From Candidatus Magasanikiibacteriota bacterium (lineage in GTDB: Bacteria; Patescibacteriota; Patescibacteriia; Magasanikbacterales; UBA922), in the NCBI GenBank assembly GCA_014729395.1, contig WJJZ01000002.1:673-64672 (forward strand): DNA of 64,000 nt, in the 5' to 3' direction. Below, piece by piece: positions 1-64,000 of this stretch. How positions within the stretch are numbered: position 1 is the stretch's first letter; the number at the start of each line of letters is the position of its first letter. The position numbers and the translations under genes are program-made. Below the pieces are notes generated by a model. The model saw nothing but the letters and a program-made list of their open reading frames with translations. It did not search any database and was not told where the DNA came from.

Positions 1-266
1 TCAAATTTTACAAGATAATCAACATGTTCTACTATTTCATTTCTAAGCTCATTGATATCTTTCTTTGTCGCCATAGTTGAATGAGTATCATAAATGTCTG
101 TATGAATATTTTCAATATCGTTTTTGAGTTCTGTTCTTAATTCATTGATGTCATCTTTTGTAGTCATTCTACTGTTTATGCCTGCGATATCGTCTTGAGT
201 AGCTCCATTATTTTTGATGAAACTAACCACTTCCCAGATATCTTTTATTGTAGGTTCATTAGTCAT
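1..266 (-). CDS. Coiled-coil repeat protein, paralog 1 (3' end cut off by the window edge)
   Basis: The minus-strand ATG is the complement of 264-266. It translates MTNEPTIKDIWEVVSFIKNNGATQDDIAG...DINELRNEIVEHVDYLVKF. This closely matches the N- and C-terminal blocks of the ORFs at 3594-4004 and 12332-12661. There is no stop before position 1. Confidence 0.6.
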   Translation of the reverse strand, partial: MTNEPTIKDIWEVVSFIKNNGATQDDIAGINSRMTTKDDINELRTELKNDIENIHTDIYDTHSTMATKKDINELRNEIVEHVDYLVKF

Positions 267-600
267 AAAACCATGTTATTAGTAAATAAATTATATTAAT
301 TATAATAACATAAGTCAAACAGAATTTAGTTAAAAAAAGATAAAATCGGTATAAAAAAATTATAAAATTTGGTCTGCTGTTGAACTTTGGACTCAATTGG
401 TTAACTCTTAAGAGTTAATTGTCAAAAGTTGAGTGTGAAGTTTGATGGCTAGAGCTATCTTGAACATTAAAATTGGAATTTAAAATATTGAATTTAGAAT
501 TTCGATTGAATTACAAATTTTTAAATTTATAAATTTAAAATTGATTCATAATTCGAAATTTGAAATTCAAAATTAAAACACGTACTTTCTTCCTCATTAT

Positions 601-720
601 TTTTTACTTGCGTATTTGTCATTCCCGCGAAGGCGGGAATCCAGTAAGCGGTATATGAGCCATGGATGACAATTTCCTGGATTCCCGATCAAGTCGGGAA
701 TGACATTTGAAAAAGTAAGA
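601..720. repeat. GC-rich REP/MITE-like palindromic element, copy 1
   Basis: Two perfect hairpins, ATTCCCGC-GAAG-GCGGGAAT and ATTCCCGA-TCAAG-TCGGGAAT, sit in inverted arms GTCATTCCCG...CGGGAATGAC. They are flanked by an imperfect outer inverted repeat ttactt.../...aagtaaga. The same 10-mers recur at 51138-51250. Confidence 0.7.
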
Positions 721-1010
721 AGTAGTGAGGAAGAAACAGGGGATTCTGCGCCAGCCAGCGCGGGACGGTAGATTGTTCAAGTGGTATTCCGACGGGGGTC
801 GGAAGAGCAATTTATTGACATAACCACGACTCCAACCCCTTCCCGCTTTAGCTCTAACAGTCTAAAAATATAGACGATGACGGAGCAGGGCTTAGGAAGA
901 TAAGGTTGGGGGAAATTGTATCCCCAGCAAACCAACGGCCGAGATATCCGTTTCGGCCAGAGACCAAAGGTCGGGATGGAAACCGACCGAACACAGAAAA
1001 GGATTGAGAC

Positions 1011-1853
1011 ATGAACAAGCACAACATAGAAGTGGTGTTCGAATACGGCAAGACGGTAGAGGGCGAGCAGAACATGCAGCCCAACACCATCTACATCGAC
1101 GGCTCCTTCCGGGGGCCGGCGATCCGGAACGACATCCGGACGTACAGCTTCGACCACCACGCGGGTTGCTCGCGGTTCGCCACCCTGGCGACCTGCGAGC
1201 AGGTGCTGCTCGCCATGGATCTCGGCCTGGACGTGTCGGGGATGACGGTCGTGATGAACGACCTCGATGCTGATGGCAGTCTCAGCCTGTGGCTCCTCCG
1301 CAACCCTAAGAAGTCGCAGACCCCCGAGATCCGCGCCATCGTCAAGGAGATCGGCTTCGTCGATGCGCACGGTCCCGTGCGTACCCCGGCCAAGCTCCAC
1401 AAGAGCCTGAGCCGCAACCCCCGCGTCCCGCAGACGATCGACATGCTCTGGGACGACCAGGGCAAGATCGACGCGTGGTACGAGAGGGGTGACGAGGCGC
1501 TCTCCGAGCCGTTCAGCTTCCCGCCCGCGCCGGCTTTCGGGCTGACGCAGGAGGGCGAGCTGGTGGAGCTCGAGAGCGCCGCCGACTTCGCCGAGGTCTA
1601 CGCCGCCGGCTGCGTCGCCGCCGTGATGGTACCCGAGGGCCCCGAGGGAACCAAGGGTTACACGATCGGCAAGCGCAGCGACTTCGTGAGCTACGACGTG
1701 CAGGCCTTCCTGGCCAGCATGAACGAGCTCGAGAAGGGCTGGGGCGGAGGGTCCACCATCGGTGGTGCCCCCCGTCTCGACGGTGGCAAGCGGTCGAGCC
1801 TGCCGGTGGAGACGGTCAAGTCCGTCTTCCTGGCGATCGCCCGCGGCGAGTAG
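1011..1853 (+). CDS. Hypothetical protein, 280 aa, GC-rich (contains FDHHAGC and DLDADGS motifs)
   Basis: An AAGGA sequence lies 6 nt upstream of the ATG. GC3 codon bias is high and uniform across the ORF. The full-length antisense ORF at 777..1865 is treated as a GC artefact. No confident family assignment could be made. A DHH-like tripeptide is present, but the order of motifs does not fit the DHH family. Confidence 0.55.
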   Translation: MNKHNIEVVFEYGKTVEGEQNMQPNTIYIDGSFRGPAIRNDIRTYSFDHHAGCSRFATLATCEQVLLAMDLGLDVSGMTVVMNDLDADGSLSLWLLRNPKKSQTPEIRAIVKEIGFVDAHGPVRTPAKLHKSLSRNPRVPQTIDMLWDDQGKIDAWYERGDEALSEPFSFPPAPAFGLTQEGELVELESAADFAEVYAAGCVAAVMVPEGPEGTKGYTIGKRSDFVSYDVQAFLASMNELEKGWGGGSTIGGAPRLDGGKRSSLPVETVKSVFLAIARGE

Positions 1854-2103
1854 CACAAGTCGCAATCACGCGACAAACCTCCCCAGCGTCACAGGGTACG
1901 CTGGAATAGGGAGGTTTACTAACCCTAAGCTAGTTGGCTAGAAAGGAGATAGTGTTATGGCTACACTACCAACTTTCAACTGGCAGTCCCGACCGTTTGG
2001 GACAAGGTGCTTCGCAGCCTTAAATGCGGCGGCAGACCCTACCCTTCGCGAGGGTAAGGCAGAGTCTGCGACGGAAGCCATCCCTCGCAAAAAAATTCAA
2101 ACG

Positions 2104-2484
2104 GCGTCTAACCCCAAAACAAAAGAGTAACCTGTGGGCGAGGGCGCAAGAGCTGATTTCTAGTGGAGTTCTTTCACATTAGCTCGAAACGAGTTGACCG
2201 CTCTATTCTGAGTAGGGTCAACAGCACTTGGGATAGGAAGTAGACGCACGCACATGCAACACTACTTCCTACCCGTCACATCTTACTTAAAGTTTAGGTG
2301 AGAGGTGATGGGGGAAAGGCTGAAAAAGCTTGAAAAGCTGGAAAGGCTTAAAAGGCTCGAGATTGGGTATTTGTGATTAGTGATTGAAGTTGTAATAGTT
2401 GTAAGAGTGGAAGATTAAGATTAAAACAGTAAATTGTAAGTAGTAACTAGTAATTAGCTTTTTGCTTGGTCTAGTTTAAAATTT
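2104..2484 (+). repeat. Direct repeat copy A
   Basis: Positions 2268-2484 are near-identical to 3290-3501. Upstream of that, conserved islands (CTAACCCCAA, GGGCGAGGGCGCAAGAGCTG, CTCTATTCTGA, GTTGACC, GGATAGGAAG...CTTCCTACCCGTCACATCTTACT) are separated by diverged spacers. Some stems carry compensatory changes (GGAAGTAG/CTACTTCC versus GGAAGAC/ATCTTCC). The repeat has three parts: a structured GC-rich segment, a micro-ORF and AT-rich iteron-like pseudo-repeats. Confidence 0.8.
2308..2376 (+). CDS. Conserved micro-ORF, 22 aa (MGERLKKLEKLERLKRLEIGYL), copy A
   Basis: GAGAGG lies 4 nt upstream of the ATG. The stop is TGA. An identical peptide is encoded at 3325-3393. The peptide has heptad-like K/L periodicity. 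Translation is not proven. Confidence 0.35.
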   Translation: MGERLKKLEKLERLKRLEIGYL

Positions 2485-2496
2485 ACAGATTTCTCT

Positions 2497-2582
2497 CTAT
2501 TAATAAACTTTGTCCAAAAAACAGAGTTTGGCAATAGAGAGAAATCTCGAACCGGTTTCTCCACCCCCGGTGGGTGGAGAAC
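2497..2582 (+). promoter_or_regulatory. Long inverted repeat plus GC hairpin directly upstream of the mCpol-like gene
   Basis: GATTTCTCTCTATT (2497-2510) pairs with AATAGAGAGAAATC (2535-2548). The loop itself contains aaactttg/cagagttt. This is followed by TCTCCACCC-ccggt-GGGTGGAGA at 2558-2580. Confidence 0.5.
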
Positions 2583-2630
2583 GCAAGCCGCCATAGGAGC
2601 GGACCGGTAAAGAATAAAATGAGGGCCGAC

Positions 2631-3080
2631 ATGCTATATCTAGCATTTGATGGCGATAACGTCGGCTCTCAACTCTCTCAGCTCATTGAGCTGGGCGAGG
2701 ATCGAGAGCTGGCGGCATACGCCGCCGGAGTGCAAGAAGAAATGTTCGAGACGGCGCGAGCTGCCGAGCGCATTGGGGCTACGGTCCTAATGTGTTCGGG
2801 GGACAGTTTGCTGTTCCGTCTCGAACATAAGAGTCAGGCGGAGCGTATCTTATATACGTTCCGCCATAGAAAGAAAAGGTTCGTCACCCATTCTGTGGGC
2901 GTGGGGCGGACCGTTCAGGAAGCCCACAAGAAATTGATGCATGCAAAGCTTGCCGGTAAAAACCGGGTGTGCTGGTATTACGAGCCAGCTCCTCTCGGGA
3001 GGCTTGTAATAGAGTCACTATTGCACCCGTTAGTGGCTCTAAAAAACTTTCACTTCAAAGGTTTTTTTCTTTGGAAGTGA
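2631..3080 (+). CDS. mCpol-like minimal palm-domain nucleotide cyclase (predicted), about 149 aa
   Basis: GAGGG lies 5 nt upstream of the ATG at 2631. LYLAFDGDNVG (strand 1, acidic pair) and LMCSGDSLLF (a hairpin equivalent to GGDD or GGDEF) are the hallmark motifs of RRM-like palm cyclases (Cas10 Palm, GGDEF, class III cyclases). The small size fits the minimal CRISPR polymerase family. Alternative starts at 2574 and 2619 are less likely. Confidence 0.6.
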   Translation: MLYLAFDGDNVGSQLSQLIELGEDRELAAYAAGVQEEMFETARAAERIGATVLMCSGDSLLFRLEHKSQAERILYTFRHRKKRFVTHSVGVGRTVQEAHKKLMHAKLAGKNRVCWYYEPAPLGRLVIESLLHPLVALKNFHFKGFFLWK

Positions 3081-3101
3081 AAGTTTCACCCACGTCAGAT
3101 G

Positions 3102-3501
3102 GCGCCTAACCCCAATAACATAACCACTTCTGGGGTGAGGGCGCAAGAGCTGCAAATTCTAAGCGAGATTCTCTCGTGGCAGCTCGAGACATGGTCGGCT
3201 TTACTCTATTCTGAAGCTAAAGTTGACCACACACCGTGAATCTATCCGGTTCACGGGCACTCGGATAGGAAGACAGCACATCTTCCTACCCGTCACATCT
3301 TACTGAGTTTATCAGTGGGAGGTGATGGGGGAAAGGCTGAAAAAGCTTGAAAAGCTGGAAAGGCTTAAAAGGCTCGAGATTGGGTATTTGTGATTAGTGA
3401 TTGAAGTTTTAATAGTTGTAAGAGTAGAAGATTAAGATTAAAACAGTAAATTGTAAGTAGTAATTAGCAATTAGCTTTTTGCTTGGTCTAGTTTAAAATT
3501 T
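3102..3501 (+). repeat. Direct repeat copy B
   Basis: See copy A. This copy contains the B-specific hairpin CCGTGAA-tctatcc-GGTTCACGG. Confidence 0.8.
3325..3393 (+). CDS. Conserved micro-ORF, 22 aa, copy B (peptide identical to copy A)
   Basis: GGGAGG lies 4 nt upstream of the ATG. The 69 nt are identical in both copies apart from their flanks. Confidence 0.35.
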   Translation: MGERLKKLEKLERLKRLEIGYL

Positions 3502-3593
3502 TGCTAATTTCTATTTACAAATTACCATTTACTGATTACTTTTTTGCTGAAGTCTGCCTGTCCGCCTCTGGCGGAATAGCCGAGAGCTGATTG

Positions 3594-4004
3594 CTAATTG
3601 ATCGGATTATTTTTCTTTATAACAAGATCCAGCTTTTTGTCAGTTCGGTCTTGTCTAAGAGAAAGAGTGTTATCGTTTTTTACCAGAAAATCAACATGTT
3701 CAGTTATTTCGAGTCTAAGTTCATTTAAATCCATTCTTGTAGCCATGGTATTATGAATTTCATCAAGTTCCCGATGAATTGACGCAATATCATCCTTGGT
3801 AGCCATATCACGACGAACGTCTGCAATATCAGTTTTAAGTTCACCCCTCAATTCATAAATGTCAGTCTTGAGTTCAGTTCTTAATTTGTCTATGTCAGTC
3901 TTGAGTTCAGTTTTGAGTTTACTAAAGTCATCTTTGGTAGATCCATTATCCTTGATAAAGTTAATGACCTCATAGACGTCTTTGATTGTAGGATCTTTTT
4001 TCAT
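3594..4004 (-). CDS. Coiled-coil repeat protein, paralog 2 (about 136 aa; repeats LKTELKTDIxxLR x3 and ATKDDI)
   Basis: The start is taken at MKKDPTIKDVYEV. The longer ORF-track start at 4055 translates AT-rich upstream DNA. An in-frame 33-bp tandem DNA repeat lies at 3850-3930. AT-rich composition contrasts with the GC-rich blocks on both sides. Confidence 0.7.
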   Translation of the reverse strand: MKKDPTIKDVYEVINFIKDNGSTKDDFSKLKTELKTDIDKLRTELKTDIYELRGELKTDIADVRRDMATKDDIASIHRELDEIHNTMATRMDLNELRLEITEHVDFLVKNDNTLSLRQDRTDKKLDLVIKKNNPIN

Positions 4005-4159
4005 AGTAATGTCACTTATTAAATAAATTATATAAATTATAATATCAAAAAGCAAATAAAATTATGATAAAAAAATTATTAAATTTATATAAACAAATTT
4101 TGAATCAATATTGAATTAGTAAATTTTAAATTAATAATTCAATCGAAATTCAAAATTTA

Positions 4160-4260
4160 AAATCAATCTAACCACCACGAATAACCACCACACACAAAGA
4201 GGGTTCTAGCTAGACCTCTTTGGGAGATATTTTTCTGTGGTGGTTAGATATCGACCAAAA
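4160..4260. repeat. Nested palindrome at the AT/GC junction
   Basis: Outer inverted repeat ATCTAACCACCAC (4166-4178) pairs with GTGGTGGTTAGAT (4238-4250). The inner hairpin CAAAGAGG-gttctagctaga-CCTCTTTG has a loop UUCUAGCUA that resembles the preQ1-I aptamer loop. Confidence 0.6.
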
Positions 4261-4265
4261 GGTCT

Positions 4266-4305
4266 AAAAAAGAGTCTTCTTGATCTGAGAAGGCTCTTTT
4301 TGTTT
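4266..4305 (+). terminator. Intrinsic terminator-like hairpin 20 nt before the GNAT RBS (possible attenuator)
   Basis: AAAAGAGTCTTCT-tgatctg-AGAAGGCTCTTTT is followed by TTTTTGTTT. The AAGGAGG RBS and the ATG at 4327 follow immediately. Confidence 0.55.
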
Positions 4306-4326
4306 AAAAAAAAGGAGGAAAAAAAA

Positions 4327-4743
4327 ATGACCGAGATTATTGACATGAACAGGTTGGCCCGTTTCGTATCTGGGCTGAAGCCATCGGCGCACGTCGCTAT
4401 TCTCTTCACTGGAGACCGACTGGCTTGCTGCGATGAAGCGGTGACTTTGCGAGTTGGGTGCGAGATTGTTGGCGTGGCCACGATTGCTCCCGAAGGGGAA
4501 GAGTATACGGGTCAGCCGACGATTGTGGCTCTATATATAGAGCCCGGGTATCGTCGACGCGGCCATGGCACTACCCTCATGAAGTCGGCGCTTGAGCGCT
4601 GCCGGGAACGTGGCTTTGAGACTGTCCGAGTTGATGTCATGTCCGACCATGTTATGAAAATCATCCGTAGTTTGCCGGCTGAACTGGCGACCATCTTGGA
4701 TGTCCATGATATGGGGGCCATGATGGACTCATTTCGAGGATAG
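4327..4743 (+). CDS. GNAT family N-acetyltransferase (138 aa)
   Basis: AAGGAGG RBS. The acetyl-CoA motif A, IEPGYRRRGHGTTLMKSALERCRERG, has the form Q/R-x-x-G-x-G/A. Confidence 0.8.
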   Translation: MTEIIDMNRLARFVSGLKPSAHVAILFTGDRLACCDEAVTLRVGCEIVGVATIAPEGEEYTGQPTIVALYIEPGYRRRGHGTTLMKSALERCRERGFETVRVDVMSDHVMKIIRSLPAELATILDVHDMGAMMDSFRG

Positions 4744-4845
4744 ATTATTTAAAAGGAGGATTCAAGGAGGAATCTTCCTCAGTTTTTAAAATATTTGAAG
4801 ATTGAGGAAGCATCACGAATGGGTCGTGATGCAAAAGGTTTTAAA

Positions 4846-4949
4846 AACCAAGGCCCGGTCTACCTGTGGTGGATGTCGCGTCGCTTGAATCAACAAGCGA
4901 TCCCGAAATTACTCGGGAGGAGCTACACTGGTTTTTGAAGGAGGAAGAG
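4846..4949 (+). promoter_or_regulatory. Conserved structured 5' leader element, type 1, copy 1
   Basis: AACCAAGGCCCGG...GTCGCTTG-aatcaa-CAAGCGAT, then CCCGA-aattac-TCGGG, then GAGGAGCTACACTGGTTTTT, then GAAGGAGG-N6-ATG. Also at 10027, 19850 and 21459. Confidence 0.7.
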
Positions 4950-5183
4950 ATGAAAAGAAAGATGGGCCTATGGCCCATGTGTATTTGCGGAGTAGAGCTC
5001 GCCGACGGGCACGAACTGTGTCCTGAGTGCGAGCAGGTGGAGGCCGACGGCCGCTGTTTGGGCTGCCGTCGGCCTGTCGAGGATGGACACCGAAGTCAGA
5101 TCGGGTTGTGCCCGGTCTGTACTGAATTGGTTCTTGACGGCGTGGAAGAGGCACGCCGCGAGACCATGTCTATCCCCGACTAA
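4950..5183 (+). CDS. Small zinc-ribbon protein (77 aa; CxC, CPEC, CLGC, CPVC)
   Basis: A GGAGG RBS lies directly after the type-1 leader. Four Cys pairs are present. The terminator hairpin T1 follows. Confidence 0.5.
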   Translation: MKRKMGLWPMCICGVELADGHELCPECEQVEADGRCLGCRRPVEDGHRSQIGLCPVCTELVLDGVEEARRETMSIPD

Positions 5184-5220
5184 AAACCGGTCATTCTAGG
5201 TGATCGCATACGTTCTTTCA

Positions 5221-5262
5221 ACACACAGGCACACATCCTAGACCCTGTGTGCCTCTACTTTT
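5221..5262 (+). terminator. Conserved-loop terminator hairpin T1 (GGCACACA-TCCTAGACCC-TGTGTGCC plus a T-rich tail)
   Basis: Member of a family of 5-6 hairpins. The loop TCCTAGACCCTG is invariant and the stems show compensatory changes. A conserved block TTCTGAAAGCG lies at 5285-5295. Confidence 0.65.
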
Positions 5263-5535
5263 AGAGATTGTAAATATTTATGATTTCTGAAAGCGTTTTG
5301 ATTTTGAAAAAATTGAAGCGTGTGATCGTTTTAAAAAAACCGTCTGACAAGGGCGGATGAAAATATAGAGAAAAGAGACCTTGGGCAGCCCTGCCCGGTT
5401 GGTTGTGTTACTAAACCTAAAAGTTATAGCGCACAGCAAGTCGATTTAGTTCGGCCGAGCAGGGTGGGTATGCCTCGACAGATGTCGGGGTAAGCGTTGC
5501 CGTAAGGCGCGCTACCGCTGCTTGAGGAGTCCAAG

Positions 5536-8500
5536 ATGACGAAGTCGAAAAAAAAGGGTTCCTGCAAGCCTTCGAGTGCGGGAATCAATGATTTGCCAAT
5601 CGTTGATTTTAAGGATGAGATCATGGGGAGTAGCGCCCCCTACATCATTGTCGAAGCCGAGACCGGCTCCGGCAAGTCGACTATGGTGCCCCAGTGGTTC
5701 CATGAGCTCGACATGTCGGTGCTCGTGACCGAGCCGTTGATTGAGACGGTAATCGGTACGAGCGAGTACGTGGCCCAGCTCATGGGCTGCGAGTTCGGCT
5801 CGACGGTCGGTTATCGTACGGGCAGTAGCCGGTGCGACAGCCGGGAGACTGATGTGCTTTTTTGCACGGACGGTCTTGCGCTCGTGCGCGAGTTGTCGGG
5901 ACACAATCGTTTCGACGTGCTCGTCATCGACGAGCTCCACGAGTGGAATACTAATCAGTCCACTCTGGAGGCCTGGGCGTGGAAGCATCTTCAGGCGGGC
6001 GATAGCCCGTTCCAAAAGATCGTGGTGCTGTCGGCCACTTTGAACTCGGACGAGCTCTCGCGCAAGCGGGGCAATGCTCCGGTGTTCAAGGTTCCCGGTC
6101 GACAGTTCCCGATCGAGGATCGGCGTGCCGGTTCGTCGATCGAGGCGGACGTGAAGTCGCTCGTCGCCGAGGGGCACGACGTCCTGGTCTTCCAGCCTGG
6201 GGCAAACGAGATCCGTGAGACCATCCAGACGCTCGAGCGTATGGAGGTCAATGCGGAGCTCATCCCGTTTTACGGGAAGCTCAGCCGGGAGGACAAGACC
6301 AGGGCGTACCGGTCGTACGGTCGTTCCAAGGTGGTGGTTTCGACCAACGCTTTGGAGACCGGCCGAACACTTGTGCCGTCACCCGGGCGCAAGCTCGCGG
6401 TCGTTGACTCCGGGCTCGAAAAGCGAGTGGAGCTCGACAATGATGGAATCGAGGGTTTGTACCTGGAGCCCATCGCCAAGGCTAAGGCCATGCAGCGTCG
6501 CGGTCGCACGGGTCGCGTTGGTGAGGGGATCTATATTGATCATTGTCCCTCCGCCGGCCGTCCGGCGTACCCCGTACCGGAAATTCTCCGGACGCGACTC
6601 GACCAGACCGTTTTGCGGTTGGCGTGTCATGGGTACGACGCGACCGAGCTTCCCTTCTTCCACGAGCTCGACATGAGCGTCATCGCGGAGGCCAAGCGGG
6701 CTCTGCAGGCGCTCGGAGCGATGCGGGAGGATGGAGACGTGACCAAGACGGGGCGTCTCATGTCCCGTCTGCCGGTCTCGGTCGGTCAGGCGCGGATGAT
6801 TATCGAGGCGGACAAGCGTGGTGTGGTGGACGATGTGATCACCATCGCCGCGATCTTGAACGTCAAGGGCATTTGTGACCGCACCGGAGCGTGGCGGGCG
6901 TACACCGTCGAGAAGCGTTCCGATGTTTTGGTCGAGCTGGACCTCTGGCAGGCCGCTCGTGGCAAGCGGAATCGCGAGCTGCGGGACATGGGGATCTTCG
7001 CCAAGGATTACCAACGAGCACGGCAGATCCGCCGCAAGCTCGTGGACGTCTTGCGACAGCATCGCGTGAAGCTGGGTTCGTCCGGCGATCGCGAAGAGAT
7101 CCTCAAGTCGGTTTGCGCCGGTATGGTCGACCACCTGTACAAGTTTTCTCATACAGACAGGATGGGGAACTGGTACGTAAATGGTGGGTCGTCCACTGCG
7201 CGGTTGCTTGGCAACCAGAGTGTGGTGGATGGCGGCCCGGACTGGCTGGTCGCGATTGGGTTCAATGTGCCGACCCGAAAGGGAGGCACACTCCCGATCG
7301 TCACGCAGGTGACGGCGGTTGAGCCCATGTGGCTCGCCGAGGTCGCTCCACAGCTGGTTGAGGTCAAAACCGGTCTCTCCCCCCGGTATGACCAGGAGAA
7401 GGACCTCGTGACTTCGGTCACCGAGATGTACTTCAACGGTCAGAAGGTGCGGGAAGAGAGGGTTGATGACCCGACTCATCCGGAGGCTGCGAGGCTTTTC
7501 GCCCAATATCTGGCAAGCCGTAACGATGTCGAGCCAATGTGTTCGAATTGTCGTCAGGCAAACCGGATGAAAGAGCTCAACATTCGGGCCGGCGAGGACA
7601 TCTTCCCGGTACCCGACATGGCGAGCTTCTACCAGGAGCGACTGAATGGTGCTCGTTCGATCCAAGAGATCGAGCCGGGTACCAGCCTCCGTTTGCCCAC
7701 CCTCGACGAGGAGCTCGTCAAGATGGTGATGGATGAAAATCCTGATACCATTCAACTCCTCGGAGAAGAGTTGACGGTGGAGTATCGGGCGCCATATTAT
7801 GGCCAGCCCAGAGCTCCGCGTGTGAAGCTCACGGATGAGCTCGTCAGCACGAATCGCTGGCTCGAGCTTCCGGACGAGGGAGTGTGGCTCCCGAGCGGTC
7901 GCTCAGTAGAGCTGGTGGTGTCCTTTGGGCACTACAATGAGCTCTCTGGGACCGACATCCCGAAGTTGAAGGTTGAGATGAGAGATTATCTCAACCGGAA
8001 GCAGTGGGATTCTTGGGTCAAGCCCGAGATCGAGATTCCGGATCTGTCGGCCGATGACGCCGTCGTCCCGTTTGTCACCAAGGTCTATGGGACCTGTGTT
8101 ACAACGGGTGACGAGCTCATGGCCTACGGTACAATAGCCGTGAACACGAGTCGCTGGTATGCAAGTGATCCGCTGTTCAAGGCCATGTGGTACCGCGATT
8201 TGATCGCGGCCCAGAACGCCGCCGACGCCTCCGCCGAGAAGCTCGTCGAGAAAAAAGATGAGCTGAAAGCGGCGAGGGCGCTCGAGCTGGCGAAGACCGA
8301 GGCTGAGGCCGCGCGCAAGGAGCTCCAAAATCTCAAGGGTCGTGAAGACTGGGAAGAGCTGGAGTACGACTTGCGGAGTCGAGTTAGCGACTTGCTCTAC
8401 CGCTCGTTGCCGCGCTCCATCGATGAACTTCGAGAGGATATTGAATCCACCAAGGCACTGATTGCCGAAGTGGAGAGTGCACTCGAGAAGTTCGAGAACG

Positions 8501-9507
8501 AGCGTGAGGCGGAAGAACAGCGCCTGCTCGAGGCCGAGGAGCGCGGAGAAATCCTGCGCGACTTCGAAGCCTGGCATCGCCGGGGCGGTATGACCGGCAA
8601 CGGAGACGGCTGGGTGATACGGCCGGACGGCAGCCTCCGCGACCGTGACAGTGATACAGTGCCACGCTACAAGCACGATGGCCAGTATCACTGGGACATG
8701 GTCAAGCCGGAGGAGCTGGCTCTCAGCTGGCGCTGCAGCACCAGGCGCGACGTCGACGGCACGAGCGACTTTAAAGTCGTGAAGGTGCCTGTCGACGGTG
8801 TGACGTCGGAGCAACTGCGCCGGGTGGAGGAGATCGAAGACGGTATCGGTGCAAGCCGTGGCGCTTTCGGCCTCCACGCCGAGATCACCCGCCGCAACGA
8901 GGAGCGTCTCGAGGCCTGCCGTGAGGCAGCTCTCAATGCTCGGGTGCGCGGTTCCCAGATCCTACGGAAGTTGCCGGAGACCTTCAGCTGGTTGAAGCTT
9001 GCCGGTGACGGCGTTCTCAACCTTGAGCACTATGTGGAGGACAGGAATGTCTTCCGCTACGTCAACTGGGCAGCAGAGTACGTGGGAGTCTGCGACAACC
9101 GCGACGCCTTTCTTCTCTTCGAGACAACCGCGGCCGATGGCAAGTTGCAGTTCGTCGTATATGAAAAATACGGCTCGAGCGACAACCTGGCTGTCCGCTG
9201 GCGGGAATTCACGGAAGAGGAGCTCGCTCAGCAGGCCGAGCATGAGACGCCCCAAGGCGACGGCCATTTCGTCGAGCGCTCCACCCGCCATTTCGCTTGC
9301 GATTGTGGTGGAACGACTCGGATAACCAAGTCCGAGTGGAAGCGCTACCGGCGAGGTGAGGTGCTGGAGCTCACCTGCACCCACTGCGGAGCTACCGGCA
9401 CTGTCTGCAAGGAAGCGGACGAAGAGCCGGAGGCGAAGCAGAACGGGAACGGCTCGAGCGGAGGCGGCGCCTCGATGGCCGATCTCATGGCCAAGTTCAA
9501 TCGCTGA
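5536..9507 (+). CDS. DEAH-box (HrpA/HrpB-like) ATP-dependent helicase with HA2 domain and long C-terminal extension, 1323 aa
   Basis: Walker A AETGSGKST, the DEAH box VIDELHEW, SATL, TNALETG, QRRGRTGR and an HA2-like block RLMSRLPVSVGQARMII...IAAILN are all present. The C-terminal roughly 600 aa has predicted coiled coil (residues about 890-1010) and a CxC...CxxC zinc knuckle near the end. It is not the DUF3418 tail found in E. coli HrpA. Confidence 0.85.
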   Translation: MTKSKKKGSCKPSSAGINDLPIVDFKDEIMGSSAPYIIVEAETGSGKSTMVPQWFHELDMSVLVTEPLIETVIGTSEYVAQLMGCEFGSTVGYRTGSSRCDSRETDVLFCTDGLALVRELSGHNRFDVLVIDELHEWNTNQSTLEAWAWKHLQAGDSPFQKIVVLSATLNSDELSRKRGNAPVFKVPGRQFPIEDRRAGSSIEADVKSLVAEGHDVLVFQPGANEIRETIQTLERMEVNAELIPFYGKLSREDKTRAYRSYGRSKVVVSTNALETGRTLVPSPGRKLAVVDSGLEKRVELDNDGIEGLYLEPIAKAKAMQRRGRTGRVGEGIYIDHCPSAGRPAYPVPEILRTRLDQTVLRLACHGYDATELPFFHELDMSVIAEAKRALQALGAMREDGDVTKTGRLMSRLPVSVGQARMIIEADKRGVVDDVITIAAILNVKGICDRTGAWRAYTVEKRSDVLVELDLWQAARGKRNRELRDMGIFAKDYQRARQIRRKLVDVLRQHRVKLGSSGDREEILKSVCAGMVDHLYKFSHTDRMGNWYVNGGSSTARLLGNQSVVDGGPDWLVAIGFNVPTRKGGTLPIVTQVTAVEPMWLAEVAPQLVEVKTGLSPRYDQEKDLVTSVTEMYFNGQKVREERVDDPTHPEAARLFAQYLASRNDVEPMCSNCRQANRMKELNIRAGEDIFPVPDMASFYQERLNGARSIQEIEPGTSLRLPTLDEELVKMVMDENPDTIQLLGEELTVEYRAPYYGQPRAPRVKLTDELVSTNRWLELPDEGVWLPSGRSVELVVSFGHYNELSGTDIPKLKVEMRDYLNRKQWDSWVKPEIEIPDLSADDAVVPFVTKVYGTCVTTGDELMAYGTIAVNTSRWYASDPLFKAMWYRDLIAAQNAADASAEKLVEKKDELKAARALELAKTEAEAARKELQNLKGREDWEELEYDLRSRVSDLLYRSLPRSIDELREDIESTKALIAEVESALEKFENEREAEEQRLLEAEERGEILRDFEAWHRRGGMTGNGDGWVIRPDGSLRDRDSDTVPRYKHDGQYHWDMVKPEELALSWRCSTRRDVDGTSDFKVVKVPVDGVTSEQLRRVEEIEDGIGASRGAFGLHAEITRRNEERLEACREAALNARVRGSQILRKLPETFSWLKLAGDGVLNLEHYVEDRNVFRYVNWAAEYVGVCDNRDAFLLFETTAADGKLQFVVYEKYGSSDNLAVRWREFTEEELAQQAEHETPQGDGHFVERSTRHFACDCGGTTRITKSEWKRYRRGEVLELTCTHCGATGTVCKEADEEPEAKQNGNGSSGGGASMADLMAKFNR

Positions 9508-9635
9508 CAATTCAACCGGCCTGACCACAAGAAAACAGGGCCGGATAAAAAATAATATGTTTTCTGCGGAAAAACCGGCGGCCGTCCCAATAGGGAATAG
9601 AGCCGGTTTACATATATGTTCTTTTTTGGTAATTT

Positions 9636-9665
9636 TGGGGACAGGACTGAACATCCTAGTCCCCA
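9636..9665 (+). terminator. Variant of the conserved-loop hairpin (TGGGGA...ACATCCTAG-TCCCCA), T6
   Basis: It shares ATCCTAG with the T1-T5 loop. It lies 130 nt downstream of the helicase stop. At 9574-9612, an AAACCGGC/GCCGGTTT hairpin and a T-run precede it. Confidence 0.35.
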
Positions 9666-9737
9666 CCCTTCACTACTTATTTAAAATTTAGATAAGTGTT
9701 GAAGGGAAATTGGTTCCCTTCAGCAGAGGGAGGTGTC

Positions 9738-10016
9738 ATGAAAAGAGAGATAGTTGTCGCGGACAGGGACTTTGAAGTGTACCGACCGGAGCGCCGGTAC
9801 TACCGCCTAGATCGTAGGCACTGGGATCTGGAGCCTGGTACCCGGGTGACCGTGAAGGTGTGGCGGAAAAAAGGTCGCTACAAGATTCTGAGTGCGGTCG
9901 TTGTTGAATTTTTTTACTGGTGTCAGTGTGGGGTTTGTGACCCCACCTATTTCAAGGCCGCTATGCTGAACCGCCATTTCGACGGTAAGCTGAAGCGAAA
10001 GGATACAGACTATTAG
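9738..10016 (+). CDS. Hypothetical small protein, 92 aa
   Basis: GGGAGG lies 5 nt upstream of the ATG. GC-rich. Contains CQCGVCD. Confidence 0.4.
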   Translation: MKREIVVADRDFEVYRPERRYYRLDRRHWDLEPGTRVTVKVWRKKGRYKILSAVVVEFFYWCQCGVCDPTYFKAAMLNRHFDGKLKRKDTDY

Positions 10017-10026
10017 AAAACAAAAA

Positions 10027-10157
10027 AACCAAGGCCCGACTTGCCTGTCTGCTTTACAAAGTGGTGAAGAGATTGGCAGGTGTCGTGTTGCCTGAATCAA
10101 CAGGCAAGCTTGGGATTTTCCCAGGTGGAGCTACACTGGTTTTGAAAGGGGTAAGAG
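10027..10157 (+). promoter_or_regulatory. Type-1 leader element, diverged copy 2
   Basis: The same architecture is kept with compensatory stems: TTGCCTG-aatcaa-CAGGCAA and TGGGA-ttt-TCCCA. GAGCTACACTGGTTTT is conserved. An RBS and the ATG at 10158 follow. Confidence 0.65.
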
Positions 10158-10640
10158 ATGAAGAAAATCACGGACGCTTGTAACGAGCAGAGCTCAGTGG
10201 TCATCCAGGTGGCCGGAGGGTACATGAAGTGGTACCCGGCAGATGAGCAGAGGAGAGTGGAGTTCTACCTCCAGGGAATCGAAATCGATCCCCGGGTTCA
10301 GGCGGTGGATTTGCTCCTTGCCATGAACCAAGACGATGACATGGTGTTATGTAGCATCAATTGTCCGTCATTGGTACTTCCAATGGAAGTGATCGAGGAG
10401 AACGAACTCCTCATCGCCGATGGTGCTGTCTGGTTCAGGCGACCGTCCAGTGAAGGTGGTGAGCGCTACCCCGAGCCACCATCGAGATTGCGGTACACGG
10501 TCAAGGCACCTGGGGGATTTTCTCCGTGGGGTACGACCAACTGCCTCGAAGAGGCGCAGAGAATCCAACAAAAAGCTCTTGAGGAGGGTGTTGAGGACAT
10601 CGGTATCCGGGAAAATTCGAGTGGCAAATATCTAGGGTAA
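10158..10640 (+). CDS. Hypothetical protein, 160 aa
   Basis: Preceded by the type-1 leader and followed by T2. GC-rich. Confidence 0.5.
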   Translation: MKKITDACNEQSSVVIQVAGGYMKWYPADEQRRVEFYLQGIEIDPRVQAVDLLLAMNQDDDMVLCSINCPSLVLPMEVIEENELLIADGAVWFRRPSSEGGERYPEPPSRLRYTVKAPGGFSPWGTTNCLEEAQRIQQKALEEGVEDIGIRENSSGKYLG

Positions 10641-10669
10641 TGAATGTCGTTAGAAAAATTTTTAACCTC

Positions 10670-10712
10670 CGGGCACACATCCTAGACCCTGTGTGTCCAT
10701 TCTTTCAAAGAT
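10670..10712 (+). terminator. Conserved-loop terminator hairpin T2
   Basis: GGCACACA-TCCTAGACCC-TGTGTGTCC plus TTCTTTC. A TTGAAAGCAC block follows at about 10731. Confidence 0.65.
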
Positions 10713-10863
10713 CATAATAATTTGTGGTTTTTGAAAGCACCGTCTACTTGTGTTAGGCGGTGCAAGAAGCTTTGTTAAAAATATCTTTGCAGCCTCTAAT
10801 TATTTGATAATTAGAATCTCTCTCCGCTGCAATCTATATTTTTGATAAAAGCAAAAAATAAAA

Positions 10864-10900
10864 TCCCGCTTTGGCTCTAGTCCACAGCGGGGTTTTGTTT
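10864..10900 (+). terminator. Intrinsic terminator at the right edge of GC island A
   Basis: CCCGCT...AGCGGG stem plus TTTTGTTTT. Composition switches to AT-rich immediately after. Confidence 0.5.
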
Positions 10901-10964
10901 TCATATTTATTTTGCTATTATTAAACTAATCTTATTTTGATCAATTTATATTAAATTATAAAAT

Positions 10965-12305
10965 ATGAGAGAAGATGTTACATTAAACAAATCAGCAGCA
11001 AGATTTAATTCTGATATTCCGGAAATTGATAATGACAGAGAAAACTATCTGCAGGAAGTAAAAAATAATAGGAAAATATTAATCAGAGATATGGCAGCTG
11101 ATGATGAACTTTCCGACATTAATCCGGACAAAATGCTAGCTAAACTTCAAACTGATTGGCTTGAGAAAATTAGCAAAGAACAAAAAGATTTGATAGCCGG
11201 TCATGTTGATTTGGATTTTATTGAAAAAAGCGTTTTTAGTTATGATTACGAAGAACTTGTTTTGCATGTTTTGCTTTTAAATCAACTGGCAAAGGAATTT
11301 TATATTATCAGACCGTTTTCATGGAAAAGTGAGGAACTTGGTTTGTTTGATGAAGAGCTTGAAGAATATAATGAAAAAAGAGAAGGGATTTCAAGTAAAT
11401 TTTATGAGATCAAAGAAATAGTATTGGCCAAAGCTTGTCAGCTGGCATCTTTTCAGGCCCCTGAATTTAGCTATGGTTTGGATGAGGATGGTGGTACTCC
11501 TATTTTATATTTTGATTTACCGGGTTATGGTCAGTTTAGTTTTCACATGCCAAATATTAACCAACCTTATAGATCTAATGAACATATTGCAAAACTCTAT
11601 AAAATTCTTGATATACCCAAGTATCATGGAGACTGGAAACAAAGAAATAAACGGCCTATATCTCGAATGACAACAGAAAAAGCCGAAGAAATAATTGCTG
11701 AAGGGGAACATATTGTGTCATTGGAAGATATTGAGCAGTATCTCAGTGAAAGAGAAGATATTAACCCCAAAAAAGCACACGATTTATATTTTAGGGCAAT
11801 GGCCCATCCGGATTTCCATAAAAATAAAGAGAAAATTGATGAATTACTTTTCAAACATGCGCCCACTGTTCCCGGAGCTTTGTCCCAAGCCTATCTAGAT
11901 GGTTTTGATTTGCCCTATAAGTATTATTCAAAAAAAATTAAGAAACGTGAACCATGGATGGATCATCTATATCCAACTTATCATGATATAATTTTTTATA
12001 TTGAAGAGTTAGATGCCTTGTTGGATTTTGCACAAAAAAATCAACCAAACGAAGAGTTAAAAGAGTCGACATTTTATGATCTTGAAGAATTGGAGCAACA
12101 AAAAACAAAAGTAGAGACTGATACGAATTTGGTGAAACAAAAATTAAACAGAATATTAAAACCGGCCTTACTTTTTTATCTGGAAGACGATAATCGTTAT
12201 GACGTCCCTCTGAGAAGAAAGATATACAACAAATTAGAAAAATTACTGGAAAGGTTTAATATGGAATTAGGCGATTACTTGACCGGGGATCAATTTGTCG
12301 GTTAA
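10965..12305 (+). CDS. Hypothetical acidic protein, 446 aa (AT-rich, host-like codon usage)
   Basis: Long uninterrupted ORF with no recognisable motifs. Confidence 0.6.
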   Translation: MREDVTLNKSAARFNSDIPEIDNDRENYLQEVKNNRKILIRDMAADDELSDINPDKMLAKLQTDWLEKISKEQKDLIAGHVDLDFIEKSVFSYDYEELVLHVLLLNQLAKEFYIIRPFSWKSEELGLFDEELEEYNEKREGISSKFYEIKEIVLAKACQLASFQAPEFSYGLDEDGGTPILYFDLPGYGQFSFHMPNINQPYRSNEHIAKLYKILDIPKYHGDWKQRNKRPISRMTTEKAEEIIAEGEHIVSLEDIEQYLSEREDINPKKAHDLYFRAMAHPDFHKNKEKIDELLFKHAPTVPGALSQAYLDGFDLPYKYYSKKIKKREPWMDHLYPTYHDIIFYIEELDALLDFAQKNQPNEELKESTFYDLEELEQQKTKVETDTNLVKQKLNRILKPALLFYLEDDNRYDVPLRRKIYNKLEKLLERFNMELGDYLTGDQFVG

Positions 12306-12331
12306 TAAATGGTAGGTTCCAAGAGTTTTTT

Positions 12332-12661
12332 TTAGTTCAGCTTCAAATTATTTTTTCTAATAATCAAATCCAATTTTTTTTCAGTTTTGTCTTGTCTAAG
12401 AGCAAGAGCGGTATCATTTTTTACCAGAAAATCAACATGCTCAGTTATTTCAAGCCTAAGTTCATTTAAATCCCTTCTGGTAGCCATGGTATTGTGAATT
12501 TCATCAAGTTCTCGGTGAATTGACGCAATATCGTCTTTAGTAGCCATGTTCTTGATATCGTCTTTAGTAGCCATGTTTGCCAGGTCATCTTTGTTAGCGG
12601 CATTTTCACTCATAAATTGAATGATCTCATAGACGTCTTTGATTGTAGGATCTTTTTTCAT
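12332..12661 (-). CDS. Coiled-coil repeat protein, paralog 3 (about 109 aa; NMATKDDI repeats)
   Basis: N- and C-terminal blocks near-identical to paralog 2. An in-frame 27-bp tandem repeat lies at 12521-12575. The upstream promoter region is shared with the other copies. Confidence 0.7.
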   Translation of the reverse strand: MKKDPTIKDVYEIIQFMSENAANKDDLANMATKDDIKNMATKDDIASIHRELDEIHNTMATRRDLNELRLEITEHVDFLVKNDTALALRQDKTEKKLDLIIRKNNLKLN

Positions 12662-12744
12662 AATAAAATTATTTATCAAATAAATTATATTAATTATCAT
12701 ATCAAAAAGCAAATGAAGTTTTGATAAAAAAATTATAAAATTTA

Positions 12745-12787
12745 TGTGAGTAAAAAATTAAACAAACCCCATATAAGAGGTTTGTTT
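12745..12787 (-). terminator. recA intrinsic terminator (minus strand)
   Basis: AAACAAACC-ccatataaga-GGTTTGTTT, followed on the minus strand by a T-run. Confidence 0.6.
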
Positions 12788-12820
12788 GAAGTAATAAATT
12801 TTTGATTACTTATTGCAGTA

Positions 12821-13885
12821 TTATTTATCAACCGTTTCTTTTTCTCCAGGCTTACCCTTTTCCTCTTCAGGTGCTTCACCTCTTTCAACGGCTTCCCAAA
12901 TTTTCTTTTCAATTTTTTTCATCATTTTTGGGTGTTCTCTTAGAAATAGTTTTGCTTTTTCTCTACCAACGCCGAGTTTTTCTTCTCCAAAACTATATGT
13001 ATTACCCGATTTATTGACGACCTTGTGTTCAATTCCGGAATCAAGCAAATCACCTGATATGGAAATTCCTTCATTGTACATGATATCAAATACGGTTGTT
13101 CTAAATGGTGCAGCCACCTTGTTTTTTACCACTTTTACTTTTACGCGATTCCCAATTACCCGGTCACCTTGTTTTATTTGGGCAGAGCGACGGACTTCTA
13201 TCCTAACAGAAGAATAAAATTTCAGAGCATTACCACCGGTAGTGGTTTCGGGGTTGCCAAAAAACACCCCTATCTTATGTCTGGTTTGATTTATGAAGAC
13301 TACCGAAGTCTTGGTCTTACTGACAATGCCGGCCAGTTTTCGAAGAGCTTGACTCATAAGACGAGCTTGCAGGCCCATGTGAGAATCTCCCATCTCACCT
13401 TCGATTTCAGCCTTAGGGACAAGCGCAGCCACTGAATCTATCACGACCACATCCACAGCATTTGACCTAACCAGAGTTTCCAGGATTTCCAAGGCCTGTT
13501 CACCGGTGTCGGGTTGGGATATTAGCAAGTTATCTACATCCACACCGATTTTTCTGGCATAATCCGGATCAAGAGCATGCTCGGCATCAATAAAAGCGGC
13601 AATGCCATCTTTTTTTTGAACTTCTGCGATAATATGTTGGGCCAATGTGGTTTTACCACTGGATTCTGGGCCAAATACCTCAATAATTCTACCTCTTGGT
13701 ACACCTTTTACACCAAGGGCGATGTCAAGCGAGATTGAACCGGTAGAGACCGCTTCCACTTGCATGGCGCGGGCCTCGGAGAATTTCATAATTGAACCAT
13801 CACCGTATTTTTGTTTAATTTGACCAATGGCGGTTTCAGCCGCTTTAAATTTGGCTTTTTGTTCATCGGTTTGTTTTTTGGGCAT
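12821..13885 (-). CDS. recA: Recombinase RecA
   Basis: Walker [10 protein letters not shown] and canonical RecA blocks across 354 aa. Confidence 0.97.
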
Positions 13886-13955
13886 AGTGATCTTGAATTA
13901 ATGTATAATTTTTTATTATCTAAATTAGAGATTGGTGATTAGAGGTCAGAAATTA

Positions 13956-14348
13956 TTAGTTTCTAATTTTATTAATAAAGGAATTAAGTTTTTTCGTCAG
14001 CTTTTTGTACTCTTGATCAAGATTTTTAAATTCCTCCTCACTTGTATATTTATTACCAAATGCGACTGATAAGTGGCTGCGTGTTTCCATTATTTCACCT
14101 CTTGCAATGTAAAATACTCTGACTTTATCTTTATAAAAATAACGTCCATGAGCTTCGGCAATATTAGCTATTATGGAATTAGCTGACCTTGTTATTTGAC
14201 TTTTTAGGGAATATTTTTCAAATTCTGGAAAAGTAGCGGATAATTTATAAATTTTCATTAATAAATTATATCCTTCTTTCCAAATTTCCAACTCATGGAA
14301 TTCTTTGTACATTTTTTGTTTGTTAAATTGGCAATTATAATGGGTCAA
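13956..14348 (-). CDS. Four-helix-bundle protein (23S rRNA IVS-type, TIGR02436-like)
   Basis: LEIWKEGYNL...RSANSIIANIAEAHGR...ARGEIMETRSHL. Confidence 0.8.
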   Translation of the reverse strand: MTHYNCQFNKQKMYKEFHELEIWKEGYNLLMKIYKLSATFPEFEKYSLKSQITRSANSIIANIAEAHGRYFYKDKVRVFYIARGEIMETRSHLSVAFGNKYTSEEEFKNLDQEYKKLTKKLNSFINKIRN

Positions 14349-14451
14349 TCTCCAGTCTCAAATCTCTAATTTTTATTCTTCACTCTTTCTTTTTATTTTC
14401 AATCACTACAACTCTATCACAAACCACATAAAATTTCCCTAAAATTAATAT

Positions 14452-14486
14452 AAAGGACCAAAAAAGAGGGGATTGCGCCCTCTCTT
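14452..14486 (-). terminator. Intrinsic terminator downstream of the 14565..15251 gene (minus strand)
   Basis: AGAGGGG-attgc-GCCCTCTC hairpin, with a T-run on the minus strand. Confidence 0.5.
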
Positions 14487-14564
14487 AGTGATATATTACT
14501 TTTTTTAAAAAATGGTGTCAAATAAATTCAATAATAATTCTCACAAATTAAAATACAAAATGAT

Positions 14565-15251
14565 TTATTTTAACAAGCCGAATTCTACATTGTCTTTTAA
14601 TATAATATGCCTTGTAATATTAGTTGTTTTACCGTGTTTTTTTTGTGCTTTAATCGTTAGTGTATTGACGCCCGGAGTTAGGTCTACAAATTCTTTAAAT
14701 TCTCCGTTGTCACTCATTGATATCTCTTGTCCGTTTACCGAAACACTTACTTCAGATTCTGTTTTTCCGTGAATTAAGATAGAGTTGCCTTCTGTAATAT
14801 AGCCTTCCTCCGGAGAAAAGATTTGTATCTGTGGTGGTTGGACTATATTTTTGACTTGGGCACCCAAATAAACAACAAGAATGACAACTACCGAGGCAAA
14901 CCCAATGTATTTTAGGATATTTGGTAGATTGCTCAAGGGATTTTGCTTGAGTATTTTTTTTGGATGTTCTATTTTTTTATCGGTTGTTTCTTCTTCGGAA
15001 AATTGTTTTAGGAAAGGCTCCGGTTTCACTCCCAGAGCTTTAAGATAGCATTTGATAAAGTTTTTTTGATACACATGCGCATCGGGTAAAGCTTCAAAAC
15101 GACAATCTTCAATTGCCTTTAGATATTTTTTATCCAGCTTTGTTTTTTGAACCAATTCTTCCAAACTGACTCTTTTTGTCTGGCGTAAATTTTTTAAACG
15201 TAAACAAATACGTTTGCTGCGGATAAGTTTTTTCTTCTTAAAAGTGGACAT
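14565..15251 (-). CDS. RodZ-like protein (N-terminal XRE-type HTH, one TM helix, C-terminal beta-rich domain)
   Basis: HTH block LEELVQKTKLDKKYLKAIE, a hydrophobic helix FASVVVILVVYLGA and a C-terminal domain. Confidence 0.55.
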   Translation of the reverse strand: MSTFKKKKLIRSKRICLRLKNLRQTKRVSLEELVQKTKLDKKYLKAIEDCRFEALPDAHVYQKNFIKCYLKALGVKPEPFLKQFSEEETTDKKIEHPKKILKQNPLSNLPNILKYIGFASVVVILVVYLGAQVKNIVQPPQIQIFSPEEGYITEGNSILIHGKTESEVSVSVNGQEISMSDNGEFKEFVDLTPGVNTLTIKAQKKHGKTTNITRHIILKDNVEFGLLK

Positions 15252-15323
15252 ATTTTATAATCCTAACGTTCATCGAACCTTGGCAACGAAATAATGACAG
15301 AATTAATAGATAAAAATTAACAA

Positions 15324-17768
15324 TTATTTTCTATACTCATCTTCTTCCTCATCCTCCTCATCAAAATCCTCGTCTTCCAAATCCTCGTCTTCATCGCCAT
15401 AACCAATTTTTTCTTCACTGTCATCATAGTCATCATCTTCAATATTATCATTGTTTTCTTCATAATCTTCTTCTTCGTCTTCGTAATCATTATCAAGGTT
15501 ATCATCATAATTATCGTTTTCTTCATCATCGCTAAATACGTTTTGTTCCCCTCCGGCTCCCATCGATGTTTCAATATCATCCAGTGTCATAAGCACTTCT
15601 CTGGGTTTTGACCCATCTTGTGGTCCGACCACACCGGCTTTTTCCAATTCATCCATAATGCGGGCAGCTCTATTATAACCTATTTTGAGTTTTCTTTGTA
15701 AATAGGATGTGCTACCTTTGCCGGCTTTGATACAAGCGATCTTTGCCTGTTCAAATAATTCATCACGATCATCATTACCACCAAACATATTTGTAGAACT
15801 TTCGTTATCACCGGTTACAATGGATTCGTCATATTCGGGTTTTTCATCCGCTTTCAGGTAACGAACAATTCTTTTTACTTCTTCTTCTGATATAAAGGAG
15901 GCCTGTATTCTTACCGGTTTGGAAAGTTCTGCGGTTTGAAAAAGCATATCTCCTCGACCCATTAGTTTTTCCGCACCCGGGGAATCCAAAATTGTCCTTG
16001 AGTCGGTAAGAGAGGCAACCGAAAAGGCGATTCTAGCCGGAATATTGGCTTTCATGAGTCCTGTTATTACGTCAACGCTCGGTCTTTGGGTAGCAACAAT
16101 CAAATGAATACCTACTGCTCTTGCCATTTGAGCTATGCGGATAATACCGGCTTCCACTTCACCTGCGGCTGTTGCCATTAGATCGGCCAATTCATCGATA
16201 ATAAAGACTATGTGCGGGAGTTTATCGTTTTTATATTTTTTGTTGTATGAGCTTATGTCGCGGCAACCCGCTTTGGCGAGTAAATCAAAACGTCTATCCA
16301 TTTCGCTAATCGTCCATTTTAATGCGTTTACGGTTTTTTGGGTGTTGGTGATTACGGGAGCAAGCAGATGGGGAATATTATTATACAAAGTCAACTCCAC
16401 TCTTTTTGGGTCAACCATGATAAGTCTTAGGGTTTCGGCTGTATTTTGATAAAGCAAACTCATCAAAATTGTATTGATGCAGACGGTTTTACCCGAACCG
16501 GTGGCTCCGGCAATCAAGAGGTGCGGCATTTTTGGCAAGTCGGCAAACCAAACTCGGCCGGCAACATCTTTTCCAAGAGCAATCATCATATCGTGGGCTC
16601 TGGTTTTAAAAGTCTTACTCTCGAGAATTTCTTTAAAAGAGACCATGGCCGCTTTTTGGTTTGGTACTTCAATTCCAACCAATGATTTACCCGGTATGGG
16701 TGCTTCTATTCTGATTGGATGAGCGGCCAAAGAAAGTGCCAGGTCATTGGAAAGCGAGGTAATCCTGGTCAGTTTAATGCCTTTGGAAGGTTTTAGCGAG
16801 TACTGGGTTACTGTTGGACCAACTCGAACGTCTCCCATACTTACATCAATATTAAATTGAGCCAAGGTATCTTTTATAATTTCAGCATTGGCTTTTATGT
16901 CACCGCTTGTAGGTTTCCCCCTTTTATCAGAGAGTAGTTTTACGGAAGGAATAGGTTTTATAATTATCTTTTTGGACCAGGGTCCTTCATCAACTTTGAC
17001 AGAAGCTACTTTTTGTCTAATCGGTGTCGAACTCTCATTTCTCTCAAATTCCTCTTCCATGTCTTCTTCGTCTTCATCCTCCTCCTCTTCTTCTTCATTG
17101 CGTTCATTTAGGCGTCTTGAAAAAAACCTTCTTTTTTTCATGGGTTCTTCTTCATCATATTCATATTCATCTTCATAATCAGTCGGTTCTTGGCTGTTTG
17201 TTTTTACAAATAAAGATTTTATCGTTTTATAAAAAGCCTTTCCAAGCCAACCCAGACCGGCAAAAAGTTTTTTGTTTATAATTACAAAATGCACGAGAGA
17301 TGTATTGAAGATAAAAAGGATACCAACAGCTACAAAACCGGCCAGGATTACAATTCCGGCAACATTACCCAAATAGTTCTTTATGGGCCAAGCCAGCATG
17401 CCAAATATACCGCCACCGTTGCCTTCGAGAGCCTCCCGCCACATTTCATTGGTTTCAAAACCAATATGCATGATACTGGAAGCAGCCAGAAAAAATAAAA
17501 AAGCTCCTACCAAATGGGTCGGCCTATATTTATAACGAATATCTTTTATCAGAAACCAAGCCAATATTACTATCACAAACGGGACTGCATAACGCATCTT
17601 ACCAAACAAGAAGCTTAGTATGTATTTATCGAGCATCACTCCGACTGCGCCGGCCATGTCAAAAAAAGATAAAGCTATTATAATAGCTGATATGATTAGT
17701 ACAATTGCAATTATACCGCGCGATAGCGTAGGATTAAGAATGCTATTTCGTTTTTTACGTTTAGCCAT
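15324..17768 (-). CDS. ftsK: DNA translocase FtsK/SpoIIIE with highly acidic C-terminal tail
   Basis: N-terminal TM helices, Walker A GATGSGKT, a gamma winged-helix domain STSYLQRKLKIGYNRAARIMDELE, and a DE-rich tail. Confidence 0.95.
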   Translation of the reverse strand: MAKRKKRNSILNPTLSRGIIAIVLIISAIIIALSFFDMAGAVGVMLDKYILSFLFGKMRYAVPFVIVILAWFLIKDIRYKYRPTHLVGAFLFFLAASSIMHIGFETNEMWREALEGNGGGIFGMLAWPIKNYLGNVAGIVILAGFVAVGILFIFNTSLVHFVIINKKLFAGLGWLGKAFYKTIKSLFVKTNSQEPTDYEDEYEYDEEEPMKKRRFFSRRLNERNEEEEEEDEDEEDMEEEFERNESSTPIRQKVASVKVDEGPWSKKIIIKPIPSVKLLSDKRGKPTSGDIKANAEIIKDTLAQFNIDVSMGDVRVGPTVTQYSLKPSKGIKLTRITSLSNDLALSLAAHPIRIEAPIPGKSLVGIEVPNQKAAMVSFKEILESKTFKTRAHDMMIALGKDVAGRVWFADLPKMPHLLIAGATGSGKTVCINTILMSLLYQNTAETLRLIMVDPKRVELTLYNNIPHLLAPVITNTQKTVNALKWTISEMDRRFDLLAKAGCRDISSYNKKYKNDKLPHIVFIIDELADLMATAAGEVEAGIIRIAQMARAVGIHLIVATQRPSVDVITGLMKANIPARIAFSVASLTDSRTILDSPGAEKLMGRGDMLFQTAELSKPVRIQASFISEEEVKRIVRYLKADEKPEYDESIVTGDNESSTNMFGGNDDRDELFEQAKIACIKAGKGSTSYLQRKLKIGYNRAARIMDELEKAGVVGPQDGSKPREVLMTLDDIETSMGAGGEQNVFSDDEENDNYDDNLDNDYEDEEEDYEENNDNIEDDDYDDSEEKIGYGDEDEDLEDEDFDEEDEEEDEYRK

Positions 17769-17984
17769 AGTGCGTATATTGTATCATATTAGTTTGGTAC
17801 TGAAAATAGGAAAACAGCGTTGTTTTTTGCGGGGGGAAAGTATATAATATTAGGGATTGAAGATTATTGACTGGTGATTGGAAAATAATAGTCTGGAATA
17901 GCGATCGAGAATAATTTAAAAACCAACAATCACTAATCTCCGGCCTCTAATAATCAATATTTAAAAATAATCTAAAAAATACAT

Positions 17985-18752
17985 ATGCAACGTTGGAATA
18001 ACTATCTACAATCACTGGGTCTTTCGGAAAATGAAGCTAAAATTTATCTACACACTTTAAAAAAAGGCCAGCAGACTGTTCAACAGATTTCCACGGGAAC
18101 AAACTTGTCACGAGTAACAGTTTATGCGGCAATTGACACTCTAATCGAAATGGGGCTTATCAGCAGTGTGCAAAAAGGAAAAAGAAAATTGTTTTCCGCC
18201 GAACCGCCGGAGAGGATAGTGTCGGTTGCTGAGACAAAAGTAAAAAAAATGGAAAACATGATAAATGAGATGTCTTCTCACCTACAGGAATTAAAATTGG
18301 CTCAAAGCGGTGACAAACCGGTGGTTAAGTTTTTTGAAGGACCGGAGGCATACAGGATTGTTAACGAAGATTTAATTGAAACTAAACCAAAGGAAATATA
18401 TGAATTCGGGAACATTGAAGAGCTTCAGAGGATTTATAGTGGAGAGGATAAAAAAATATCTGAAGAAATTATAGATAAGTTAGATCAGTTTTTTAAAGGG
18501 TCTGATATTAAGAGAAGGAGTATCCATGTTGGTAGTCATGATCCAGAAAGATTTGTTGATAAAGGAGACGTTCAGAGAGTTTTTTTGGATAAGAATAAAT
18601 ATAAGTTTTACGGTGATATTTTTTTATATAAAAATAAAATATGGCTGTCCAGTTTTAGGGGCAAACAGATTTCAATTTTAATTGAAAGTGGATTACTATA
18701 TGATACCCTTAAAGCATTATTTGATATTTCTTGGCGTTCATTAAAAAAATAA
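17985..18752 (+). CDS. TrmB-family transcriptional regulator (HTH)
   Basis: N-terminal wHTH LSENEAKIYLHTLKKGQQTVQQIS...VTVYAAIDTLIEMGLI. A paralog lies at 51428-52192. Confidence 0.7.
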   Translation: MQRWNNYLQSLGLSENEAKIYLHTLKKGQQTVQQISTGTNLSRVTVYAAIDTLIEMGLISSVQKGKRKLFSAEPPERIVSVAETKVKKMENMINEMSSHLQELKLAQSGDKPVVKFFEGPEAYRIVNEDLIETKPKEIYEFGNIEELQRIYSGEDKKISEEIIDKLDQFFKGSDIKRRSIHVGSHDPERFVDKGDVQRVFLDKNKYKFYGDIFLYKNKIWLSSFRGKQISILIESGLLYDTLKALFDISWRSLKK

Positions 18753-18800
18753 GACCCAAGCCACATTGTAAAATATGACTCGGGTCTGTCGAACTGGCTA

Positions 18801-19250
18801 CTAGTCAGTCGGGATGGGTCCGCCGACCCAATCCTCTGCGCTTTCGCCTCGCTTTTTTAATAGTGTGCATATTCTCATACTCCCATTTCTCCTTCTCCTT
18901 TCGGGTCGGTTTAAAGACCCTTGCTTATTGAAACCCCATTGTTTTTGGGTTTCCACCAAAAAAGGATATTGGGAGTATGCGATCGATCCTCTCCTTGTGA
19001 GAGGTTTTTTTGGTCTATCACCATCCTTTTGTGGATATGGCAGAATGACCAAAAAAAATATTTTCGATCCTTGGTTGCCGAGATTGAAGTTCCCGGCAAA
19101 TTTGGCCACCGCACTTCGGTGGTTATGTTTCGCATCCTCCATTTTTATCCCTCCTTTTTGAAGGGGAAACCATATCTCATCTACCACATGCAAGATGAGA
19201 TTTACATATTTGGAAAACCGAGGGGTCTTTTCCGATCTTCCAAATAACAT
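18801..19250 (-). CDS. Hypothetical ORF of atypical composition (could be non-coding)
   Basis: Open frame only. Several frames are open on both strands here. No motif found. Confidence 0.25.
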   Translation of the reverse strand: MLFGRSEKTPRFSKYVNLILHVVDEIWFPLQKGGIKMEDAKHNHRSAVAKFAGNFNLGNQGSKIFFLVILPYPQKDGDRPKKPLTRRGSIAYSQYPFLVETQKQWGFNKQGSLNRPERRRRNGSMRICTLLKKRGESAEDWVGGPIPTD

Positions 19251-19401
19251 ATAATAATACCATAAAAAACTTAATTTGTCAAGGATAGCTTTACAATTTA
19301 AATTCCTAGTTTAAATATAAGTGTTTAATCTTGCTTTACATATAAATTTAGCTAAATTCAGCTAAATTTCATTATTTTACAAAAAAACAGTAAAGCAGCT
19401 C

Positions 19402-19430
19402 TTGACAAAATTATTAAAGTATGCTATTAT
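19402..19430 (+). promoter_or_regulatory. Near-consensus sigma70-type promoter (TTGACA-17-TATTAT)
   Basis: Exact -35 hexamer, 17-nt spacer, and a -10 matching 5 of 6 positions. Confidence 0.6.
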
Positions 19431-19434
19431 TATA

Positions 19435-19453
19435 TGTTCATCAAATATGAACA
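19435..19453 (+). promoter_or_regulatory. Operator-like perfect palindrome TGTTCAT-caaat-ATGAACA overlapping the predicted +1
   Basis: 7-bp perfect inverted repeat placed 5-8 nt after the -10. Confidence 0.5.
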
Positions 19454-19849
19454 GAATCATTCAAGAATTTATTTCTTGGAATCAGGCCCGGAAAAGCGAG
19501 CATACTCGATGGGACAAATTCATTTTCAGCCCAGAAAGAGCAGCTCAATATTTCGGCTCTTAAAAAACTGTAAATCCTGTAATTTTGACGCCTAAAAGGA
19601 TAAACAAGCTTTGGCAAGTTTATTCATGTCAATTCCTTACTTTATTTACGGTTTCTTGCCACCCGGGCTTTGTTCCAAGAAGTAATTATCATGCTTGTCG
19701 TGAATATGGAATTTATTATTACAATGTATATATTTTTCGTCTTGGCTTGCAGTACTCTAGTAAGAGTATAAAGAGCCCGATTACTGCCCCTTTCTTATTG
19801 ATTTGTTTTAAATGTCGATATGAATGGGACAGTAATTTCAACCAAAAAA

Positions 19850-19953
19850 AATCAAGGCCCGGTTCGCTGACATGCGGACGACGCGTCGCTTGAATCAACA
19901 AGCGATCCCGAAATTACTCGGGAGGAGCTACACTGGTTTTTAAAGGAGGAAAG
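19850..19953 (+). promoter_or_regulatory. Type-1 leader element, copy 3
   Basis: ATCAAGGCCCGG...GTCGCTTGAATCAACAAGCGATCCCGAAATTACTCGGGAGGAGCTACACTGGTTTTT then AAAGGAGGAAAG then ATG. Confidence 0.7.
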
Positions 19954-20070
19954 ATGGAAAGAACTAATATTCGGGACGAGACCGTGATGTTCGAAGAGAC
20001 CATCACCGGCGCTTGCCTCGTGGCAGGTGCATGGGGGGCGTTTCTCGCCCTCGTTTTCCTGGTCTTCTAG
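19954..20070 (+). CDS. Small ORF, 38 aa, with C-terminal hydrophobic helix
   Basis: AGGAGG RBS directly after the type-1 leader. It was absent from the ORF track because it is shorter than 60 aa. Confidence 0.4.
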   Translation: MERTNIRDETVMFEETITGACLVAGAWGAFLALVFLVF

Positions 20071-20236
20071 GCCGGGGGAACCTTGTCCCAAAAAACCCCC
20101 GACGGACTTTACATCCGATCGGGGACATTACTGAAATCCGGATTAGTCCGGGTTTGAGTAATGACACAGACAAATCGATCATCTGTTAACGGAGGGGTGA
20201 TCGGTTTTTTAATTGCCAAAACAAAAAGGAGAGGAC

Positions 20237-20581
20237 ATGAGCGAAAAAAGTTTTACCTGCCCAATCTGCAAGTTTTCGACAACGATCGAAAAAGCTTGGG
20301 TACCGAGCTTTGATTTCATCTCCAGTCAAACCGGTAAGAATCCGGTGAGGCTGGGGGATCTGAAGTGTTTCGCGGTTTGTCGTCGCTGTGCGGGAGACCT
20401 GCGTCGGGAACTGAAGATGAGATATTACCGCTTCAGTGATTCAGCGGAGCGGATTCGGAAAAGAGAAGTTAGACAGAGGGCGACACGGCGCAAGAAGCGC
20501 CAAAAACGTACCGCAACAAAGTTCAAGGATTTATTCTGTGCCAAGGATGGCAAGATAATTCCAATTCAGAAAACCTCATGA
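20237..20581 (+). CDS. Small zinc-ribbon protein with basic C-terminus (114 aa)
   Basis: RBS AAAAAGGAGAGGAC-ATG. The same RBS context serves the next gene. Contains CPICKF...C...CRRC. Confidence 0.55.
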   Translation: MSEKSFTCPICKFSTTIEKAWVPSFDFISSQTGKNPVRLGDLKCFAVCRRCAGDLRRELKMRYYRFSDSAERIRKREVRQRATRRKKRQKRTATKFKDLFCAKDGKIIPIQKTS

Positions 20582-20597
20582 CAAAAAAGGAGAGGAC

Positions 20598-20876
20598 ATG
20601 TCTAGGACATGGCGCAGCACCTATGCAAAGCCGGGGGTGTCAAAAAAAACCGGCCAGCGTAAACTCGACAATGATCGCCGACGGCAGCTAAATAAACGTT
20701 GCCCAGAGTGCGAGGCAAGGCAATGTATATGCCAAATATTGAGTCGGCAAAATGTTGATATAGACGTAATTAATGATTGTTGGTATTTTGATGGGTTTGA
20801 AGAGACGGCCGAAATTGATTATGAAATCGACTGGAGTCGATTCGATGAAATATTCGAATTCATAAAGAAAAGTTGA
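20598..20876 (+). CDS. Small Cys-rich protein (92 aa), paralogous to the N-terminus of 22404-22892
   Basis: MSRTWRS...NDRRRQLNKRCPECEARQCIC compares with MSRTRRW...NEKRRADRKWAVRNPSCPDCGRFRCEC. Confidence 0.55.
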   Translation: MSRTWRSTYAKPGVSKKTGQRKLDNDRRRQLNKRCPECEARQCICQILSRQNVDIDVINDCWYFDGFEETAEIDYEIDWSRFDEIFEFIKKS

Positions 20877-20892
20877 GAACGCGCAAATATTG

Positions 20893-20984
20893 GGGGGAGC
20901 TCTGAAATTATCAGGGCGCCTTTTCTTGGAGCGTTTCTATAAGCGAGCCAAGATAAGGCATAAACAAACAAAAAGGAGGAAAAA
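20893..20984 (+). promoter_or_regulatory. Type-2 leader element, copy 1
   Basis: GGGGGAGCTCTGAAATTATCAGGGCGCCTTTTCTTGGAGCGTTT...AAGGAGG-ATG. A second copy lies at 22910-23003. Confidence 0.55.
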
Positions 20985-21326
20985 ATGGAAGAAAAACGCA
21001 AGGCAGGTCTGGCACGTCTTAAAAAAGAATCGATGAAGAGATTGATTGATAAATTTGATGATGAGAAGTTTATCGAAAAAATTGCAAAGTCTTTGGCTTT
21101 TTCTCATCATAATAAATTGAGACAAAAGCAATATGGAAGAATAAGGTTTTTAAGAGGTGTTATTGATAAGCCAACCGAGCGAATTCGCCGATATAATAGG
21201 CATCGATTCCATTATTCAATATATGAGATAGATGCCAATGATATTGAATATTTCGGACGCCGATTATGGGCCGAATGTCTACGCTTGCGTTTAGCACGCA
21301 AGCAGGAATGGCTTGCAAAGCAGTGA
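20985..21326 (+). CDS. Hypothetical basic protein, 113 aa
   Basis: Preceded by the type-2 leader and followed by T3. Confidence 0.55.
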   Translation: MEEKRKAGLARLKKESMKRLIDKFDDEKFIEKIAKSLAFSHHNKLRQKQYGRIRFLRGVIDKPTERIRRYNRHRFHYSIYEIDANDIEYFGRRLWAECLRLRLARKQEWLAKQ

Positions 21327-21353
21327 TATAATAATTTCTAGGGATAAAACAAT

Positions 21354-21392
21354 TGGTATATATCCTAGACCCTGTATACTTTTTCTTTCAGA
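21354..21392 (+). terminator. Conserved-loop terminator hairpin T3
   Basis: GGTATATA-TCCTAGACCC-TGTATACT plus TTTTTCTTTC. An ATTCTGAAAGCAC block follows at 21411. Confidence 0.6.
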
Positions 21393-21458
21393 GCGTATGA
21401 ATTTATTCATGTATTCTGAAAGCACCATGAATGCATCGTGGTGTGGAAGAGAAACTCT

Positions 21459-21567
21459 AATACCGAGGCCCGGTTCGCTGATCGGCGAATGTCGCGTCGC
21501 TTGAATCAACAAGCGATCCCGAAATTACTCGGGAGGAGCTACACTGGTAAAAAGTTTTAGGAGGGTT
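21459..21567 (+). promoter_or_regulatory. Type-1 leader element, copy 4
   Basis: Same sequence as copy 3 up to CTACACTGG, then AGGAGGG RBS and ATG at 21568. Confidence 0.7.
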
Positions 21568-21933
21568 ATGAACAAGCATAATAACGAACAGTGCACATTA
21601 GAGGAAGTCGTGGTGGATTTTTTGGATGCATTTACAAAAATGACAGAGATAGATTTTTTGTTGGACTATCTATGGGCCGTAGTAGAGAAAAACGGCGATC
21701 AAAACCGCGATGAACCAATTATAATCAGTCTAAGCTGTGATAATTGGTTTGGTGAAGAAGTCTGCGATGAATATGATGGTATTGATTTGGCAAATGACAT
21801 ATTGGGATTATATTATTTAATTTCAACTCTGCCCAACAATATTTTAAAGCATTTTCCGCGTCATGTTGATCTGACAAAAGTTGCGGAAGAGAATTGGACG
21901 ACTTTGCATAAGTGGGCGATGTATTCAAGATGA
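21568..21933 (+). CDS. Hypothetical acidic protein, 121 aa
   Basis: Preceded by the type-1 leader. Confidence 0.55.
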   Translation: MNKHNNEQCTLEEVVVDFLDAFTKMTEIDFLLDYLWAVVEKNGDQNRDEPIIISLSCDNWFGEEVCDEYDGIDLANDILGLYYLISTLPNNILKHFPRHVDLTKVAEENWTTLHKWAMYSR

Positions 21934-22072
21934 AAATGCTTTGGTGAGAAATATTTTTTGGAGATTGGTTTTCAGAAACGTAATCAATCTCCGGTCTAAT
22001 TTGTCTTTATTATTTATAATGAAGACAAGGAGACATTTTCACAACTGTCCTTAACATAAAGGAGGATTCGCT

Positions 22073-22234
22073 ATGAATAAAGAAAAAATAAAAGAAATTC
22101 GGAGACTGCTTAGAAAAGCAAATGAAGAGAGAAGACTGGAACTCGAGAATTTTGATGATGATGCATTTGAAGTAAATGAATATGGTGAATTTGTTAATTT
22201 GGAAGAAGACGAATCGAGCAGTGAAGAGGATTGA
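22073..22234 (+). CDS. Small acidic ORF, 53 aa (MNKEKIKEIRRLLRKANEERRLELENFDDDAFEV...)
   Basis: AAGGAGG lies 7 nt upstream of the ATG. Preferred over the low-complexity antisense ORF at 22051..22299. T4 follows. Confidence 0.4.
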   Translation: MNKEKIKEIRRLLRKANEERRLELENFDDDAFEVNEYGEFVNLEEDESSSEED

Positions 22235-22294
22235 TTTGTTATGCGGGGGTTGATAATGACTACAATCCCGGCGTTATTTGTTGTGAGTTTTTCT

Positions 22295-22332
22295 GGCAAG
22301 TATTTCAGACCCTGCTTGCCTCTTCTTTCAAG
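22295..22332 (+). terminator. Conserved-loop terminator hairpin T4
   Basis: GGCAAG-tatttCAGACCCTG-CTTGCC plus TCTTCTTTC. Loop variant TTCAGACCCTG. Confidence 0.5.
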
Positions 22333-22403
22333 CTAATAATCATAAGTTTTTGATTTGAAAGAAGGATATCCGTTTTTTAAAAACTCAAAAAAAAGGAGTT
22401 GCC

Positions 22404-22892
22404 ATGAGTCGGACGAGAAGGTGGTCGAATGAGGACCACATAGACGCAATGGATGGGGTCAATCAAAAAAGATTGGCCAATGAAAAGCGCCGGGCAGACC
22501 GGAAATGGGCGGTCCGTAATCCGAGCTGTCCGGATTGCGGTCGGTTCCGCTGTGAATGTAATACAATTTATTTTATTGATGAGATGTTAATAAATAATTC
22601 TGATGATGAATTTCTGCAAAGGGAATTTTTAGCGACCGTATTTGCCGTGGTCCCGTTGCATGCGGGTCCTGATAATAGATCTGATGAAGATGTACCGGAT
22701 AATGTTATTTTTTTTGAGCATCATTTATTTAAATTGGATGATAGGCTGTTAAGTATGTTCGTCACTGACACGACCTGTCAATGTTGTGGCAGAGATGACT
22801 GCGGCTATTTTGTCGGCAATGGCAATTCCGCCTGTTTGGGTCTTTGGTTAAAAATAGACCTTCGAACAGGCGAGCTGATCACTGCGATGTGA
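22404..22892 (+). CDS. Cys-rich protein, 162 aa (two zinc-knuckle clusters)
   Basis: AAGGAG RBS. Contains CPDCGRFRCEC and CQCCGRDDCGYF. GC content along the ORF is mosaic. Confidence 0.55.
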   Translation: MSRTRRWSNEDHIDAMDGVNQKRLANEKRRADRKWAVRNPSCPDCGRFRCECNTIYFIDEMLINNSDDEFLQREFLATVFAVVPLHAGPDNRSDEDVPDNVIFFEHHLFKLDDRLLSMFVTDTTCQCCGRDDCGYFVGNGNSACLGLWLKIDLRTGELITAM

Positions 22893-22909
22893 TCAGCCAA
22901 ATGAAAATT

Positions 22910-23003
22910 TAGGGGGAGCTCTGAAATTATCAGGGCGCTTTTTCTTGGAGCGTTTTCAAAGCGAATCAAGACAAGGCACAGATAAACAAAACAAGGAGGA
23001 AGC
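22910..23003 (+). promoter_or_regulatory. Type-2 leader element, copy 2
   Basis: AGGGGGAGCTCTGAAATTATCAGGGCGCTTTTTCTTGGAGCGTTTT...CAAGGAGG-ATG. Confidence 0.55.
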
Positions 23004-23573
23004 ATGAGCGCAGAAACAGAAATCAGATTTTTTCGTATGAACAACGGGCAGATTTGGGCCGCAGTAGTCAGAGGGGGTATGACCTGCGACGAAGAATACG
23101 GCCGTTGTCTCAGTATTATTTTTGCTGGAAGTTACGACAAGGTCAAAGCATGGTACGGTCGACAGTCCAAAATGGACAAGTTTGATCCGGACTATGTTTG
23201 GACCGAGCATGGCGGGCGTCTTCCCAGCCAGTCAGAGCTTCAAGAAAAACCTGTTTCTTTTATCGGCAGCGAGGTCTGGCTAGAACTGGACAACGGCAAT
23301 CCATTTCCCGATTGTCGCGACCTCAAGCGGCCAATTTGGCGGGTTTTTGAGACTGACTTGGCCATCGAGTGTCGAGTTCTGGGGGAATCTCTTTACTTTG
23401 CGGAAGCTTGGAACTTGGCGCAAACGTATGCCATGCAGCAACCCGGAGATTGTAGGCTGCGGTTACCGGAGCGGTTTTACAGACCGGCTTCCGAAAAGCG
23501 TAGGGCGGAGACCTTGGAAGGACAGGAGATCGCCATGCCCAAGAATTTGCCGGATGGCTTGGACTGGGCGTAA
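23004..23573 (+). CDS. Hypothetical protein, 189 aa
   Basis: Preceded by the type-2 leader and followed by T5. Confidence 0.55.
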   Translation: MSAETEIRFFRMNNGQIWAAVVRGGMTCDEEYGRCLSIIFAGSYDKVKAWYGRQSKMDKFDPDYVWTEHGGRLPSQSELQEKPVSFIGSEVWLELDNGNPFPDCRDLKRPIWRVFETDLAIECRVLGESLYFAEAWNLAQTYAMQQPGDCRLRLPERFYRPASEKRRAETLEGQEIAMPKNLPDGLDWA

Positions 23574-23616
23574 AGGCCAATAAATTCTAGATAATAGCAA
23601 CATCTTTCAACCCACG

Positions 23617-23652
23617 ATAAGTATTCTAGACCCTGCTTATCAAATCTTTCTG
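23617..23652 (+). terminator. Conserved-loop terminator hairpin T5
   Basis: GATAAG-TATTCTAGACCCTG-CTTATC plus AAATCTTTC. Confidence 0.55.
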
Positions 23653-23872
23653 AGTTCAGGATATATATCATGAACTTTGAAGGGTCGTGAGTATTTTTTG
23701 ATATAAAAAATCATTGCAACTTAAATCATATTAATCAAGATGAAATCAAGGAAAATCTTCGGTTTGTAAAAAGATTCATACCAGGCAATGACTTGCTTGG
23801 TTGTTCTTTATAAAGGTTTGTGTCAATGCCAAGCAAGCCTGGTATGAGTTCTTTTGCTATAATAGGAGGGAT

Positions 23873-24022
23873 ATGAAAAAAGGATCAAAAAAACATTACA
23901 CCCGTCGTCGTCCTGCTCATCCGGATGACGCTCACACAAAATCAAAAAGATTCTTCAAAAGAAAAGGCCGTAAGCGTGTACGGCGGTATCTAAAGGAGAG
24001 TTTGAGAAAAAAAGGAGAATAA
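23873..24022 (+). CDS. Very basic small ORF, 49 aa
   Basis: AGGAGGG lies 4 nt upstream of the ATG. A long hairpin, CCAGGC..CTTGCTTGG / CCAAGCAAGCCTGG, lies at 23776-23850. Confidence 0.4.
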   Translation: MKKGSKKHYTRRRPAHPDDAHTKSKRFFKRKGRKRVRRYLKESLRKKGE

Positions 24023-24034
24023 AAATTCGGATAT

Positions 24035-24500
24035 GCTGATAATGCGGATTTACGGATAGTTTAATCCTAAATTCAAACATCATGTACTTTTATATCCGAT
24101 TTTTTTATACATACTTGTGTTTAGTATTCTTTTAATGGTAAGTTTTTTTATAGTGGATATTTTCTTTTTTTAGTTTTGCCTCCAAGGCATCACCATACTG
24201 TTTTTCATTACATAATCTGCCAAGCTCATTGTGAATTTTAAATAAAAGCCCCCTGATTTTGTAGGTTAAATTTTCGTAGATTAATTTATTCTCCATAACA
24301 ATACATATTTATTTAATTTAAGTTTTTTAAATTTTAACATAATATCAATGAACTAAAAGTAAATTTTTTGTATTAAAAAAATAAAAAAATAATAAAGTAT
24401 TTCTTGTAGCAAAATATTCATTATACGCATCAATAAAACTTTCTTATTTATTAATAATTTATTGAACTAAAATAATCCTATCCGAAAATCCGCATTATCC
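24035..24500. mobile_element. MITE-like element bounded by 23-bp inverted repeats, carrying a truncated GxxExxY-family ORF
   Basis: Left inverted repeat GATAATGCGGATTTACGGATAG (24038-24059). The right inverted repeat at 24478-24499 is its reverse complement with one mismatch. Confidence 0.5.
24132..24296 (-). pseudogene. GxxExxY-family protein fragment (54 aa; full-length members are about 125 aa)
   Basis: MENKLIYENLTYKIRGLLFKIHNELGRLCNEKQYGDALEAKL matches the N-terminal half of GxxExxY proteins (ENELTYKIIG..IEVHKELG). Confidence 0.45.
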
Positions 24501-24556
24501 CTGCCTGCCGGCAGGCAGGCGTATATCTGCATTATAGGCGTATATCTGCATTATAA
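24501..24556. repeat. 20-bp perfect palindrome CCTGCCTGCCGGCAGGCAGG followed by tandem 18-mer GGCGTATATCTGCATTATA x2
   Basis: Read directly from the sequence. Confidence 0.7.
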
Positions 24557-24589
24557 AAAACACCCCGGAATAAACCGGAGTGTTTTTTG
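24553..24589. terminator. Bidirectional intrinsic terminator
   Basis: AAAAAA-CACCCCGG-aataaa-CCGGAGTG-TTTTTT. Confidence 0.55.
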
Positions 24590-26120
24590 TTTCAGATACC
24601 TTCCTCGGCACAGTTTTAGAAAAAACCTCTTTGGGAGGACCAAAACAAATGTGTCGTTCGAGTATCTTATCCCGAAAATCGGGATTATGGTATATTTTAA
24701 ATTTCACCACCTCACAAAGATTTGCGAGTGGAAGGTTATAAGCGATTTTTTCTCTTACAATCTTCCGAATTTATACTATACTTTTAATTTGAAATTTTGA
24801 TGTTTCAGAAAAATATTATCTTTTCCAAACCCTCTACCGAGCCGCTTAGACACTAGGCCTAAGAAACTCAGTAGAAGGTAGGGCGATAGAGATTAAGGGG
24901 AATTTGGGGGGAAAATAATGAATCTTGGGTGGGTTCTGTTGCAGATTCTTTAGGTGAGATCTCTATCGCCCTGGGGTGGAATATATAATATTAATTCCCT
25001 CCTCACAAACTCTTATGGCTTTTATTAAGGATTTGTGAGGAAGGAGGGGATAGTCTTTTTGCACTTCGGGCCCAGTATAGGCCGTCAGTATGAGAACAAG
25101 ACTACCCCCTTTGACAAATAAACCGGTGGGACGATTTTTGAACCGTGAGCTAGCATCACAATTTTTTAATCGATTGGTTTATTTGTCCGGAAATTTTTTT
25201 ACCTTCTCATAGCAAGAATCTACAAGAAGATTTGTGCTAAACAACTTTTTGGGTAAAGTGTTTGAGCTTCTCTGCCATTAAACAGACAGAGCCTTAGGAT
25301 GGGTTCGCGCGTCGCGTTTTTTTTGCTTTGGCGTTAGCCAAAGCCGCTAGTGTAACTAATAAACACTTCGCTTCCCCTTCCGCGCCAAAATGACGCGTGT
25401 TGTGGCAGGAGACCGTTTTGAGCGGTACCTGCAGTTCACTAAAGAACAGATAATTATAGCACAAAAAAAGGATCTTGTCAAGTGTTTATAATAAGATTGA
25501 TTATTTTTTCAAATTTTTTTTAATTTTTTTTTGTGGATAAACTGTGAAATGCAGTTAATAAAATTCAATTTTTTAGCTAAATTTAGCACAAAATAATTAT
25601 CCCCCTTGACAAACATTTATCCACCTGTTCCATTTGACAAAACTCTAAAAATAGGTTATTATTGTAGCGTTAGCTAAATTATTGACAATATTGCCTTTGT
25701 TTAGCAAAATTTTCAGATAACAAAGCCAATGTTGTTAAATTTGACACTTTTTTAATCACGTCCGCTGTTAATTTGTACGAGTCCTTCCCCGATTAAAATC
25801 GGGTTTAGAAATCAAAAAAAGGCCGCAGTTAACCGCGATTACGTGCGCCCCAAAGGTAAAACTGAAAATCAATGTGTCTGAATCGGTTTTCTTGAGGAAC
25901 TTTCTCAAGAAGGAAAGACTTTTGGTGTGCTGGTAATAGGCAAACCATGCACAACAAAAAAAATAAAAATTAATTTCTGAAAAACTCTTATTTAAGAGTA
26001 ATTTTTGTATTGTAAATTAATTCATGAAGTAAATAGAGCTAGTAAACAGTAAAGAGAAATTGAGCAATATTAGTAAAAAACTGTTTACTGTTTACTATTC
26101 ACTATTTACTGTGTATATTT

Positions 26121-29100
26121 ATGCCTATTTATAAACGTCAACCAAGCAAGGAAAAGACAAGAAAATTTTTTACAGACAATCGTGAAGCTATGCCCAGTCC
26201 TGATTTGATAGCTTTGCAAAAAAATTCCTATGATTGGTTTTTTAAAGAGGGGATTAAAGAGCTTTTTGATGAAGTATCTCCAATTACGGATTTTACCGGT
26301 CGTGATTTGGAGCTTTATCTGGAAGACTATTATATTGATGAGCCGAAATTTGATGAAGTTACCTGTCGCAATAAAAATACAACCTACGAAGCTCCGATTA
26401 GAGTTATTGCCAAACTGGTAAACAAAAGAACCGACACCAGCGAATCTCAAGAAATATATTTGGGAGAAATCCCTGTCATGACCGACAGAGGCACTTTTGT
26501 GGTTAATGGAATAGAGAGAGTTGTGGTTTCTCAGCTTATCCGCAGTCCGGGTGCATTTTTTACAGCTAATAATGTTAGAGGTAGAAGATATTACGGAGCC
26601 AAGATCATTCCCAATCGTGGAGCTTGGATTGAGGTAGAGACAGATCAAAACAATGTTATTTGGGTAAAAGTGGATCGAAAACGTAAAGTGGCTGCAACTT
26701 CACTTTTACGAGCTTTTGGCTACAGTACGGATGAGGAAATATATAAATTATTCGAGGATGTAAATACTCATGAAAGTATAGATTATATTGAATCAACTCT
26801 AAAAAAAGATGCCGCAAAAAATGAAGACGAAGGATTGATTGAGGTATATAAAAGAATCAGACCGGGAGACTTGGCAACAGCTGACAATGCCAAAGGTTTA
26901 ATCCATGCCATGTTTTTCAATTTTGACAGATATGATTTAGGCAGGGTCGGAGTCTATAAGTTCAATACCAAATTTGAAATGGATCTTAAAAAGGAAGAAT
27001 ATGATGAAAAGGAAAACAGGGTTTTATCTCCGGAAAAGTTATTAAGAGTTTTGAAAGAAATTGTAAGGTTAAATATCACACAAGAGGAACCGGATGATAT
27101 TGATCACTTTGGCAACCGCAGACTAAGAGCGGTTGGCGAATTGGTACAGAATCGATTTAGAGTTGGTCTGGCAAGAATGGAACGAATTATTAAAGATAGA
27201 ATGAGTACTTATGAACTTGAAGGCTTGTCTCCGAATAAATTGATAAATGCAAGACCAGTAATCGGAGCGGTAAGGGAATTCTTTATGAGTTCTCAGCTTT
27301 CACAATTCATGGATCAGGTAAATCCTTTGGCAGAGCTTGAACATAAACGACGTGTGAGTGCGCTTGGTCCGGGCGGTTTGTCCAGGGATAGGGCAGGTTT
27401 CGAGGTGAGAGATGTACATACTACTCACTATGGACGTGTTTGTCCGATTGCCACGCCGGAAGGACCGAATATCGGTTTGGTGGGACATTTGGCCAGTTAT
27501 GCAAAAATTAATGATTTCGGTTTTCTTGAAACACCATATAGAAAAGTTATAAAAGAGGTACCAAATGAAGCACGATTCACAACCGGAGAAGTGGCTCGGG
27601 AGACGGTAAAGGGAGTGGTAAAAGCAGGTGAAGAAATTACAGATGCAAAGGCAAAAAAACTTGAAAAGAAAAAAGAAGTAAAAAAAATAAAAGTAAAACC
27701 GCGAGCCGGTTCAGAAATTATTTACCTTAATTCGTTTGAAGAAGAAAGAGTGGTTACCACCAGTGCAACAGCACCAGTTGACGAAAAAGGCTTCTTCACC
27801 GAGGAAAGAGTTGCTGCTCGAGACCAAGGTGAACCGACAATCGTACCGGTTGAAGATATTGATTATATGGATGTGGCATCAAATCAGATTTTATCGGTTG
27901 CAACAAGCTTGATTCCTTTCTTAGAGCATGATGACGCCACTCGAGCACTTATGGGTACAAACATGCAAAGACAGTCAGTACCGTGTATTATTACCGATGC
28001 TCCGCTTGTGGGAACCGGTATGGAAAAAACCGCAGCTGAAAACAGCGGACACCTGGTATTGGCGGAAGATGATGGGGAGATCACTGCCGTTGACGGATCA
28101 ATGATAGAATTGACAACAAAAAAAGGCAAAGTATTAAAATATCAATTAAACAAATACGTTAGATCAAACGCATCCAGTTGTATTAATCAAAGACCGATTG
28201 TTTCTTTGGGGCAAAAAGTTAAAAAAGGCGATGTATTGTGTGACGGACCTTCTACTGACCAAGGTGAGCTTGCTCTTGGTAAAAATGTCTTAGTAGCTTA
28301 TATGGTTTGGGATGGTTATAATTATGAAGATGCGGTAATTATATCGGAGAGATTGGTACAAAAAGATGTTTATACATCGGTACATATAGAAGATTACAGT
28401 ACTGATGTTCGTGAAACGAAATTGGGTTCGGAAGTGGTGACGTCAGATATACCAAACGTAAGTGAAGAAAAATTAAAAAATTTAGATTCAGAAGGAATCA
28501 TAAGAATCGGCGCCGAAGTTCAGTCCGGTGATATTTTAGTGGGTAAAATTACTCCAAAAGGAGAAACGGAATTATCCCCCGAAGAAAGGTTGTTGCGTGC
28601 CATTTTCGGCGAGAAAGCCAGAGATGTACGTGACTCATCTTTGTATTTGGAACACGGAGAACACGGCAAGGTTACTGATGTAAAGGTTTTTTCTGCAGAC
28701 GAAGGAGATAAATTACAACCGGGTGTCAGTAAGCAGGTTCAGGTAACAGTGGCTGACATGCGTAAAATACAAGTGGGTGATAAAATGGCCGGTCGGCATG
28801 GTAACAAGGGTGTTATTTCAAAAATTGTACCTGCCGAAGACATGCCATTTTTAGAAGACGGTACTCCGGTGGATATTATATTGTCTCCATTAGGGGTCAT
28901 ATCTCGTATGAATTTAGGACAGCTTTTGGAAACTCATCTCGGTTTAGCTGCCAATGCTTTGGGTTACAAAGCAGCTACGCCAACTTTGAACGGTATTACT
29001 GACGAACAAATAAAAGAAGAATTGGAAAAAGCCGGATTTCCGGTAGATGGACAGCTTACATTATTTGACGGTAGAACCGGAGAAGCTTTTGATAACAAGG

Positions 29101-29558
29101 TAACTGTTGGCTACAACTATATGTTGAAGTTGAACCACATGATTGAAGACAAAATGCACCAGAGATCTATTGGTCCGTACAGCCTTATAACTCAGCAGCC
29201 ATTGGGAGGAAAAGCTCAATTCGGCGGGCAGAGGTTTGGAGAAATGGAAGTTTGGGCATTAGAGGCCTATGGTGCGGCTCATATTTTACAAGAAATATTA
29301 ACCATAAAATCAGATGATGTTCCCGGACGATCAAAAGCTTACGAAGCCATTATAAAGGGCGAGAAAATTAAGCGCGTAAATATCCCCGAATCATTTAATG
29401 TTTTGGTGCGCGAGATGAAAGGTCTGGCTCTCGATGTTGAACTTTTGCGGGAAAATATTCCGGTTGATGAATTGGAAGAAGAAACGGAAGAAGCTGATAA
29501 AGAAAATGAAAACGAAGATAAAGATGATGAAGACAAAGATGGTGAAGAAAAGAAATAG
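26121..29558 (+). CDS. rpoB: DNA-directed RNA polymerase subunit beta
   Basis: 1145 aa. Conserved RpoB blocks include [11 protein letters not shown] and the NMQRQ region. The C-terminus is acidic. Confidence 0.98.
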
Positions 29559-29599
29559 AACATTAAATTAATTATTATCAATTACTATAAAAAATAAAT

Positions 29600-32500
29600 A
29601 TGTTACGTGATCAAATTAATTTAAAAGATTTTGATTCCTTGCGGCTAAAAGTGGCTTCACCTGATATTATCAGGGACTGGTCATTCGGCGAGGTAACAAA
29701 ACCGGAAACCATTAATTATCGCACACAAAAGCCGGAAAAAGGCGGATTGTTTGCCGAGGAAATATTCGGTCCCACCAAAGACTGGGAGTGCTATTGCGGC
29801 AAATACAAAAAAATTCGTTACAAAGGCATTGTTTGCGATAAGTGTGGGGTTGAAGTTACGCATTCTTTGGTCAGAAGAGAGCGTATGGGTCATATTGCTT
29901 TGGCGTCCCCTGTAACCCATATTTGGTTTTTACGATCAATACCTTCGAAGATCGGACTGGTATTGGATTTATCTATTCAGGCGCTAGAAAAAGTGATCTA
30001 CTTTGCTTCATTTATCATTACCAAAGTGGACAAAAATGCAATAAAGGAAACTCATAAAGCTCTAAAGAAAGAATACAAGTCAAAGAAAAAACAAATCGAA
30101 AATGAATTTAAGCAAAAGTTGGAAAAAGCCAATAAAGAGAAAGCCGGACGTAGTGAAATAAAAAAGTTACAAGATGAACAAGAAGAAAAATTAGCCAATT
30201 TAAAAGAAGATTTTGATGAAGCCGAAAGCCAGTTGAAAGAAATAAAAATGATGAATATTATTTCAGAGAATGATTATCAAGAAATGGCTTTACGTTATGG
30301 ACATCTTTTTGAAGCAAGTATTGGTGCGGGTGCGGTGCGTTCACTTCTTGAAAAACTCGATCTGGATAAAACAATTGATAATTTGGAAACCGAATTGGAG
30401 AAAAGCAAAGGGGCAAAAAGAGAAAGATTGATAAGAAGAATAAAACTTTTGAAAAGTTTGAGACAAAATCAGATAAGGCCTGAGTGGATGGTATTAACCG
30501 TAATTCCGGTAGTACCACCGGATTTAAGGCCTATGGTCGCATTGGACGGAGGCAGATTTGCCACGTCAGATCTAAATGATTTATACCGTCGTGTTATTAA
30601 TAGAAATAATCGATTGAAAAGACTGGTTGATTTGAATGCCCCGGAGGTAATTTGTCGTAACGAAAAGAGGATGCTGCAGGAGGCGGTTGATGCTTTGATT
30701 GACAACAATGCCCGAGCATCGAAAACCGTAACAGCTTCGACCGGTCAAAAAAGACAACTAAGATCTCTGGCGGATATTTTAAAAGGCAAACAAGGAAGAT
30801 TCAGACAAAATCTCTTGGGAAAAAGAGTTGATTATTCCGGTCGTTCGGTGATCGTGGTCGGTCCAAAATTAAAAATAAACGAATGCGGAATTCCAAAAAG
30901 AATGGCACTTGAGCTTTTCAAGCCTTTTGTAATGTCAGAGATTATTAAGCAAGAATTAGCACATAATGTGAGAAGCGCATCCCGCTTTATTGAAAGTAAC
31001 GCTCCTGAAGTTTGGGATATTTTAGAAGAATTAACCAAGAAAACAAGAGTGCTGTTAAATAGAGCGCCGACTTTGCATAGGTTGGGAATTCAAGCTTTCA
31101 GACCTCAATTAATTGAAGGTAAAGCAATTCAACTCCACCCACTGGTTTGTTCCGGTTTTAATGCGGACTTTGACGGAGACCAGATGGCTGTCCATCTTCC
31201 TTTGACAGAAGAGGCAAAGTGGGAAGCGGAGAATTTAATGGCATCAGAGAAAAATCTTTTAAAGCCCGCCACCGGCACTCCGGTAGTAACCCCGGCTCAG
31301 GATATTGCGTTGGGCTGCTATTATATCACCAGATATAATCAGGATGATGAAGGACAGGTAAAAAAGTTTTTCTCAAGCATCAAAGAAGCTAAGTATGCCT
31401 ATCAAAGTAGAAAAATTACTTTAAAAGAGAGAGTACAAATAAGATTTGATGATCTGAGTAAGTTCCCCGAAGGTGAAGGGCCGCTTATCGAAACTTCAAT
31501 TGGGCGAGTTTTCTTTAACGAAGTTTTGCCTGAAAAATTACCGTTTTATAACGAAGCCATCACCAAAAAACATTTGAGTTCCATCATTCAATTGTTGCTG
31601 GAAATTTACGGCCAGGAGGAAACTGCTCATATCTTGGACAAACTAAAAAGAATCGGATTTAAATATGTAACCAAGTCAGGGTATTCTTTGGGTACGGATG
31701 ACTTTGGTCACATAGATGAAAAGCAAGGCATAGTTGATGAAGGGGATGCCAAGGTTTTGCAAGCGCAGGAGCAATACAATGAAGGTTTGTTAACCGACTC
31801 TGAAAGGCATTCCAAAACTTTGGAGATTTGGTCGGATGTAAAAGACAGAGTTTTGTCTTTTAATAAGCAAGCTCTCGACAAAGATGGACCGGTATTTGCT
31901 ATGATTGATTCGGGAGCTCGCGGTTCTTGGGGTCAGCTGGGTCAGGTTATCGGAATGAAGGGCTTGGTTGCTTCTCCAAGCGGTGAGATTATTGAGTTGC
32001 CGGTAAAAGGCAACTTCAAAGAAGGTTTTGATGTCTTGGAGTTTTTCATTTCATCCCATGGTACCAGAAAGGGTTTGTCAGATACGGCTTTGCGTACAGC
32101 CAACGCCGGATATTTGACCAGACGCTTGGTTGATGTGGCTCAGGATGTGGTGGTAATTGAAGACGATTGTAAAGATAAAGACGGAGAAGTGTTTACAAAG
32201 GAAAACTCAGAAGCAATGGGAGAAAAATTATCGGATAGAGTCATGGGACGTTTTGTTATAAAAGATGTAAAATCCGGTAACAAAAAGATTGTTAAAGCAG
32301 GTGAAGTGGTAACCGAAGAAGCGGCCAGACAAATTGAAAAACTTGGAGTGGATGAAGTTCATGTTCGTTCGGTTTTGCAATGTAAATTACCTAAAGGCAT
32401 TTGTGTGAAATGTTATGGCTTTGATTTGGGCAATAACAACATATCTGAAAAAGGCACTGCAGCCGGAATTATTGCCGCTCAGTCTATCGGTGAACCGGGA

Positions 32501-33484
32501 ACACAATTAACAATGAGAACATTTCACTTGGGTGGTGTAGCCGGAGGTGGTGATATTACCCAGGGTTTACCTAGAGTTGAGGAGTTATTTGAAGCCAGGA
32601 ATCCAAAGAGAAAAGCTATTTTGACTGAAGTGGGCGGTAGTATTGAAATAGAAGATGCTGATGGAAAAGTGATAACCAGTTCGACCGGTCGCAAGATTTT
32701 TGAAGGAAGACGCGGTCAGAAAATTATTAAAGTTCACTTTGAAGGAATGGATGAGTTGAAAATAAAAGTAAGAAAAGTGGACGAGTTGAATGTGGAAGAA
32801 GGTCAAAAAGTTAAAAAAGGCGACGTTTTGTTAACCAGAGGTTCTTCCGGAGAAAAAATAAAAGCCAAATATACCGGTAATGTAACAATAGATGGAAAAA
32901 ATTTAATATTGAAATATACCGGCAAACACACCAAAGATTATATAGTACCAATCGGTTATAAATTATGGGTGAAAAATGGCGACACGGTTGAAAAAGGAGA
33001 TCAGCTGACTGAGGGCAGTGTAAATTTACAAGAACTTTTTGAATTAAAAGGCAGAGATGCGGTACAGAGATATATATTGAGTGAAATTCAGGCAATTTAT
33101 GCCGGTCAAGGACAGAGATTGAATGACAAGCATATTGAAATTATAATTAAACAAATGTTCAGTCGAGTGTACGTTGAGGATCCGGGTGAAACGGATTTAT
33201 TACCGGGTGAGGTTGTAGAAAAAGCTCAATTGATGGTGGCCAATGCCGAGGCAAAAGAAGAAAAAAAGAAACCGGCCGTAGGTCGAGAACTTTTCCTTGG
33301 GATTTCAAAGGTATCCTTGTCGACACAATCTTTCTTGTCAGCGGCTTCTTTCCAAGAAACTGCCAGAGTTTTGATCAATGCTGCTATCACCGGAAAGAAA
33401 GATAGTTTGTCAGGTTTGAAAGAAAACGTAATAATAGGACGATTGATACCGGTGGGTACAGGATTCGAGGAAAAAGATGATTAA
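29600..33484 (+). CDS. rpoC: DNA-directed RNA polymerase subunit beta'
   Basis: 1294 aa. Zinc finger [19 protein letters not shown] and the catalytic NADFDGD motif. Confidence 0.98.
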
Positions 33485-33495
33485 TAAGAAATAAA

Positions 33496-33526
33496 TAAAA
33501 TCCCGATTAATATCGGGATTTTTTAA
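33496..33526. terminator. Intrinsic terminator after rpoC
   Basis: AATCCCGAT-taat-ATCGGGATT plus TTTTT. Confidence 0.6.
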
Positions 33527-33540
33527 TAGTAAAATTATTT

Positions 33541-35124
33541 TTAATAAAGTTCAATTTGTTTTGCTTGATTGTAGTAATAATCTGCTTTTTCTTCATCACC
33601 GAGAGCTTTGTAAATATCACCGAGACGTTTGTATGAGAAAAAGAAATTATGATTCAATTCAATACTGCGCATTAAATGAGATATCGCTTTTTTGTAATTA
33701 CCTTCATTCAGATAGATGTTGGCTATATTATAATGAACCTCTGCGTGACTATCATTAACTCTAATTGCTTTTAAATAATATTTTTTTGCTTGGCTGAATT
33801 CTTCTTTTTTTGTATAAGCCATGGCCAGATTATTCAGGACTCTTGAACTTCCTGTCTCATAGCTTAGGATATAATTGTAAAAAGTGATGGGATTTTTCCA
33901 TTTTGAGTTTGTTTCCAAAGTAATTGCCATTAGAATAATGACGACCAGGCATGTACCGGCAATTAAATAAAATCTATATTTGGAATTAAAAAAGTAACGG
34001 TAAATTAAAGTGGATATGACAATAAAAAAACCCAGCGATGATGCATATAGCCAATGCTCCATTATGAAAGCGTTTAATGGGATTATACCGCTTATAGGTA
34101 GCATTGTGACTAGCATCCATAATATGCCAAAAGTAATTAATTTATCCGGCTTTTTAATAGCTTTGTATAAAATTAAAGCAATTACGGACAGTATTATAAG
34201 AGAAAAAAGTACCGGTAAATTAAAAGGGCTTACAAATACCGGAAAACTTCTTTCCATGTGTAAACCGAAAGGCATGATCAAGAAGGAAAAATATTCCGGA
34301 ATAGTTGCAATAAAAGTAAGAATGCGCACAAAGATACTTTCCGTATAGATGTTGGCCGATTTATAAAAATTTAAACTTCCTTCAAAGTTTAACAAAGTTA
34401 GTCTAAATATGGCGAAGGTTATTAAAATGACAAAATAAGGTAAAGAATATGAAACAATCTTTTTTATTTTTTTTGAAAAAAATACTGATTCAGTCAGTAT
34501 TATCAAAAGTGGAAAAACCAAGTAACTCTCTTTGCTTATTAAAACAAAAACAAAACAAAGTATTGAAATAATAAAAAAAATTATATTGTTTTTTTTTCTG
34601 TATATTGTATAGCAAACTAATGAAAGCAAAGAGAAGAAAAATGCCAAAGGGTCTGCAGTTCCGCTAATATAGGTTACAGCTTCGGTATGAATAGGATGAA
34701 CCACCCAAAAAACAGAGGATAAAAAAGATATTACTTTGTTTTTTGAAAGTTTATATAAAATTAAGAAAATAAGTAGAGCGTTGGCAAGGTGAAGAGATAT
34801 GTTTAGCAAATGATATGGCCATGGCTCCAGGTTGAATTTTTTATATATTAGTGAATAAGCCGTTAGCTGAATGGGTCGATAAAATTTATCCATTCTACCG
34901 GCACCGGCACCGATTGGGTTGGTGAGAATTTTTTTTATTTCAAAATTATGTACATACTGATTTTTTTCCAGTAAAAATTCGTCATCCCATAGAAGTTCAT
35001 TATTATAAACATTGATATATGCAGTAAAGCCAATAATGAAGATCGTTAATATTAAAAAAATATTTTCATATTTAAAGAAATATCTTTTAAAAATATTAAT
35101 ATATTTTGTCTGTTTAGAAGTCAT
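33541..35124 (-). CDS. Polytopic membrane protein with C-terminal TPR repeats (PMT/ArnT-like glycosyltransferase fold suspected)
   Basis: More than 10 hydrophobic helices. C-terminal TPR-like repeats AEVHYNIANIYLNEGNYKKAISHL...YKRLGDIYKALGDEEKA. Confidence 0.6.
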   Translation of the reverse strand: MTSKQTKYINIFKRYFFKYENIFLILTIFIIGFTAYINVYNNELLWDDEFLLEKNQYVHNFEIKKILTNPIGAGAGRMDKFYRPIQLTAYSLIYKKFNLEPWPYHLLNISLHLANALLIFLILYKLSKNKVISFLSSVFWVVHPIHTEAVTYISGTADPLAFFFSLLSLVCYTIYRKKNNIIFFIISILCFVFVLISKESYLVFPLLIILTESVFFSKKIKKIVSYSLPYFVILITFAIFRLTLLNFEGSLNFYKSANIYTESIFVRILTFIATIPEYFSFLIMPFGLHMERSFPVFVSPFNLPVLFSLIILSVIALILYKAIKKPDKLITFGILWMLVTMLPISGIIPLNAFIMEHWLYASSLGFFIVISTLIYRYFFNSKYRFYLIAGTCLVVIILMAITLETNSKWKNPITFYNYILSYETGSSRVLNNLAMAYTKKEEFSQAKKYYLKAIRVNDSHAEVHYNIANIYLNEGNYKKAISHLMRSIELNHNFFFSYKRLGDIYKALGDEEKADYYYNQAKQIELY

Positions 35125-35773
35125 CGAAATCCAATACAGTTTTTGTCAAATGCCGTTTATAGTTGTCGGCAATTTTTTCTTTTTTTGTCAGTTTTCGCCA
35201 ATTTTTTACACCTTTTATCCCTTTTTTTGTGAAAAGGATCCTGTAATCCAGACATGAATTTCTCTTTTCACCAATATTTTTTGTTGAAAATATATAAATT
35301 CTTTTTTTTCTTTCTATCAGCACATATTCTTTTTCTTTTTCATATATTTTTTTTAAATATTCAATTTTTTTGATTTTTTTATATTTAATTTTAAAACCGG
35401 GATGGCATCTTTTTATTTCAGATATAATGTTTTTAATTTTATAACCTGCGGAGCTTTTCGGAATAAAGTGCATATGGGCGTGATTTATACTCTGTCCCCA
35501 TACACCATATTCAATTAAGATCGGTCGCGAAAATTTTGTTTCAATTTCTTTTATTAATTTGGTTTTAAGTTTATCGTATTCTTTTAAAAGGTTAACCGGC
35601 ATGGCTCCGAAGCAGGAATAATGTTTTTTTGGAATAATCATTACATGACCGGCTGCTATTATAGCAAAACCAACTTTTATTATAAAATTTTTATCTTCAT
35701 AAATTATTCCTTCGTTAATATTTTCTTTTTTGCAAAATACACAATCTGTTTTTTTTGGATTTTTTTTAGGCAT
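35114..35773 (-). CDS. HIT-family hydrolase/transferase
   Basis: Histidine triad HAHMHFIP. An N-terminal CVFCK zinc motif. Confidence 0.75.
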   Translation of the reverse strand: MPKKNPKKTDCVFCKKENINEGIIYEDKNFIIKVGFAIIAAGHVMIIPKKHYSCFGAMPVNLLKEYDKLKTKLIKEIETKFSRPILIEYGVWGQSINHAHMHFIPKSSAGYKIKNIISEIKRCHPGFKIKYKKIKKIEYLKKIYEKEKEYVLIERKKRIYIFSTKNIGEKRNSCLDYRILFTKKGIKGVKNWRKLTKKEKIADNYKRHLTKTVLDFDDF

Positions 35774-36020
35774 TTTTTTTATTTATATATACAAAAAAAG
35801 AGTCGCCTGAATGGCGACAATTCATTATTTATTTTGTTTTTTACTTTGTATTGCGGCAATACACATCAGAACAAAAATCAAGCTGCTCTTGGCAAGAACA
35901 AAGTATTCCAAATAATAGTCAGGTTCCAGCCCTTTTGCAATATCGTGAATAGCAGCAAAATCAAGGAGTAATAAAACAATTATTATTATCACTGCAGAAA
36001 TGATCTTTATTTTTTTCATA

Positions 36021-37106
36021 TTAATCATTCTTCTTGGTGGAGAAATTTATTATCTGCCAGTCCGGAGATGAAAAGTAAATATCACTGGCACCGGCTTCGG
36101 TATTATTAACGTCTAATCCACTATAGGCTGTTTCAGCACCGGTCCAAAAATCCAAACCGGCCTGAACAACCGCAGTTCCTGTAATTTTTATCCTAGCTTC
36201 AACTTTTAAGTATTCTGCTTTTGGTGATACCCAGCTTCTTTTGGAGCCCCACCAATGCCATACCCATTCTTTGTATTGATGCGGATAAAAACTGAAATAT
36301 CCCTCGCGATTGGTTGTGATAATCATTGGATTTTTAAATTTTTTTTCATCAAAGAAAAAAGGATACCTTTTGTAAAGACGTCCGTTTGAGAAAGCAAAAG
36401 TTGAAGAAGTTCCGTAATTATATTCATTGGCCAGTAGAATTTCTTCTTCACCATTTTTGAATACTTGGTATAAACGTACATAATCAACTTCAATTTTAGC
36501 GGTGTCATTATTTTCTCCGGTAAAAAGGGCTTGCAACCAGGGCATGGCGTGAGTAAAGCCTTCCGGCGGTGTTTCGTATTGTACGTATTTTTTTATGCGT
36601 ACCATTTCAGAGGGGATTCGATCATCAATTTCAATTTGATTGTCTTCTTTGTATTTTACAGTTGTATCAACCAGGCTTAAATTAAAACCGACTCCATTAT
36701 ATTTATTTACATGATTTAAGTAATATTCATTAAGGGTTGTACCGTTTAGATTGACATTACCCGCATAAATTCCTTTTTCAGAAGCAACCCATTCCAACCT
36801 TTCGTGATCTTGGTTGGTTGTAGCCAAGATATTGAATTGGTAGTCACCTTCCGGTTTGTAGCCTTCATATGTATATACATAATCATTTTTCTTTTCCATC
36901 TTTTCCACTTTTATTTTTCCGTCAAAGTTATGATAAATTTCAACTTTTTCAGCATAAGGGTGGCGTAATCTGACGATTAGTGAAACATCCACTTTTCTGC
37001 TTCTAATGACAGCCGGTATCAAAAAAACCATGACAGCCCCTAAAATTGTCAGAAAAAATAATACTAATAATATTTTTAAACGTGTATTTTTTTGTTCTTT
37101 AGTCAT
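36021..37106 (-). CDS. Hypothetical membrane-anchored protein, 361 aa
   Basis: A single N-terminal TM helix, then an Asn/Tyr-rich extracytoplasmic domain. Confidence 0.5.
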   Translation of the reverse strand: MTKEQKNTRLKILLVLFFLTILGAVMVFLIPAVIRSRKVDVSLIVRLRHPYAEKVEIYHNFDGKIKVEKMEKKNDYVYTYEGYKPEGDYQFNILATTNQDHERLEWVASEKGIYAGNVNLNGTTLNEYYLNHVNKYNGVGFNLSLVDTTVKYKEDNQIEIDDRIPSEMVRIKKYVQYETPPEGFTHAMPWLQALFTGENNDTAKIEVDYVRLYQVFKNGEEEILLANEYNYGTSSTFAFSNGRLYKRYPFFFDEKKFKNPMIITTNREGYFSFYPHQYKEWVWHWWGSKRSWVSPKAEYLKVEARIKITGTAVVQAGLDFWTGAETAYSGLDVNNTEAGASDIYFSSPDWQIINFSTKKND

Positions 37107-37163
37107 TCTATTTTTTTAAAAATTATCAGGGCCATGATTATTTTGGCCCGATTATTATTTTTT

Positions 37164-37778
37164 TTAATCTTCCATGGCCCTTACCCTCTTAAGAATTTTT
37201 ACAATCAAGTTCCTAAAGTTAAATTCATGCAGTGGTGATGTGTATTCCATAAGCTCAGATCTTTTTGCTTTCATATTACTTTTCTGTTTAGAGAAACCCA
37301 TAGCCCTAAACATGAATTTTGCCACAATTCGGCATTCATCTTTATTGATCGGAACCAGGTCATGGGGGCGTGTTTTAAAAACATCTTCATATTTGTCACA
37401 AGGTTGACTTGTCACCAAAAAATGACGGCAAGCAAGAGGTCTGTATTCATATACAGCACATTCTTTTTCAACTAAAAAGGGGCATTTTGGGTTGTTCTCC
37501 ATTCCTAGAACATTCGCCATTATCCGTCTTAGTGTATCCGGATCGAGTGATTCGCATATAAAATTCTGTATAGCAGTAAACTCTATTTCAAGAATGGGTA
37601 TTATGGGGTTTAGACAACATGCATAACAACCCCTTTTACAAACAATCTCCGGCAGTTCAGTGTTAGTTTTGTGTCTACTAACAGATCTTTCCGTTATTTT
37701 ATCCGCTTCAAGAATAGCTTTTTTTAGCCAAAATTGACTAATTTTTGAGGAATTATCTTTGTTTCCACCTTTTTTCAC
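37164..37778 (-). CDS. YkgJ/UPF0153-family Cys-cluster protein (putative Fe-S or Zn binding)
   Basis: CKRGCYACCLNP...CPFL...CAVYEYRPLACRHF. Confidence 0.7.
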   Translation of the reverse strand: MKKGGNKDNSSKISQFWLKKAILEADKITERSVSRHKTNTELPEIVCKRGCYACCLNPIIPILEIEFTAIQNFICESLDPDTLRRIMANVLGMENNPKCPFLVEKECAVYEYRPLACRHFLVTSQPCDKYEDVFKTRPHDLVPINKDECRIVAKFMFRAMGFSKQKSNMKAKRSELMEYTSPLHEFNFRNLIVKILKRVRAMED

Positions 37779-37947
37779 CTTTCCCTCCTTTTTTGATTGT
37801 AAAATATGGGTATATTTTATACAAAAAATAGTTAAAAATCAAGTTTTTCTCTAAAATTAGGCTTTTTAACTTGACAGTGTCTGTAAATTGTGTTAAAAAA
37901 AGGTGTTCTAGATAAAATTAACAAAAAGAAAAAAAAGGAGAAAAAAG

Positions 37948-38157
37948 ATGGGATCTTTAAAAAAAGCTTTCGCAAGACCGAAAATAATCATTGCCGCGCT
38001 TATTGCCGGTACTTTGGCGGCAGTTATTGCCGACCTCATCAAAATGGAGACGGGATCAATTTTATCCGGATTTATGGTTTTTATGTTACTGATTATTCCG
38101 TTTACTGTGCTGTCGGTATTGATCGTTAATATTTTCTTTGTGAAAAAAAATGAATGA
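37948..38157 (+). CDS. Small membrane protein, 69 aa
   Basis: AAGGAG RBS and two hydrophobic helices. A terminator follows at 38160-38197. Confidence 0.35.
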   Translation: MGSLKKAFARPKIIIAALIAGTLAAVIADLIKMETGSILSGFMVFMLLIIPFTVLSVLIVNIFFVKKNE

Positions 38158-38272
38158 GGGGCAGCCCTGTTGAAATTTCAACCGGGTTTTTTTATGCTTG
38201 AATTTTTAAATACTACCTGATAAATTATACTTATTGGAAATCTATAAGATAAATCAAAATTAATCCGGTTCT

Positions 38273-39004
38273 ATGAGCGGACATTCCAAGTGGCATAAAA
38301 TACAACATAAAAAAGGCAAAGCTGATGCAGCCAGAAGCAATGTCTTCACCAAGCTAACCAGAGCTATCACCGTAGCTGCACAAGAAGGCGGCGGCGATCC
38401 TGAGATGAATTTTTCATTGCGTTTGGCAATAGAAAAAGCCAAATCGGCTAATGTACCCAAAGATAATATTGAAAGAGCGGTTAAAAAAGGCACTGGTGAA
38501 TTGAAAAGTGAAGACAAGTTGAAGAAAGTGGTTTATGAGGGTTTTGGACCCGGAGGCGTAGCCATTGTTATAGAAAGCGTTACCGATAATACTAACAGAA
38601 CGGTAGCTGAGGTAAAGCATGTGTTGAATAAATTCGACGGTTCTTTGGGTGGGCCGGGTTCAGTGTTGTGGCAGTTTGAACAGAAAGGAGTGGTAAGGTT
38701 TGTTATTGATAAAAAAGATAAAATTGAAAATTGGGAAGAAGCCCAATTGAAATTTATGGATGCAGGTATAGAGGATATAAGAGAAAGTGATGATGGGGTT
38801 GAGCTCATCACCAATAAAGATAATTTTCAAAAAATGATAGAAGTTGTTTCAGAGCTTGAGATTGAACCGGATGATTCAGGTCTGCAATGGGTAGCAAAGG
38901 AGGAGATAGAGATTGACGATGAGATAAGCAAAAAAATGGAAGCACTTTATGATGAGTTGGAAGAGTTGGATGATGTGAAAGAGGTTTATACAAATGAGAA
39001 GTAG
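38273..39004 (+). CDS. yebC: YebC/PmpR-family transcriptional regulator
   Basis: MSGHSKWHKIQHKKGKADAARSNVFTKL... is canonical. Confidence 0.95.
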   Translation: MSGHSKWHKIQHKKGKADAARSNVFTKLTRAITVAAQEGGGDPEMNFSLRLAIEKAKSANVPKDNIERAVKKGTGELKSEDKLKKVVYEGFGPGGVAIVIESVTDNTNRTVAEVKHVLNKFDGSLGGPGSVLWQFEQKGVVRFVIDKKDKIENWEEAQLKFMDAGIEDIRESDDGVELITNKDNFQKMIEVVSELEIEPDDSGLQWVAKEEIEIDDEISKKMEALYDELEELDDVKEVYTNEK

Positions 39005-39098
39005 TAAGACCTGTAAAGGCTAATAGATTAGGAGGAGTATTGCAGATAAATAATTCGCAATTTACTATTTACGACTTACAACTAACTCTTTATTTTTT

Positions 39099-39614
39099 GT
39101 GAATTCATCTCCGGATACAACACGAATTTTGGGTATTGACCCCGGTTTTGGCCGGGTTGGTTTTGCAGTGATTGAAGACATTGGTAATGAATGGAAAACA
39201 CTTTCATACGGTTGTATAGAAACGGCAAAAAATACCAGATTTGTCGATAGGTTGGACAAGTTAAATAAGAGTTTGACAAAGATTATCGATAAATATAATC
39301 CCAATCTGGCGGCGGTCGAAGATTTGTTTTTTTATAAAAATGTCAAGACAGCTATAAAAGTCGGTCAGGCGAGAGGGGTGATTTTGTTGACTTTGCGACA
39401 GGCAAAAATTGAAATTGATGAGTTTACACCCCTTCAAATCAAGCAGGCAGTTACCGGCTATGGGCATGCCAAAAAAAAGCAAATCCAATACATGGTAGCA
39501 ATCCAGCTCGGTTTAAAAACAGTTCCAAAGCAGGACGATGCAGCCGATGCCTTAGCGGTTGCGCTAACGTGTGCACATTCCATGAAGTTAAAAAAAATAA
39601 TGAACATTCAGTAA
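39099..39614 (+). CDS. ruvC: Holliday junction resolvase RuvC
   Basis: ILGIDPGFGRVGFAVIE and the downstream catalytic D/E residues. Operon partner of yebC. Confidence 0.9.
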   Translation: MNSSPDTTRILGIDPGFGRVGFAVIEDIGNEWKTLSYGCIETAKNTRFVDRLDKLNKSLTKIIDKYNPNLAAVEDLFFYKNVKTAIKVGQARGVILLTLRQAKIEIDEFTPLQIKQAVTGYGHAKKKQIQYMVAIQLGLKTVPKQDDAADALAVALTCAHSMKLKKIMNIQ

Positions 39615-39714
39615 AAAGTGGTATTTTTAATTTACGACGATTTGTAAATAAATTTTTTTTATAGTAAATTAAACTAGTTTTCCTATTAAACATTTTACCA
39701 ACAAGGAGGTAAAA

Positions 39715-41088
39715 ATGGCAGAAGTTTGTATTCTCGGTACAGGATACGTTGGTCTAGTTACGGGGGTGGGTTTGGCGCATCTGGGTCACCAGGTCGTATG
39801 CGTTGATATTGATGAAAAAAAAATCGATACACTCTCTGCTGGGAGACTTCCTTTTTATGAGGATGGCTTGTTGGAACTAGTCCAAAATGGAATCTACAAT
39901 GGGAGGTTGTCCTTTACAACGTCTTTGTCCAAAGGTTTGAGGAAGGCGGATTATGTATTTGTGGCAGTAGCAACTCCGCCAAAAGAATCCGGTGAACCGG
40001 ACTTGAGTCAACTATTTTCTGCAGTTGAAGAAATTGCAGAATTATCTAATGGCCAACTTGTCGTGATAATCAAATCGACTGTGCCAGTAGGTTGTTTCAA
40101 AGAGTTGGGTACTATCCTCTCCCAAGAGGAGTTGACTTTAGTTTGTTGTCCTGAGTTTTTGGCAGAGGGGGCAGCTGTGCAAGATTTTTTTCACCCCTCT
40201 CGTACTATTGTTGGTGCCGATGATGAAAAAGTCGCTAGACAAGTGGTGGCGCTTTTTGATGGGGTGACTGGCCCCAGGATTTATTGTGATATTGAAACGG
40301 CTCAGCTCATAAAATATGCAAGCAACTCTTTTTTAGCTTCTCGAATCGCGTTCATTAATGAGTTGTCACGCATGTGTGAATATTTTGGTGTTGATGTGAG
40401 GAACGTCGAAAGCGGGATTCTTCTTGATCCTAGGTTCGGTAACACTTATCTGCAGTCTGGGATAGGTTTCGCTGGCCCTTGTTTACCAAAAGATCTGGCA
40501 GCCTTGGTTCATACGGCTAAGACCGTAGGTCATGATGCTATTGTGTGTAAGGCCATCGAAGCACAGAATCAACAACAACTTGATCATGCTGTCAAGCAGA
40601 TCTGTAGTTTAGTTGAAACGGGAGACAAGATAGCTGTCTTTGGAATTTCTTTCAAGGCTGGTACAAGTGACGTTAGAAATTCATTTTCAGTAGAGATAAT
40701 TAAAAGACTTGAAGCCAGAGGTTATAACGTGGTTGCGAGTGATCCTGTTGCAAATGATTATGCGGCAGACTATTTAAAGCAACTGGGTATACAGGTCATG
40801 GAAAATCCTTGGTCAACAGCCAGGGGAAGTGCAGCACAAATATTTTTGACAGGTTGGCCACAATACCGTGCGTTGGATATGAACCGATTGTTCAAAGTGG
40901 TAAAAAGTCCACGTATTTTTGATGGACCGGGTATTTTTGACCAGAAGGTGGTAGAAGAGATAGGATTCCAATACCTTGGCATTGGACGTGTTGGAACATC
41001 GAGGAGGTTGGTCATAGTGGAGAAAAAAAATAAGTTCACTGAAATGGCAGTGGGGGGGGTAAAGAGAGTCAAATATTTTGTAGTTTGA
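39715..41088 (+). CDS. ugd: UDP-glucose/GDP-mannose 6-dehydrogenase family enzyme
   Basis: GTGYVGLVTGVGLA Rossmann motif and catalytic Cys in GFAGPCLPKD. GC is higher than in neighbouring genes. Confidence 0.85.
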   Translation: MAEVCILGTGYVGLVTGVGLAHLGHQVVCVDIDEKKIDTLSAGRLPFYEDGLLELVQNGIYNGRLSFTTSLSKGLRKADYVFVAVATPPKESGEPDLSQLFSAVEEIAELSNGQLVVIIKSTVPVGCFKELGTILSQEELTLVCCPEFLAEGAAVQDFFHPSRTIVGADDEKVARQVVALFDGVTGPRIYCDIETAQLIKYASNSFLASRIAFINELSRMCEYFGVDVRNVESGILLDPRFGNTYLQSGIGFAGPCLPKDLAALVHTAKTVGHDAIVCKAIEAQNQQQLDHAVKQICSLVETGDKIAVFGISFKAGTSDVRNSFSVEIIKRLEARGYNVVASDPVANDYAADYLKQLGIQVMENPWSTARGSAAQIFLTGWPQYRALDMNRLFKVVKSPRIFDGPGIFDQKVVEEIGFQYLGIGRVGTSRRLVIVEKKNKFTEMAVGGVKRVKYFVV

Positions 41089-41093
41089 CTCTT

Positions 41094-41900
41094 TTATTTT
41101 TTAAATGTATACGATAATTTATCGATGTTTAAGGTAGTGTCAACAGCTAATTCGATTTTTGATTTTTTGTATGAAACAGGGATAATCAAGGAACTGTCAA
41201 AATTAAATTTTTTTGCCAAGTATAGTCCCATCTCAAATGGTGATTGTTTTTTTTCTGCAACATGAATTATACCTTTTAAATTCTGATCAATAAGTTTCCA
41301 AACAATCTTTGCAAGTTTTTCCACTTTTATTGTAGAACGTTTTATATCATCAAAGCGTTCTATTTTTTGATTCTTTTTAAGACAGTTTAATACTTCTAAT
41401 GATCTTTTATCAAAATTTTTTTTGTCTCTACCTAATATATATCCAGTTCTAATTATTAAGAAATTATCAGAAAATTGTTTTATCATTTGTTCAGCAGAGA
41501 GTTTGGCTTTGCCGTAATCGGTTTTCGGATTTGTTTTATCATTTTCTTTGTAATTACCCTTTTCACCATCAAAGACAGCGTCGGAGGAAAAGTAAATTAA
41601 TTTTGTTTTTGGTGCATTTAATAATTGGACCAATTTTTTAGTATAAATTTTAATTTTTTTTGGATTTGAGTCATGTGGGTAAATACGCGAGGCATAAATC
41701 ACAATTTTTGGTTTTGAAATTTTTAGAGCTTTTTTAATACTGATTGTATCAGTCAAGTCAATTTTTATGTGGTGTATTTTCGTGTTATCCATTGTATTTC
41801 TATGGGCTTTCCAAACACAAAATTTTTTTGGTGAACATTCAAAAATTTTTGAACCCAAAAAACCGGAAGATCCGATTAACAATATATTTTGTTTGTTCAT
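41094..41900 (-). CDS. NAD(P)-dependent sugar reductase/epimerase, RmlD-like (dTDP-4-dehydrorhamnose reductase family)
   Basis: LLIGSSGFLGSKI Rossmann motif plus Yxxx(K) family architecture. Confidence 0.7.
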   Translation of the reverse strand: MNKQNILLIGSSGFLGSKIFECSPKKFCVWKAHRNTMDNTKIHHIKIDLTDTISIKKALKISKPKIVIYASRIYPHDSNPKKIKIYTKKLVQLLNAPKTKLIYFSSDAVFDGEKGNYKENDKTNPKTDYGKAKLSAEQMIKQFSDNFLIIRTGYILGRDKKNFDKRSLEVLNCLKKNQKIERFDDIKRSTIKVEKLAKIVWKLIDQNLKGIIHVAEKKQSPFEMGLYLAKKFNFDSSLIIPVSYKKSKIELAVDTTLNIDKLSYTFKK

Positions 41901-41982
41901 ATTTTTTCTTATTAAATCTAATTTATATCCTCAATTTTTTGTTGTCAAGAAAAAAGACCTCATTAAGAGGTCTATAATACAT

Positions 41983-43344
41983 TTAAAGCACCTTCAGTCT
42001 TGGATCAGATCTTTTCGAGGATTGTTGTTCATTGTGATTTTTGACAAAATCCGCCAGACCATTTGCTAAGGATAAAAAATCCTTTTGATCCATATCAAGT
42101 ACAAATGAGCGTTCAAGAGATTGGTTCGCTGCCCAAGACCAGTCTGTATCTTCCTCATCCAGTAGACCGGCTTCGACTACTACTTGGTACATCGGAGTAC
42201 CAGGTAGGGGTGTAAACTTTGCCAGACTCACAAATGGCGGGCTAATTTCCTGGATGATATTTTTGGTTTCTTCCATACTAGATTGGGTTTCCTGCGGAAT
42301 CCCAATGATCATATATGCCGACCAGAATATTCCAGAACGGTTAAGTATGTTTGCAGCAGATTTTATTTACTCCTTGTTGATGCCTTTATTCATATACTTC
42401 AGGCTGTCGTTACTGCCTGATTCCACTCCAATTCGTATTGTTGAACAGCCGGCTTTTTGCATTAAATCAAGCAACTCTGAATCTACTGTATCAACCCGTG
42501 TTAGACATTCCCATTTTATATCTAAGCGTTCTTCTATGAGTCTGTGGCAGAAATCAATAGTCCGATTTCTATTTTGGGTAAAAGTACCATTACGGAAAGA
42601 GAAATATTTAGTACCGTAGCGTTCCATCCTCATTTTTATTTCAGTTATGGTTCGTGTAATGGAATGAAATCGGACTTTTTTACCCCAAATACTGGAGAGG
42701 CTGCAAAAACTACAGGAGTGTGGACAGCCACGTGCTGTAACCATAAGACCCATATCTATCGGTCTGTAGCTTTTTTCATTTTGTAGACACTTCAGGGCAG
42801 GTATGGGCAAAATATCCAATTCGCTGATTAGATGTCCGCTAATTACTTTGCGTGGACTTTCCTTATTTTCTAACTCCCGGACTAGTTTGAGTAAGGCAAG
42901 TTCGCCTTCACCACTTATTATATAATCCACATTTTTATGAAGTGCATCTTTCGGGCGGACTGTTACGTGCTCACCACCTAAGACCACTATTATTTTTTGA
43001 TTATATGATTTTGTTATGCTTGCAAGTTTAATTGCAGATGCTAGTTTAACGGTCAGAGCTGAAATTCCAACAATATTTGGTTTGAAATCAGCTAAGATTT
43101 TTGAGAATTCTTCCCAGACGGGGTGTGTATCATTTGTGAGAGCATTTAGATAATGTTGATGTCTAGAAGATGTTTCTTTCATGCTCGGGCTAATACATGA
43201 CGTGTCATGTTCTGCATCATAAATTATCACTTCATGACCGGATCTCTGGAGTGTGGCCGCTAGATATGAAAGCCCAAGTGGAAAGTAGAAGCGATAGAAT
43301 CCCATAAATCTTTGACAGGGTGGATCGACGAGTAGAATTTTCAT
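41983..43344 (-). pseudogene. B12-binding-domain radical SAM enzyme interrupted by a single in-frame TAA (at 42367-42369)
   Basis: N-terminal B12-like domain and CPHSCSFC. The reading frame continues unchanged across the stop: ...MNKGINKE*IKSAANILNRSGIFWSAYMIIGIPQETQ.... The C-terminal 109 aa belong to the same family. Confidence 0.7.
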
Positions 43345-43510
43345 GTCTTCTCCTTTTTAAGGATCGGTTTTTGAGTTCGGTATACCCATATAAACAGATT
43401 TTGATTTAATTTTCAAGTTTTTGAATAAAAGAATTTTTGATAAAACATTAGGATTTTGTTAATATCCCTTTATATGTTCTTTTCTATATCAGTCAAAAAG
43501 GAGGATTGTC

Positions 43511-44188
43511 TTGGAATGTAAGAAGAACACCGAGGCTAAACGCCTCTTTTTTCATATCACCCCTGCGGTCATTGCAATAATTTGCTTGCAGATTATTAGT
43601 ATATCCAAGGATACGGGGTGGTTGGTCTATGCGATATTGGCTTTTTTTGCTTTATCGCTTGATACTTTTCGGTTCGTTACATACCGAATAAGCTTGAAAA
43701 TTAAAAATTTAGATACCGCCTTTTGGCGTTGGTTTTTATCTAAAGAACAGTGGTTGGTTGAAAAAAATATTTTACGCCAAGAAGAAAGGTTGTGGCCATC
43801 TTCGATGATGACTTTTTCAATCGGATTAGGTGTTACTTATTGGTTTTTTCCGGATTACATTGTTGTGCCGGCAGTTATCATCCTGTCATTAGGTGATCCG
43901 GCTGCCCGTATTATCGGGGTTAACTTGCGCAGTTACAGATTTCCGAATGGCAAGACAATAGCCGGATTCTTGGGTTTTGTCACAGTCGCACTTTGCGGAG
44001 CGTTGGCTTTCAACGGGCTGTGCAAAATCTGGCCCATGTATCCGGATCACCATTCAATGGGAGAAATTTTTGGCGCTCAAATTGCCGGTGTATTCGGTGG
44101 AGCCGGGGTTGAGTTCGCTTTCAAACGGATGGACAACATGCTTATTGGTGTCGCATCCGCTATCGCCATGAGTCTGGTTTTGTTATAA
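43511..44188 (+). CDS. Integral membrane protein, possibly polyprenol/dolichol-kinase or CdsA-superfamily
   Basis: Six or more TM helices. Contains GDPAARIIG...GKTIAGFLG. Confidence 0.45.
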   Translation: MECKKNTEAKRLFFHITPAVIAIICLQIISISKDTGWLVYAILAFFALSLDTFRFVTYRISLKIKNLDTAFWRWFLSKEQWLVEKNILRQEERLWPSSMMTFSIGLGVTYWFFPDYIVVPAVIILSLGDPAARIIGVNLRSYRFPNGKTIAGFLGFVTVALCGALAFNGLCKIWPMYPDHHSMGEIFGAQIAGVFGGAGVEFAFKRMDNMLIGVASAIAMSLVLL

Positions 44189-44343
44189 CCTCCTTGTTAG
44201 GCTTGGAGGTTTTTTATTGGCAACCACTTGACAAATAGCCTTTTTTTGTATATAATCAGCATGTTAAAAACATTATTTTTTTAATCCAGCGGACCCGAGT
44301 TTTTCACATGCTGAACTTGAGGCCCGGTAACCACCAGGCATGT

Positions 44344-44685
44344 ATGTTAACAAAAGACCAAAAACAAAAGATAATTAAAAAGTATCAAACCCATGAAGGT
44401 GATACAGGTTCAACGGAAGTTCAGATAGCCATCTTATCGGCAGAAATAGATGAGCTTTCCGATCACTTAAAAGAACATCATAAAGATCATTCTTCAAGAA
44501 GGGGTTTATTAAGAAAAGTTGGCGAAAGAAGAAAACTTTTGAGATATTTGAAAAAAGAAAATGCCGCTTCGTATGAAGAGCTTGTAAAAAAATTAAAATT
44601 AAAACAAGCAAAGGTATTTGCCAATAAACCGGTTCAGGACGAGAAAAAAGAAGATAACAAAAAAGAAGATGAAAAAGGAAAATAA
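44344..44685 (+). CDS. rpsO: 30S ribosomal protein S15 with Lys-rich C-terminal tail
   Basis: [35 protein letters not shown]...[18 protein letters not shown]. The start codon is ambiguous (44308 versus 44344). Confidence 0.85.
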
Positions 44686-45238
44686 AACAACTAATCCTCT
44701 AAAGCACCCCGATCAACGTGTAGGGGTGTTTATTGATGTACAAAATTTATATTATAGTGCCAAAAATCTTTATGGAAAAAAAGTGAATTTTGGTAATATA
44801 GTAAAAGCGGCTGTAGAAGGTAGGAAATTAATACGATCCATCGCATATGTCGTTAGAACGGAATCACAAGATGAGCAGCCTTTTTTTGAAGCCCTATATA
44901 ATTTGGGGATAGAAACAAGAGAAAAAGATTTACAGATTTTCAATTCCGGAACCAAGAAAGCGGATTGGGATGTTGGATTGGCGGTTGATGCTATCAGATT
45001 ATCCCATAGTTTGGATGCGATCGTTTTGGTGTCCGGTGACGGTGATTATTTACCTTTACTGGATTATTTGCAAAAAAGTACCGGAAAGCAGGTTGAGGTG
45101 GTTGCTTTTGGTAAAACATCTTCAAATAGATTGGTTGAATCGGCTGATGATTTTTTGGATTTGGATGAGGATTTGGCAAATTTTTTGATAACTGATAATA
45201 GAAAAGGAAGATTGAGCACAAAAAAAAAAAGAAAATAA
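44669..45238 (+). CDS. NYN/LabA-like PIN-fold domain protein
   Basis: [12 protein letters not shown]...[13 protein letters not shown]. Overlaps the rpsO 3' end in another frame. Confidence 0.7.
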
Positions 45239-45323
45239 TTATTTAAAGAAGCTTGGTCCGGAGGAATCTAGGTCCAGATTAAAGGATCTATCTCATCCGG
45301 AACAACTTCATAAAAGACAATTT

Positions 45324-47573
45324 ATGTTAGAAACAAAAAAGTGGTCCATTGAGTGGGGTGGACGCGAACTTACCGTAGAGGTAGGAAAGTTGGCATTGCT
45401 TGCCAGCGCTTCTTGTACTGTGCAGTATGGTGATACAACCATAATGGCCACAGTAGTTAAAAGTAAAGAAGAAAGAGAGGGAATAGATTATTTTCCGCTG
45501 TCGGTAGAGTTTGAGGAAAAACTTTATGCTGCCGGTAAAATTAAAGGTTCTCGTTTTATAAAAAGAGAAGGTAGACCCAGTGATGATGCTATATTATCAG
45601 GTCGATTGGTCGATAGATCAATCAGACCTCTTTTTGATGACAAGGTCAGAAATGATGTTCAGGTTGTTTTAACAGCCCTGTCGGTTGATTGTGAAAATGA
45701 TGCGGCTATTACAGCATTGGTAGCTGCCAGTGTTGTGCTTTCAATTTCAACGATTGCTTGGGATGGACCTATTGCTGGTGCTAGAATCGGTAGAGATAAA
45801 AATGGTGAATTTATTTTAAATGTTACAACTACTCAATTGGAGCAAGAGAGTGACCTGGATTTGGTTGTCGCCGGTACACCGGAAAAATTGGTAATGGTGG
45901 AAGCGGCCAGTAAGGAAGTTCCCGAGGAAATCATGTATGACGCAATGAAGTGGGGATGTTCTCAACTTCAACCGGTAGTAGAGATGATTTCAAAAATTCA
46001 AAAAGAAATCGGAGTGCAAAAAGAATCATCACCAAATGTGGCTGATGATGTTGACGATGTCGATGATAATGTAGAAGAAAAAGTTCGACAATTAACAAAA
46101 AAATTCGTATCTGACAAAGCAGAAGATATGATATTTAATTCTGTAAAGATTAGTCGCCAAGAGCGTGTAGCAATGGTTGATAAGATTAAAGAAGCAGCCA
46201 AAGAAATGTTGACTGAAAAAGGCTTCGAAGAAGATGAACAAAAAGCCGGTCTTAATAGAATTAAAGAATATGTGGCTGCGGAAATAACAAAAAAAATATT
46301 AAACGAAGATGTTAGACTTGACGGGAGGAAATTGAATCAAATCAGAAATTTGGAAGTTGAAATAGACCTTTTACCGAGAGTGCACGGCAGCGCTATGTTT
46401 ATGCGTGGAGATACTCAAGTATTATCCGTGGTTACTTTGGGTGCGCCGGGTGATGTACAGACTCTGGATACGATGGAAGAAGATGGTACAAAAAGATATA
46501 TGCATCACTATAATGATGCACCATATACGTATGGAGAAACCGGCTGGATGCGTGGTCCGGGCAGAAGAGCAATCGGACACGGAGCATTGGCTGAAAAAGC
46601 TTTGGAGCCGGTACTTCCAACCGAAGAAGATTTTCCTTATGCAATCAGGGTTGTTTCAGAAGTTCTTGGCGCAAATGGTTCCAGTTCAATGGCATCAACT
46701 TGCGGATCAAGCTTGTCGCTTATGGCTGCCGGAGTACCAATAAAAAAGCCGATCGCAGGGATTGCAATGGGCTTGGCTTCAGATACGGATGGCCGCTGGA
46801 AAGTTTTGACAGACCTTCAAGATGTTGAAGACGGTAAAGGAGGTATGGATTTTAAAATAACCGGTTCAGAAGACGGAATTACCGCAATGCAGATGGACAC
46901 AAAAACGAATGGTTTAAACTGGGATATTGTTGATACAACTCTTAAACAAGCTTTTGAAGCCAGAAAAGAAATATTGAATACTATGGCCAAGACTATTCCC
47001 GATCCAAAATCTGAATTGTCAAAATATGCTCCGAGAATAGAGACACTGCGTATTGATCCGGAAAAAATAGGTGATGTTATTGGTCCGGCAGGAAAAACCA
47101 TAAAGAAAATAATTGAAGAAACCGAAGCGGCGATCGACATCGAACAGGACGGCAGAGTTTTGATCACAACCAATGACATGAAGGCGATGGACGCGGCAAA
47201 AAAGATGATAAGTGACCTAACCAAAGAAGTTGAAGTCGGAGAGATTTATGAAGGAGAGGTTGTAAGATTGGAAGATTTTGGTGCTTTTGTTCAGATACTT
47301 CCAAATAAAGATGGAATGGTCCATGTTAGTGAAATTGCTTGGGAAAGAACCAACAAACCGGGAGATGTACTGAATCTGGGTGATAAAGTAAAAGTGAAAG
47401 TAAAAGAAATTGATAATCTGGGAAGAGTAAACCTTACAATGAAAGAACTTTTACCAAGACCCGAAAGACCAAAGCGCGATGCAAGCCCAAGACAAGGTGC
47501 GGGGGGTCGAAGAGATTTCAAACGATCTCAAGACAAAAAGCCCAGAAGAGGATTTTTCAAGAAAAAAAGATAG
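45324..47573 (+). CDS. pnp: Polyribonucleotide nucleotidyltransferase (PNPase)
   Basis: Two RNase PH domains, then KH (IGDVIGPAGKTIKKI), then S1, then a basic tail. Confidence 0.97.
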   Translation: MLETKKWSIEWGGRELTVEVGKLALLASASCTVQYGDTTIMATVVKSKEEREGIDYFPLSVEFEEKLYAAGKIKGSRFIKREGRPSDDAILSGRLVDRSIRPLFDDKVRNDVQVVLTALSVDCENDAAITALVAASVVLSISTIAWDGPIAGARIGRDKNGEFILNVTTTQLEQESDLDLVVAGTPEKLVMVEAASKEVPEEIMYDAMKWGCSQLQPVVEMISKIQKEIGVQKESSPNVADDVDDVDDNVEEKVRQLTKKFVSDKAEDMIFNSVKISRQERVAMVDKIKEAAKEMLTEKGFEEDEQKAGLNRIKEYVAAEITKKILNEDVRLDGRKLNQIRNLEVEIDLLPRVHGSAMFMRGDTQVLSVVTLGAPGDVQTLDTMEEDGTKRYMHHYNDAPYTYGETGWMRGPGRRAIGHGALAEKALEPVLPTEEDFPYAIRVVSEVLGANGSSSMASTCGSSLSLMAAGVPIKKPIAGIAMGLASDTDGRWKVLTDLQDVEDGKGGMDFKITGSEDGITAMQMDTKTNGLNWDIVDTTLKQAFEARKEILNTMAKTIPDPKSELSKYAPRIETLRIDPEKIGDVIGPAGKTIKKIIEETEAAIDIEQDGRVLITTNDMKAMDAAKKMISDLTKEVEVGEIYEGEVVRLEDFGAFVQILPNKDGMVHVSEIAWERTNKPGDVLNLGDKVKVKVKEIDNLGRVNLTMKELLPRPERPKRDASPRQGAGGRRDFKRSQDKKPRRGFFKKKR

Positions 47574-47578
47574 ATTTA

Positions 47579-47606
47579 CAAACCGCCCTTGTGGCGGTTT
47601 TTCTTG
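47579..47606 (+). terminator. Intrinsic terminator after pnp
   Basis: AAACCGCC-cttgt-GGCGGTTT plus TTCTT. Confidence 0.55.
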
Positions 47607-47678
47607 GTTGACAGGCTTAGTTTTTTCTTCTATATTAAAATAACTTCGATAATATTTTTATTTAGAAATAAACAAATT

Positions 47679-49565
47679 ATGAAAAATTTATTTAAAAATT
47701 TTGCCATTATATTTTTAAGTTTATTTGTAATCGCTTCTATTCTCAGCTTTGCCAGTTTTGATGATGAAAATGTAGAAGAGGTGGGTTTAAATACTTTGGT
47801 TAGAGAGATAAATAATGAAAGTGTAGAAAAAATTGAAGTCAAAGGCGATACATTGGTTATCACTCAGATGGGTGAAAACGCTCCTATCCAAGAAGTAAAG
47901 AAAGAAATGAACCAGTCTTTTTCCGAGTTAATGGATAACTATGGCGTTGAACCGGAAAAATTACAGAATATAGAAGTTATAGTATCTGATGACAGGGGCG
48001 CCGGTTATTGGCTTGCCGCTTTGGCTCCATATCTGTTACCTTTTTTACTTATAATAGGACTTATTTATTTTATGAGTCGACAGGTAAAAGGGGTAAATAA
48101 TACAGCTATGGGATTTGGTCAGAGTTCAGCCAAACAAAACAAACCGGGAGAAAAAGAAAAAAAGACATTCGAGGATGTAGCCGGTGCCAAAGAGGCAAAA
48201 GAGGAATTGGAAGAAGTTGTAGAGTTTTTAAAACATCCTAAAAAATTTGCAGATATTGGCGCAAAAATTCCCAAAGGAGTACTGCTTATGGGGCAGCCGG
48301 GCACTGGTAAAACATTATTGGCAAAGGCAGTAGCAGGTCAAGCCGATGTGCCATTTTTTCATATAAGTGGATCTGAATTTGTAGAGATGTTTGTTGGTGT
48401 AGGTGCTTCCAGGGTTAGAGATTTATTTAATAAGGCCAAAAAAGCGGCTCCGGCGATTATTTTTATAGATGAAATAGATGCGGTTGGTAGAAAACGCGGT
48501 GCCGGTCTGGGAGGAAGTCATGATGAAAGAGAACAAACTTTAAATCAGATTTTGGTTGAAATGGATGGTTTTGAACCAAATTCAGGTGTTATTGTTGTCG
48601 CGGCAACCAATCGTCCGGATGTTTTGGATAAAGCCTTGCTTCGTCCCGGAAGATTTGATAGAAGGGTAATAATTGATATGCCTGATATTAATGACAGAGA
48701 AGCTATATTAAAAGTTCATGCCAAAAATAAACCGATTGACAAAAGCGTTTCTCTTAGAAATTTGGCTGAAAGAACTCCGGGTTTCTCGGGAGCTGATTTG
48801 GCCAATTTATTAAATGAGGCAGCTATATTGGCTGTTAGAAGAGGTAAAAAGAAAATATATGAGGAAGACGTTTTGGAAAGTATTGAGAAGGTTTTGCTTG
48901 GACCTCAGAAAAAATCCAGAATTATGACCGATAAAGAAAGGGAGATGACAGCTTATCATGAGGCCGGACATGCTATAGTCGGACATTTTTTAGCTCATTG
49001 CGATCCGGTGAGAAAAGTCTCTATAGTCGGTCGCGGTATGGCCGGAGGTTATACACTCAGTATGCCGGAAAAAGATATTCGTTACCAAACGATGTCAAAA
49101 TTTAATGATGACCTAGCCATGACATTAGGGGGTTATGTAACGGAAAGATTGGTTTATGGCGATAGTGAATTATCGACAGGGCCTTCCAATGATTTAAAAC
49201 AAGCAACGGGGATGGCTACTTCAATGGTTATGCGGTATGGAATGAGCGACAGATTGGGACCCAGGCAATATGGAGAAAAAGAGGAATTGATTTTTTTGGC
49301 GCAAGAGATACATGACAAGAAAAATTACAGTGAAAAGACGGCCGAATTGATAGATGCAGAAATTAATAGAATTTTAGAGGATGCTAAAGAAAGAGCAAAA
49401 TCAATTGTTGAAAAAAATAAAGATAAGATGGACAAATTGGTAGAAGTTCTATTAGACAAAGAAACGGTTGAACAAAAAGAATTCATAGAAATTGTCGGCC
49501 CAAAGGTAAAAAAAAGTGAAAATGAAGACAAAAAAGAGGCTGAAGTTGTAGTGGAGGAAGTTTAA
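47679..49565 (+). CDS. ftsH: ATP-dependent zinc metalloprotease FtsH
   Basis: Two TM helices, AAA+ ([21 protein letters not shown]), HEAGHAIV. A terminator lies at 49589-49619. Confidence 0.97.
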
Positions 49566-49627
49566 GAAAAATTTAAAATAATTTCAGGCAACCCCGGGTA
49601 TAATACTCGGGGTTTTTTGAATTTTTT

Positions 49628-50248
49628 ATGAAAAGATTATATAAAGGAAAATATAGAGTGGATACATTTAGATTAAGAGGGTGGGATTATAGCAGTAATG
49701 GTTATTATTTTATAACCATTTGTGTTAAGGATCGAAAAGAGGTGTTTGGAGGGGTTGTAAATGGGGTTATGGTTTTAAATAAAGTCGGTTTAATTGCCCA
49801 TAATTTTTGGTTAGAAATTCCAAACCATTTTTGTCATGTATTTTTGGATGAATTTGTCATTATGCCGGACCATGTTCATGGAATTATTTTGATTGATGGT
49901 GGACATGATAGCGGCGTTGCAATGCAACGTCGCCACAACAACCACAACAGTGCAATGCAACGTCGCCACAACAATGAGATACCATTGCAACATTATAACC
50001 AAACACAGAAAAATCAATATATGTCCAAAATTTCACCCAAACCAGGATCAATCCCAACAATTATCAGATCCTATAAATCAATTTGTACCAGAACCATTAA
50101 TAAATTAAATGGTGGTGCAGTGAATTTTTCCTGGCAATCCCTATACCATGATCATGTTATCAGAGATAAATTTGCATTAAACCAAATTCGGAAATATATT
50201 AGAGAAAATCCGATAAATTGGGGCAAGAAAAAACCCCACCGACGCTAA
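49628..50248 (+). CDS. REP-associated tyrosine transposase (IS200/IS605-like Y1 HuH, RAYT)
   Basis: YFITICVKDR, HuH motif MPDHVHGIIL, and a catalytic-Tyr region WQSLYHDHVIRD. An in-frame 27/30-bp tandem repeat lies at 49915-49980. Confidence 0.8.
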   Translation: MKRLYKGKYRVDTFRLRGWDYSSNGYYFITICVKDRKEVFGGVVNGVMVLNKVGLIAHNFWLEIPNHFCHVFLDEFVIMPDHVHGIILIDGGHDSGVAMQRRHNNHNSAMQRRHNNEIPLQHYNQTQKNQYMSKISPKPGSIPTIIRSYKSICTRTINKLNGGAVNFSWQSLYHDHVIRDKFALNQIRKYIRENPINWGKKKPHRR

Positions 50249-50267
50249 GCATCGATGGGGGTTTTGT

Positions 50268-50489
50268 TTATTCCTCCGCGTAAATGACCGTGGTCACAAT
50301 CCGCAAGACACCACACAGCATTGGTGTCGGCGAGGTGTAGGTGTGGCTTTGCCGCATTGCTATAATTTTTATATTGTTACTATTAGCCAACCATTGGTCC
50401 ATCTGCACATGTTTGTAACCCTCTTCCGGGTGTTTTTTTCTGGAGCTTGGGTCAATCTGGATACTCGCGTGAAAAACTTTTGTTTTCAT
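50268..50489 (-). CDS. Small protein (73 aa), paralog of 50486-50722
   Basis: MKTKVF... About 30 % identity with the upstream paralog. ATGA start/stop overlap. Confidence 0.4.
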   Translation of the reverse strand: MKTKVFHASIQIDPSSRKKHPEEGYKHVQMDQWLANSNNIKIIAMRQSHTYTSPTPMLCGVLRIVTTVIYAEE

Positions 50490-50722
50490 TCTTTCTCCTT
50501 GTAGGTGATAGTCGTCGCAATTTCAATCCAGTCAAGTATTATACCGGTCAGTGTGATTTGTGTTGGGTGGTATATGCTTTCTTGGTTTACTGAAATGACT
50601 GTTATCCTCGGATTATTTTTCAACCATTTTTTGGCTCGGTCCATGTAATCATAACTTTCCTTTGGGAAATGGTTATGACTTAGACGAGGTTGACATCTTT
50701 CACGGAAAATTTTTGTTTTCAT
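50486..50722 (-). CDS. Small protein (78 aa), paralog of 50268-50489
   Basis: Start taken at MKTKIF. ATGA overlap with the stop of 50719..51099. Confidence 0.4.
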   Translation of the reverse strand: MKTKIFRERCQPRLSHNHFPKESYDYMDRAKKWLKNNPRITVISVNQESIYHPTQITLTGIILDWIEIATTITYKEKE

Positions 50723-51099
50723 TTCTTTTCTTCCTTTCTCTCCAACTCTTCCAGCCATTTCTTGGCGTCTTCTTTGGATTCAATCTGTGCCAGTATATGG
50801 AAAACAAAGTGGTCGACTCCGACTGGCATTAAATCTCGCATAATTATTGTCTCCCGCCATGTTTTGGGCAGCATCACTTTCAGGGTCAAATAGATAGCGG
50901 GGAGGGGTCTTGGAAAGAAGTCTTCAGACCTTTCAATTACGGAGATTTTTTTAATTTGAATATAATATTTTTTTCTTCTCTTGGAGTATCCTTTAATATC
51001 CACATACTTGTATACGTTTTTTTCACTAGGGAGTGTCTTAAGTAAGGTAATCAGGTCGCTTGGCGAAGCACCGAGCTTCATTTCTGTGTAGTCTCGCAT
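50719..51099 (-). CDS. Hypothetical protein, 126 aa (first gene of a three-gene translationally coupled operon)
   Basis: Open frame. Overlapping stops and starts with the downstream small paralogs. Confidence 0.45.
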   Translation of the reverse strand: MRDYTEMKLGASPSDLITLLKTLPSEKNVYKYVDIKGYSKRRKKYYIQIKKISVIERSEDFFPRPLPAIYLTLKVMLPKTWRETIIMRDLMPVGVDHFVFHILAQIESKEDAKKWLEELERKEEKK

Positions 51100-51137
51100 T
51101 TCGTCCTCCTATGATATGGGTTCAAACATTTTTGTAG

Positions 51138-51250
51138 GGGCGTTTGTCATTCCCGTCCCCGTCTGCACGAGGATAAACTCCAGCGGGAATCCAGGAGAGA
51201 AGTTCGTTGTAATATGCTTGATTCCCGCCTTCGCGGGAATGACACGATGC
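51138..51250. repeat. GC-rich REP/MITE-like palindromic element, copy 2
   Basis: GTCATTCCCG...CGGGAATCCAG and ATTCCCGC-CTTC-GCGGGAAT. The latter is the exact reverse complement of the copy-1 hairpin. Confidence 0.7.
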
Positions 51251-51427
51251 TGTTCGATTTTATCCTCTAATACGGGGAGGAAAATGAAATTTAAAATGAT
51301 TTAAATATCTAAAAACAAAATAGCAAAAAAAAATTATTTTGTCCTAAATAATTGACATTCTAGCTAAATTTATTTTAATTACTTGTAAAATTTATTATAT
51401 TTTAGTATAATATTTTAAATATAAATT

Positions 51428-52192
51428 TTGTCAAAAAATATCAACAAAATGAGACCCACACCACAAATAATGGAAAATTTAGGTTTTGGAGAAAAAGAAT
51501 CAAAAGTATATTTAGCCTTGCTTGAATTGGGCGAAGCCGGGGTGCTTAGTATTGCCAAGCGAGCAAAATTAAAGCGAACTACAGTATATCCAATTTTGGA
51601 TAATTTAATTCATGAGGGTTTGGTCAGAAAAACAAAAAAGAAGAAAAAATATTATTATTTTGTTGAAGATGTAAATGATTTAAAAAAATCTTTGGAGCAA
51701 AAACAACGCGCTTTTGACTTGGTGTTACCTCAGTTGAAAGCCATGCATAACGTTATCCCAAGGAAACCAAAAATTTTTTATTATGAAGGATTGGGGGGGA
51801 TGCGGGAGTTTTATCTTAAAATTTTAAATAGTTTAAATGCCGGGAGTACCATATATGAATTTGTTGGTGCTGAAAATTTTGATCGCATTATTCCGGATGA
51901 GTTTATAAAGTTTTATCCCGAGGAAAGGGTTAGAAGAAAAATATCTATAAAAACCATCGCCTCCATATCCACCGCTTCAAAACAATGGTCCAAATATTCA
52001 GAAAAATATTTACGTAAAATTAAATATGCCAAAGGTGAGGATATGGATTTTGTTGCTAATATGCAAATATACAATAAAGGTGTTGGAATTATTTCTTACA
52101 AGGATGATTTTCTAGCAGTGATAATAGAAAGCAAAGATATCCAGAAAATGATGAAATCCGCTTTTAACCTGATGTGGAAATTTCTCGAATAA
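51428..52192 (+). CDS. TrmB-family transcriptional regulator (paralog of 17985-18752)
   Basis: wHTH SKVYLALLELGEAGVLSIAKRAKLKRTTVYPILDNLIHEGLV. Confidence 0.7.
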   Translation: MSKNINKMRPTPQIMENLGFGEKESKVYLALLELGEAGVLSIAKRAKLKRTTVYPILDNLIHEGLVRKTKKKKKYYYFVEDVNDLKKSLEQKQRAFDLVLPQLKAMHNVIPRKPKIFYYEGLGGMREFYLKILNSLNAGSTIYEFVGAENFDRIIPDEFIKFYPEERVRRKISIKTIASISTASKQWSKYSEKYLRKIKYAKGEDMDFVANMQIYNKGVGIISYKDDFLAVIIESKDIQKMMKSAFNLMWKFLE

Positions 52193-52270
52193 TTAGTCCG
52201 CATACTGTTATTATGCTATAATTAATATATTAATTAACTCAAGGAACTTGTTCATTTTTAAATAAAATTT

Positions 52271-53251
52271 ATGAAAGAACCTTTATATTCCACAGCTTTA
52301 AAGGAAAGTCTAAATTTGGCTTGGAACCATAAATTATTATGGCTTTTTGGAATTTTCGCCACTTTATTGGGGCAGATGGGTATTTTGGATATTTTGATTA
52401 AAACCGGTAAAGCCGGTTCGACCTTCGCTTTATATCCAAACTGGTTGGTATTACCAAAATTCATAATAAAATCACTCATACAGGCGATTAATAACGGTTC
52501 AGAGGTATTGTGGGTGATTTGTTTGATATTAATTATAGTCGGTTTAATAATCTTTTTTGTATTTTTAGCTGTTGTTTCGCAAGGAGCGATAATTCACTCG
52601 GCGGCTAAATATATTAAGAGCCGTAGCAACAAAATGCCTGACGTTGGTCAAGCCTGGCATGTTGGAGTCGAACATTTCTGGAGATTGTTTTTTATAAACT
52701 TACTAAAAAAAGCTATAATAATTTTAATGGCGGTAATGGTAGGCTGGGCTACTTTGAGTGTTTTAAATTCAGGTCAAGGGGTGGATGTACTTGTTTTTTT
52801 TGCAATATTTCTTATTGCTTCATTTATAGGATTTGTTTTATCATTTTGGAGCATATATGCGGCAGCTTATGTTGTTGTGGAAGAATTTGGATTATGGAAA
52901 GCAATAAAATCGTCTTGGAAATTATTTACTGATCATTGGTTGGTCTCAATTGAAGTTGCTCTGATTATTTTAGCATTAAATTTTATCCTTGCTCTCATTG
53001 TGTTACTTGGTTTTTTTGTGTTGTTTTTTCCTACTCTAGTGATATGGTTCATATCGGTTATGACCGTAAATATTGTATTGTATAATATTGGAATGTTTAT
53101 TGGCTTGGTATTGTTTACTGGTTTTATAATATTATTAGGGTCTTTTTTTACCGTATACACTACAACCGTATGGACTTATTTATTCATGAAAATGCATAAA
53201 AAAGGTATTGTAAGTAGAATTTTACATACTTTTTATCCTAAAATGAAGTAA
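52271..53251 (+). CDS. Polytopic membrane protein, unknown function
   Basis: About 8 hydrophobic helices. Immediately upstream of the pilus ATPase gene, with a 1-nt gap. Confidence 0.5.
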   Translation: MKEPLYSTALKESLNLAWNHKLLWLFGIFATLLGQMGILDILIKTGKAGSTFALYPNWLVLPKFIIKSLIQAINNGSEVLWVICLILIIVGLIIFFVFLAVVSQGAIIHSAAKYIKSRSNKMPDVGQAWHVGVEHFWRLFFINLLKKAIIILMAVMVGWATLSVLNSGQGVDVLVFFAIFLIASFIGFVLSFWSIYAAAYVVVEEFGLWKAIKSSWKLFTDHWLVSIEVALIILALNFILALIVLLGFFVLFFPTLVIWFISVMTVNIVLYNIGMFIGLVLFTGFIILLGSFFTVYTTTVWTYLFMKMHKKGIVSRILHTFYPKMK

Positions 53252-53252
53252 T

Positions 53253-54989
53253 ATGAGTGATTTTCCTTCAATTAGCGATTTGGTTTCCAACAATAAAAAA
53301 CAAAAAGTTCAGACTGATAAAGATAGTCAGTCTTTGGGTACTGCAAGTGCCAGCCAGAAGCTAAAAAAGAAAATGACTGAGGTTAAAGAAAAAGAAAGAG
53401 AAGTACAAACAATGAGGGAGGCAGCAAAAAAGGGATTTCCGCATATTGACTTGGAAAATTTTCCTATCAACCAAGAGGCTTTGCGACAGCTTCCAAAAGA
53501 AGAGGCGGAAAAATTGCAAGCGGTTTGTTTTTATGCCACGCCTGCAGAATTGAGAATAGGGGCAATTGATCCGACAGATAAAAAAGTTGAGGATTTGATG
53601 CATAGACTTCAAGAAAGAAATCATGCTCACGGAATAATATATGCAATATCGGAAGATTCTTTAAATAGAGTGCTGAAATTATATGAAAATCTTCCGGTTA
53701 TAAAACCGGTAAGTAAAGATATCCAGATAAAGGAAGAAGAGTTGGAAAAAGTAAAAGCCAATGTAAATGACTTTAGGAGTTTACAAGAATTATTAAATAA
53801 GAAAAGCGTAACTGATTTACTGGTGTTTTTATTAGGTGCGTCTTTGAAATTGGATGCTTCAGATCTTCATATAGAAGCTGAGGAGGAAGGAATAATAGTG
53901 CGACTAAGATTGGATGGAATTTTACACGACGCAGCTGAATTACCAAAAGATGCTTATAAAAAATTAATTTCAAGAATAAAATTGGTTTCATCACTGAAAA
54001 TTAATATAACTGATAAACCACAAGACGGTAGGTTTACAATAAAATTAAAAAACGGTGATGTGGATGTGCGTGTTTCCACTATTCCGACAATTTATGGAGA
54101 AAGTGTTGTTATGAGACTTTTGCGTCAAGACAGAAAAGGTTTAACTTTGGATAAATTGGGTATCAGTGGATCTGCTTTTGATAAGTTGATGGTTGAAATT
54201 CAAAGACCAAACGGAATGATTATAGCCACAGGTCCCACGGGTAGTGGTAAAACGACTACCCTTTATGCCATCATGCAGTTGCTAAATAAGCCCGGTGTAA
54301 AGATAATAACTTTGGAGGATCCGGTTGAATATAAAATCGAAGGAATCAATCAGAGTCAAATAGATCGAAGCAAAGAATATACTTTTGCCAGCGGTTTGAG
54401 ATCAATGCTGCGTCAAGATCCGGATATCGCTATGGTTGGAGAAATAAGAGATTTGGAGACCGCCGATATAGCTATCCAAGCTTCTTTAACCGGACATTTA
54501 ATGCTTTCGACTATTCATACCAATAATGCATCGGGAGCAATTCCCAGGTTTTTATCAATGGGTGTAAAACCTTTTTTATTAGCACCGGCCTTAAATTGCG
54601 TAATCGGTCAAAGATTGGTTCGAAAATTATGTGATGAATGCAAGAAAGAAACAAAATTATCAGAAAGCGATTTGAAAAGAGTAAATAAAATAATAGAATC
54701 AATGCCCGAGAAAGACAGAGCTGATCTAAATGAGAAAAATTTGACTTTCTATGAGCCGGGTGAATGTACAGAATGCAATAACATTGGTTATAGTGGTCGC
54801 GTTGGTATATATGAAATTTTTGTTATGATAAAAGAAATCGAAGAAATGGTTCTCTCAACAAAAGTATCCGAGACAGAGATTGAGGAAACAGCTATTAAAA
54901 ACGGAATGATGACAATGGTGCAAGATGGTATTAAAAAAGCGGCACAAGGTATAACCTCGGTATCGGAAGTATTTAGAGTAATTGAATAA
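53253..54989 (+). CDS. pilB: Type IV pilus / type II secretion assembly ATPase (PilB/GspE family)
   Basis: N-terminal GSPII_E_N-like region, Walker A ATGPTGSGKTTT, Asp and His boxes, and a tetracysteine CDECKKE...CTECNN. Confidence 0.9.
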   Translation: MSDFPSISDLVSNNKKQKVQTDKDSQSLGTASASQKLKKKMTEVKEKEREVQTMREAAKKGFPHIDLENFPINQEALRQLPKEEAEKLQAVCFYATPAELRIGAIDPTDKKVEDLMHRLQERNHAHGIIYAISEDSLNRVLKLYENLPVIKPVSKDIQIKEEELEKVKANVNDFRSLQELLNKKSVTDLLVFLLGASLKLDASDLHIEAEEEGIIVRLRLDGILHDAAELPKDAYKKLISRIKLVSSLKINITDKPQDGRFTIKLKNGDVDVRVSTIPTIYGESVVMRLLRQDRKGLTLDKLGISGSAFDKLMVEIQRPNGMIIATGPTGSGKTTTLYAIMQLLNKPGVKIITLEDPVEYKIEGINQSQIDRSKEYTFASGLRSMLRQDPDIAMVGEIRDLETADIAIQASLTGHLMLSTIHTNNASGAIPRFLSMGVKPFLLAPALNCVIGQRLVRKLCDECKKETKLSESDLKRVNKIIESMPEKDRADLNEKNLTFYEPGECTECNNIGYSGRVGIYEIFVMIKEIEEMVLSTKVSETEIEETAIKNGMMTMVQDGIKKAAQGITSVSEVFRVIE

Positions 54990-55011
54990 AAAAATAATAA
55001 AAAAATAATCT

Positions 55012-56154
55012 ATGACCCCTAGAAGACATGAAACTAAAATACCCGGTAATCAACCAATAAGATTTTATAAAATAGTTGCTCTTACTTTTTTATTGCTGAC
55101 AATTGGATTGTTTGCTGTTATTATTTTTATGTCTTCCAAGGAAGCTGAGATTATTGTGACTACGAAATCATCAGCTATAGAAATAAATCGGCAACTTGAG
55201 ATCGGCGAGTCTTCGGCACCAAATAGTATAGACGGTATTGTTACTTCCACTGAAATAACAATTACGGAAAAATTTTCACCAAGCGGAGAGAAGGAAGAAT
55301 TGGGTAAAGCGGGTGGTGTGGTAACAATTCACAATGAGAGTTCAAGTAATCAAATTCTGGTAGCTACAACAAGGTTGTTAACCCCGGAGGGTGTGCTTTT
55401 TAGATTGGATGATAGAGTAAGCATTCCGGCCGGTTCAACTGTAGAGGCAGTTGCTCATGCTGACCAAGAAGGTGAAATCGGTGAGGTCGGTCCTGTAGAA
55501 AGATTTTCCATACCCGGTTTGAGTGAATCCAGTCAAAAATTTATCTATGCCACGAGTAACGAAGCTATGACCGGCGGGGTTAAACAAGTTGGAGTACTTT
55601 CAGCAGAAGATATTAGAAAAGCGGAGAAAATTTTGTCGGATAAAGTTGAGTCGAGAGCGGAAGAAGAGTTCGCTAAATTATTTCCAAATAAGAATTTCAT
55701 TGTATCTATTTCAAACATCAAGCAAGTACAAAGTGACGTCGAAGTTGGAGAAAAAGTGTCTGAGTTTAATGTCACACTTGTTGCTGAGGTTGCCGGTGTA
55801 TTTTATGAAGCTGAGGACTTGGAAACTTGGGCCGTGAGCATGCTTATGAAAAGGGCTATTGATCAATCAGAAATAATTGAAGCATCCGAAGATCCACCGA
55901 CGGTTATTCTGGAGAGTTTAGATAATAAGAAGGCTGTGGTTAATGTAGTATATACCGGTCTTGCGTCCTTAAATCCAGAAGGCAAGCAGCTGCAAAAAAG
56001 TATTTTTTTCGGTAAAACAAAGGATGAAGCCAGACGTTATTTACTGTCATTGGATCATGTACATAGTGCTGAAGTGAAATTCAAACCGGCATGGATGCGT
56101 ACTATTCCTCATGTATCGGATAAGGTAACCATAGTTATAAAAAAAGTGGATTAA
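55012..56154 (+). CDS. Hypothetical membrane-anchored protein, 380 aa
   Basis: An N-terminal TM helix then a soluble domain. It sits in a cluster with the pilus ATPase. Confidence 0.5.
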   Translation: MTPRRHETKIPGNQPIRFYKIVALTFLLLTIGLFAVIIFMSSKEAEIIVTTKSSAIEINRQLEIGESSAPNSIDGIVTSTEITITEKFSPSGEKEELGKAGGVVTIHNESSSNQILVATTRLLTPEGVLFRLDDRVSIPAGSTVEAVAHADQEGEIGEVGPVERFSIPGLSESSQKFIYATSNEAMTGGVKQVGVLSAEDIRKAEKILSDKVESRAEEEFAKLFPNKNFIVSISNIKQVQSDVEVGEKVSEFNVTLVAEVAGVFYEAEDLETWAVSMLMKRAIDQSEIIEASEDPPTVILESLDNKKAVVNVVYTGLASLNPEGKQLQKSIFFGKTKDEARRYLLSLDHVHSAEVKFKPAWMRTIPHVSDKVTIVIKKVD

Positions 56155-56158
56155 ATAT

Positions 56159-56187
56159 TTGACAGTTTTTACATAATTAATTATATT
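56159..56187 (+). promoter_or_regulatory. Sigma70-type promoter of the thrS leader (TTGACA-17-TATATT)
   Basis: Exact -35 hexamer, 17-nt spacer. Confidence 0.5.
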
Positions 56188-56516
56188 ATTAATATTCCAA
56201 GTGATTGAAATGGCCACCAACCATTTATTCAGTGATGGATCTAATAGAAATATTAGCCAAGCTTGGAACAATTTATTAGAGATAAATTATCGGGTGGAAC
56301 CGTCTTTGAACATTGATTACACAGATTGGCACTGATTACACATATTTTATATCTGTGTAATCTGTGAATAATCTGTATAATCAATACAAGGACCCCGATG
56401 AGCATCTTTTTACAGGTGTTTATCGGGGTTTTTTAATTAACAATGAACAATTAACAAATTTTATCAATTTATATTTACGCAATATGATTTGCTAATTGTT
56501 AATTTTATAAATATTT

Positions 56517-58322
56517 ATGTCAAAAGATTCTTTAGATGTTAAACGTCACTCAGCGGCTCATATTTTGGCGGCCGCAGTTCAGGATTTATTTAAAGATGTT
56601 AAATTTGGAGTTGGACCTGTAGTCGAGAACGGTTTTTATTATGATATTGAATTTCCAAGCAACATCAGTGAAGAAAATTTACCCGGAATAGAGAAGAAAA
56701 TGAAAGAAATGATAAAGAAAAATTTAAATTTTGAGAAAGAAGAAATGAGTATTAAAGACGCAATTGAATATTTTGAAAAAGCAAAGCAGAATTACAAAGT
56801 GGAGCTCCTTAAAGATTTGGAGAAAAAAGGGACTACCAAGTTGAGCGATGAAGAGCTGCAGGAAGTGGGCGAAGCAGTCGATAAGGTTACAGTTTACAAA
56901 ACAGGTAATTTTGTCGACCTTTGTCGCGGACCACATGTTGACTCAAGCAATAAAATCAATCCAAAAGCTTTTAAATTAACAAAATTGGCCGGGGCTTATT
57001 GGCGAGGTGATGAAAACAATAAGATGATAACCAGAATTTACGGTGTATTGTTTGACACAAAAGATGAACTTAATGACTATCTGGAGCTTTTGGAAGAGGC
57101 CAAGATGCTGGATCATAGAAAACTTGGTAAAGAGTTGGATTTGTTTACTTTTTCGGATTTGGTTGGTAAAGGTTTACCTCTTTGGACGGAAAAAGGGGCT
57201 ACTATAAGACGTGAGCTTGAAAATTTTGTTATTGAAGAAGAAATAAAAAGAGGTTACAAACATGTAGTTACTCCGGAGCTTGCCAAAGTAGATTTGTATA
57301 GAAAATCGGGTCATTATCCATATTACAAAGATACCATGTATCCGCCAATGGAAATCGATGACGAAGAGCTCATTTTGCGACCAATGACCTGTCCGCATCA
57401 TTTTATGCTCTACAGCGATAAAAAGAGGTCATATCGTGAATTACCGATGCGTATTGCCGAGCTGGCAAGACTTTTTCGCTATGAAAAATCCGGAGAATTA
57501 ACGGGCATGCTTAGAGTTAGAAGTTTTTGTTTGGCAGATGCTCATATTGTTTGTATGGAAGAGCAAGCTAAAGAGGAAATTAAACAGGTAATAGAATTAA
57601 TAGATTATATATCCGGTGTCCTTGGTCTTGAAAAAGGAAAAGATTATTCTTATAGATTATCTCTTGGTGATAGGGAGGATGAAAAAAAATATTATAAAGA
57701 TGATAAGGCTTGGGATTGTGCGGAAAAAATATTGCGTGAGACCTTGGGTGAAATAAAGGCCCCTTTTGAAGAAGCCAAAGGCGATGCCGCTTTTTATGGT
57801 CCAAAGATTGATATTCAGATGAAGAATGTCTTGGGAAAAGAAGATACGGCTTTTACTATTCAATATGATTTTTGTATGCCTGAGAGGTTTGAAATGACTT
57901 ATGTAGATAAAGACGGTGAGGAAAAAAGACCAATCGTTATTCATCGTTCATCAATCGGAGCGATTGAGAGAACTTTTGCATTTTTGATTGAAAAATACGC
58001 CGGTGCTTTTCCGCTTTGGCTTTCACCTATTCAGGTTCATTTTGTTCCTGTGTCGGAAAAACATATTGTAGGAACAAGAGAATTGGCGGATCGTTTCAAA
58101 GAGGCCGGTATCAGAATTGAGATTGACGAAGCTGATGAGACGGTTGGAAATAAAGTCCGTAAAGCTGTTGGTCAAAAAATTCCTTATATCGTGGTGGTAG
58201 GTGACGATGAATTATCAGGGGGTGAATTAAAAGTTAGGGTGAGAGGTCGGAACGATCAGATACAGACCAAAAGAGATGAATTCATAGAAAGATTAAAAAA
58301 AGAAATCAAAGAAAAAAAATAA
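56517..58322 (+). CDS. thrS: Threonine--tRNA ligase (no N-terminal TGS domain)
   Basis: Editing-domain HSAAHIL, class II motifs, and a C-terminal anticodon-binding domain. A terminator lies at 58326-58354. Confidence 0.95.
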   Translation: MSKDSLDVKRHSAAHILAAAVQDLFKDVKFGVGPVVENGFYYDIEFPSNISEENLPGIEKKMKEMIKKNLNFEKEEMSIKDAIEYFEKAKQNYKVELLKDLEKKGTTKLSDEELQEVGEAVDKVTVYKTGNFVDLCRGPHVDSSNKINPKAFKLTKLAGAYWRGDENNKMITRIYGVLFDTKDELNDYLELLEEAKMLDHRKLGKELDLFTFSDLVGKGLPLWTEKGATIRRELENFVIEEEIKRGYKHVVTPELAKVDLYRKSGHYPYYKDTMYPPMEIDDEELILRPMTCPHHFMLYSDKKRSYRELPMRIAELARLFRYEKSGELTGMLRVRSFCLADAHIVCMEEQAKEEIKQVIELIDYISGVLGLEKGKDYSYRLSLGDREDEKKYYKDDKAWDCAEKILRETLGEIKAPFEEAKGDAAFYGPKIDIQMKNVLGKEDTAFTIQYDFCMPERFEMTYVDKDGEEKRPIVIHRSSIGAIERTFAFLIEKYAGAFPLWLSPIQVHFVPVSEKHIVGTRELADRFKEAGIRIEIDEADETVGNKVRKAVGQKIPYIVVVGDDELSGGELKVRVRGRNDQIQTKRDEFIERLKKEIKEKK

Positions 58323-58415
58323 ATTAAAAAATCGGGCATCTGCCCGATTTTGAATTCAACATGATTTATATGCTATACTGATATCGGCCTAAAATCAAAG
58401 CTAAGGAGGTGCAAC

Positions 58416-58697
58416 ATGCAGGTAAATCTCAAAAAAAAGGAAACTAAAATCGCCGGAATTGATTATGAAATTTTGCATTATTGTAGGTGGTATATAGAAA
58501 ATGGTGTATTGTATTTGATCTTTGAAGAAGATGACTACAATATGGTCGGGATAATGTATGCTTTGGATAACTTGGAGAGGGGTCTTAGGAGTCAAAATTT
58601 GCTTGCAAATGAAAATGTCATAAAGTTGTCTTTTGGAAAAAAGGAGGGGGATGAAAATGAGATTTTTATGAGAGCGCACATTGCCTTAAAGGTTTGA
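58416..58697 (+). CDS. Hypothetical protein, 93 aa
   Basis: AAGGAGG RBS. Confidence 0.35.
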   Translation: MQVNLKKKETKIAGIDYEILHYCRWYIENGVLYLIFEEDDYNMVGIMYALDNLERGLRSQNLLANENVIKLSFGKKEGDENEIFMRAHIALKV

Positions 58698-58729
58698 TAT
58701 GTAAGACAGAATTTTTCATATAATTCCAA

Positions 58730-58766
58730 TAAAAAATCCGCCCTAATTAGGCGGATCTTTTTTTGT
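58730..58766. terminator. Bidirectional terminator
   Basis: ATCCGCC-ctaatta-GGCGGAT with A- and T-runs on the two sides. Confidence 0.55.
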
Positions 58767-58771
58767 TAATT

Positions 58772-59269
58772 TTAGGCTGCTTTTTTGAACTCTTCGTCCA
58801 AAGTGTGTAATTTTTCTTTAATTGCTATAACTTTTGACTTGCTTTGGTCAGCTTCTGCATAAACAGCATCCCTAATTTGTTCAATATCTTCTAGCGCTTT
58901 GTTAAATTCATGTTCTTCTTCTGCTTTTTTTTCTAGTTCTCGAACTATCATATCCAATCTTTCCCAAACTTTTGTTTCAACGTCATTTTTTACTTCTTTT
59001 GATATAGATTTTAGATCCTCCATTGCTTTATTAAATTCTTCCATATGTCTTGCTCTGTTATCACTCGCCTCTACTATTGTATCCAATTTATTCATAACTC
59101 TGTTTGCCAGTTCCGGATCTTCTATGATTACGGCTTCTTCTGTTAAATCCGGAATTTCCGGAGGGGTGGCCGGCTCTAAAACATCGGCCAATTCGCCGCC
59201 TTTTTGTTTGATTTCCCCTTCCATTTTTTGCAGGTCTTCGTGAATTTGTCTGGGAGTTTCTCCACGCAT
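58772..59269 (-). CDS. Coiled-coil protein, 165 aa
   Basis: Heptad-rich, acidic sequence. Confidence 0.5.
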   Translation of the reverse strand: MRGETPRQIHEDLQKMEGEIKQKGGELADVLEPATPPEIPDLTEEAVIIEDPELANRVMNKLDTIVEASDNRARHMEEFNKAMEDLKSISKEVKNDVETKVWERLDMIVRELEKKAEEEHEFNKALEDIEQIRDAVYAEADQSKSKVIAIKEKLHTLDEEFKKAA

Positions 59270-59370
59270 ATTATTTGTATATTAATTATATAAATTATTA
59301 TAATATATCATGCTATCGGTACTAGGTCCTTCGACTTAAAACTTTACAACTTATCATTTTTAATCGGATG

Positions 59371-60045
59371 TTACTTTTTTCCTCTCAATCGATCCCATAT
59401 TTTTTTAAAACTACCTTTGGTTTCAGATTCTTTAATGGTTTCAGATTCTTTAATTCCGGTTTCTTTTGAGTATTCATCTTGTGTAATCAAGTGCACCGCT
59501 CCGCTTTCATCCGGAACACCATATTTATCTCTATCCACTATTTTTTTATATTCTTTTGATTTTTTCACACCTTGTCTTTCGGTATCAATGGATTTTTCCA
59601 TTTCTTTTCTATGTTCTTTAGATAATTCCGGAATCATAGCCTGTAAACCGGCTTCCATGCTACCACCCGATTTAGCTTTCGCTTTTATGGCATCCCTTAC
59701 TCTTGCTATTTTTTCTCTTTCAATTCTTGCAATATCTTCGGGATTTACCGCTTTTTCATTTGATAGTGGGTTTTTCACATAACCCGAACTGGGTTCGGGC
59801 TTGCCTTTTTTTGGTTCTCTTCCGTAAATCGGGGCCTCTTCGGTGGGAGCTCTCTCATGATTTTTTTTTGTCAGCTCTGAACCGGGTACAGTATCAGCCA
59901 ATTGTTCATTTTCAGGTGTAAAACCGGGACGTGTTTTTTCCAAATCTCCATTTTTTGGAAGAACATTTATAGTTTTTTCTTCTATGGGTGTGTGATTTCC
60001 ATCTTCTCGCATATTTTTTATTATATATTTATTATAATATAGCAT
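59371..60045 (-). CDS. Hypothetical Lys/Glu-rich protein, 224 aa
   Basis: A 21-bp in-frame tandem duplication at 59417-59458 gives IKESETIKESET. Confidence 0.5.
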   Translation of the reverse strand: MLYYNKYIIKNMREDGNHTPIEEKTINVLPKNGDLEKTRPGFTPENEQLADTVPGSELTKKNHERAPTEEAPIYGREPKKGKPEPSSGYVKNPLSNEKAVNPEDIARIEREKIARVRDAIKAKAKSGGSMEAGLQAMIPELSKEHRKEMEKSIDTERQGVKKSKEYKKIVDRDKYGVPDESGAVHLITQDEYSKETGIKESETIKESETKGSFKKIWDRLRGKK

Positions 60046-60253
60046 ATTTTAGTAAATAATAATAGCATTTTTTATCCTTTTTGTCAATTATATTATGTAT
60101 CGATGTAATAAAAGTTTTTTGTAATTTTGCTAAATTAATAGTAAAAATTGGCTTGACTATTGACATTTTTATTAATATGGCTTATTTTACCTATATATAG
60201 TCCTTTTTCACAAACAAAAAGGCAAAAGCCTTTTTAACATATATAGGTGCAAC

Positions 60254-60724
60254 ATGTTCGGATTTTTCAATTCGGGAGATGACGGGTCGAACAAAGATGA
60301 TCAACCGCGGTCACCGGAAATGAGGCAATACAATGGTGAAAAGTTGTGTGCAGGAATAAGGGAACTGCCGGGCTATAAACCGCCCGGAATGGAGATGCTT
60401 GCAGAACTGGAAAGAGAAAGACAAACTATCAAGGAAATGCCTGCTTTTGAAGAAGCTTGGGAATTTCAGGATATATTCGGTGAGTTGATTGCCGTCCCGC
60501 CGGGTACGGAAGTTCGTACGGGTAATGCTTCAATAGTGGTGTTTATTTCAGAACCTTATGGTAGAGAAAGCTTTGACGAAGACGATATTTTGAATACTGT
60601 GGGGGATATAAAAGATTGTCTCATGAAAAAAAACGTACTCGCCGATATAGGCGAGCCAATATCCATACCAGGGGGGTGGAGCGTTGCATTCCATCTGAAA
60701 AGATGGATGATGCTTCTAAAATGA
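60254..60724 (+). CDS. Hypothetical protein, 156 aa
   Basis: Open frame. A terminator lies at 60736-60768. Confidence 0.45.
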   Translation: MFGFFNSGDDGSNKDDQPRSPEMRQYNGEKLCAGIRELPGYKPPGMEMLAELERERQTIKEMPAFEEAWEFQDIFGELIAVPPGTEVRTGNASIVVFISEPYGRESFDEDDILNTVGDIKDCLMKKNVLADIGEPISIPGGWSVAFHLKRWMMLLK

Positions 60725-60830
60725 ACATGTTATTCAAAAGCGGTGTTTTTTTAACCGCTTTTTCTTATCTTGACATTTTTTTATAGTTGTTATACTATGG
60801 TATGTTATCGATTAAAAAAAGGAGGATTAA

Positions 60831-61121
60831 ATGAAAGAAAAAGAAACCGTTTGGGTTCCGATTGAGCTGTGGGGTCAGACTTTTTTTGTACCGCAAGGTA
60901 CTATAACAAACATAATTGAAAAATATTTTATAATAGTTTCACCGCCACACGTGACAGAGATTGAAGTAAAGGTTATGTCAGAAGCTTTTCTGGAATTTTT
61001 TAGAGCCAGAAAAATGTTGCTCAATGAGGGGGGTATGACAAAGAGACCGGATGGTAAAATACAGAGATCTTTTATAATAAATCCTACAGTTTTGGTAGGA
61101 AATTTTTCCGAGGGTGATTGA
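60831..61121 (+). CDS. Hypothetical protein, 96 aa
   Basis: AAGGAGG RBS. Confidence 0.4.
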   Translation: MKEKETVWVPIELWGQTFFVPQGTITNIIEKYFIIVSPPHVTEIEVKVMSEAFLEFFRARKMLLNEGGMTKRPDGKIQRSFIINPTVLVGNFSEGD

Positions 61122-61205
61122 TATTATCGCCCTTTTTTTATTTGCTTTTTTATTTAATTTATAATAGTATTTTAAATACTAATTAGGAGCGATTTAGCAT
61201 GAATT

Positions 61206-62531
61206 ATGAAGCAATATAATTATCACATTATTACCTTTGGTTGTCAGATGAACAAGAGTGATTCCGAGAGAATAGAGACAGTATTGCAAAATATGGGTCT
61301 TGAAGCTGTCAATAATTCTGAAAAAGCTGATGTAGTTATAATAAACACTTGTTCTGTTAGGCAGTCTGCTGAAGACAGGGTTTTTGGTTTAAATAGAAAT
61401 TTTTTAAAATTAAAAAAAGTTGGAGCCAAACCTATAGTAGTTGTTACGGGCTGTATGGCCGGACGTGATAAAGACGAAAAGATAAGAAAAAAATTACAAG
61501 GGGTTGACTTATTTTTTCCCACTGAAGAGCTGGTCAAGCTGCCATATTTATTGCGAGAAATAAATCCGGATCTGCCTGCTTTGGATTTGGGTTCTGACTA
61601 CCTGCGAATAAGACCTAATTACAAAGACAGTCATAAAGCCTTTGTTACTATACAGACCGGTTGCAATCAGTTTTGTACTTATTGTGTGGTTCCCTTTGCA
61701 CGTGGTACGGAAGGTAATCGTTCTCTCAAACAAATCCTTGAAGAAGTATCAGGATTGGCAGAGACAGGTTGTCTGGAAATAACTTTACTTGGTCAAATAG
61801 TTAATCACTATAAAGCACCTGATCCGGAATACTTTTCAAAAAAAAATCCTTACAAAAAAAATGATTTTGCAAAACTTTTATGGGAAATAAATAAAATGAC
61901 CGGGATTGAAAGAATTCATTGGACAGCACCACATCCTTTGTATATGGACGATGAAGTTATTGATGCGCTCGCCCTGGATAAACAAATAAATTATCTGCAT
62001 TTGCCGGTTCAGTCCGGTAATGATGAAATTTTAAAAAAGATGAATCGCAAACATGATAGGGATTATTTTATAGATAGAATTAAAAAAATTAAATTAAAAA
62101 AACCCGGTATTTCAATCGGTACTGATTTAATTGTAGGTTTTTGCGGTGAGAATGACAAACAATTTGCCGATACAGTTAGTTTGTATAAGACTTGTAATTT
62201 TGATATATCATATAACGCTCAATATTCTGTTAGATCTGGGACCGGTGCCGCTAAATTATTTCGTGATGACGTACCGAAAGAAATTAAAAAGAAAAGATGG
62301 CATAAATTACAGGCTTTGATGGAGGACATCGTATATAAAAAGAATCAAAAATTTATAGGAAAAACAGTTCAAGTATTGGTAGATAATTATAAAAACGGAG
62401 TCTGTAGTGGTTATTCGGAGAATATGAAGCTGGTTCAGTTTCCAGGAACTGAAAAAATGATTGCTAGTATTCAACCGGCTAAGATAAAAAAAGCTAAAGA
62501 ATGGGTCTTGTATGCTGATCCGATAAAATAA
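61206..62531 (+). CDS. miaB: tRNA-2-methylthio-N6-dimethylallyladenosine synthase (MiaB-like methylthiotransferase)
   Basis: MTTase N-terminal Cys triad (C..C..C), radical SAM CNQFCTYC and a TRAM-like C-terminus. Gene order miaB-miaA. Confidence 0.9.
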   Translation: MKQYNYHIITFGCQMNKSDSERIETVLQNMGLEAVNNSEKADVVIINTCSVRQSAEDRVFGLNRNFLKLKKVGAKPIVVVTGCMAGRDKDEKIRKKLQGVDLFFPTEELVKLPYLLREINPDLPALDLGSDYLRIRPNYKDSHKAFVTIQTGCNQFCTYCVVPFARGTEGNRSLKQILEEVSGLAETGCLEITLLGQIVNHYKAPDPEYFSKKNPYKKNDFAKLLWEINKMTGIERIHWTAPHPLYMDDEVIDALALDKQINYLHLPVQSGNDEILKKMNRKHDRDYFIDRIKKIKLKKPGISIGTDLIVGFCGENDKQFADTVSLYKTCNFDISYNAQYSVRSGTGAAKLFRDDVPKEIKKKRWHKLQALMEDIVYKKNQKFIGKTVQVLVDNYKNGVCSGYSENMKLVQFPGTEKMIASIQPAKIKKAKEWVLYADPIK

Positions 62532-62560
62532 AGAAAAAAAATGCTATACTAGGTAATATT

Positions 62561-63496
62561 ATGAGAGAAGAAAAAAAATTACCAAAATTAATTGTTATTT
62601 TAGGTCCTACAGCTTGCGGTAAAACAAGTTGGAGTTTGAAATTATCAAAAAAATTTAATGGCGAAGTTATATCCGCAGATTCCAGACAAATTTATAAAAA
62701 AATGGATATAGGTACTGCAAAAGAACCCGGAGAATGGAAACGAAACGGATTGAGAAAAACTTATTATATTGAAGGTATTCCTCATCACCTGCTTGATTTT
62801 TTAGATCCCGGAAAACGTTTTACTGTCGCTGAATTCAGAGACAAAGCTTTAAAATATGCTAAAATGGCACAAAAAAATGATCGAATTCCGATTATAGCGG
62901 GCGGCACAGGATTGTATATCCAATCTATTGTTGATAATTATAGAATTCCCAGAATTCCACCAAATAAAAAATTGAGACAGAGTTTGGAAGAAAAACAAAA
63001 CAAAGAGCTGGTTCGCCTGTTGGAAAAAATGGATCAAAAGGCAGCCAAACGAATTGACCGGAATAATAAGAGACGAATAATCAGAGCATTGGAAGTTTGT
63101 ATTTTGAGTGGAGAAAGTTTTTCTGAACAGAGGGAAAAAGGAGAACCTCTTTTTGAAACTTTGCAAATTGGCATAGATGTCCCCCGTGAAGTCTTATATG
63201 ATAGAATAAATATGAGAGTCGATGAAATGATGAAAATGGGACTATTGAAAGAAATTGAAGGTCTGTTAAAACAAAAATACAGTTGGTCTCTACCTAGCAT
63301 GAGCGGAATCGGTTATCGTCAATTCAAAGGTTATTTTGAAGGAGAAAAAAAATTGGAAGAATGTGTTAATCTACTCAAAAGAGATACCAGGCGTTATGCC
63401 AAAAGGCAGATTGCCTGGTTTAAAAGAGACCAAAGAATAAATTGGATGTCAGATTACGAAGAAGCTGAGAAATTGGTCAAGACTTTCTTAAAATAA
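62561..63496 (+). CDS. miaA: tRNA dimethylallyltransferase
   Basis: P-loop GPTACGKTS and the DSRQIYKKMDIGTAK motif. Confidence 0.92.
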   Translation: MREEKKLPKLIVILGPTACGKTSWSLKLSKKFNGEVISADSRQIYKKMDIGTAKEPGEWKRNGLRKTYYIEGIPHHLLDFLDPGKRFTVAEFRDKALKYAKMAQKNDRIPIIAGGTGLYIQSIVDNYRIPRIPPNKKLRQSLEEKQNKELVRLLEKMDQKAAKRIDRNNKRRIIRALEVCILSGESFSEQREKGEPLFETLQIGIDVPREVLYDRINMRVDEMMKMGLLKEIEGLLKQKYSWSLPSMSGIGYRQFKGYFEGEKKLEECVNLLKRDTRRYAKRQIAWFKRDQRINWMSDYEEAEKLVKTFLK

Positions 63497-63500
63497 TTTT

Positions 63501-64000
63501 ATGCCATCAAACAAGAATATCGGAAATATTAAAACTTCAGTTTCAAATTTTTCGAGACCTAATAAAGTCACCAGGGCTCAGGATATGTCAGTAACCAAAT
63601 TACAACAGCATGTTGAGCGAGGTAAAGCGGCTGTTTCATCTTCTCAAGCTGCACAGAAGAAAGAAGGAAAAAGATACGCCAAAACATCCATTGGCCGGGT
63701 TGGTTCTTTTTCAGAAGCAACTTCTTCTATCGCACATGCCAAAGAATCCGACAGATCAATCAAGAAACATGGTTATGAGTCGCTTTATGGTGAGGACGCT
63801 GACACCAGGCGTTATGAATATATTCGTCGAAAAATTAGGGCGAGACTGGCTAAAGAAAGAAAAAGGGGTGAGAAATTTTTTAAAGATTTAGTTTATAAAA
63901 CGACAAAGCAAAGCATAGCCGATGCCAAACCCAATTATCGTGACCGGATAAAAATGAAAGTGGATATTGATAAAGCAAAACAAAGAGGTACTATAAATAA
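63501..64000 (+). CDS. Hypothetical Lys-rich protein, 5' partial (runs off the window)
   Basis: 166 stop-free codons from the ATG at 63501. Preferred over the shorter alternative-frame ORF at 63610..63891. Confidence 0.4.
   Translation, partial: MPSNKNIGNIKTSVSNFSRPNKVTRAQDMSVTKLQQHVERGKAAVSSSQAAQKKEGKRYAKTSIGRVGSFSEATSSIAHAKESDRSIKKHGYESLYGEDADTRRYEYIRRKIRARLAKERKRGEKFFKDLVYKTTKQSIADAKPNYRDRIKMKVDIDKAKQRGTIN

Follow-up and report, generated by a model that had tools for sequence, protein, structure and literature searches.

Three coiled-coil paralogs with in-frame repeats beside GC-rich islands in a Patescibacteria genome

The β-layer motif is carried by DUF1640 (Hartmann et al. 2016, eLife, PMC4786415), and the Tcar0761-type α/β coiled coils are bacterial proteins without a nuclease domain that are related to the DUF3782 stalk of PD-(D/E)XK nucleases from crenarchaea (Hartmann et al. 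2016, PMC4786415; PDB 5APZ). DUF16 of Mycoplasma pneumoniae (MPN010, PDB 2BA2) is a small coiled-coil protein with β-layers (PMC4786415). The products of three genes in the window (the whole 64-kb stretch of DNA that was analysed) resemble each of these in part. Like Tcar0761, to which they have direct sequence similarity, they show the β-layer motif [aliphatic]-A-T-K-[polar]-[DE] with nonad spacing and a repetitive stalk of varying length, and have no nuclease domain. Unlike Tcar0761, they are much shorter, with two to three consecutive nonads versus 14; the family mixes in hendecads and has its own conserved N- and C-terminal helices outside any Pfam model, and the window proteins give no match to PF12644 (DUF3782) at E ≤ 0.1. 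With the DUF1640/CCDC90-like family (PF07798; MCUR1, CCDC90B and prokaryotic homologues) they share the β-layer motif at the start of the trimeric stalk and hendecad-like ELKxDIxxLRxE repeats, and these repeats account for a sub-threshold Pfam match and for the majority of the distant matches. A sequence-only reading had tentatively suggested a DUF1640-like family. This pointed to the right structural motif, but the match stays below the gathering score (20.2 versus 33.5 bits); moreover, DUF1640 proteins are membrane-anchored, whereas the window proteins appear soluble, without the C-terminal transmembrane helix and the head domain. As in DUF16, the window proteins are small and consist of coiled coil only, but the taxon is different and the sequence relationship is not significant (one family member matches PF01519 at 4e-4). 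DUF16 has many paralogs in a reduced genome; it is not known to have a function or to be linked to GC-rich islands.

Integration hotspots and "minimal mobile elements" occur between conserved genes in naturally transformable bacteria such as Neisseria, and islands in tandem between repeated target genes are a known arrangement. Here, too, host genes (recA, the coiled-coil gene and, in relatives, the conserved flank gene TrmB) border genome-specific foreign cargo, no mobility gene was found inside, and the target is directly repeated between islands. The repeated flank is, however, a whole intact gene with its promoter, exchange is only putative, and the AT-rich hosts carry cargo that is GC-rich throughout. 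Fibrous bacterial proteins such as streptococcal M and alpha C proteins are known to vary in the number of their in-frame repeats; in these, whole structural units are likewise gained or lost by recombination or slippage between DNA repeats and the length changes while the fold does not. The streptococcal antigens are secreted, anchored in the wall and under immune selection, whereas the window proteins seem to be small cytoplasmic rods without an export signal.

Coiled-coil paralogs and their repeats

A family HMM gave exactly three matches in the window (E 1e-29 to 1e-33), all on the minus strand (Table 1). The part of copy 1 beyond the window start is present in the full-length protein P0147 (122 aa), and copy 3 is identical to NCBI GF349_00785 from a Candidatus Magasanikbacteria MAG. 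The common termini noticed earlier for copies 2 and 3 were confirmed: DNA identity is 87% between 3606-3806 and 12347-12547, and 82% between 3927-4108 and 12584-12765. Copy 1 is approximately 70% identical to both in DNA and 53-56% in protein. The longest exact match is only 37 nt between copies 2 and 3 and 14-20 nt for copy 1, so that present-day recombination between the copies would be inefficient. The dS values between paralogs range from 0.56 to about 2 and the dN/dS values from 0.15 to 0.28 (0.28 for copies 2 and 3). The paralogs are old, and all copies are under purifying selection.

Table 1. Features of the window from the coiled-coil genes to recA
Feature	Position	Strand	Remarks
Coiled-coil paralog, copy 1	1-266	-	88/122 codons (5' part), remainder beyond window start; HMM E 1e-29; GC3 0.24
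Upstream region and promoter, copy 1	267-370	-	AT-rich, conserved; repeat families D6/D7
Inverted repeat I2	586-736	.	42-nt arms, REP-like hairpin GTCATTCCCGCGAAGGCGGGAAT; host-type sequence, left border of island A
GC-rich island A	740-3330	+	280-aa ORF and mCpol gene
280-aa ORF (island A)	1011-1853	+	GC3 0.91
3' non-coding element T1, copy 1	2097-2484	+	repeats D1, D13, D16; alignment and fold; covariance model R1 101.7 bits
mCpol gene (island A)	2574-3080	+	PF18182, E 2.4e-14; GC3 0.58
3' non-coding element T1, copy 2	3095-3501	+	93% identical to T1 copy 1 over 228 nt; R1 100.9 bits
Coiled-coil paralog, copy 2	3594-4004	-	136 aa from ATG, stop codon; E 1e-33; GC3 0.30
Copy 2 repeat array	3825-3930	-	three 33-bp units; TRF score 93; repeat family D5
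Upstream region and promoter, copy 2	4005-4108	-	conserved; repeat families D4, D6, D7
Long imperfect hairpin and leader	4166-4281	+	inverted repeat I5; left end of island B, upstream of GNAT gene
GC-rich island B	4183-10740	+	five ORFs; GC3 0.59-0.75; modules common to L091
GNAT gene (island B)	4327-4743	+	
Zinc-ribbon ORF (island B)	4866-5183	+	
HrpA-like DEAH helicase (island B)	5536-9507	+	1323 aa
106-aa ORF (island B)	9696-10016	+	
160-aa ORF (island B)	10158-10640	+	
446-aa ORF	10965-12305	+	between island B and copy 3; host-like composition, GC3 0.27
Coiled-coil paralog, copy 3	12332-12661	-	109 aa, stop codon; GC3 0.34
Copy 3 repeat array	12528-12592	-	27-bp units; TRF score 70; repeat family D8
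Upstream region and promoter, copy 3	12662-12787	-	conserved; repeat families D4, D6, D7
recA	12821-13885	-	conserved host gene flanking the variable region; same flank in L091

The paralogs differ in their repeat units, as had been proposed. Those of copy 2 are hendecads (LKTELKTDIDK, LRTELKTDIYE and LRGELKTDIAD), of which TRF counts 2.6 copies at 3825-3909 and a repeat search finds three in register; those of copy 3 are the nonads NMATKDDIK and NMATKDDIA, which carry the β-layer motif (2.3 copies at 12530-12592 by TRF). Both arrays are among the four top-scoring tandem repeats of the window. They are the arrays meant by the earlier positions 3850-3930 and 12521-12575, which were slightly off. 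All units are in frame, being multiples of 3 bp, and therefore on/off switching is impossible. The window units are degenerate, with a mutual identity of 78-85%, so that active length variation in this genome itself is putative at most. In relatives, the predicted variation between strains is seen. L002 and L004/L005 differ by a single perfect 39-bp unit in approximately 700 nt that are otherwise 100% identical, and in L091, the closest relative, a 100-N scaffold gap lies within a perfect 27-bp MATKDDIKN array. A role of the repeats in promoting cassette exchange, as suggested, would fit the data. The sole apparent cassette swap between strains (L006 versus L007) was rejected as a gene-calling artefact.

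A profile of the three copies found 321 cluster representatives at E ≤ 1e-3, the full-length members having both termini in common, and a profile of 24 members found 442 proteins at E ≤ 1e-5. Where the source names the organism, all are from Magasanikbacteria, Uhrbacteria, Parcubacteria or Patescibacteria, except for two repeat-only matches from Candidatus Poribacteria and the archaeon Sulfuracidifex. None of the 442 proteins has a Pfam assignment on its conserved ends. By these searches, the genes form part of a family of small proteins that is unannotated and confined to Patescibacteria (CPR).

The conserved N-terminal helix reads T[IL]xD[IV]xE[IV]xxF[IM]xxN and the C-terminal helix E[IM]xxH[VI]D...R..R.E. 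Between them, the stalk is built of 9-residue nonads with the MATKDD β-layer, 11-residue hendecads ELKxDIxxLRx or, in relatives, 13-residue units. Copy 3 matches the crystallised nonad segment of Tcar0761 (PDB 5APZ) with E 4.2e-11 in an alignment that spans the heptad-to-nonad transition, and the family profile matches it with E 3.6e-9. Copy 3 also shares 57% identity over 54 aa with the stalk region of a Sulfuracidifex PD-(D/E)XK nuclease, the same relationship as described in PMC4786415. In the AF2 model of copy 3 (pLDDT 81.6), the rod is all-helical, and its breaks coincide exactly with the four [AM]A[TN][KR] motifs. Each protein is most likely a homotrimeric α/β coiled-coil rod with an N-terminal helix, a variable stalk and a C-terminal helix. 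Since every unit would keep the register, whole units of 27, 33 or 39 bp might be gained or lost via slippage or unequal recombination, and each event would shift the rod length by roughly 1.3-1.9 nm with the fold intact. This would explain why the paralogs differ in unit type and number. Such rods might serve as length-setting scaffolds or adaptors. No partner gene with a conserved place beside the family was found.

The AT-rich upstream regions, whose similarity had also been noted, are homologous (60 nt at 78-82%) and have promoters in common. The copy 1 promoter, TTGACT-17-TATAAT at 318..290, matches at 11 of 12 positions; TTGCTT-17-TATAAT was read from the sequence of copy 2. A terminator match places the recA terminator hairpin at 12787..12760, preceding the copy 3 upstream region.

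Islands between the copies

The GC content of the window is 64% at 1001-2000 and 54-63% at 5001-10000, versus about 27-47% elsewhere, with junctions at about 620-800, 3330-3600, 4100-4200 and 10740-10960. The copies do lie at the edges of foreign DNA, as was supposed. The GC3 values of the coiled-coil genes are host-like (0.24-0.34), whereas the DNA between them shows 0.58-0.91. This contrast recurs in five other CPR genomes: in all six, the GC3 of the coiled-coil gene follows the host genes and that of the adjacent island genes is 0.2-0.6 higher. The DNA between the copies is foreign and horizontally acquired.

Downstream of both genes of island A lies one copy each of a conserved 3' non-coding element; in T1 copy 1, a structured core (2097-2300) precedes an AT-rich tail. 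The hairpin of I2 is also found at 51221-51243. Island B contains duplicated 5' modules (4843-4959 and 10024-10167) and duplicated terminator modules (5193-5305 and 10659-10738), and AACCACCAC occurs three times in the hairpin and leader at its left end. The ends of the islands showed neither terminal repeats nor target duplications.

Both the window and L091 have recA on one side, a divergent coiled-coil/GNAT pair on the other, and different cargo between. The recA Pfam families were found in L091; recA is 76% identical (12835-13720, blastn) and the coiled-coil gene 75-80%, versus 84-93% for the non-coding modules of the islands. The leader at 4183-4281 is 93% identical to L091 9691-9593 (blastn); divergence is far greater in the adjacent coding DNA. 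Three coiled-coil copies on one strand, alternating with GC-rich genes, also occur in the L002-L005 lineage. In about half of the independent lineages, the coiled-coil gene stands in an ordinary host context without an island.

Origin of the arrangement

We lean towards the view that the copies are resident, length-tunable rods marking a hotspot for insertions downstream of recA. The three genes would be resident paralogs of host composition that encode small cytoplasmic proteins of approximately 100-160 aa. In this lineage, the three direct copies bracket two islands that were acquired horizontally and contain defence-like and nucleic-acid genes, and the extra copies are old duplicates, probably left behind by recombination anchored on the coiled-coil gene. 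Accretion of this kind may be how the copies originated. The hotspot link is lineage-specific because about half of the family loci have no island, and a few related lineages might show it by coincidence.

The same islandless loci, which lack a helicase as well, speak against the view that the coiled-coil gene works with island genes, perhaps as scaffold, sensor or regulator of a helicase/GNAT module, and was duplicated alongside new modules. Divergent pairing with a GNAT or HrpA-like helicase gene in the window, L091, L001, L006 and L039 suggests such a partnership, given that in the more distant of these lineages the coiled-coil proteins have only about 30-35% identity to those of the window. 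The conserved leader before the GNAT gene and the fusion of the crenarchaeal stalk to a nuclease point the same way. However, among GTDB species representatives only 2 of 80 helicase loci have a coiled-coil gene within 10 kb, and by composition the gene and its neighbours differ in residence history. We consider this partnership rather unlikely. Alternatively, the gene might be part or the attachment site of a mobile element, with copies brought or regenerated by site-specific island integration, as happens where islands line up at tRNA genes. Full-length direct copies, all oriented alike, lie on either side of both islands, the layout of copies and islands is identical in the L002 lineage, and the hosts had already diverged when island modules were swapped between lineages. 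But Pfam, NCBIfam, PADLOC and PHROGs recognised no integrase or recombinase in 1-12.7 kb, no relatives of the helicase turned up on viral contigs, and the copies are host-like and old while the cargo is not ameliorated. Paralogs of one genome are also closer to each other than to those of other genomes. An origin by site-specific integration is thus unlikely.

The sequence-only reading had instead raised contingency-locus-like variation in possible surface or adhesion proteins; on this view, fast-mutating repeats would alter the cell surface. The repeat-number difference between near-identical strains, the perfect array that breaks the L091 assembly, and the β-layer stalks of trimeric autotransporter adhesins (PMC4786415) fit this proposal. 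It is nevertheless very unlikely: the proteins, of 109-136 aa, are rod and nothing else, with no signal peptide, membrane helix or anchor domain and no hydrophobic segment (maximum 19-residue Kyte-Doolittle mean 0.45), and in the strict sense a contingency locus is contradicted by the in-frame, degenerate units, the age of the paralogs and the purifying selection. A chimeric contig, in which DNA of low-GC and high-GC organisms was joined at a repeated sequence, would account for the extreme GC jumps (from 31% up to 64% over a few hundred bases), but it is scarcely credible. The helicase family itself is typical of Patescibacteria, a low-GC coiled-coil gene stands beside a high-GC island in independent assemblies from NCBI, ENA and JGI, and contigs from different samples are 97-99.9% identical across the junctions.

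Three paralogs at the edges of GC-rich islands

The family HMM recovered three coiled-coil genes (copies 1, 2 and 3; E 1e-29 to 1e-33) as the sole family members in the 64-kb window. Copies 2 and 3 share 82-87% DNA identity at both termini and over ~100 nt upstream, and copy 1 is ~70% identical to either of them. The promoter match of copy 1 is TTGACT-17-TATAAT; the homologous site of copies 2 and 3, read off the sequence, is TTGCTT-17-TATAAT. The internal arrays of copies 2 and 3, with units of 33 bp and 27 bp, both rank among the window's four best tandem repeats. The window's top-scoring tandem repeats also include two perfect duplications (100% matches) at 24517-24555 (19 bp x 2.1) and 59418-59454 (18 bp x 2.1).

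By its composition, the DNA that separates the copies is foreign. The GC3 values are 0.30-0.35 for the host genes of the window, 0.24-0.34 for the coiled-coil genes and 0.27 for the 446-aa ORF adjoining copy 3. Those of the island genes are 0.58-0.91: 0.91 for the 280-aa ORF, 0.75 for the helicase, and 0.58-0.64 for mCpol, GNAT and the others. The sequence-only reading had described three paralogs with differing internal repeats, near-identical termini in copies 2 and 3, and a position at the edges of foreign DNA; the family HMM and the two arrays, the terminal identities and the GC3 contrast bear these observations out.

Coiled-coil genes, repeat arrays, islands and T1 elements (positions refer to the window unless L091, the closest relative found, is named)
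Feature	Position	Strand	Description
Coiled-coil copy 1	1-266, cut by the window edge	minus	full-length protein P0147, 122 aa
Coiled-coil copy 2	3594-4004	minus	136 aa
Coiled-coil copy 3	12332-12661	minus	109 aa; identical to NCBI GF349_00785 of a Candidatus Magasanikbacteria MAG
Three 33-bp units	3825-3930	minus (copy 2)	LKTELKTDIxx-type hendecads
27-bp units	12528-12592	minus (copy 3)	NMATKDDIx nonads
Island A	about 740-3330		280-aa ORF and mCpol (PF18182, E 2.4e-14)
Island B	about 4183-10740		GNAT, zinc-ribbon ORF, 1323-aa HrpA-like DEAH helicase, two small ORFs
T1 structured core	2097-2300, 3095-3320; L091 10418-10622	minus in L091	follows 280-aa ORF, mCpol, Csx3

A profile run against 1.84 billion cluster representatives gave 321 matches at E<=1e-3, with full-length members of 100-160 aa, and a second profile search gave 442 proteins at E<=1e-5. 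The stated organisms of the 442 are Magasanikbacteria, Uhrbacteria, Parcubacteria and 'Patescibacteria group', barring two repeat-only matches from Candidatus Poribacteria and the archaeon Sulfuracidifex. All full-length members are annotated as 'hypothetical'. They have in common an N-terminal helix (T[IL]xDILEIVxFIKDNAATKDDL) and a C-terminal helix (E[IM]xxH[VI]DGFIGLH...ELAAL..R..R.E), and the central part varies in unit type (9-, 11- or 13-residue) and in unit number. In a word-indexed search, copy 2 matched only copy 3 and proteins with ELKTDIAELR repeats, most of which terminate in a membrane helix. Neither GTDB genomes nor JGI metagenomes yielded relatives in back-translated pattern scans based on the alignment of the three copies; relatives were retrieved with a tighter alignment of eight sequences. 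No meaningful match to the coiled-coil genes came from PADLOC or PHROGs. The family is a CPR-specific group with a published fold.

Beta-layer fold and repeat units

MATKDDIAN nonads are known to build 'beta-layers' when three chains run in parallel as a trimer, an alpha/beta coiled coil, and the nonad segment of Thermosinus Tcar0761 has been crystallised (PDB 5APZ; Hartmann et al. 2016, PMC4786415). With the motif definition of that study, [aliphatic]-A-T-K-[polar]-[DE], beta-layer motifs were assigned in all copies: GATQDD, MTTKDD and MATKKD in copy 1; GSTKDD, MATKDD and MATRMD in copy 2; AANKDD, MATKDD (twice) and MATRRD in copy 3. Only in copy 3 do consecutive motifs follow the nonad spacing, with starts at residues 21, 30 and 39; copy 2 is built on 11-residue units in place of nonads. 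Copy 3 matched 5APZ with an E value of 4.2e-11 (phmmer), and the family profile did so with 3.6e-9. Copy 3 also aligns over 54 aa with the stalk of a PD-(D/E)XK nuclease from Sulfuracidifex, at 57% identity. In the AlphaFold2 monomer model of copy 3 (pLDDT 81.6), the protein is a helical rod, whose sole breaks are at the four [AM]A[TN][KR] motifs (residues 21-23, 31-32, 40-41 and 59-61). The coincidence of breaks and motifs agrees with a parallel homotrimer with beta-strand layers, which the proteins seem to form. A Foldseek search with the monomer rod was uninformative.

Beta-layer stalks also occur in crenarchaeal PD-(D/E)XK nucleases (DUF3782) and in nuclease-less bacterial proteins such as Tcar0761, and the stalk of DUF1640 starts with a beta-layer (Hartmann et al. 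2016, PMC4786415). No function of the nuclease-less proteins was reported in the literature searched. In structure the copies resemble Tcar0761-type alpha/beta coiled coils, whose sequence features they have. They do not pass the Pfam tests for DUF3782 and DUF1640. PF12644 (DUF3782) gave no match at E<=0.1 in any copy and is absent from the 25 families most often matched by 24 family members. PF07798 (CCDC90-like, former DUF1640) matched copy 2 with 20.2 bits against a cut-off of 33.5 (E 5.7e-4) and did not match copies 1 and 3; 7 of the 24 family members matched it at E<=0.01. Furthermore, no transmembrane helix was found in the copies, the maximum 19-residue Kyte-Doolittle mean being 0.03-0.45, whereas distant DUF1640-like matches do have terminal hydrophobic helices. 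This lack of a hydrophobic segment rules out a membrane protein of the DUF1640 kind. The initial suggestion of a DUF1640-like family holds to the extent that the beta-layer motif is also present in the DUF1640 stalk; the Pfam match is below threshold and the membrane helix is absent. Since the copies possess neither a hydrophobic segment nor another domain, they are soluble rods. Taken alone, the protein is a structural repeat protein of an ordinary sort. An unannotated family common in candidate-phyla-radiation bacteria is given a structural identity here, that of a beta-layer alpha/beta coiled coil.

In each array of the window, the repeat units (two to three copies) are 78-85% identical to one another; perfect units were found only in relatives. 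The contigs L002 (ENA) and L004/L005 (JGI), from one lineage of relatives, are identical over ~700 nt save one perfect 39-bp unit, which encodes ATKDDIADIRREM and is present in one or two copies in one paralog of L002 versus L004/L005. In L091, the homologous gene contains a 100-N scaffold gap (9867-9966) within a perfect 27-bp MATKDDIKN array. It should be mentioned that, as a result of this gap, the annotation of that public assembly (GCA_964433095.1) gives the coiled-coil gene a product of only 91 aa that lacks its N-terminal part (P0158).

The units of 27, 33 and 39 bp are all multiples of 3 bp and in-frame within the coding sequence, and each keeps the register of the coiled coil: nonad, hendecad, or hexad plus heptad. 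According to the published structural rules, gain or loss of such register-preserving units should alter the length of the rod and leave the fold intact. Whole units are naturally gained or lost between strains, so that the proteins act as rods of tunable length. Between copies 2 and 3, dS is 0.56; relative to copy 1 it is saturated, at about 2. The dN/dS among the copies is 0.15-0.28. The three window copies are old and constrained, and the family as a whole is dynamic.

The initial interpretation of the repeats was contingency-like variation in a surface or adhesion protein. Because the units in the window are in-frame, in multiples of 3 bp and degenerate, classical phase variation is excluded there; together with the missing surface signal, this leaves a contingency locus in the strict sense unsupported. 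Hypermutable repeats and on/off switching drop out of that interpretation, and what remains is the strain-level difference in unit number, seen in a relative (L002 versus L004/L005). No signal or membrane segment, no anchor and no domain besides the rod was found in the proteins. An anchored adhesin is ruled out by the lack of a hydrophobic segment and of another domain, and non-classical export is possible. The tempting reading as a phase-variable adhesin is therefore corrected here as unsupported; overall, the sequence-only reading was sound in observation and partly supported in interpretation.

The recA-adjacent locus and its relatives

The window and L091 have recA on one side and a divergent coiled-coil/GNAT pair on the other, and the cargo between them differs. 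Comparison of the two genomes gives an identity of 76% for recA and of 75-80% for the coiled-coil gene. For several non-coding modules of the islands it is 84-93%; these are the leader hairpin (4183-4281), the 3' element T1 (2093-2314 and 3101-3331) and the terminator module (5193-5305 and 10659-10738). Since the modules are closer than these genes, pieces of the islands seem to have been exchanged after the hosts diverged. From the common flanks and the recent module exchange, the locus is read as a recA-proximal insertion hotspot, in which the coiled-coil genes are resident bookends.

A host-like coiled-coil gene lies beside a GC-rich island in L001, L002-L005, L006/L007/L092-L095, L039, L089 and L091. 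These islands contain a homologous helicase/GNAT, or DUF3228, PIN, MoxR-VWA, Csx3 and AAA_33 genes, with a TrmB regulator nearby. A chimeric contig is ruled out because the low-GC/high-GC junction recurs in independent assemblies. In the lineage of L002-L005, three same-strand coiled-coil copies alternate with GC-rich genes. An apparent cassette swap between L006 and L007 (Csx3 versus a 126-aa ORF) was rejected: the contigs are colinear at 96.8% in blastn, and the difference lies in gene calling.

The coiled-coil gene does not seem to be part of the island. Its GC3 tracks the host in six genomes, and paralogs are closest to one another within a genome. Only ~8 of ~19 independent lineages, sampled through the coiled-coil gene itself, have a GC-rich block within 1 kb of it; conversely, of 80 helicase loci from GTDB representatives, only 2 contain the coiled-coil gene within 10 kb. 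A conserved partner gene beside the family was sought and not found. Neighbours of the gene at island-free loci are recG, radA and dprA (L088), uvrC and uvrA (L105), parAB (L109) and a T4SS gene (L100). At loci lacking an island, DNA repair or segregation genes (recA, recG/radA/dprA, uvrC/uvrA, parAB/scpB) are often adjacent, the loci listed being L088, L105, L109 and the window; with few loci and no significant enrichment, this neighbourhood is a weak lead.

Each island lies between coiled-coil copies of the same orientation, island A between copies 1 and 2 and island B between copies 2 and 3. This arrangement resembles hotspots with conserved flanking genes, or tandem islands at a repeated target. 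Site-specific tandem islands are bracketed by direct repeats of the target gene, as seen here, but an island-encoded recombinase was not found: Pfam, NCBIfam, PADLOC and PHROGs detected no integrase or recombinase in the islands, and the sole trace is a 'Recombinase' match (0.059) in the host-like 446-aa ORF. Neither terminal repeats (inverted or direct, at the ends of island B) nor target duplications were found, and the longest exact identity between copies is at most 37 nt. For the extra copies, gene-anchored recombination is favoured; they might have arisen by a Campbell-type event or by homology-facilitated illegitimate recombination after DNA uptake.

A wider reading would make the coiled-coil genes fixed bookends of an undescribed cassette-exchange hotspot of Patescibacteria. 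GC-rich cassettes would then cross lineages of very different base composition and be captured beside the gene without a recognisable recombinase; every cassette would carry a common 5' leader and 3' hairpin modules, conserved above recA; and the register-preserving DNA repeats within the gene would serve as recombination substrate. This wider reading is considered improbable. T1, a conserved 3' non-coding element of three hairpins with a few compensatory changes, follows three mutually unrelated cassette genes, and its covariance model recovered only the three training copies (window and L091) among 31 loci, which means that T1 is not a general cassette signal. An integron-like cassette array, with an attC-like site after each cassette, is not supported: there is no IntI-type integrase, and the conserved 3' elements are multi-hairpin modules of 100-400 nt found, among the 31 loci, only in the window and L091.

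In a paper on horizontal transfer in Patescibacteria, many genomic islands are reported, and the parts covered by a term search make no mention of this locus; the bracketing of GC-rich islands by the coiled-coil family is an added observation, apparently undescribed. At the recA-adjacent locus, AT-rich CPR genomes gather GC-rich defence-like genes (mCpol and the HrpA-like helicase; Csx3 and MoxR-VWA in relatives). The locus is a useful landmark for gene flow and immunity in organisms still uncultured. Further study is worthwhile for the hotspot, for the conserved non-coding modules in it and for the cargo, which is persistently GC-rich.

Cargo and non-coding modules of the islands

Homologues of the helicase (window 5536-9507) are mostly from Patescibacteria, and no close relative was found among viral contigs. 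Among 80 loci from GTDB species representatives (L008-L087), most have a helicase gene whose GC content exceeds that of its flanks, typically by 10-25 points, AT-rich Patescibacteria included. The excess is seen even in Clostridia (about 37% versus 27%) and vanishes only in GC-rich hosts, e.g. Actinoallomurus. Either repeated transfer from a GC-rich pool or a composition-maintaining process might account for this excess, and it may be linked to the mobile gene pool of the cassette-exchange reading. The end of the helicase and the downstream DNA (9475-9624) share 84% identity with L091 3220-3371. The helicase ends in ...SMADLMAKFNR, and an otherwise unrelated 453-aa protein of L091 ends in ...TMADLMAKFNS; this may be a module junction within the coding end or a common C-terminal tag.

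The mCpol gene (2574-3080) is solitary; neither a transmembrane nor a CARF effector adjoins it. In the Panoptes anti-phage systems, which were described recently, mCpol (minimal CRISPR polymerase) acts as the signal synthase. Csx3-like ring-nuclease genes are found at the matching place in relatives (L091 10784-11137, L007 3862-4233). Solved structures include no relative of the 280-aa or the 446-aa ORF, and the former is unrelated to the ORF at the same position in L001. A gene for a '23S rRNA intervening sequence protein' (four-helix-bundle; 13956-14348) adjoins recA and is surrounded by AT-rich low-complexity spacers of the 'gattagtgattag' type; in L001 (3679-4044) it is near the coiled-coil gene.

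An Rfam search of 1-13 kb gave nothing at gathering thresholds, and at E<=1 only chance-level miRNA/sRNA matches. A duplicated 5' leader (4843-4959 / 10024-10167) precedes two unrelated ORFs of 105 aa and 160 aa and includes the ribosome-binding region and start codon. These ORFs also have in common a 3' terminator, made up of the hairpin AGGCACACA...TGTGTGCCT and a T run after it (5193-5305 / 10659-10738), and this terminator module is present 3' of the DUF3228 gene in L091 with 80-91% identity. Each of the two genes looks like a self-contained promoter-gene-terminator module.

The promoter of copy 2 is separated from the start of the GNAT gene by a long imperfect hairpin (4166-4281), which contains AACCACCAC three times. 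Identity to L091 is 93% in this hairpin, whereas blastn no longer aligns the GNAT coding sequences; the hairpin might serve as an operator, as a leader RNA or as a site of recombination. At the border of island A, an inverted repeat with 42-nt arms (586-736) holds the REP-like hairpin GTCATTCCCGCGAAGGCGGGAAT and resembles a miniature transposable element; the hairpin occurs once more 50 kb away, at 51218-51243.

Follow-up and report, generated by a model that had tools for sequence, protein, structure and literature searches.

Panoptes is an anti-phage system that consists of an mCpol (minimal CRISPR polymerase), OptS, and an effector, OptE (PMC12657218; PMC12657230). HrpA/HrpB helicases (E. 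coli HrpA and the eukaryotic Prp22/DHX8/Prp43 group) are built on a RecA1-RecA2-WH-ratchet (HA2) core, and the known DHH/DHHA1 phosphoesterases include NrnA, GdpP, Rv2837c/CnpB, TM1595, the PAP phosphatases and RecJ. Most genomic islands are AT-richer than their host. The window analysed here, a stretch of 64,000 nucleotides from a Candidatus Magasanikiibacteriota bacterium (GCA_014729395.1 WJJZ01000002.1:673-64672), carries between 600 and 10,900 an island that is, unlike most, GC-richer than its host and holds an mCpol, a DHH/DHHA1 enzyme and a DEAH helicase (Table 1). The reading we prefer, at a probability of about 0.68, is that of a horizontally acquired accessory-gene cluster on the chromosome of a tiny, AT-rich bacterium of groundwater type, a Candidatus Magasanikbacteria (Patescibacteria/CPR), in a variable region by the conserved FtsK-HTH-RecA. 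It resembles compositionally atypical islands and accessory hotspots in its GC, GC3 and oligonucleotide signature, with signs of amelioration, in its variable content beside a conserved backbone (FtsK-HTH-RecA here, a TrmB-like regulator in other CPR) and in its conflict-type cargo (mCpol, nucleases/phosphoesterases, helicase). The region appears to be a fairly ordinary gene-transfer hotspot with a few unusual details.

Table 1. Features of the island and its flanks (window coordinates).
Feature	Position	Strand	Remarks
cc0, small AT-rich coiled-coil protein	1-266	minus	GC3 0.24; cut by window edge
cc0 conserved upstream (promoter) region	279-371		homologous to cc1 and cc2 upstream regions
Palindromic element, ~150 nt	586-736		left GC boundary; inverted repeat, 42-nt arms; holds hairpin GTCATTCCCGCGAAGGCGGGAATC
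p280, DHH/DHHA1-family phosphoesterase	1011-1853	plus	GC 0.66, GC3 0.91; most GC-rich gene of the island
R1, left non-coding direct repeat, ~400 nt	2097-2484		flanks mCpol; AT-rich tail
Orphan mCpol, OptS-like	2574-3080	plus	GC3 0.58
R2, right direct repeat	3095-3501		flanks mCpol
cc1 cassette	3594-4108	minus	coiled-coil gene 3594-4004 and conserved upstream region; GC3 0.31, GC 0.24-0.34
GNAT acetyltransferase	4327-4743	plus	PF00583, E 4e-11; GC3 0.59; RBS AGGAGG upstream
Cassette A	4843-5294	plus	5' module 4843-4949; 77-aa ORF 4950-5183; 3' module 5228-5294
DEAH/RHA helicase, 1,323 aa	5536-9507	plus	GC 0.60, GC3 0.75; Pfam DEAD, Helicase_C, HA2_N, HA2_C
p106, small ORF	9696-10016	plus	GC3 0.61
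Cassette B	10024-10738	plus	5' module 10024-10157; 160-aa ORF 10158-10640; 3' module 10672-10738
p446, ORFan, 446 aa	10965-12305	plus	AT-rich, GC3 0.27, host-like composition; between island and cc2
cc2 cassette	12332-12765	minus	gene 12332-12661 and conserved upstream region
Antisense ORF, 362 aa	777-1865	antisense	
Antisense ORF, 221 aa	5512-6177	antisense	
Antisense ORF, 458 aa	6379-7755	antisense	
Antisense ORF, 324 aa	7903-8877	antisense	
Antisense ORF, 234 aa	8962-9666	antisense	

The compositional island was confirmed as genuine. Maximum likelihood placed GC change points at 624 (0.26 to 0.58), 3385 (0.49 to 0.34), 4350 (0.30 to 0.57) and 10626 (0.52 to 0.33), each no more than about 300 nt from the shifts that the original prediction had placed at 600, 3540, 4200 and 10,900. 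The 60 % GC it had given for the island was an overestimate, since the mean of 600-10,900 is 0.530 and only p280 and the helicase reach 60%. The island nevertheless lies about 11 sd from the remaining 10.3-kb segments (mean GC 0.370, sd 0.014, maximum 0.394). As had been anticipated, third codon positions are GC-rich, GC3 being 0.58-0.91 in island genes against 0.24-0.37 in 17 backbone genes (rpoB, rpoC and recA included), and five long antisense ORFs (221-458 aa) occur inside the GC blocks. Tetranucleotide profiles likewise set the island apart: it correlates with the backbone at 0.48-0.64, as compared with 0.78-0.90 among backbone segments, and its best correlation (0.80) was with the island of locus L001. 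GC3, tetranucleotide signature and AT-directed substitutions (below) agree with the foreign origin that had been proposed. The signal is not uniform, however. GC3 forms a mosaic along the island ORFs (0.91, 0.58, 0.59, 0.64, 0.75, 0.61, 0.63), and single GC-rich ORFs are separated by AT-rich, host-like spacers that contain promoter-like sites, RBSs and repeated structured modules, the intergenic DNA being only mildly raised in GC. At the left boundary, change point 624 falls within the 586-736 palindromic element, a host repeat with an exact second copy at 51217-51244.

The gene predicted to be a cyclic-nucleotide signalling enzyme does encode a genuine synthase domain, mCpol (PF18182, E 2.4e-14; NF033576, 52.6 bits, cut-off 40), with a likely start at the ATG at 2619 or 2631. 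It aligned over its full length with Panoptes OptS (9mnr, E 4e-5), and the Asp residues of its FDGD and SGDS motifs matched OptS acidic residues; like OptS, it is a stand-alone mCpol that has kept both catalytic acidic positions. Unlike OptS, it has no effector: neither S-2TM-beta, CARF-2TM, SAVED-2TM or HEPN partners nor CBASS were present in its neighbourhood, where it sits alone between R1 and R2 and has the DHH/DHHA1 enzyme and the DEAH helicase as neighbours. The two repeats share a 228-nt segment at 93%, and a promoter scan marked a promoter-like site at 2482-2509 in the tail of R1. As to the suggested defence island, no complete known defence system was recognised, and PADLOC returned only a weak mCpol match.

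For p280, a compact enzyme of 280 aa, no sequence-family membership was detectable in Pfam, NCBIfam or PHROGs; it differs from the known DHH/DHHA1 phosphoesterases in occurring in MGE-like contigs and CPR hotspots. Its 89% nucleotide identity with locus L090 is confined to 1032-1831, within the ORF, and the flanks are unalignable. A p280 homologue appeared as a GC spike between AT-rich flanks in four independent JGI samples. The gene stands at native composition (GC3 0.94) on a contig that is 59 kb long, has 63% GC throughout and carries phage/MGE-like genes; 38 data blocks index this contig. In locus L099 a homologue adjoins resolvase, primase Zn-ribbon and RadC genes. The hint at a plasmid-derived island holds for one gene, p280, which is shared with mobile-element-like contigs.

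The large helicase of the original prediction proved to be a DEAH enzyme, with an HrpA-like core (residues ~10-640; PDB HrpA 6zww, E 7e-55). It shares this core with HrpA/HrpB and departs from them in its ~680-aa C-terminal region, which ends in a Zn ribbon, and in scoring far below the family cut-offs (HrpA 215 against 723 bits, HrpB 199 against 546 bits). Further differences are that helicases of this type are encoded by two separate ORFs in some relatives and are patchy, GC-elevated and located within variable modules; residues 981-1232 correspond to a stand-alone gene in locus L099. The protein is 100% identical to one from a Ca. Magasanikbacteria MAG and has hundreds of CPR homologues. 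Its nearest relatives (60-69% identity) all lie in CPR-like contexts, no close donor was present among the homologues found, and in Actinobacteria the helicase is present at native GC. In other assemblies the GC of the helicase gene exceeded that of its own flanks at 75 of 78 loci, one of them on a 984-kb contig, although the 80 loci were picked by similarity to a GC-rich query and GC-rich homologues are perhaps enriched. When third-codon-position changes were polarised by parsimony, which inflates GC->AT in GC-rich sequence and so weakens the test, GC->AT : AT->GC was 49:8 for the window helicase (22:2 where two outgroups agreed, 28:4 at codons with a conserved amino acid) and 13:2 for p280, whose excess survived a rough correction. 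Given this loss of GC, both genes would therefore be ameliorating, and they appear to be shifting towards host composition. The sister helicase of L001 gave 19:35, 7:7 and 14:25 in the same three tests, and has evolved towards GC in a host with GC3 0.27.

Three minus-strand coiled-coil paralogues had been predicted, and we recovered all of them at 53-56% protein identity, each with its conserved upstream region (279-371, 4016-4099 and 12673-12745; 79-90% identity, the first against the second giving 79% in blastn). They had been placed exactly at the GC boundaries. This is true only of cc1, which lies inside one, in the AT-rich gap (~3,385-4,350) that divides the island; cc0 ends 330-360 nt short of the left boundary, and cc2, directly downstream of recA (12821-13885, minus), lies 1.4-1.7 kb past the right one, beyond p446, with no GC block adjoining. 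The cc1 cassette repeats 12347-12765 at 87% and 82% (90% over 4016-4088), the 87% extending over 201 nt, and its composition is entirely host-like. With this 82-90% nucleotide identity, cc1 is a recent duplicate of the cassette that holds the host gene cc2, and the two-block shape is best explained by such a duplicate inside one older island. Repeated insertion next to a paralogous target, as had been envisaged, is not required.

In relatives with 69-85% RecA identity FtsK-HTH-RecA is kept and the downstream genes differ in each; the cc gene, p446 and the island are absent from them, and toxin-antitoxin genes occur at the equivalent site. Elsewhere, GNAT homologues adjoin homologous helicases (loci L001, L003, L007, L012, L049 and L094), the order large protein, TrmB-like regulator, GC-elevated genes and helicase recurs in at least 14 loci, and a cc gene lies immediately upstream of the GC-rich module, on the opposite strand, in the window, L001 and L032. 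Of the pattern that the original prediction had named as evidence against recent acquisition, one half is seen: related genomes do carry GC-rich blocks around the homologous helicase, where the gene order is similar (TrmB-like regulator, cc gene), but the codon usage is foreign, not native.

These recurrences could also mean that high GC is a property of the locus, the helicase module being a semi-core, vertically inherited CPR operon and the island old and not imported. Its GC3 would then be kept high by mRNA/codon selection, or by a recombination hotspot through GC-biased gene conversion. We consider this unlikely, even though in 18 of 19 loci helicase GC3 is above that of the adjoining TrmB gene, helicase GC3 does not track host GC3 in the window's clade (0.82, 0.75, 0.66 and 0.67 in hosts at 0.27, 0.35, 0.47 and 0.59), and Clostridiaceae helicases, with a GC3 of 0.27 where the background is ~0.13, show balanced substitution (14:16, 14:21), as at equilibrium. 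The AT-directed changes in the window helicase and p280 are non-stationary, whereas the L001 copy went GC-ward beside genes of GC3 0.94-0.98, values that to our knowledge lie far above any gene-conversion effect in bacteria. The mild elevation of the spacers and the host-like cc1 copy do not fit a regional force either, and the helicase tree intermixes Actinobacteria, Clostridia, Melainabacteria and several CPR classes. Slightly less probable is a single integrative element, such as the remains of a prophage, IME or ICE, that entered site-specifically by a cc gene, host repeats having split and decorated it afterwards. The contiguous, co-oriented island genes, the recurring opposite-strand cc gene and the MGE-like contexts of p280 and of the helicase C-terminal domain would suit it, as would the helicase on seven IMG/VR contigs; these are probably cellular because of their length (95-430 kb) and mild GC elevation, and for the helicase, curated phage and plasmid collections returned only canonical HrpA at 25-28% identity. 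Unlike usual islands, this one has no tRNA, no integrase and no direct repeats that bracket 600-10,900, its foreign signal resides in individual ORFs among host-like spacers, and gene-family searches of the window ORFs detected no excisionase, replication, conjugation or phage structural genes. Moreover, GC3 spans its whole range within 10 kb, related islands share only helicase and GNAT, and homology to L090 does not extend beyond a single ORF.

The cassette array that the original prediction had offered is reflected in the sequence by a cassette-like organisation: the structured 5' and 3' modules occur in four copies each, around unrelated small ORFs, some within the island and others at 19.8-23.7 kb, with compensatory changes (5/21 and 8/24 pairs) and one invariant loop, and direct repeats flank mCpol. 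That these modules are integron-like recombination sites capturing ORFs is nonetheless very unlikely. Integron arrays share with the window the bracketing of unrelated small ORFs by repeated, structure-conserved elements; here, however, no integron (IntI-type) integrase, tyrosine or serine recombinase was present among the tested ORFs, and the large cargo genes (helicase, p280, GNAT) have no bounding modules. An RBS and a start codon close the 5' module, and the 3' module is terminator-like; they resemble a shared leader and a terminator, not attC sites, and could equally well be UTRs that paralogous transcription units have in common. No further copies were found elsewhere. Least probable of all is an assembly or binning chimera, an AT-rich contig into which high-GC reads of a different organism were built; the metagenome-assembled source and the sharp GC steps might be cited in its favour. 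No fewer than four joins would be required, all of them falling in intergenic spacers and none disrupting an ORF, an RBS or a promoter-like site, while host-derived cc1, the 586-736 element and the modules interleave with GC-rich ORFs. The same architecture is seen in dozens of independent assemblies, including other Patescibacteria helicases, and the p280 GC step in the four separate samples.

Under horizontal acquisition, the hotspot would have been filled one gene at a time, with GC-rich genes of foreign origin that arrived at different times. Donors may have been mobile elements like the 63%-GC contig with p280, or GC-rich genomes with the same helicase family. Entry would have been through recombination without a dedicated integrase, Campbell-type integration or flank-mediated exchange via repeated modules being candidate routes, and the imported genes would now be ameliorating. 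The helicase-centred module may turn over in many CPR genomes beside the TrmB-like regulator, which would explain its 'recent' (GC-elevated) look almost everywhere. As to function, we would guess, from domain identities alone, at a nucleotide-second-messenger/RNA conflict or surveillance module, in which mCpol might make cyclic oligo- or dinucleotides, the DHH/DHHA1 enzyme hydrolyse such nucleotides or short RNAs, the HrpA-like helicase act on RNA or ribosome-bound RNA, and GNAT modify a target.

Among the smaller genes, p106 had no family match in profile/family searches, PADLOC included, and p446 had neither a match in family searches nor a homologue in any fetched locus. The cassette A ORF encodes a Zn-ribbon with a weak DZR match (GC3 0.64), and cassette B (ORF GC3 0.63) closes the GC-rich DNA on the right, at change point 10626. 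In the source MAG full-length cc0 has 122 aa (locus tag GF349_00740; 100% match to P0242), and cc2 matches P0241 (GF349_00785); the promoter scan gave a strong sigma70-like promoter for cc0 at 318-290 on the minus strand. Close copies of p280 have diverged about as much in amino acids as in nucleotides, a pattern that points to relaxed or diversifying selection on this gene.

In 400-nt windows, GC content rises from 0.23-0.27 to 0.49-0.69 at ~600, drops to 0.26-0.34 between ~3,400 and ~4,400, and stands at 0.46-0.64 up to ~10,600 and at 0.30-0.35 beyond it; the remainder of the 64-kb window has 0.27-0.47 per kb. Maximum likelihood placed change points at 624, 3385, 4350 and 10626, bearing out the GC steps that the original prediction had placed at four boundaries. 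The island averages 0.530 GC against 0.370 ± 0.014 (maximum 0.394) in other 10.3-kb windows, a distance of ~11 standard deviations, and because of this average the 60% GC attributed to it is valid only for p280 (0.66), a DHH/DHHA1 phosphoesterase gene, and for the helicase gene (0.60). Third codon positions in the GC blocks were indeed G/C-rich (GC3 0.58-0.91, against 0.24-0.37 in the backbone), and the long antisense ORFs expected there were found. Tetranucleotide profiling, proposed together with GC3 profiling, likewise set the island apart, with r of 0.48-0.64 between island and backbone as compared with 0.78-0.90 within the backbone; against the island of locus L001, from another assembly, r was 0.80, to which the common helicase contributes in part. 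The atypical composition and codon usage by which genomic islands are recognised were thus observed in GC, GC3 and tetranucleotide profile alike. The island very probably belongs to the well-known class of acquired genomic islands; classical members usually show a GC deficit relative to their host, whereas here we observed an excess.

The three minus-strand coiled-coil paralogues (cc0, cc1 and cc2) and their conserved upstream stretches all exist as predicted, but only cc1 lies at a GC boundary: cc0 ends ~350 nt short of the left GC edge, and cc2 lies 1.4-1.7 kb beyond the right one, with an AT-rich 446-aa ORFan (p446) between. Since cc1 is 82-90% identical to the cc2 cassette (gene plus upstream region) and host-like in composition, we infer that the two GC blocks are probably one island broken by a recent copy of this cassette. 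An AT-rich spacer precedes each GC-rich ORF, sigma70-like sites are present, and ribosome binding sites (RBSs) are discernible ahead of the GC-rich ORFs. The cc0-to-cc2 stretch corresponds to locus tags GF349_00740-00785 of the source MAG (Candidatus Magasanikbacteria), on a contig of 150,102 bp; the products of the helicase gene, p280, cc0 and cc2 each match a protein of this MAG with 100% identity. Outside the island the chromosome is ordinary, with recA, ftsK, rpoB/rpoC-sized genes, miaA, yebC and rmlD-like genes.

Positions of features in the window and in related loci (L numbers; loci from other assemblies), with third-position GC content (GC3) and third-position changes polarised by parsimony, which overcounts GC-to-AT changes in GC-rich sequence
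Feature	Position	GC3	GC-to-AT : AT-to-GC	Remark
p280	1011-1853	0.91	13:2	DHH/DHHA1 phosphoesterase gene
mCpol	2574-3080	0.58
GNAT gene	4327-4743	0.59
Zn-ribbon ORF		0.64		77 aa
Helicase	5536-9507	0.75	49:8; 22:2 (two concordant outgroups); 28:4 (amino-acid-conserved codons)	DEAH/RHA, 1,323 aa
p106		0.61		106-aa ORF
p160		0.63		160-aa ORF
17 backbone genes		0.24-0.37		including recA, rpoB, rpoC
cc0; cc1; cc2	1-266; 3594-4004; 12332-12661			minus strand
sigma70-like sites	473-500; 2482-2509; 4111-4138
MITE-like palindrome	586-736			core repeated exactly at 51217-51244, opposite strand
R1; R2	2097-2484; 3095-3501			non-coding direct repeats around mCpol
5' module, ~105 nt	4843-4949; 10024-10157; 19847-19951; 21459-21548			ends at RBS and start codon, different small ORF each
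3' module, two hairpins	5228-5294; 10672-10738; 21362-21423; ~23620-23690			after four different small-ORF units
IVP/Avd-like gene	13956-14348			inverted repeats 13922-13944, 14350-14372
TrmB-like regulator	17985-18752
Cys-rich/Zn-ribbon ORFs	20213-20581; 20598-20876; 22404-22892			hydrophobic 39-aa peptide at 19953
L090 p280 homologue	9361-10209		15:2
L001 helicase			19:35; 7:7; 14:25	sister copy
L005 helicase			55:13
L004 helicase		0.89	16:21	host GC3 0.38
Clostridiaceae helicases		0.27	14:16 and 14:21
Split-ORF helicase relatives	L018 9992-11929; L009 8051-9997; L003 919-2862 + 2951-4951
P-loop/Csx3 protein	L060 5177-6391; L063 5251-6468; L071 8052-9290; L010 7249-8079

The compositional island is real. 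An assembly artefact is unlikely, because GC-rich ORFs alternate with host-type DNA and the pattern repeats in independent assemblies. Host-type sequence is present inside the island as cc1 and at its left boundary as a ~150-nt MITE-like palindrome (hairpin GTCATTCCCGCGAAGGCGGGAATC), the core of which recurs at 51.2 kb, and the 5' and 3' modules, structured intergenic repeats of the island, are present again at 19.8-23.7 kb. Elsewhere, GC in L001 is 0.53-0.69 over 10 kb between flanks of 0.30-0.40, and the 984-kb contig L002 has ~6 kb at 0.44-0.58, with one dip to 0.38, between flanks of 0.25-0.38. In 80 species-representative loci, helicase GC exceeded that of the flanks in 75 of the 78 assessable genes (maximum excess 0.29), and GC3 behaved likewise, in a sample picked by similarity to a GC-rich query and hence possibly biased towards GC-rich homologues. 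In four separate JGI samples, a p280 copy with 89% identity stands out as a single gene of high GC (0.64, GC3 0.89) between flanks of ~0.40 GC.

High GC could be imported with the genes or be maintained at the locus, and there is evidence on both sides. At least 14 loci share a gene order in which a large protein and a TrmB-like regulator precede GC-elevated genes with the helicase, and of 19 loci compared, 18 have a helicase GC3 above that of the adjacent TrmB gene. Both observations point towards a locus-specific factor; a cc gene lies directly upstream of the helicase module in L001, L032 and the window. The L001 substitution counts indicate that its helicase has moved towards GC, despite a host GC3 of 0.27, and its neighbours have GC3 of 0.94-0.98. 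In the window's genome, the directional counts argue for import followed by probable decay, and by our own estimate the p280 excess survives a rough correction for the parsimony bias. The uneven GC3 within the island, together with the restriction of homology between the window p280 and L090 to 1032-1831, within the ORF, suggests separate gene arrivals. In a crude neighbour-joining tree, helicases of Actinobacteria (with native GC), Clostridia, Melainabacteria and many CPR groups are intermixed. Relatives with 69-85% RecA identity, compared on the recA-downstream side only, keep FtsK-HTH-RecA and differ from one another in the genes after recA, with no cc, p446 or island downstream of recA; in this lineage, therefore, the recA-downstream side seems to be variable. 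By our own ORF reading, the post-recA ORFs of L100-L104 include PIN-domain toxin-like, HicB-like and Xre-like regulator genes. No same-genus genome was found for comparison of the island site. Taken together, the island is very probably horizontally acquired DNA that is ameliorating in a variable chromosomal region.

Three other explanations were rejected. Translational selection as the cause of high GC3 is at odds with rpoB and rpoC, which reach only 0.32-0.35; a pure regression of transferred genes to the mean is at odds with a helicase that is almost never below its host, as judged against a crude GC3 background for GC-rich hosts; and adenine mutagenesis of the DGR type, considered on account of the nearby Avd-like IVP gene, does not fit entire ORFs being affected and adenine not being depleted.

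A candidate type of donor is seen in 59-kb contigs (L095-L098, e.g. ena:ERZ27237618:k141_47565), mobile-element- or phage-like and uniformly of 63% GC, which carry SNF2, Hc1, tRNA nucleotidyltransferase and MazG genes amid dozens of ORFans. Their p280 homologue is 61% identical, with a GC3 of 0.94 that is native composition; the sequence collection lists a 59-kb contig of this kind, which represents a plausible donor type, in 38 of its indexed data blocks. In L099 the p280 homologue lies beside resolvase, primase and RadC genes. The comparison of the island with plasmid and phage databases that had been suggested gave zero megablast matches in 50,697 phage and 72,556 plasmid records, and tblastn returned canonical HrpA/HrpB only, at 25-30% identity. 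A 5-7-kb episome carrying the helicase was considered and rejected, as the small helicase contigs are not circular and L003 lacks a terminal overlap. Similarly rejected was a two-gene unit of p280 and its downstream small ORF, the downstream ORFs being non-homologous between contexts.

With regard to the route of entry, the island shows no direct repeat pair or att-type repeat bracketing 600-10,900, and no tRNA or tmRNA is present in the 64-kb window. Integrase, transposase, conjugation and phage genes were absent from the island ORFs and 10 further window ORFs (Pfam, PHROGs, NCBIfam), as were IntI and other recombinases. The repeats R1 and R2, ~400 nt each and 93% identical over 228 nt, each hold a hairpin in which the stem is retained and the loop differs; this layout around mCpol is that expected from Campbell-type integration of a putative circle carrying mCpol and one repeat. 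We infer that entry could have occurred by Campbell-type or flank-mediated recombination through the modules and the mCpol repeats.

In the cassette-like units 4843-5294 and 10024-10738, the same structured leader (5' module) precedes the ORF and the same element with two hairpins (3' module) follows it. The 5' module has an invariant core, GGAGCTACACTGGT, and two hairpins with compensatory changes in 5 of 21 pairs; its exact pattern was not found in JGI metagenomes, IMG/VR or any fetched locus. Its role may be that of a cis-regulatory RNA specific to the lineage, or it may mark the edge of a cassette. In the 3' module, an 8-bp stem with the invariant 10-nt loop T(C/T)CTAGACCC is followed by a second hairpin with a ~16-bp stem, and compensatory changes affect 8 of the 24 pairs; judging by the conserved loop, the module seems to be more than an ordinary terminator. 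Rfam, at gathering and E-value thresholds, gave nothing meaningful, and both motifs are absent from it. In integron arrays each cassette ends in an attC-type imperfect palindrome on its 3' side; in the window, the 3' module with its two conserved hairpins follows four small-ORF units and the large genes lack it. Integron arrays also have an IntI tyrosine recombinase with attI adjoining, and no recombinase was found among the scanned ORFs. At 19.8-23.7 kb the modules bracket small ORFs with GC3 of 0.32-0.56, possibly an older, more ameliorated cargo.

The mCpol gene was recognised by PF18182 (E 2.4e-14) and by NF033576, scoring above the cut-off. In Panoptes, a phage defence system, constitutive cyclic-nucleotide synthesis restrains an effector, and mCpol (OptS) is in an operon with this adjacent membrane protein; here mCpol stands without one, its catalytic acidic residues retained. 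No Panoptes-type effector (S-2TM-beta OptE, CARF/SAVED-2TM) was matched by Pfam or PADLOC among the island ORFs, mCpol being flanked by non-coding R1 and R2 and, on the opposite strand, cc1. Because the effector is absent, the island module is not a member of Panoptes. Its mCpol aligned end to end with OptS (9mnr), and both Asp positions, whose catalytic roles in OptS have been described (PMC12657218), are kept. PADLOC recognised no known defence system in the island, and the Zn-ribbon ORF, p106 and p160 are without annotation.

The helicase is of the DEAH/RHA superfamily (Pfam DEAD, Helicase_C, HA2_N, HA2_C), with GxGK(S/T), DE(x)HE and QRxGRxGR columns invariant among 25 homologues, and its residues ~10-640 align to HrpA (PDB 6zww, E 7e-55). 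Against the HrpA equivalog TIGR01967 it scored 215 bits (cut-off 722.75) and against the HrpB equivalog TIGR01970 198.7 (cut-off 546.15), both models covering only residues ~12-650. Full-length HrpA and HrpB include family-specific C-terminal domains, whereas the window protein has an unrelated C-terminal region of ~680 aa, and is a candidate for a distinct HrpA-like subfamily. In its nearest relatives the protein is split between one ORF of ~645 aa and another of ~666 aa, the window and L001 having a single fused protein; residues 981-1232 are a separate gene in L099 (14631-15364), close to the p280 homologue. p280 has a DHH motif and the two-domain DHH/DHHA1 fold, and would belong to a family missed by sequence models and shared with mobile elements. 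The p280 copies of the window and of L090 agree in 87% of nucleotides and in 86% of encoded amino acids. This is more non-synonymous change than is usual in a conserved enzyme, a sign that p280 may be under relaxed or diversifying selection.

In other genomes, companions of the helicase include DHH-like proteins (with a DHH motif in sequence but no Pfam family), a MYG1 exonuclease, GNAT, a protein read as DEDDh-like with no Pfam family, and a P-loop protein in which Pfam recognises Csx3 (PF09620, E 8e-6). This last is ~400 aa long, with the P-loop at its N terminus and the Csx3 domain, of ring-nuclease type, at its C terminus; several CPR genomes encode it immediately upstream of the helicase, and it would tie the helicase module to cyclic-oligoadenylate biology. 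Such companions act in the synthesis or breakdown of oligonucleotide signals or short RNAs; together with mCpol, they suggest on the basis of sequence that the island may be a module for conflict or RNA surveillance with an RNA helicase at its centre.

A wider reading, to which we give roughly one chance in five as a whole, is that a Patescibacteria-wide, TrmB-adjacent hotspot, often with a small coiled-coil gene, keeps receiving fresh GC-rich genes, grouped around an HrpA-like DEAH helicase. The companions (DHH/DHHA1, MYG1, AAA-Csx3, DEDDh, mCpol) may then handle oligonucleotide signals or short RNAs, and the module itself would represent a system of conflict or RNA surveillance that has not been described before. 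The lasting GC excess would be the footprint of one-way gene flow into AT-rich episymbionts from GC-rich donors, possibly the organisms that host them or mobile elements of these hosts, with the 5' and 3' modules as local capture or expression scaffolds for arriving ORFs. What is unusual in the island is its GC excess, the ORF-by-ORF mosaic in host-like spacers and the effector-less mCpol, along with a helicase module that is GC-elevated family-wide in CPR and tied to synteny. If this is only an ordinary transfer hotspot, its worth lies chiefly in annotation. It is a clean, checkable example of an ultra-small, AT-rich CPR bacterium acquiring and domesticating high-GC genes, and GC elevation of the module at a syntenic site in dozens of CPR genomes offers a handle on donors and on the rate of gene turnover. 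Candidates for new biology are the effector-less mCpol, the DHH/DHHA1 family, the helicase subfamily and the two intergenic motifs.

Two further cassette-like features were observed in the window. The region 18,800-24,100, just past the TrmB-like regulator, has no ORF above 190 aa, contains small Cys-rich/Zn-ribbon ORFs, and has a GC3 (0.32-0.56) between that of backbone and island. A gene for a 23S-rRNA-IVP/Avd-like four-helix bundle lies between 23-nt inverted repeats; it is missing from the HTH-recA interval of the relative L101, where the gap is only ~175 nt, and therefore resembles a small inserted cassette. In L001, its homologue adjoins a cc gene.

Follow-up and report, generated by a model that had tools for sequence, protein, structure and literature searches.

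An mCpol gene without a neighbouring effector lies between two long direct repeats in the 64-kb window (the whole stretch of DNA analysed here). Rather than being a dedicated partner of the enzyme, these repeats most likely represent a module that the surrounding gene island reuses for regulation and recombination. More specifically, we tentatively regard them as leader/promoter modules resembling the PeSLs of T4-type phages and bracketing an inserted mCpol cassette, a proposal to which we give somewhat less than an even chance. The gene row that harbours them (about 600–10,750) is best explained as a GC-rich island, derived from a phage or a mobile element, in the AT-rich chromosome of Candidatus Magasanikbacteria. 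The features discussed below are collected in Table 1.

Table 1. Features of the mCpol locus, in window coordinates
Feature	Position	Strand	Remarks
280-aa GC-rich gene, two genes 5' of mCpol	1011–1853	+	divergent DHH/DHHA1-fold phosphoesterase structure
57-aa ORF	1957–2130	+	strong RBS; last 11 codons overlap the start of copy 1
Repeat copy 1 (intergenic cassette 5' of mCpol)	2097–2484	+	structured 5' half, micro-ORF, AT-rich tract
Structured domain, copy 1	2104–2312	+	series of five hairpins, from RNA folding
P1/P1b hairpin, copy 1	2104–2147
P2/P2b hairpin, copy 1	2150–2185
P3 hairpin, copy 1	2193–2222		UAUUCU in loop
P4 hairpin, copy 1	2233–2275
P5 hairpin, copy 1	2273–2312		predicted to pair with micro-ORF SD and AUG
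Micro-ORF 1	2308–2376	+	MGERLKKLEKLERLKRLEIGYL plus stop
AT-rich tract	2377–2484 (copy 2: 3394–3501)	+	nearly C-free, stop-dense; ends in AATTAGCTTTTTGCTTGGTCTAGTTTAAAAT
mCpol-proximal unique leader	2482–2606	+
Promoter-like site TTTACA-16-TAAACT	2482–2509		9/12 matches; at copy-1 junction
Inverted repeat, 27-nt arms	2487–2547
GC-rich double hairpin	~2551–2606
mCpol gene	2619–3080	+	NCBI annotation, 153 aa
Hairpin across mCpol stop codon	3044–3086	+	16-nt arms, 94% complementary; no U-run after it
Repeat copy 2	3095–3501	+	architecture of copy 1 plus one extra hairpin (3230–3256)
Structured domain, copy 2	3102–3329	+	helices of copy 1 plus one extra hairpin
Micro-ORF 2	3325–3393	+	peptide identical to that of micro-ORF 1
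Inverted repeat, 30-nt arms	3441–3530		83% complementary; from copy-2 end to unique sequence
Third, partial cassette copy	9636–9706	+	P4 and P5 only; cmsearch, model R1

The mCpol gene and its neighbours

The ORF that the initial annotation had described as a minimal palm-domain cyclase does belong to the mCpol family. It matches the Pfam profile PF18182 with 54.7 bits (E=1.6e-14, profile positions 1–112 of 114; curated cut-off, 26.4 bits), its product is 100% identical to an NCBI entry named ‘mCpol domain-containing protein [Candidatus Magasanikbacteria bacterium]’, and a profile search matches it to the solved Panoptes OptS/mCpol structures 9mnr and 9nwn (E=3e-7). Its FDGDNVG and SGDS motifs align with IDGDDVG and AADG of these crystallised proteins, and the acidic residues that bind metal in the palm domain (D-x-D in the first strand, G-D hairpin) are kept. 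Note that an alternative start at ATG 2631, with GAGGG 5 nt upstream, would yield a protein of 149 aa. Like Panoptes OptS, the protein consists of a single minimal Cas10-like palm domain with a core of about 120 aa, and both share the D-x-D first strand, the G-D hairpin and a C-terminal GKN motif. Unlike OptS, which is found in defence islands next to a 2TM-beta or CARF-TM effector, the window mCpol has no such neighbour, and its subclade resides in phage- or plasmid-like gene rows. The absence of an adjacent 2TM or CARF effector, already pointed out from the sequence, was borne out by Pfam and PADLOC searches of nine island proteins, and the operon-mate effector of Panoptes types I and II is likewise lacking from the five related mCpol loci for which DNA was available (L001, L002, L014, L015 and L016).

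The subclade is rare, a set of 1.84 billion proteins yielding four representatives at E<=1e-30, and divergent, its identity to most of the family being about 30% or lower. The FDGDNVG and SGDS motifs are invariant throughout it, and the C terminus of its members is extended by a hydrophobic or aromatic segment of about 30 aa. No match was found by tblastn in phage and plasmid collections, nor did a protein-based locus search of viral and genome collections detect relatives. With its catalytic residues kept and no effector gene, the window mCpol is most likely an orphan cyclic-oligoadenylate synthase of a mobile-element type, and the mCpol family thereby gains a rare, effector-less branch borne by mobile elements. 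To our knowledge, characterised mCpols act only together with a toxic effector that is silenced by their product; finding one as an orphan on phage-like DNA points to a different use, for instance counter-defence or signal mimicry.

Over about 8 kb, the neighbours of mCpol comprise the DHH-fold protein, the 57-aa ORF (no family match), a coiled-coil protein, a GNAT protein, a Zn-ribbon protein and a DEAH helicase; its relatives in other loci adjoin ArdC-N, ParB_N, HNH and Kyano_Gp96 genes. The 280-aa protein displays the DHH and GGGH-like motifs of the DHH fold, and its family is found in IMG/VR contigs of 131–409 kb as well as in contigs that resemble phages and carry endolysin genes. The protein may work together with mCpol, possibly by turning over the mCpol product, and a DHH- or MYG1-type phosphoesterase adjoins mCpol in two or three loci. 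BLASTP did not connect the 280-aa protein with the MYG1 gene of L002 or with the C-terminal fragment that precedes mCpol in L001. The corresponding hhalign values, E=0.05 and 0.025, are not significant, although both alignments lie on the FDHH and GGAPR motifs. Since the homology is not significant, the link between mCpol and the phosphoesterase is tentative. Elsewhere in the window, an Avd-like gene (13956–14348) stands alone.

Comparison of the repeat copies

The two direct repeats of about 390 bp reported to bracket mCpol are far beyond chance, and the second begins 15 nt past the mCpol stop codon. That they might be a collapsed or duplicated assembly artefact is ruled out, since the copies differ in sequence. 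Positions 2257–2484 and 3274–3501 are 93–94% identical over 228–230 nt (blastn E=6e-98). The value of 97% initially assigned to the 3' 220 bp holds for the region that begins at the Shine-Dalgarno sequence (SD) and extends through the AT-rich tract (2302–2484; 179 identical positions out of 183, i.e. 97.8%) but not for the whole 228-nt block, where 11 of the 15 differences are grouped at the edge of the P4 loop and the apex of P5. The 5' parts (2097–2256 and 3095–3273) are diverged, as described, and alike in short islands only: TCAAACGGCGTCTAACCCCAA at 86%, GGGCGAGGGCGCAAGAGCTG at 95%, CTCTATTCTGA, and GGATAGGAAG...CTTCCTACCC.

No other full copy is detected by blastn within the window, and region 1900–3600 has no blastn match in phage and plasmid collections. 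DNA-pattern scans for the conserved islands found none in viral contigs or GTDB genomes, and the six matches obtained in a metagenome scan all proved to be due to chance. A covariance model of the repeat (R1), a check proposed at the outset, matched nothing outside the window in about 265 kb of related loci and revealed a third, partial copy within it (cmsearch, 34.5 bits; E=6e-10 to 3e-11, about 1e-10). This copy stops 32 nt before the start codon (ATG at 9738) of an unrelated gene of 92 aa, and the SD and start region of that gene (GGGAGGTGTCATG) is similar to that of the micro-ORF. Part of the repeat (P4–P5) thus does occur beside other cargo, which was another check proposed at the outset. 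In the third copy, P5 does not pair with the SD, which lies 20 nt downstream.

Several known kinds of repeat were considered and rejected. The template and variable repeats of a DGR would differ specifically at adenines and come with a reverse transcriptase, neither of which is the case here. The GYCTAAC found at each copy start fits the RYYYAAC of integron attC sites, but no complementary GTTAGRC follows, and an integron gene-cassette array is contradicted by the lack of an integrase among the island genes.

The 5' half and its predicted fold, the micro-ORF and the AT-rich tract

The diverged 5' half, about 210 nt long, is predicted to adopt a common five-hairpin fold in both copies. The predicted minimum free energy of the domain is −76 to −78 kcal/mol in copy 1 (z=−4.7/−5.1 on the plus strand vs −2.0 on the minus strand) and −97.5 to −101.6 kcal/mol in copy 2 (z=−7.4/−8.0 vs −4.3). 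With DNA parameters, the z-scores are −3.2/−7.7 on the sense strand vs −1.9/−6.0 on the other. Under both parameter sets, the better folding of the sense strand stems from G-U/G-T pairs. All 45 modelled pairs are kept in copies 1 and 2, three of them with changes on both sides and seven with a change on one side; when the third copy is included, which contributes six pairs with both-side changes, the 45 pairs are 99% paired and nine have changed on both sides, this covariation resting on three copies from one locus that were aligned to the model. None of 500 shuffles did as well, and slid controls were 42–54% paired. The sequence of the P3 stem is wholly replaced in copy 2, with pairing retained. 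The suggestion of a structured RNA with covarying stems, made from the sequence alone, is thus strengthened by the shared hairpins.

These data bear on the idea that the repeats are functionless today, an ancient tandem duplication in decay or what is left of a small gene's 3' end, with incidental structure. The fragments A(S/P)NP and RAQEL, which recur in shifted frames in the 57-aa ORF/copy 1 and in a copy-2 ORF (3099–3239), hint at a former coding region, and three copies only are known, all at a single locus. Still, such a remnant is unlikely: every substitution in the 45 modelled pairs keeps pairing, P3 has been rebuilt with a new stem, z-scores reach −8, and the 3' half is 97.8% identical beside saturated loop positions. 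A coding remnant as such was rejected, as the copies differ by indels whose lengths are not divisible by three and the common peptide fragments are frame-shifted.

No Rfam family matches anywhere in the 64-kb window at gathering thresholds, the families covered including c-di-AMP, c-di-GMP and cGAMP riboswitches, ribozymes, ToxI and retron msr. At E<=10, region 1800–3700 matches only microRNA-precursor hairpin models, far below gathering (best E about 0.04), and a tRNA/tmRNA search returned nothing. On these comparisons, the five-hairpin RNA appears to belong to no known class and to be confined to this island. Its full P1–P5 version is known from two copies, both flanking mCpol, and P5 is predicted to pair with GAGAGGUGAUG in copy 1 and GGGAGGUGAUG in copy 2. 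In this respect it resembles the leaders that sequester an SD (riboswitch platforms, RNA thermometers and the 5' UTRs of type I toxins), where a terminal hairpin likewise covers the SD and start behind a long structured region; it differs from them in having no Rfam match and no evident ligand or hydrophobic toxin.

The 5' half might therefore be a new cis sensor of the riboswitch kind, or a trans ncRNA, functionally tied to mCpol, for example by sensing its cyclic oligoadenylate and gating a cationic amphipathic peptide of 22 aa in place of a protein effector. The multi-helix domain with its covarying stems and conserved loops and junctions (CUAACCCC, GCGCAAGAGCUG and CUCUAUUCUGA) would suit a sensor, as would the occluded SD and AUG, reminiscent of a classic expression platform, the restriction of complete P1–P5 to the mCpol flanks, the missing protein effector and the failure to match any known RNA family. 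We nevertheless give this idea a low probability. The window RNA is carried by none of the five other loci of the mCpol clade with DNA, P4–P5 also precede an unrelated gene, where the SD is not occluded, and the helices form a linear chain of hairpins that no junction closes. Riboswitch-type conservation amounts to two full copies at one locus, with no homologue in the viral, genome and metagenome pattern scans or in the 265 kb of related loci, and the putative output, the micro-ORF, is a 9-nt tandem repeat devoid of independent coding evidence. A more elaborate version, an RNA-gated, Panoptes-like circuit on a CPR mobile element, we consider very improbable: here the RNA, as a new sensor class serving an effector-less mCpol, would read the level of cyclic oligoadenylate, or its depletion by an invader, and would switch translation of the buried peptide or expression of the next gene, the DHH-fold phosphoesterase resetting the signal.

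The micro-ORF comprises 22 codons. The strong GGAGG reported to precede it is found in copy 2, but copy 1 has GAGAGGTG. The encoded peptide is indeed identical in both copies, but conserved coding does not follow: the ORF shows no substitution between copies, so that conservation of the peptide is indistinguishable from conservation of the nucleotides. It also consists of a 9-nt tandem repeat (AAAGGCTGA, 4.8 units by TRF). In the mRNAs of the toxins hok, tisB, zorO and aapA, the SD and AUG are held in a stable hairpin behind a structured leader. The repeat could similarly be a small-protein gene with a translation-blocking 5' UTR, such as a type I toxin–antitoxin gene, duplicated in tandem around mCpol. 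It has a good SD and AUG in a stable hairpin with 200 nt of structured leader ahead, the ORF is identical in both copies, and L009, an island discussed below, carries at the equivalent position an ORF of 61 aa in which a comparable K/E/L-rich stretch occurs. The peptide, however, is no small hydrophobic membrane toxin; it is highly charged (eight basic and four acidic residues), with neither a hydrophobic span nor a transmembrane segment. As it is also encoded by a short tandem repeat that offers no substitution for testing coding constraint, we find a small-protein gene quite unlikely.

The AT-rich tract contains short repeats of the TTGTAA type. The iteron-like pseudo-repeats first described in it are weakly recovered by TRF (AGTTGTAAG, 2.3 units, and a 7-nt unit, 4.9 units). 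Taken together, the near-invariant 9-nt array and the 108-nt tract behind it could be viewed as protein-binding DNA, either a centromere for partition or the iterons and unwinding element of a replication origin. We deem this highly improbable: no Rep gene, DnaA-box cluster or Par gene is present in the island, which removes the ground from the earlier origin or centromere proposal; two copies spaced by 1 kb, with a cargo gene in between, do not form the layout of an origin; and a period of 9 bp does not match the helical repeat.

Proposed leader modules and related loci

The cassette that we favour would work as follows. The two repeats would be paralogous copies of one modular intergenic cassette, read on the plus strand with or between island genes. 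Its 5' half would form the five-hairpin chain predicted above, P5 would block translation until the hairpin opens, and the near-invariant AT-rich 3' half would act as promoter/operator for the next gene; copy 1 could thus drive mCpol from the TTTACA-16-TAAACT site at its junction. Because the cassette stands on both sides of mCpol, the 1.0-kb unit of cassette plus mCpol looks like a gene cassette that might be gained or excised through homologous recombination between modules, much as the PeSLs of T4-type phages shuffle genes. The strand, the transcript ends and the promoter use are all inferred. Nothing here is yet a new mechanism, and the function proposed for the cassette is inferential.

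PeSLs are repeated intergenic cassettes that flank non-essential ORFs within variable regions; with stem-loops and promoter sequence in one unit, they provide homology for the gain, loss and circular excision of single genes (Arbiol et al. 2010, PMC2839356; Comeau et al. 2014, PMC4122927). Repeated cassettes that flank accessory ORFs are what we observe, with two full copies and a third, partial one. The island shares further flanks between other genes: 4874–4954 matches 10081–10162 (5' UTR plus RBS), and 5228–5294 matches 10672–10738 (terminator-like hairpins). The differences are substantial. A PeSL measures about 50–70 bp, whereas the window cassette has about 390 nt, five hairpins, a buried SD/AUG and a micro-ORF, and is thus far larger and more elaborate; its host is a CPR bacterium or a mobile element thereof and not a T4-type phage. 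PeSLs possess a strong sigma-70 early promoter and a terminator stem-loop. The window offers a single 9/12 site, and a sigma-70 scan found 4 promoter-like sites vs 3.8 expected from shuffled sequence, a point against the cassette reading; no canonical terminator was found in the cassette, nor any sigma-54 promoter by eye. Copy 2, moreover, is followed by a convergent gene and has nothing that it could drive, which speaks against a promoter role, and a simple promoter or leader role leaves unexplained the 97.8% identity of SD, micro-ORF and AT-rich tract beside a scrambled P5 apex. The inverted repeat at the end of copy 2 lies just downstream of this convergent coiled-coil gene (3594–4055, minus strand). 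If the PeSL-like reading holds, islands of CPR bacteria (Patescibacteria) can be assembled from GC-rich phage genes and long, structured, reusable intergenic cassettes, and this shuffling architecture extends far beyond T4-type phages, with much larger RNA-like modules.

An alternative places the function of the structures at the DNA level. Single-strand promoters of the Frpo/ssi type were reportedly described by Masai and Arai in 1997 in the leading regions of plasmids; Frpo is a long hairpin of the template strand that mimics a duplex −35/−10 promoter. Repeated Frpo elements before anti-defence genes have been documented (Samuel et al. 2024, PMC11541004). The window elements could be promoters or priming signals of this kind, acting on a transferred single strand in the leading region of a conjugative or otherwise ssDNA-transferred element and placed before early anti-defence genes. 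They too are repeated, fold strongly and precede genes of a co-directional row; the relative L014 has ArdC-N and ParB_N genes of the leading-region type beside its mCpol; region 2485–2630 folds with z of about −7, both strands alike, and its palindrome carries a −35/−10-like pair on one arm. Yet the 5' domain of the repeat folds better on the sense strand, the opposite of the template-strand fold that Frpo needs, it is a chain of short hairpins rather than one long hairpin with −35/−10 in its stem, and the island contains no relaxase, oriT or T4SS gene. Altogether, an Frpo/ssi-like nature seems improbable to us.

The modular cassette finds parallels in the related loci, which argue against any specific tie to mCpol. 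All five mCpol loci with DNA are phage- or plasmid-like gene rows with repeated intergenic cassettes of their own. L002 and L015 display sigma-54-like TGGCA[CT]-N5-TTGC[AT] cassettes (three to four upstream of genes in L002, seven to eight copies in L015), in L014 and L016 mCpol and the genes next to it are surrounded by AT-rich cassettes, and in L001 a TAGCACTC hairpin segment occurs to either side of mCpol (E=6e-4). Two islands with a homologue of the 280-aa gene and without mCpol, L009 and L013, contain structured leaders of 230–540 nt with GCACTYGG and a (U)AGCAC-loop hairpin, which precede non-mCpol genes and whose hairpin resembles P4 of the window (GCACTCGGATAGGAAG-ACAGCACAT-CTTCC). Since cassettes occur in other loci and before other genes, flanking by repeats is a property of mobile-element gene rows and not of mCpol. 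The initial claim that the repeat is a specific part of a new mCpol signalling or anti-phage module is therefore unsupported, the more so as its third copy sits at an unrelated gene and the five mCpol loci are without the RNA. Candidate members of a new family of leader RNAs are the five-hairpin element itself and the (U)AGCAC-loop hairpins related to it.

In the viral contig L025, cassettes made of a terminator hairpin and an AT-rich promoter separate GC-rich genes. As a weak lead, similarity to the promoter cassette repeated in this contig is seen where the AT-rich tract of the window repeat ends.

The mCpol gene and its flanking repeats

The initial annotation placed a palm-cyclase gene of the mCpol clade between two direct repeats with structured, covarying 5′ halves and proposed a novel signalling or anti-phage module; these observations are confirmed, and the interpretation is supported in part only. 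In a Pfam search, the window ORF covers the PF18182 (mCpol) profile in full (54.7 bits, E = 1.6e-14), and it is 100% identical to the NCBI 'mCpol domain-containing protein [Candidatus Magasanikbacteria bacterium]' of a 150-kb MAG contig. A subclade profile matches the solved mCpol structures of the Panoptes defence system, 9mnr and 9nwn, with E ~3e-7, aligning FDGDNVG with IDGDDVG and SGDS with AADG, so that the metal-binding aspartates are kept. Every member of this subclade ends in a C-terminal extension of ~30 aa, aromatic and hydrophobic in character (W-W/Y...P...HP...K; window 2990-3080), which the crystallised Panoptes mCpol lacks.

Features of the mCpol cassettes in the window
Feature	Position	Strand	Description and evidence
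mCpol gene	2619/2631-3080	+	149-153 aa; Pfam PF18182 match
Direct repeats bracketing mCpol (copies 1 and 2)	2097-2484 and 3095-3501	+	Sequence comparison
P1/P1b	Repeat 5′ half	+	Hairpin enclosing CUAACCCC (RNA fold)
P2/P2b	Repeat 5′ half	+	Preceded by GCGCAAGAGCUG junction (RNA fold)
P3	Repeat 5′ half	+	Hairpin presenting CUCUAUUCUGA (RNA fold)
P4	Repeat 5′ half	+	GGAUAGGAAG...CUUCCUACCC (RNA fold)
P5	Repeat 5′ half	+	Directly after P4 (RNA fold)
Micro-ORF, 22 codons	2308-2376 and 3325-3393	+	SD and AUG paired with P5 in predicted fold
AT-rich tract, 108 nt	3′ of micro-ORF in each copy	+	Nearly without C (sequence)
Third cassette copy, P4 and P5 only	9636-9706	+	R1 covariance-model match

The last 228 nt (3′) of the two repeats are 93-94% identical (E = 6e-98), and in their 5′ ~170 nt matching is confined to short islands; because the copies differ, an assembly artefact, a concern of the initial annotation, is excluded. 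When read as + strand RNA, the diverged 5′ halves fold into one shared hairpin series, to which copy 2 adds a further hairpin; folding energies are -76 to -78 kcal/mol (copy 1; z-scores -4.7/-5.1) and -97 to -102 kcal/mol (copy 2; -7.4/-8.0). The complementary strand folds markedly less well (z -2.0 and -4.3), under RNA and DNA parameters alike, because several helices depend on G-U pairs. This predicted asymmetry speaks for transcription of the + strand and not for a palindrome of duplex DNA. An origin or centromere is a reading of the repeat to which we assign a low probability. All 45 pairs that can be placed in register are retained in both copies (three by double and seven by single compatible changes), and the P3 stem is wholly replaced in sequence with its pairing intact. 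The repeat matched no Rfam family, and the RNA element remains without an assignable known class.

The micro-ORF is a 9-nt tandem repeat (AAAGGCTGA x4.8). Its identity in both copies stands as initially described, and for that very reason permits no inference on coding constraint. A gene for a micro-protein or a type I toxin is an improbable reading of the repeat. Of the 15 inter-copy differences in the 228-nt block, 11 lie at the edge of the P4 loop and at the apex of P5, and just 4 in the 183 nt that run from the SD to its end. Nucleotide-level conservation is therefore stronger in the SD, micro-ORF and AT-rich tract than in the structured half. We give little credence to the repeat being a decaying duplication.

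A third copy and shared flanks within the island

R1, a covariance model built from copies 1 and 2, retrieved a third, partial cassette copy (34.5 bits, E ~1e-10). This copy stops 32 nt short of the ATG of an unrelated gene encoding 92 aa, and the SD and start of that gene (GGGAGGTGTCATG) are similar to those found at the micro-ORF. Over the three copies, nine pairs show double-sided changes and 99% of cells are paired, in an alignment fitted to the model and with all copies from one locus; none of 500 shuffles was as good, and slid controls were 42-54% paired. In this third copy (window 9666-9724, +), the P5 3′ strand (UGAAGGGAA) has an alternative partner, UUCCCUUCA, at 9716-9724; the two mutually exclusive predicted hairpins just 5′ of the 92-aa gene's SD could possibly form a switch.

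Since P4-P5 also precedes this gene, the cassette is not specific to mCpol. The same fact, along with the absence of the RNA from the five other mCpol loci with DNA, counts against the repeat RNA being an mCpol-coupled sensor or ncRNA, a reading of low probability that draws on the full P1-P3 domain being found beside mCpol only and on the resemblance of P5 to an expression platform.

Two further island genes, encoding a Zn-ribbon protein and an unrelated 160-aa protein, share both a 5′UTR/RBS segment (4874-4954 vs 10081-10162, 77% identical) and downstream GC-rich hairpins followed by U-rich sequence (5228-5294 vs 10672-10738, 81% identical), which is further evidence that flanks were swapped as modules.

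Cassettes of related mCpol loci

The mCpol subclade is tiny: of 1.84 billion proteins, 4 representatives match at E<=1e-30 and 35 at E<=1e-10. Every member with a readable neighbourhood lies in a mobile-element-like gene row, and none of these has a 2TM or CARF effector beside it. In L002, mCpol stands between a MYG1-type phosphoesterase (upstream) and Kyano_Gp96 (downstream); its neighbours are ArdC-N, ParB_N, PolyA_pol and a DEAD helicase in L014 and HNH endonucleases in L015, and L016 and L001 are short contigs. The L014 neighbours, like the co-directional 'early gene' layout, would suit a Frpo/ssi-type single-strand DNA element (PMC11541004), but the repeat's fold is biased to the sense strand and transfer genes are absent from the island.

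All five loci have their own repeated cassette between genes: TGGCAC-N5-TTGCT (sigma-54-like; 3-4 sites upstream of genes) in L002, TGGCAT-N5-TTGCA plus TTAGCTCATCATATTA (7-8 copies) in L015, AT-rich modules of 40-110 nt in L014 and L016, and, to either side of mCpol in L001, a segment of 51 nt that contains a TAGCACTC-loop hairpin (E = 6e-4). The near-consensus sigma-54 -24/-12 element, TGGCA[CT]-N5-TTGC[AT], preceding L002 and L015 genes suggests phages in which rows of genes rely on promoters of the sigma-54 type.

Related islands that have the 280-aa DHH-fold gene (locus tag GF349_00745 on the window's contig) and no mCpol (L009, L013) carry strongly folding 230-540-nt leaders before several different genes. 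These contain 'GCACTYGG + hairpin with (U)AGCAC loop', a hairpin type to which the window P4 (GCACUCGGAUAGGAAG-ACAGCACAU-CUUCC) looks to belong. L025, a GC-rich 164-kb viral contig encoding a 55% identical homologue of the 280-aa protein, repeats textbook 'terminator hairpin + AT-rich promoter' cassettes between its genes. Its promoter cassette, repeated over 1605-3343 (AAATTAG[AC]TTGTTTTAGGTCATAATAAT), resembles the window cassette end (AATTAGCTTTTTGCTTGGTCTAGTTTAAAAT; 2452-2484, 3469-3501), a likeness in sequence that may reflect a shared phage promoter type or chance.

A proposed modular cassette and its island

The reading with the best support takes the repeat to be a modular intergenic cassette belonging to an island of phage or mobile-element origin. 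The cassette would be transcribed, the last hairpin of its structured leader would mask the ribosome-binding site, and the conserved AT-rich part would act as promoter or operator. mCpol would be flanked by two copies through gain and loss of single-gene cassettes by recombination between modules, in the way demonstrated with PeSL cassettes in T4-type phages (PMC2839356). Against the modular reading, a promoter scan was no better than chance, the gene that follows copy 2 is convergent to it, a PeSL has only a fraction of the size of this cassette (which is several times larger), and the extreme 3′-half conservation is left unexplained. The locus combines known kinds in variant form. Its mCpol is an orphan of mobile-element type, and its regulatory cassettes, here in a CPR genome, are PeSL-like with a size and structure that are unusual.

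In the island (window 600-10,750), GC-rich genes of the + strand (55-64% GC) stand in a row with AT-rich spacers between them. The genome around it has 31-41% GC, and its core genes (RecA, FtsK) begin from 12.8 kb; beside recA lies a 23S-rRNA-IVS/bAvd-like four-helix-bundle gene (13956-14348, -), with no reverse transcriptase nearby. An AT-rich coiled-coil gene is present as two paralogues with ~72% identity (1-265 and 3594-4055, - strand; weak phrog_9415 match); each lies upstream of a GC-rich + strand gene block and is followed by a similar AT-rich palindromic spacer (484-574 and 4095-4163). The 280-aa gene is preceded (586-736) by palindromic repeats of the type GTCATTCCCGC-N-GCGGGAAT(CC/GAC), which look similar to the ATTCCC-N8-GGGAAT small palindromic elements of other bacteria. 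The island also includes a GC-rich DEAH/HA2 (HrpA-like) helicase gene (5536-9507, +; 1,323 aa), with a C-terminal extension of ~850 aa that includes coiled-coil and Cys-rich segments.
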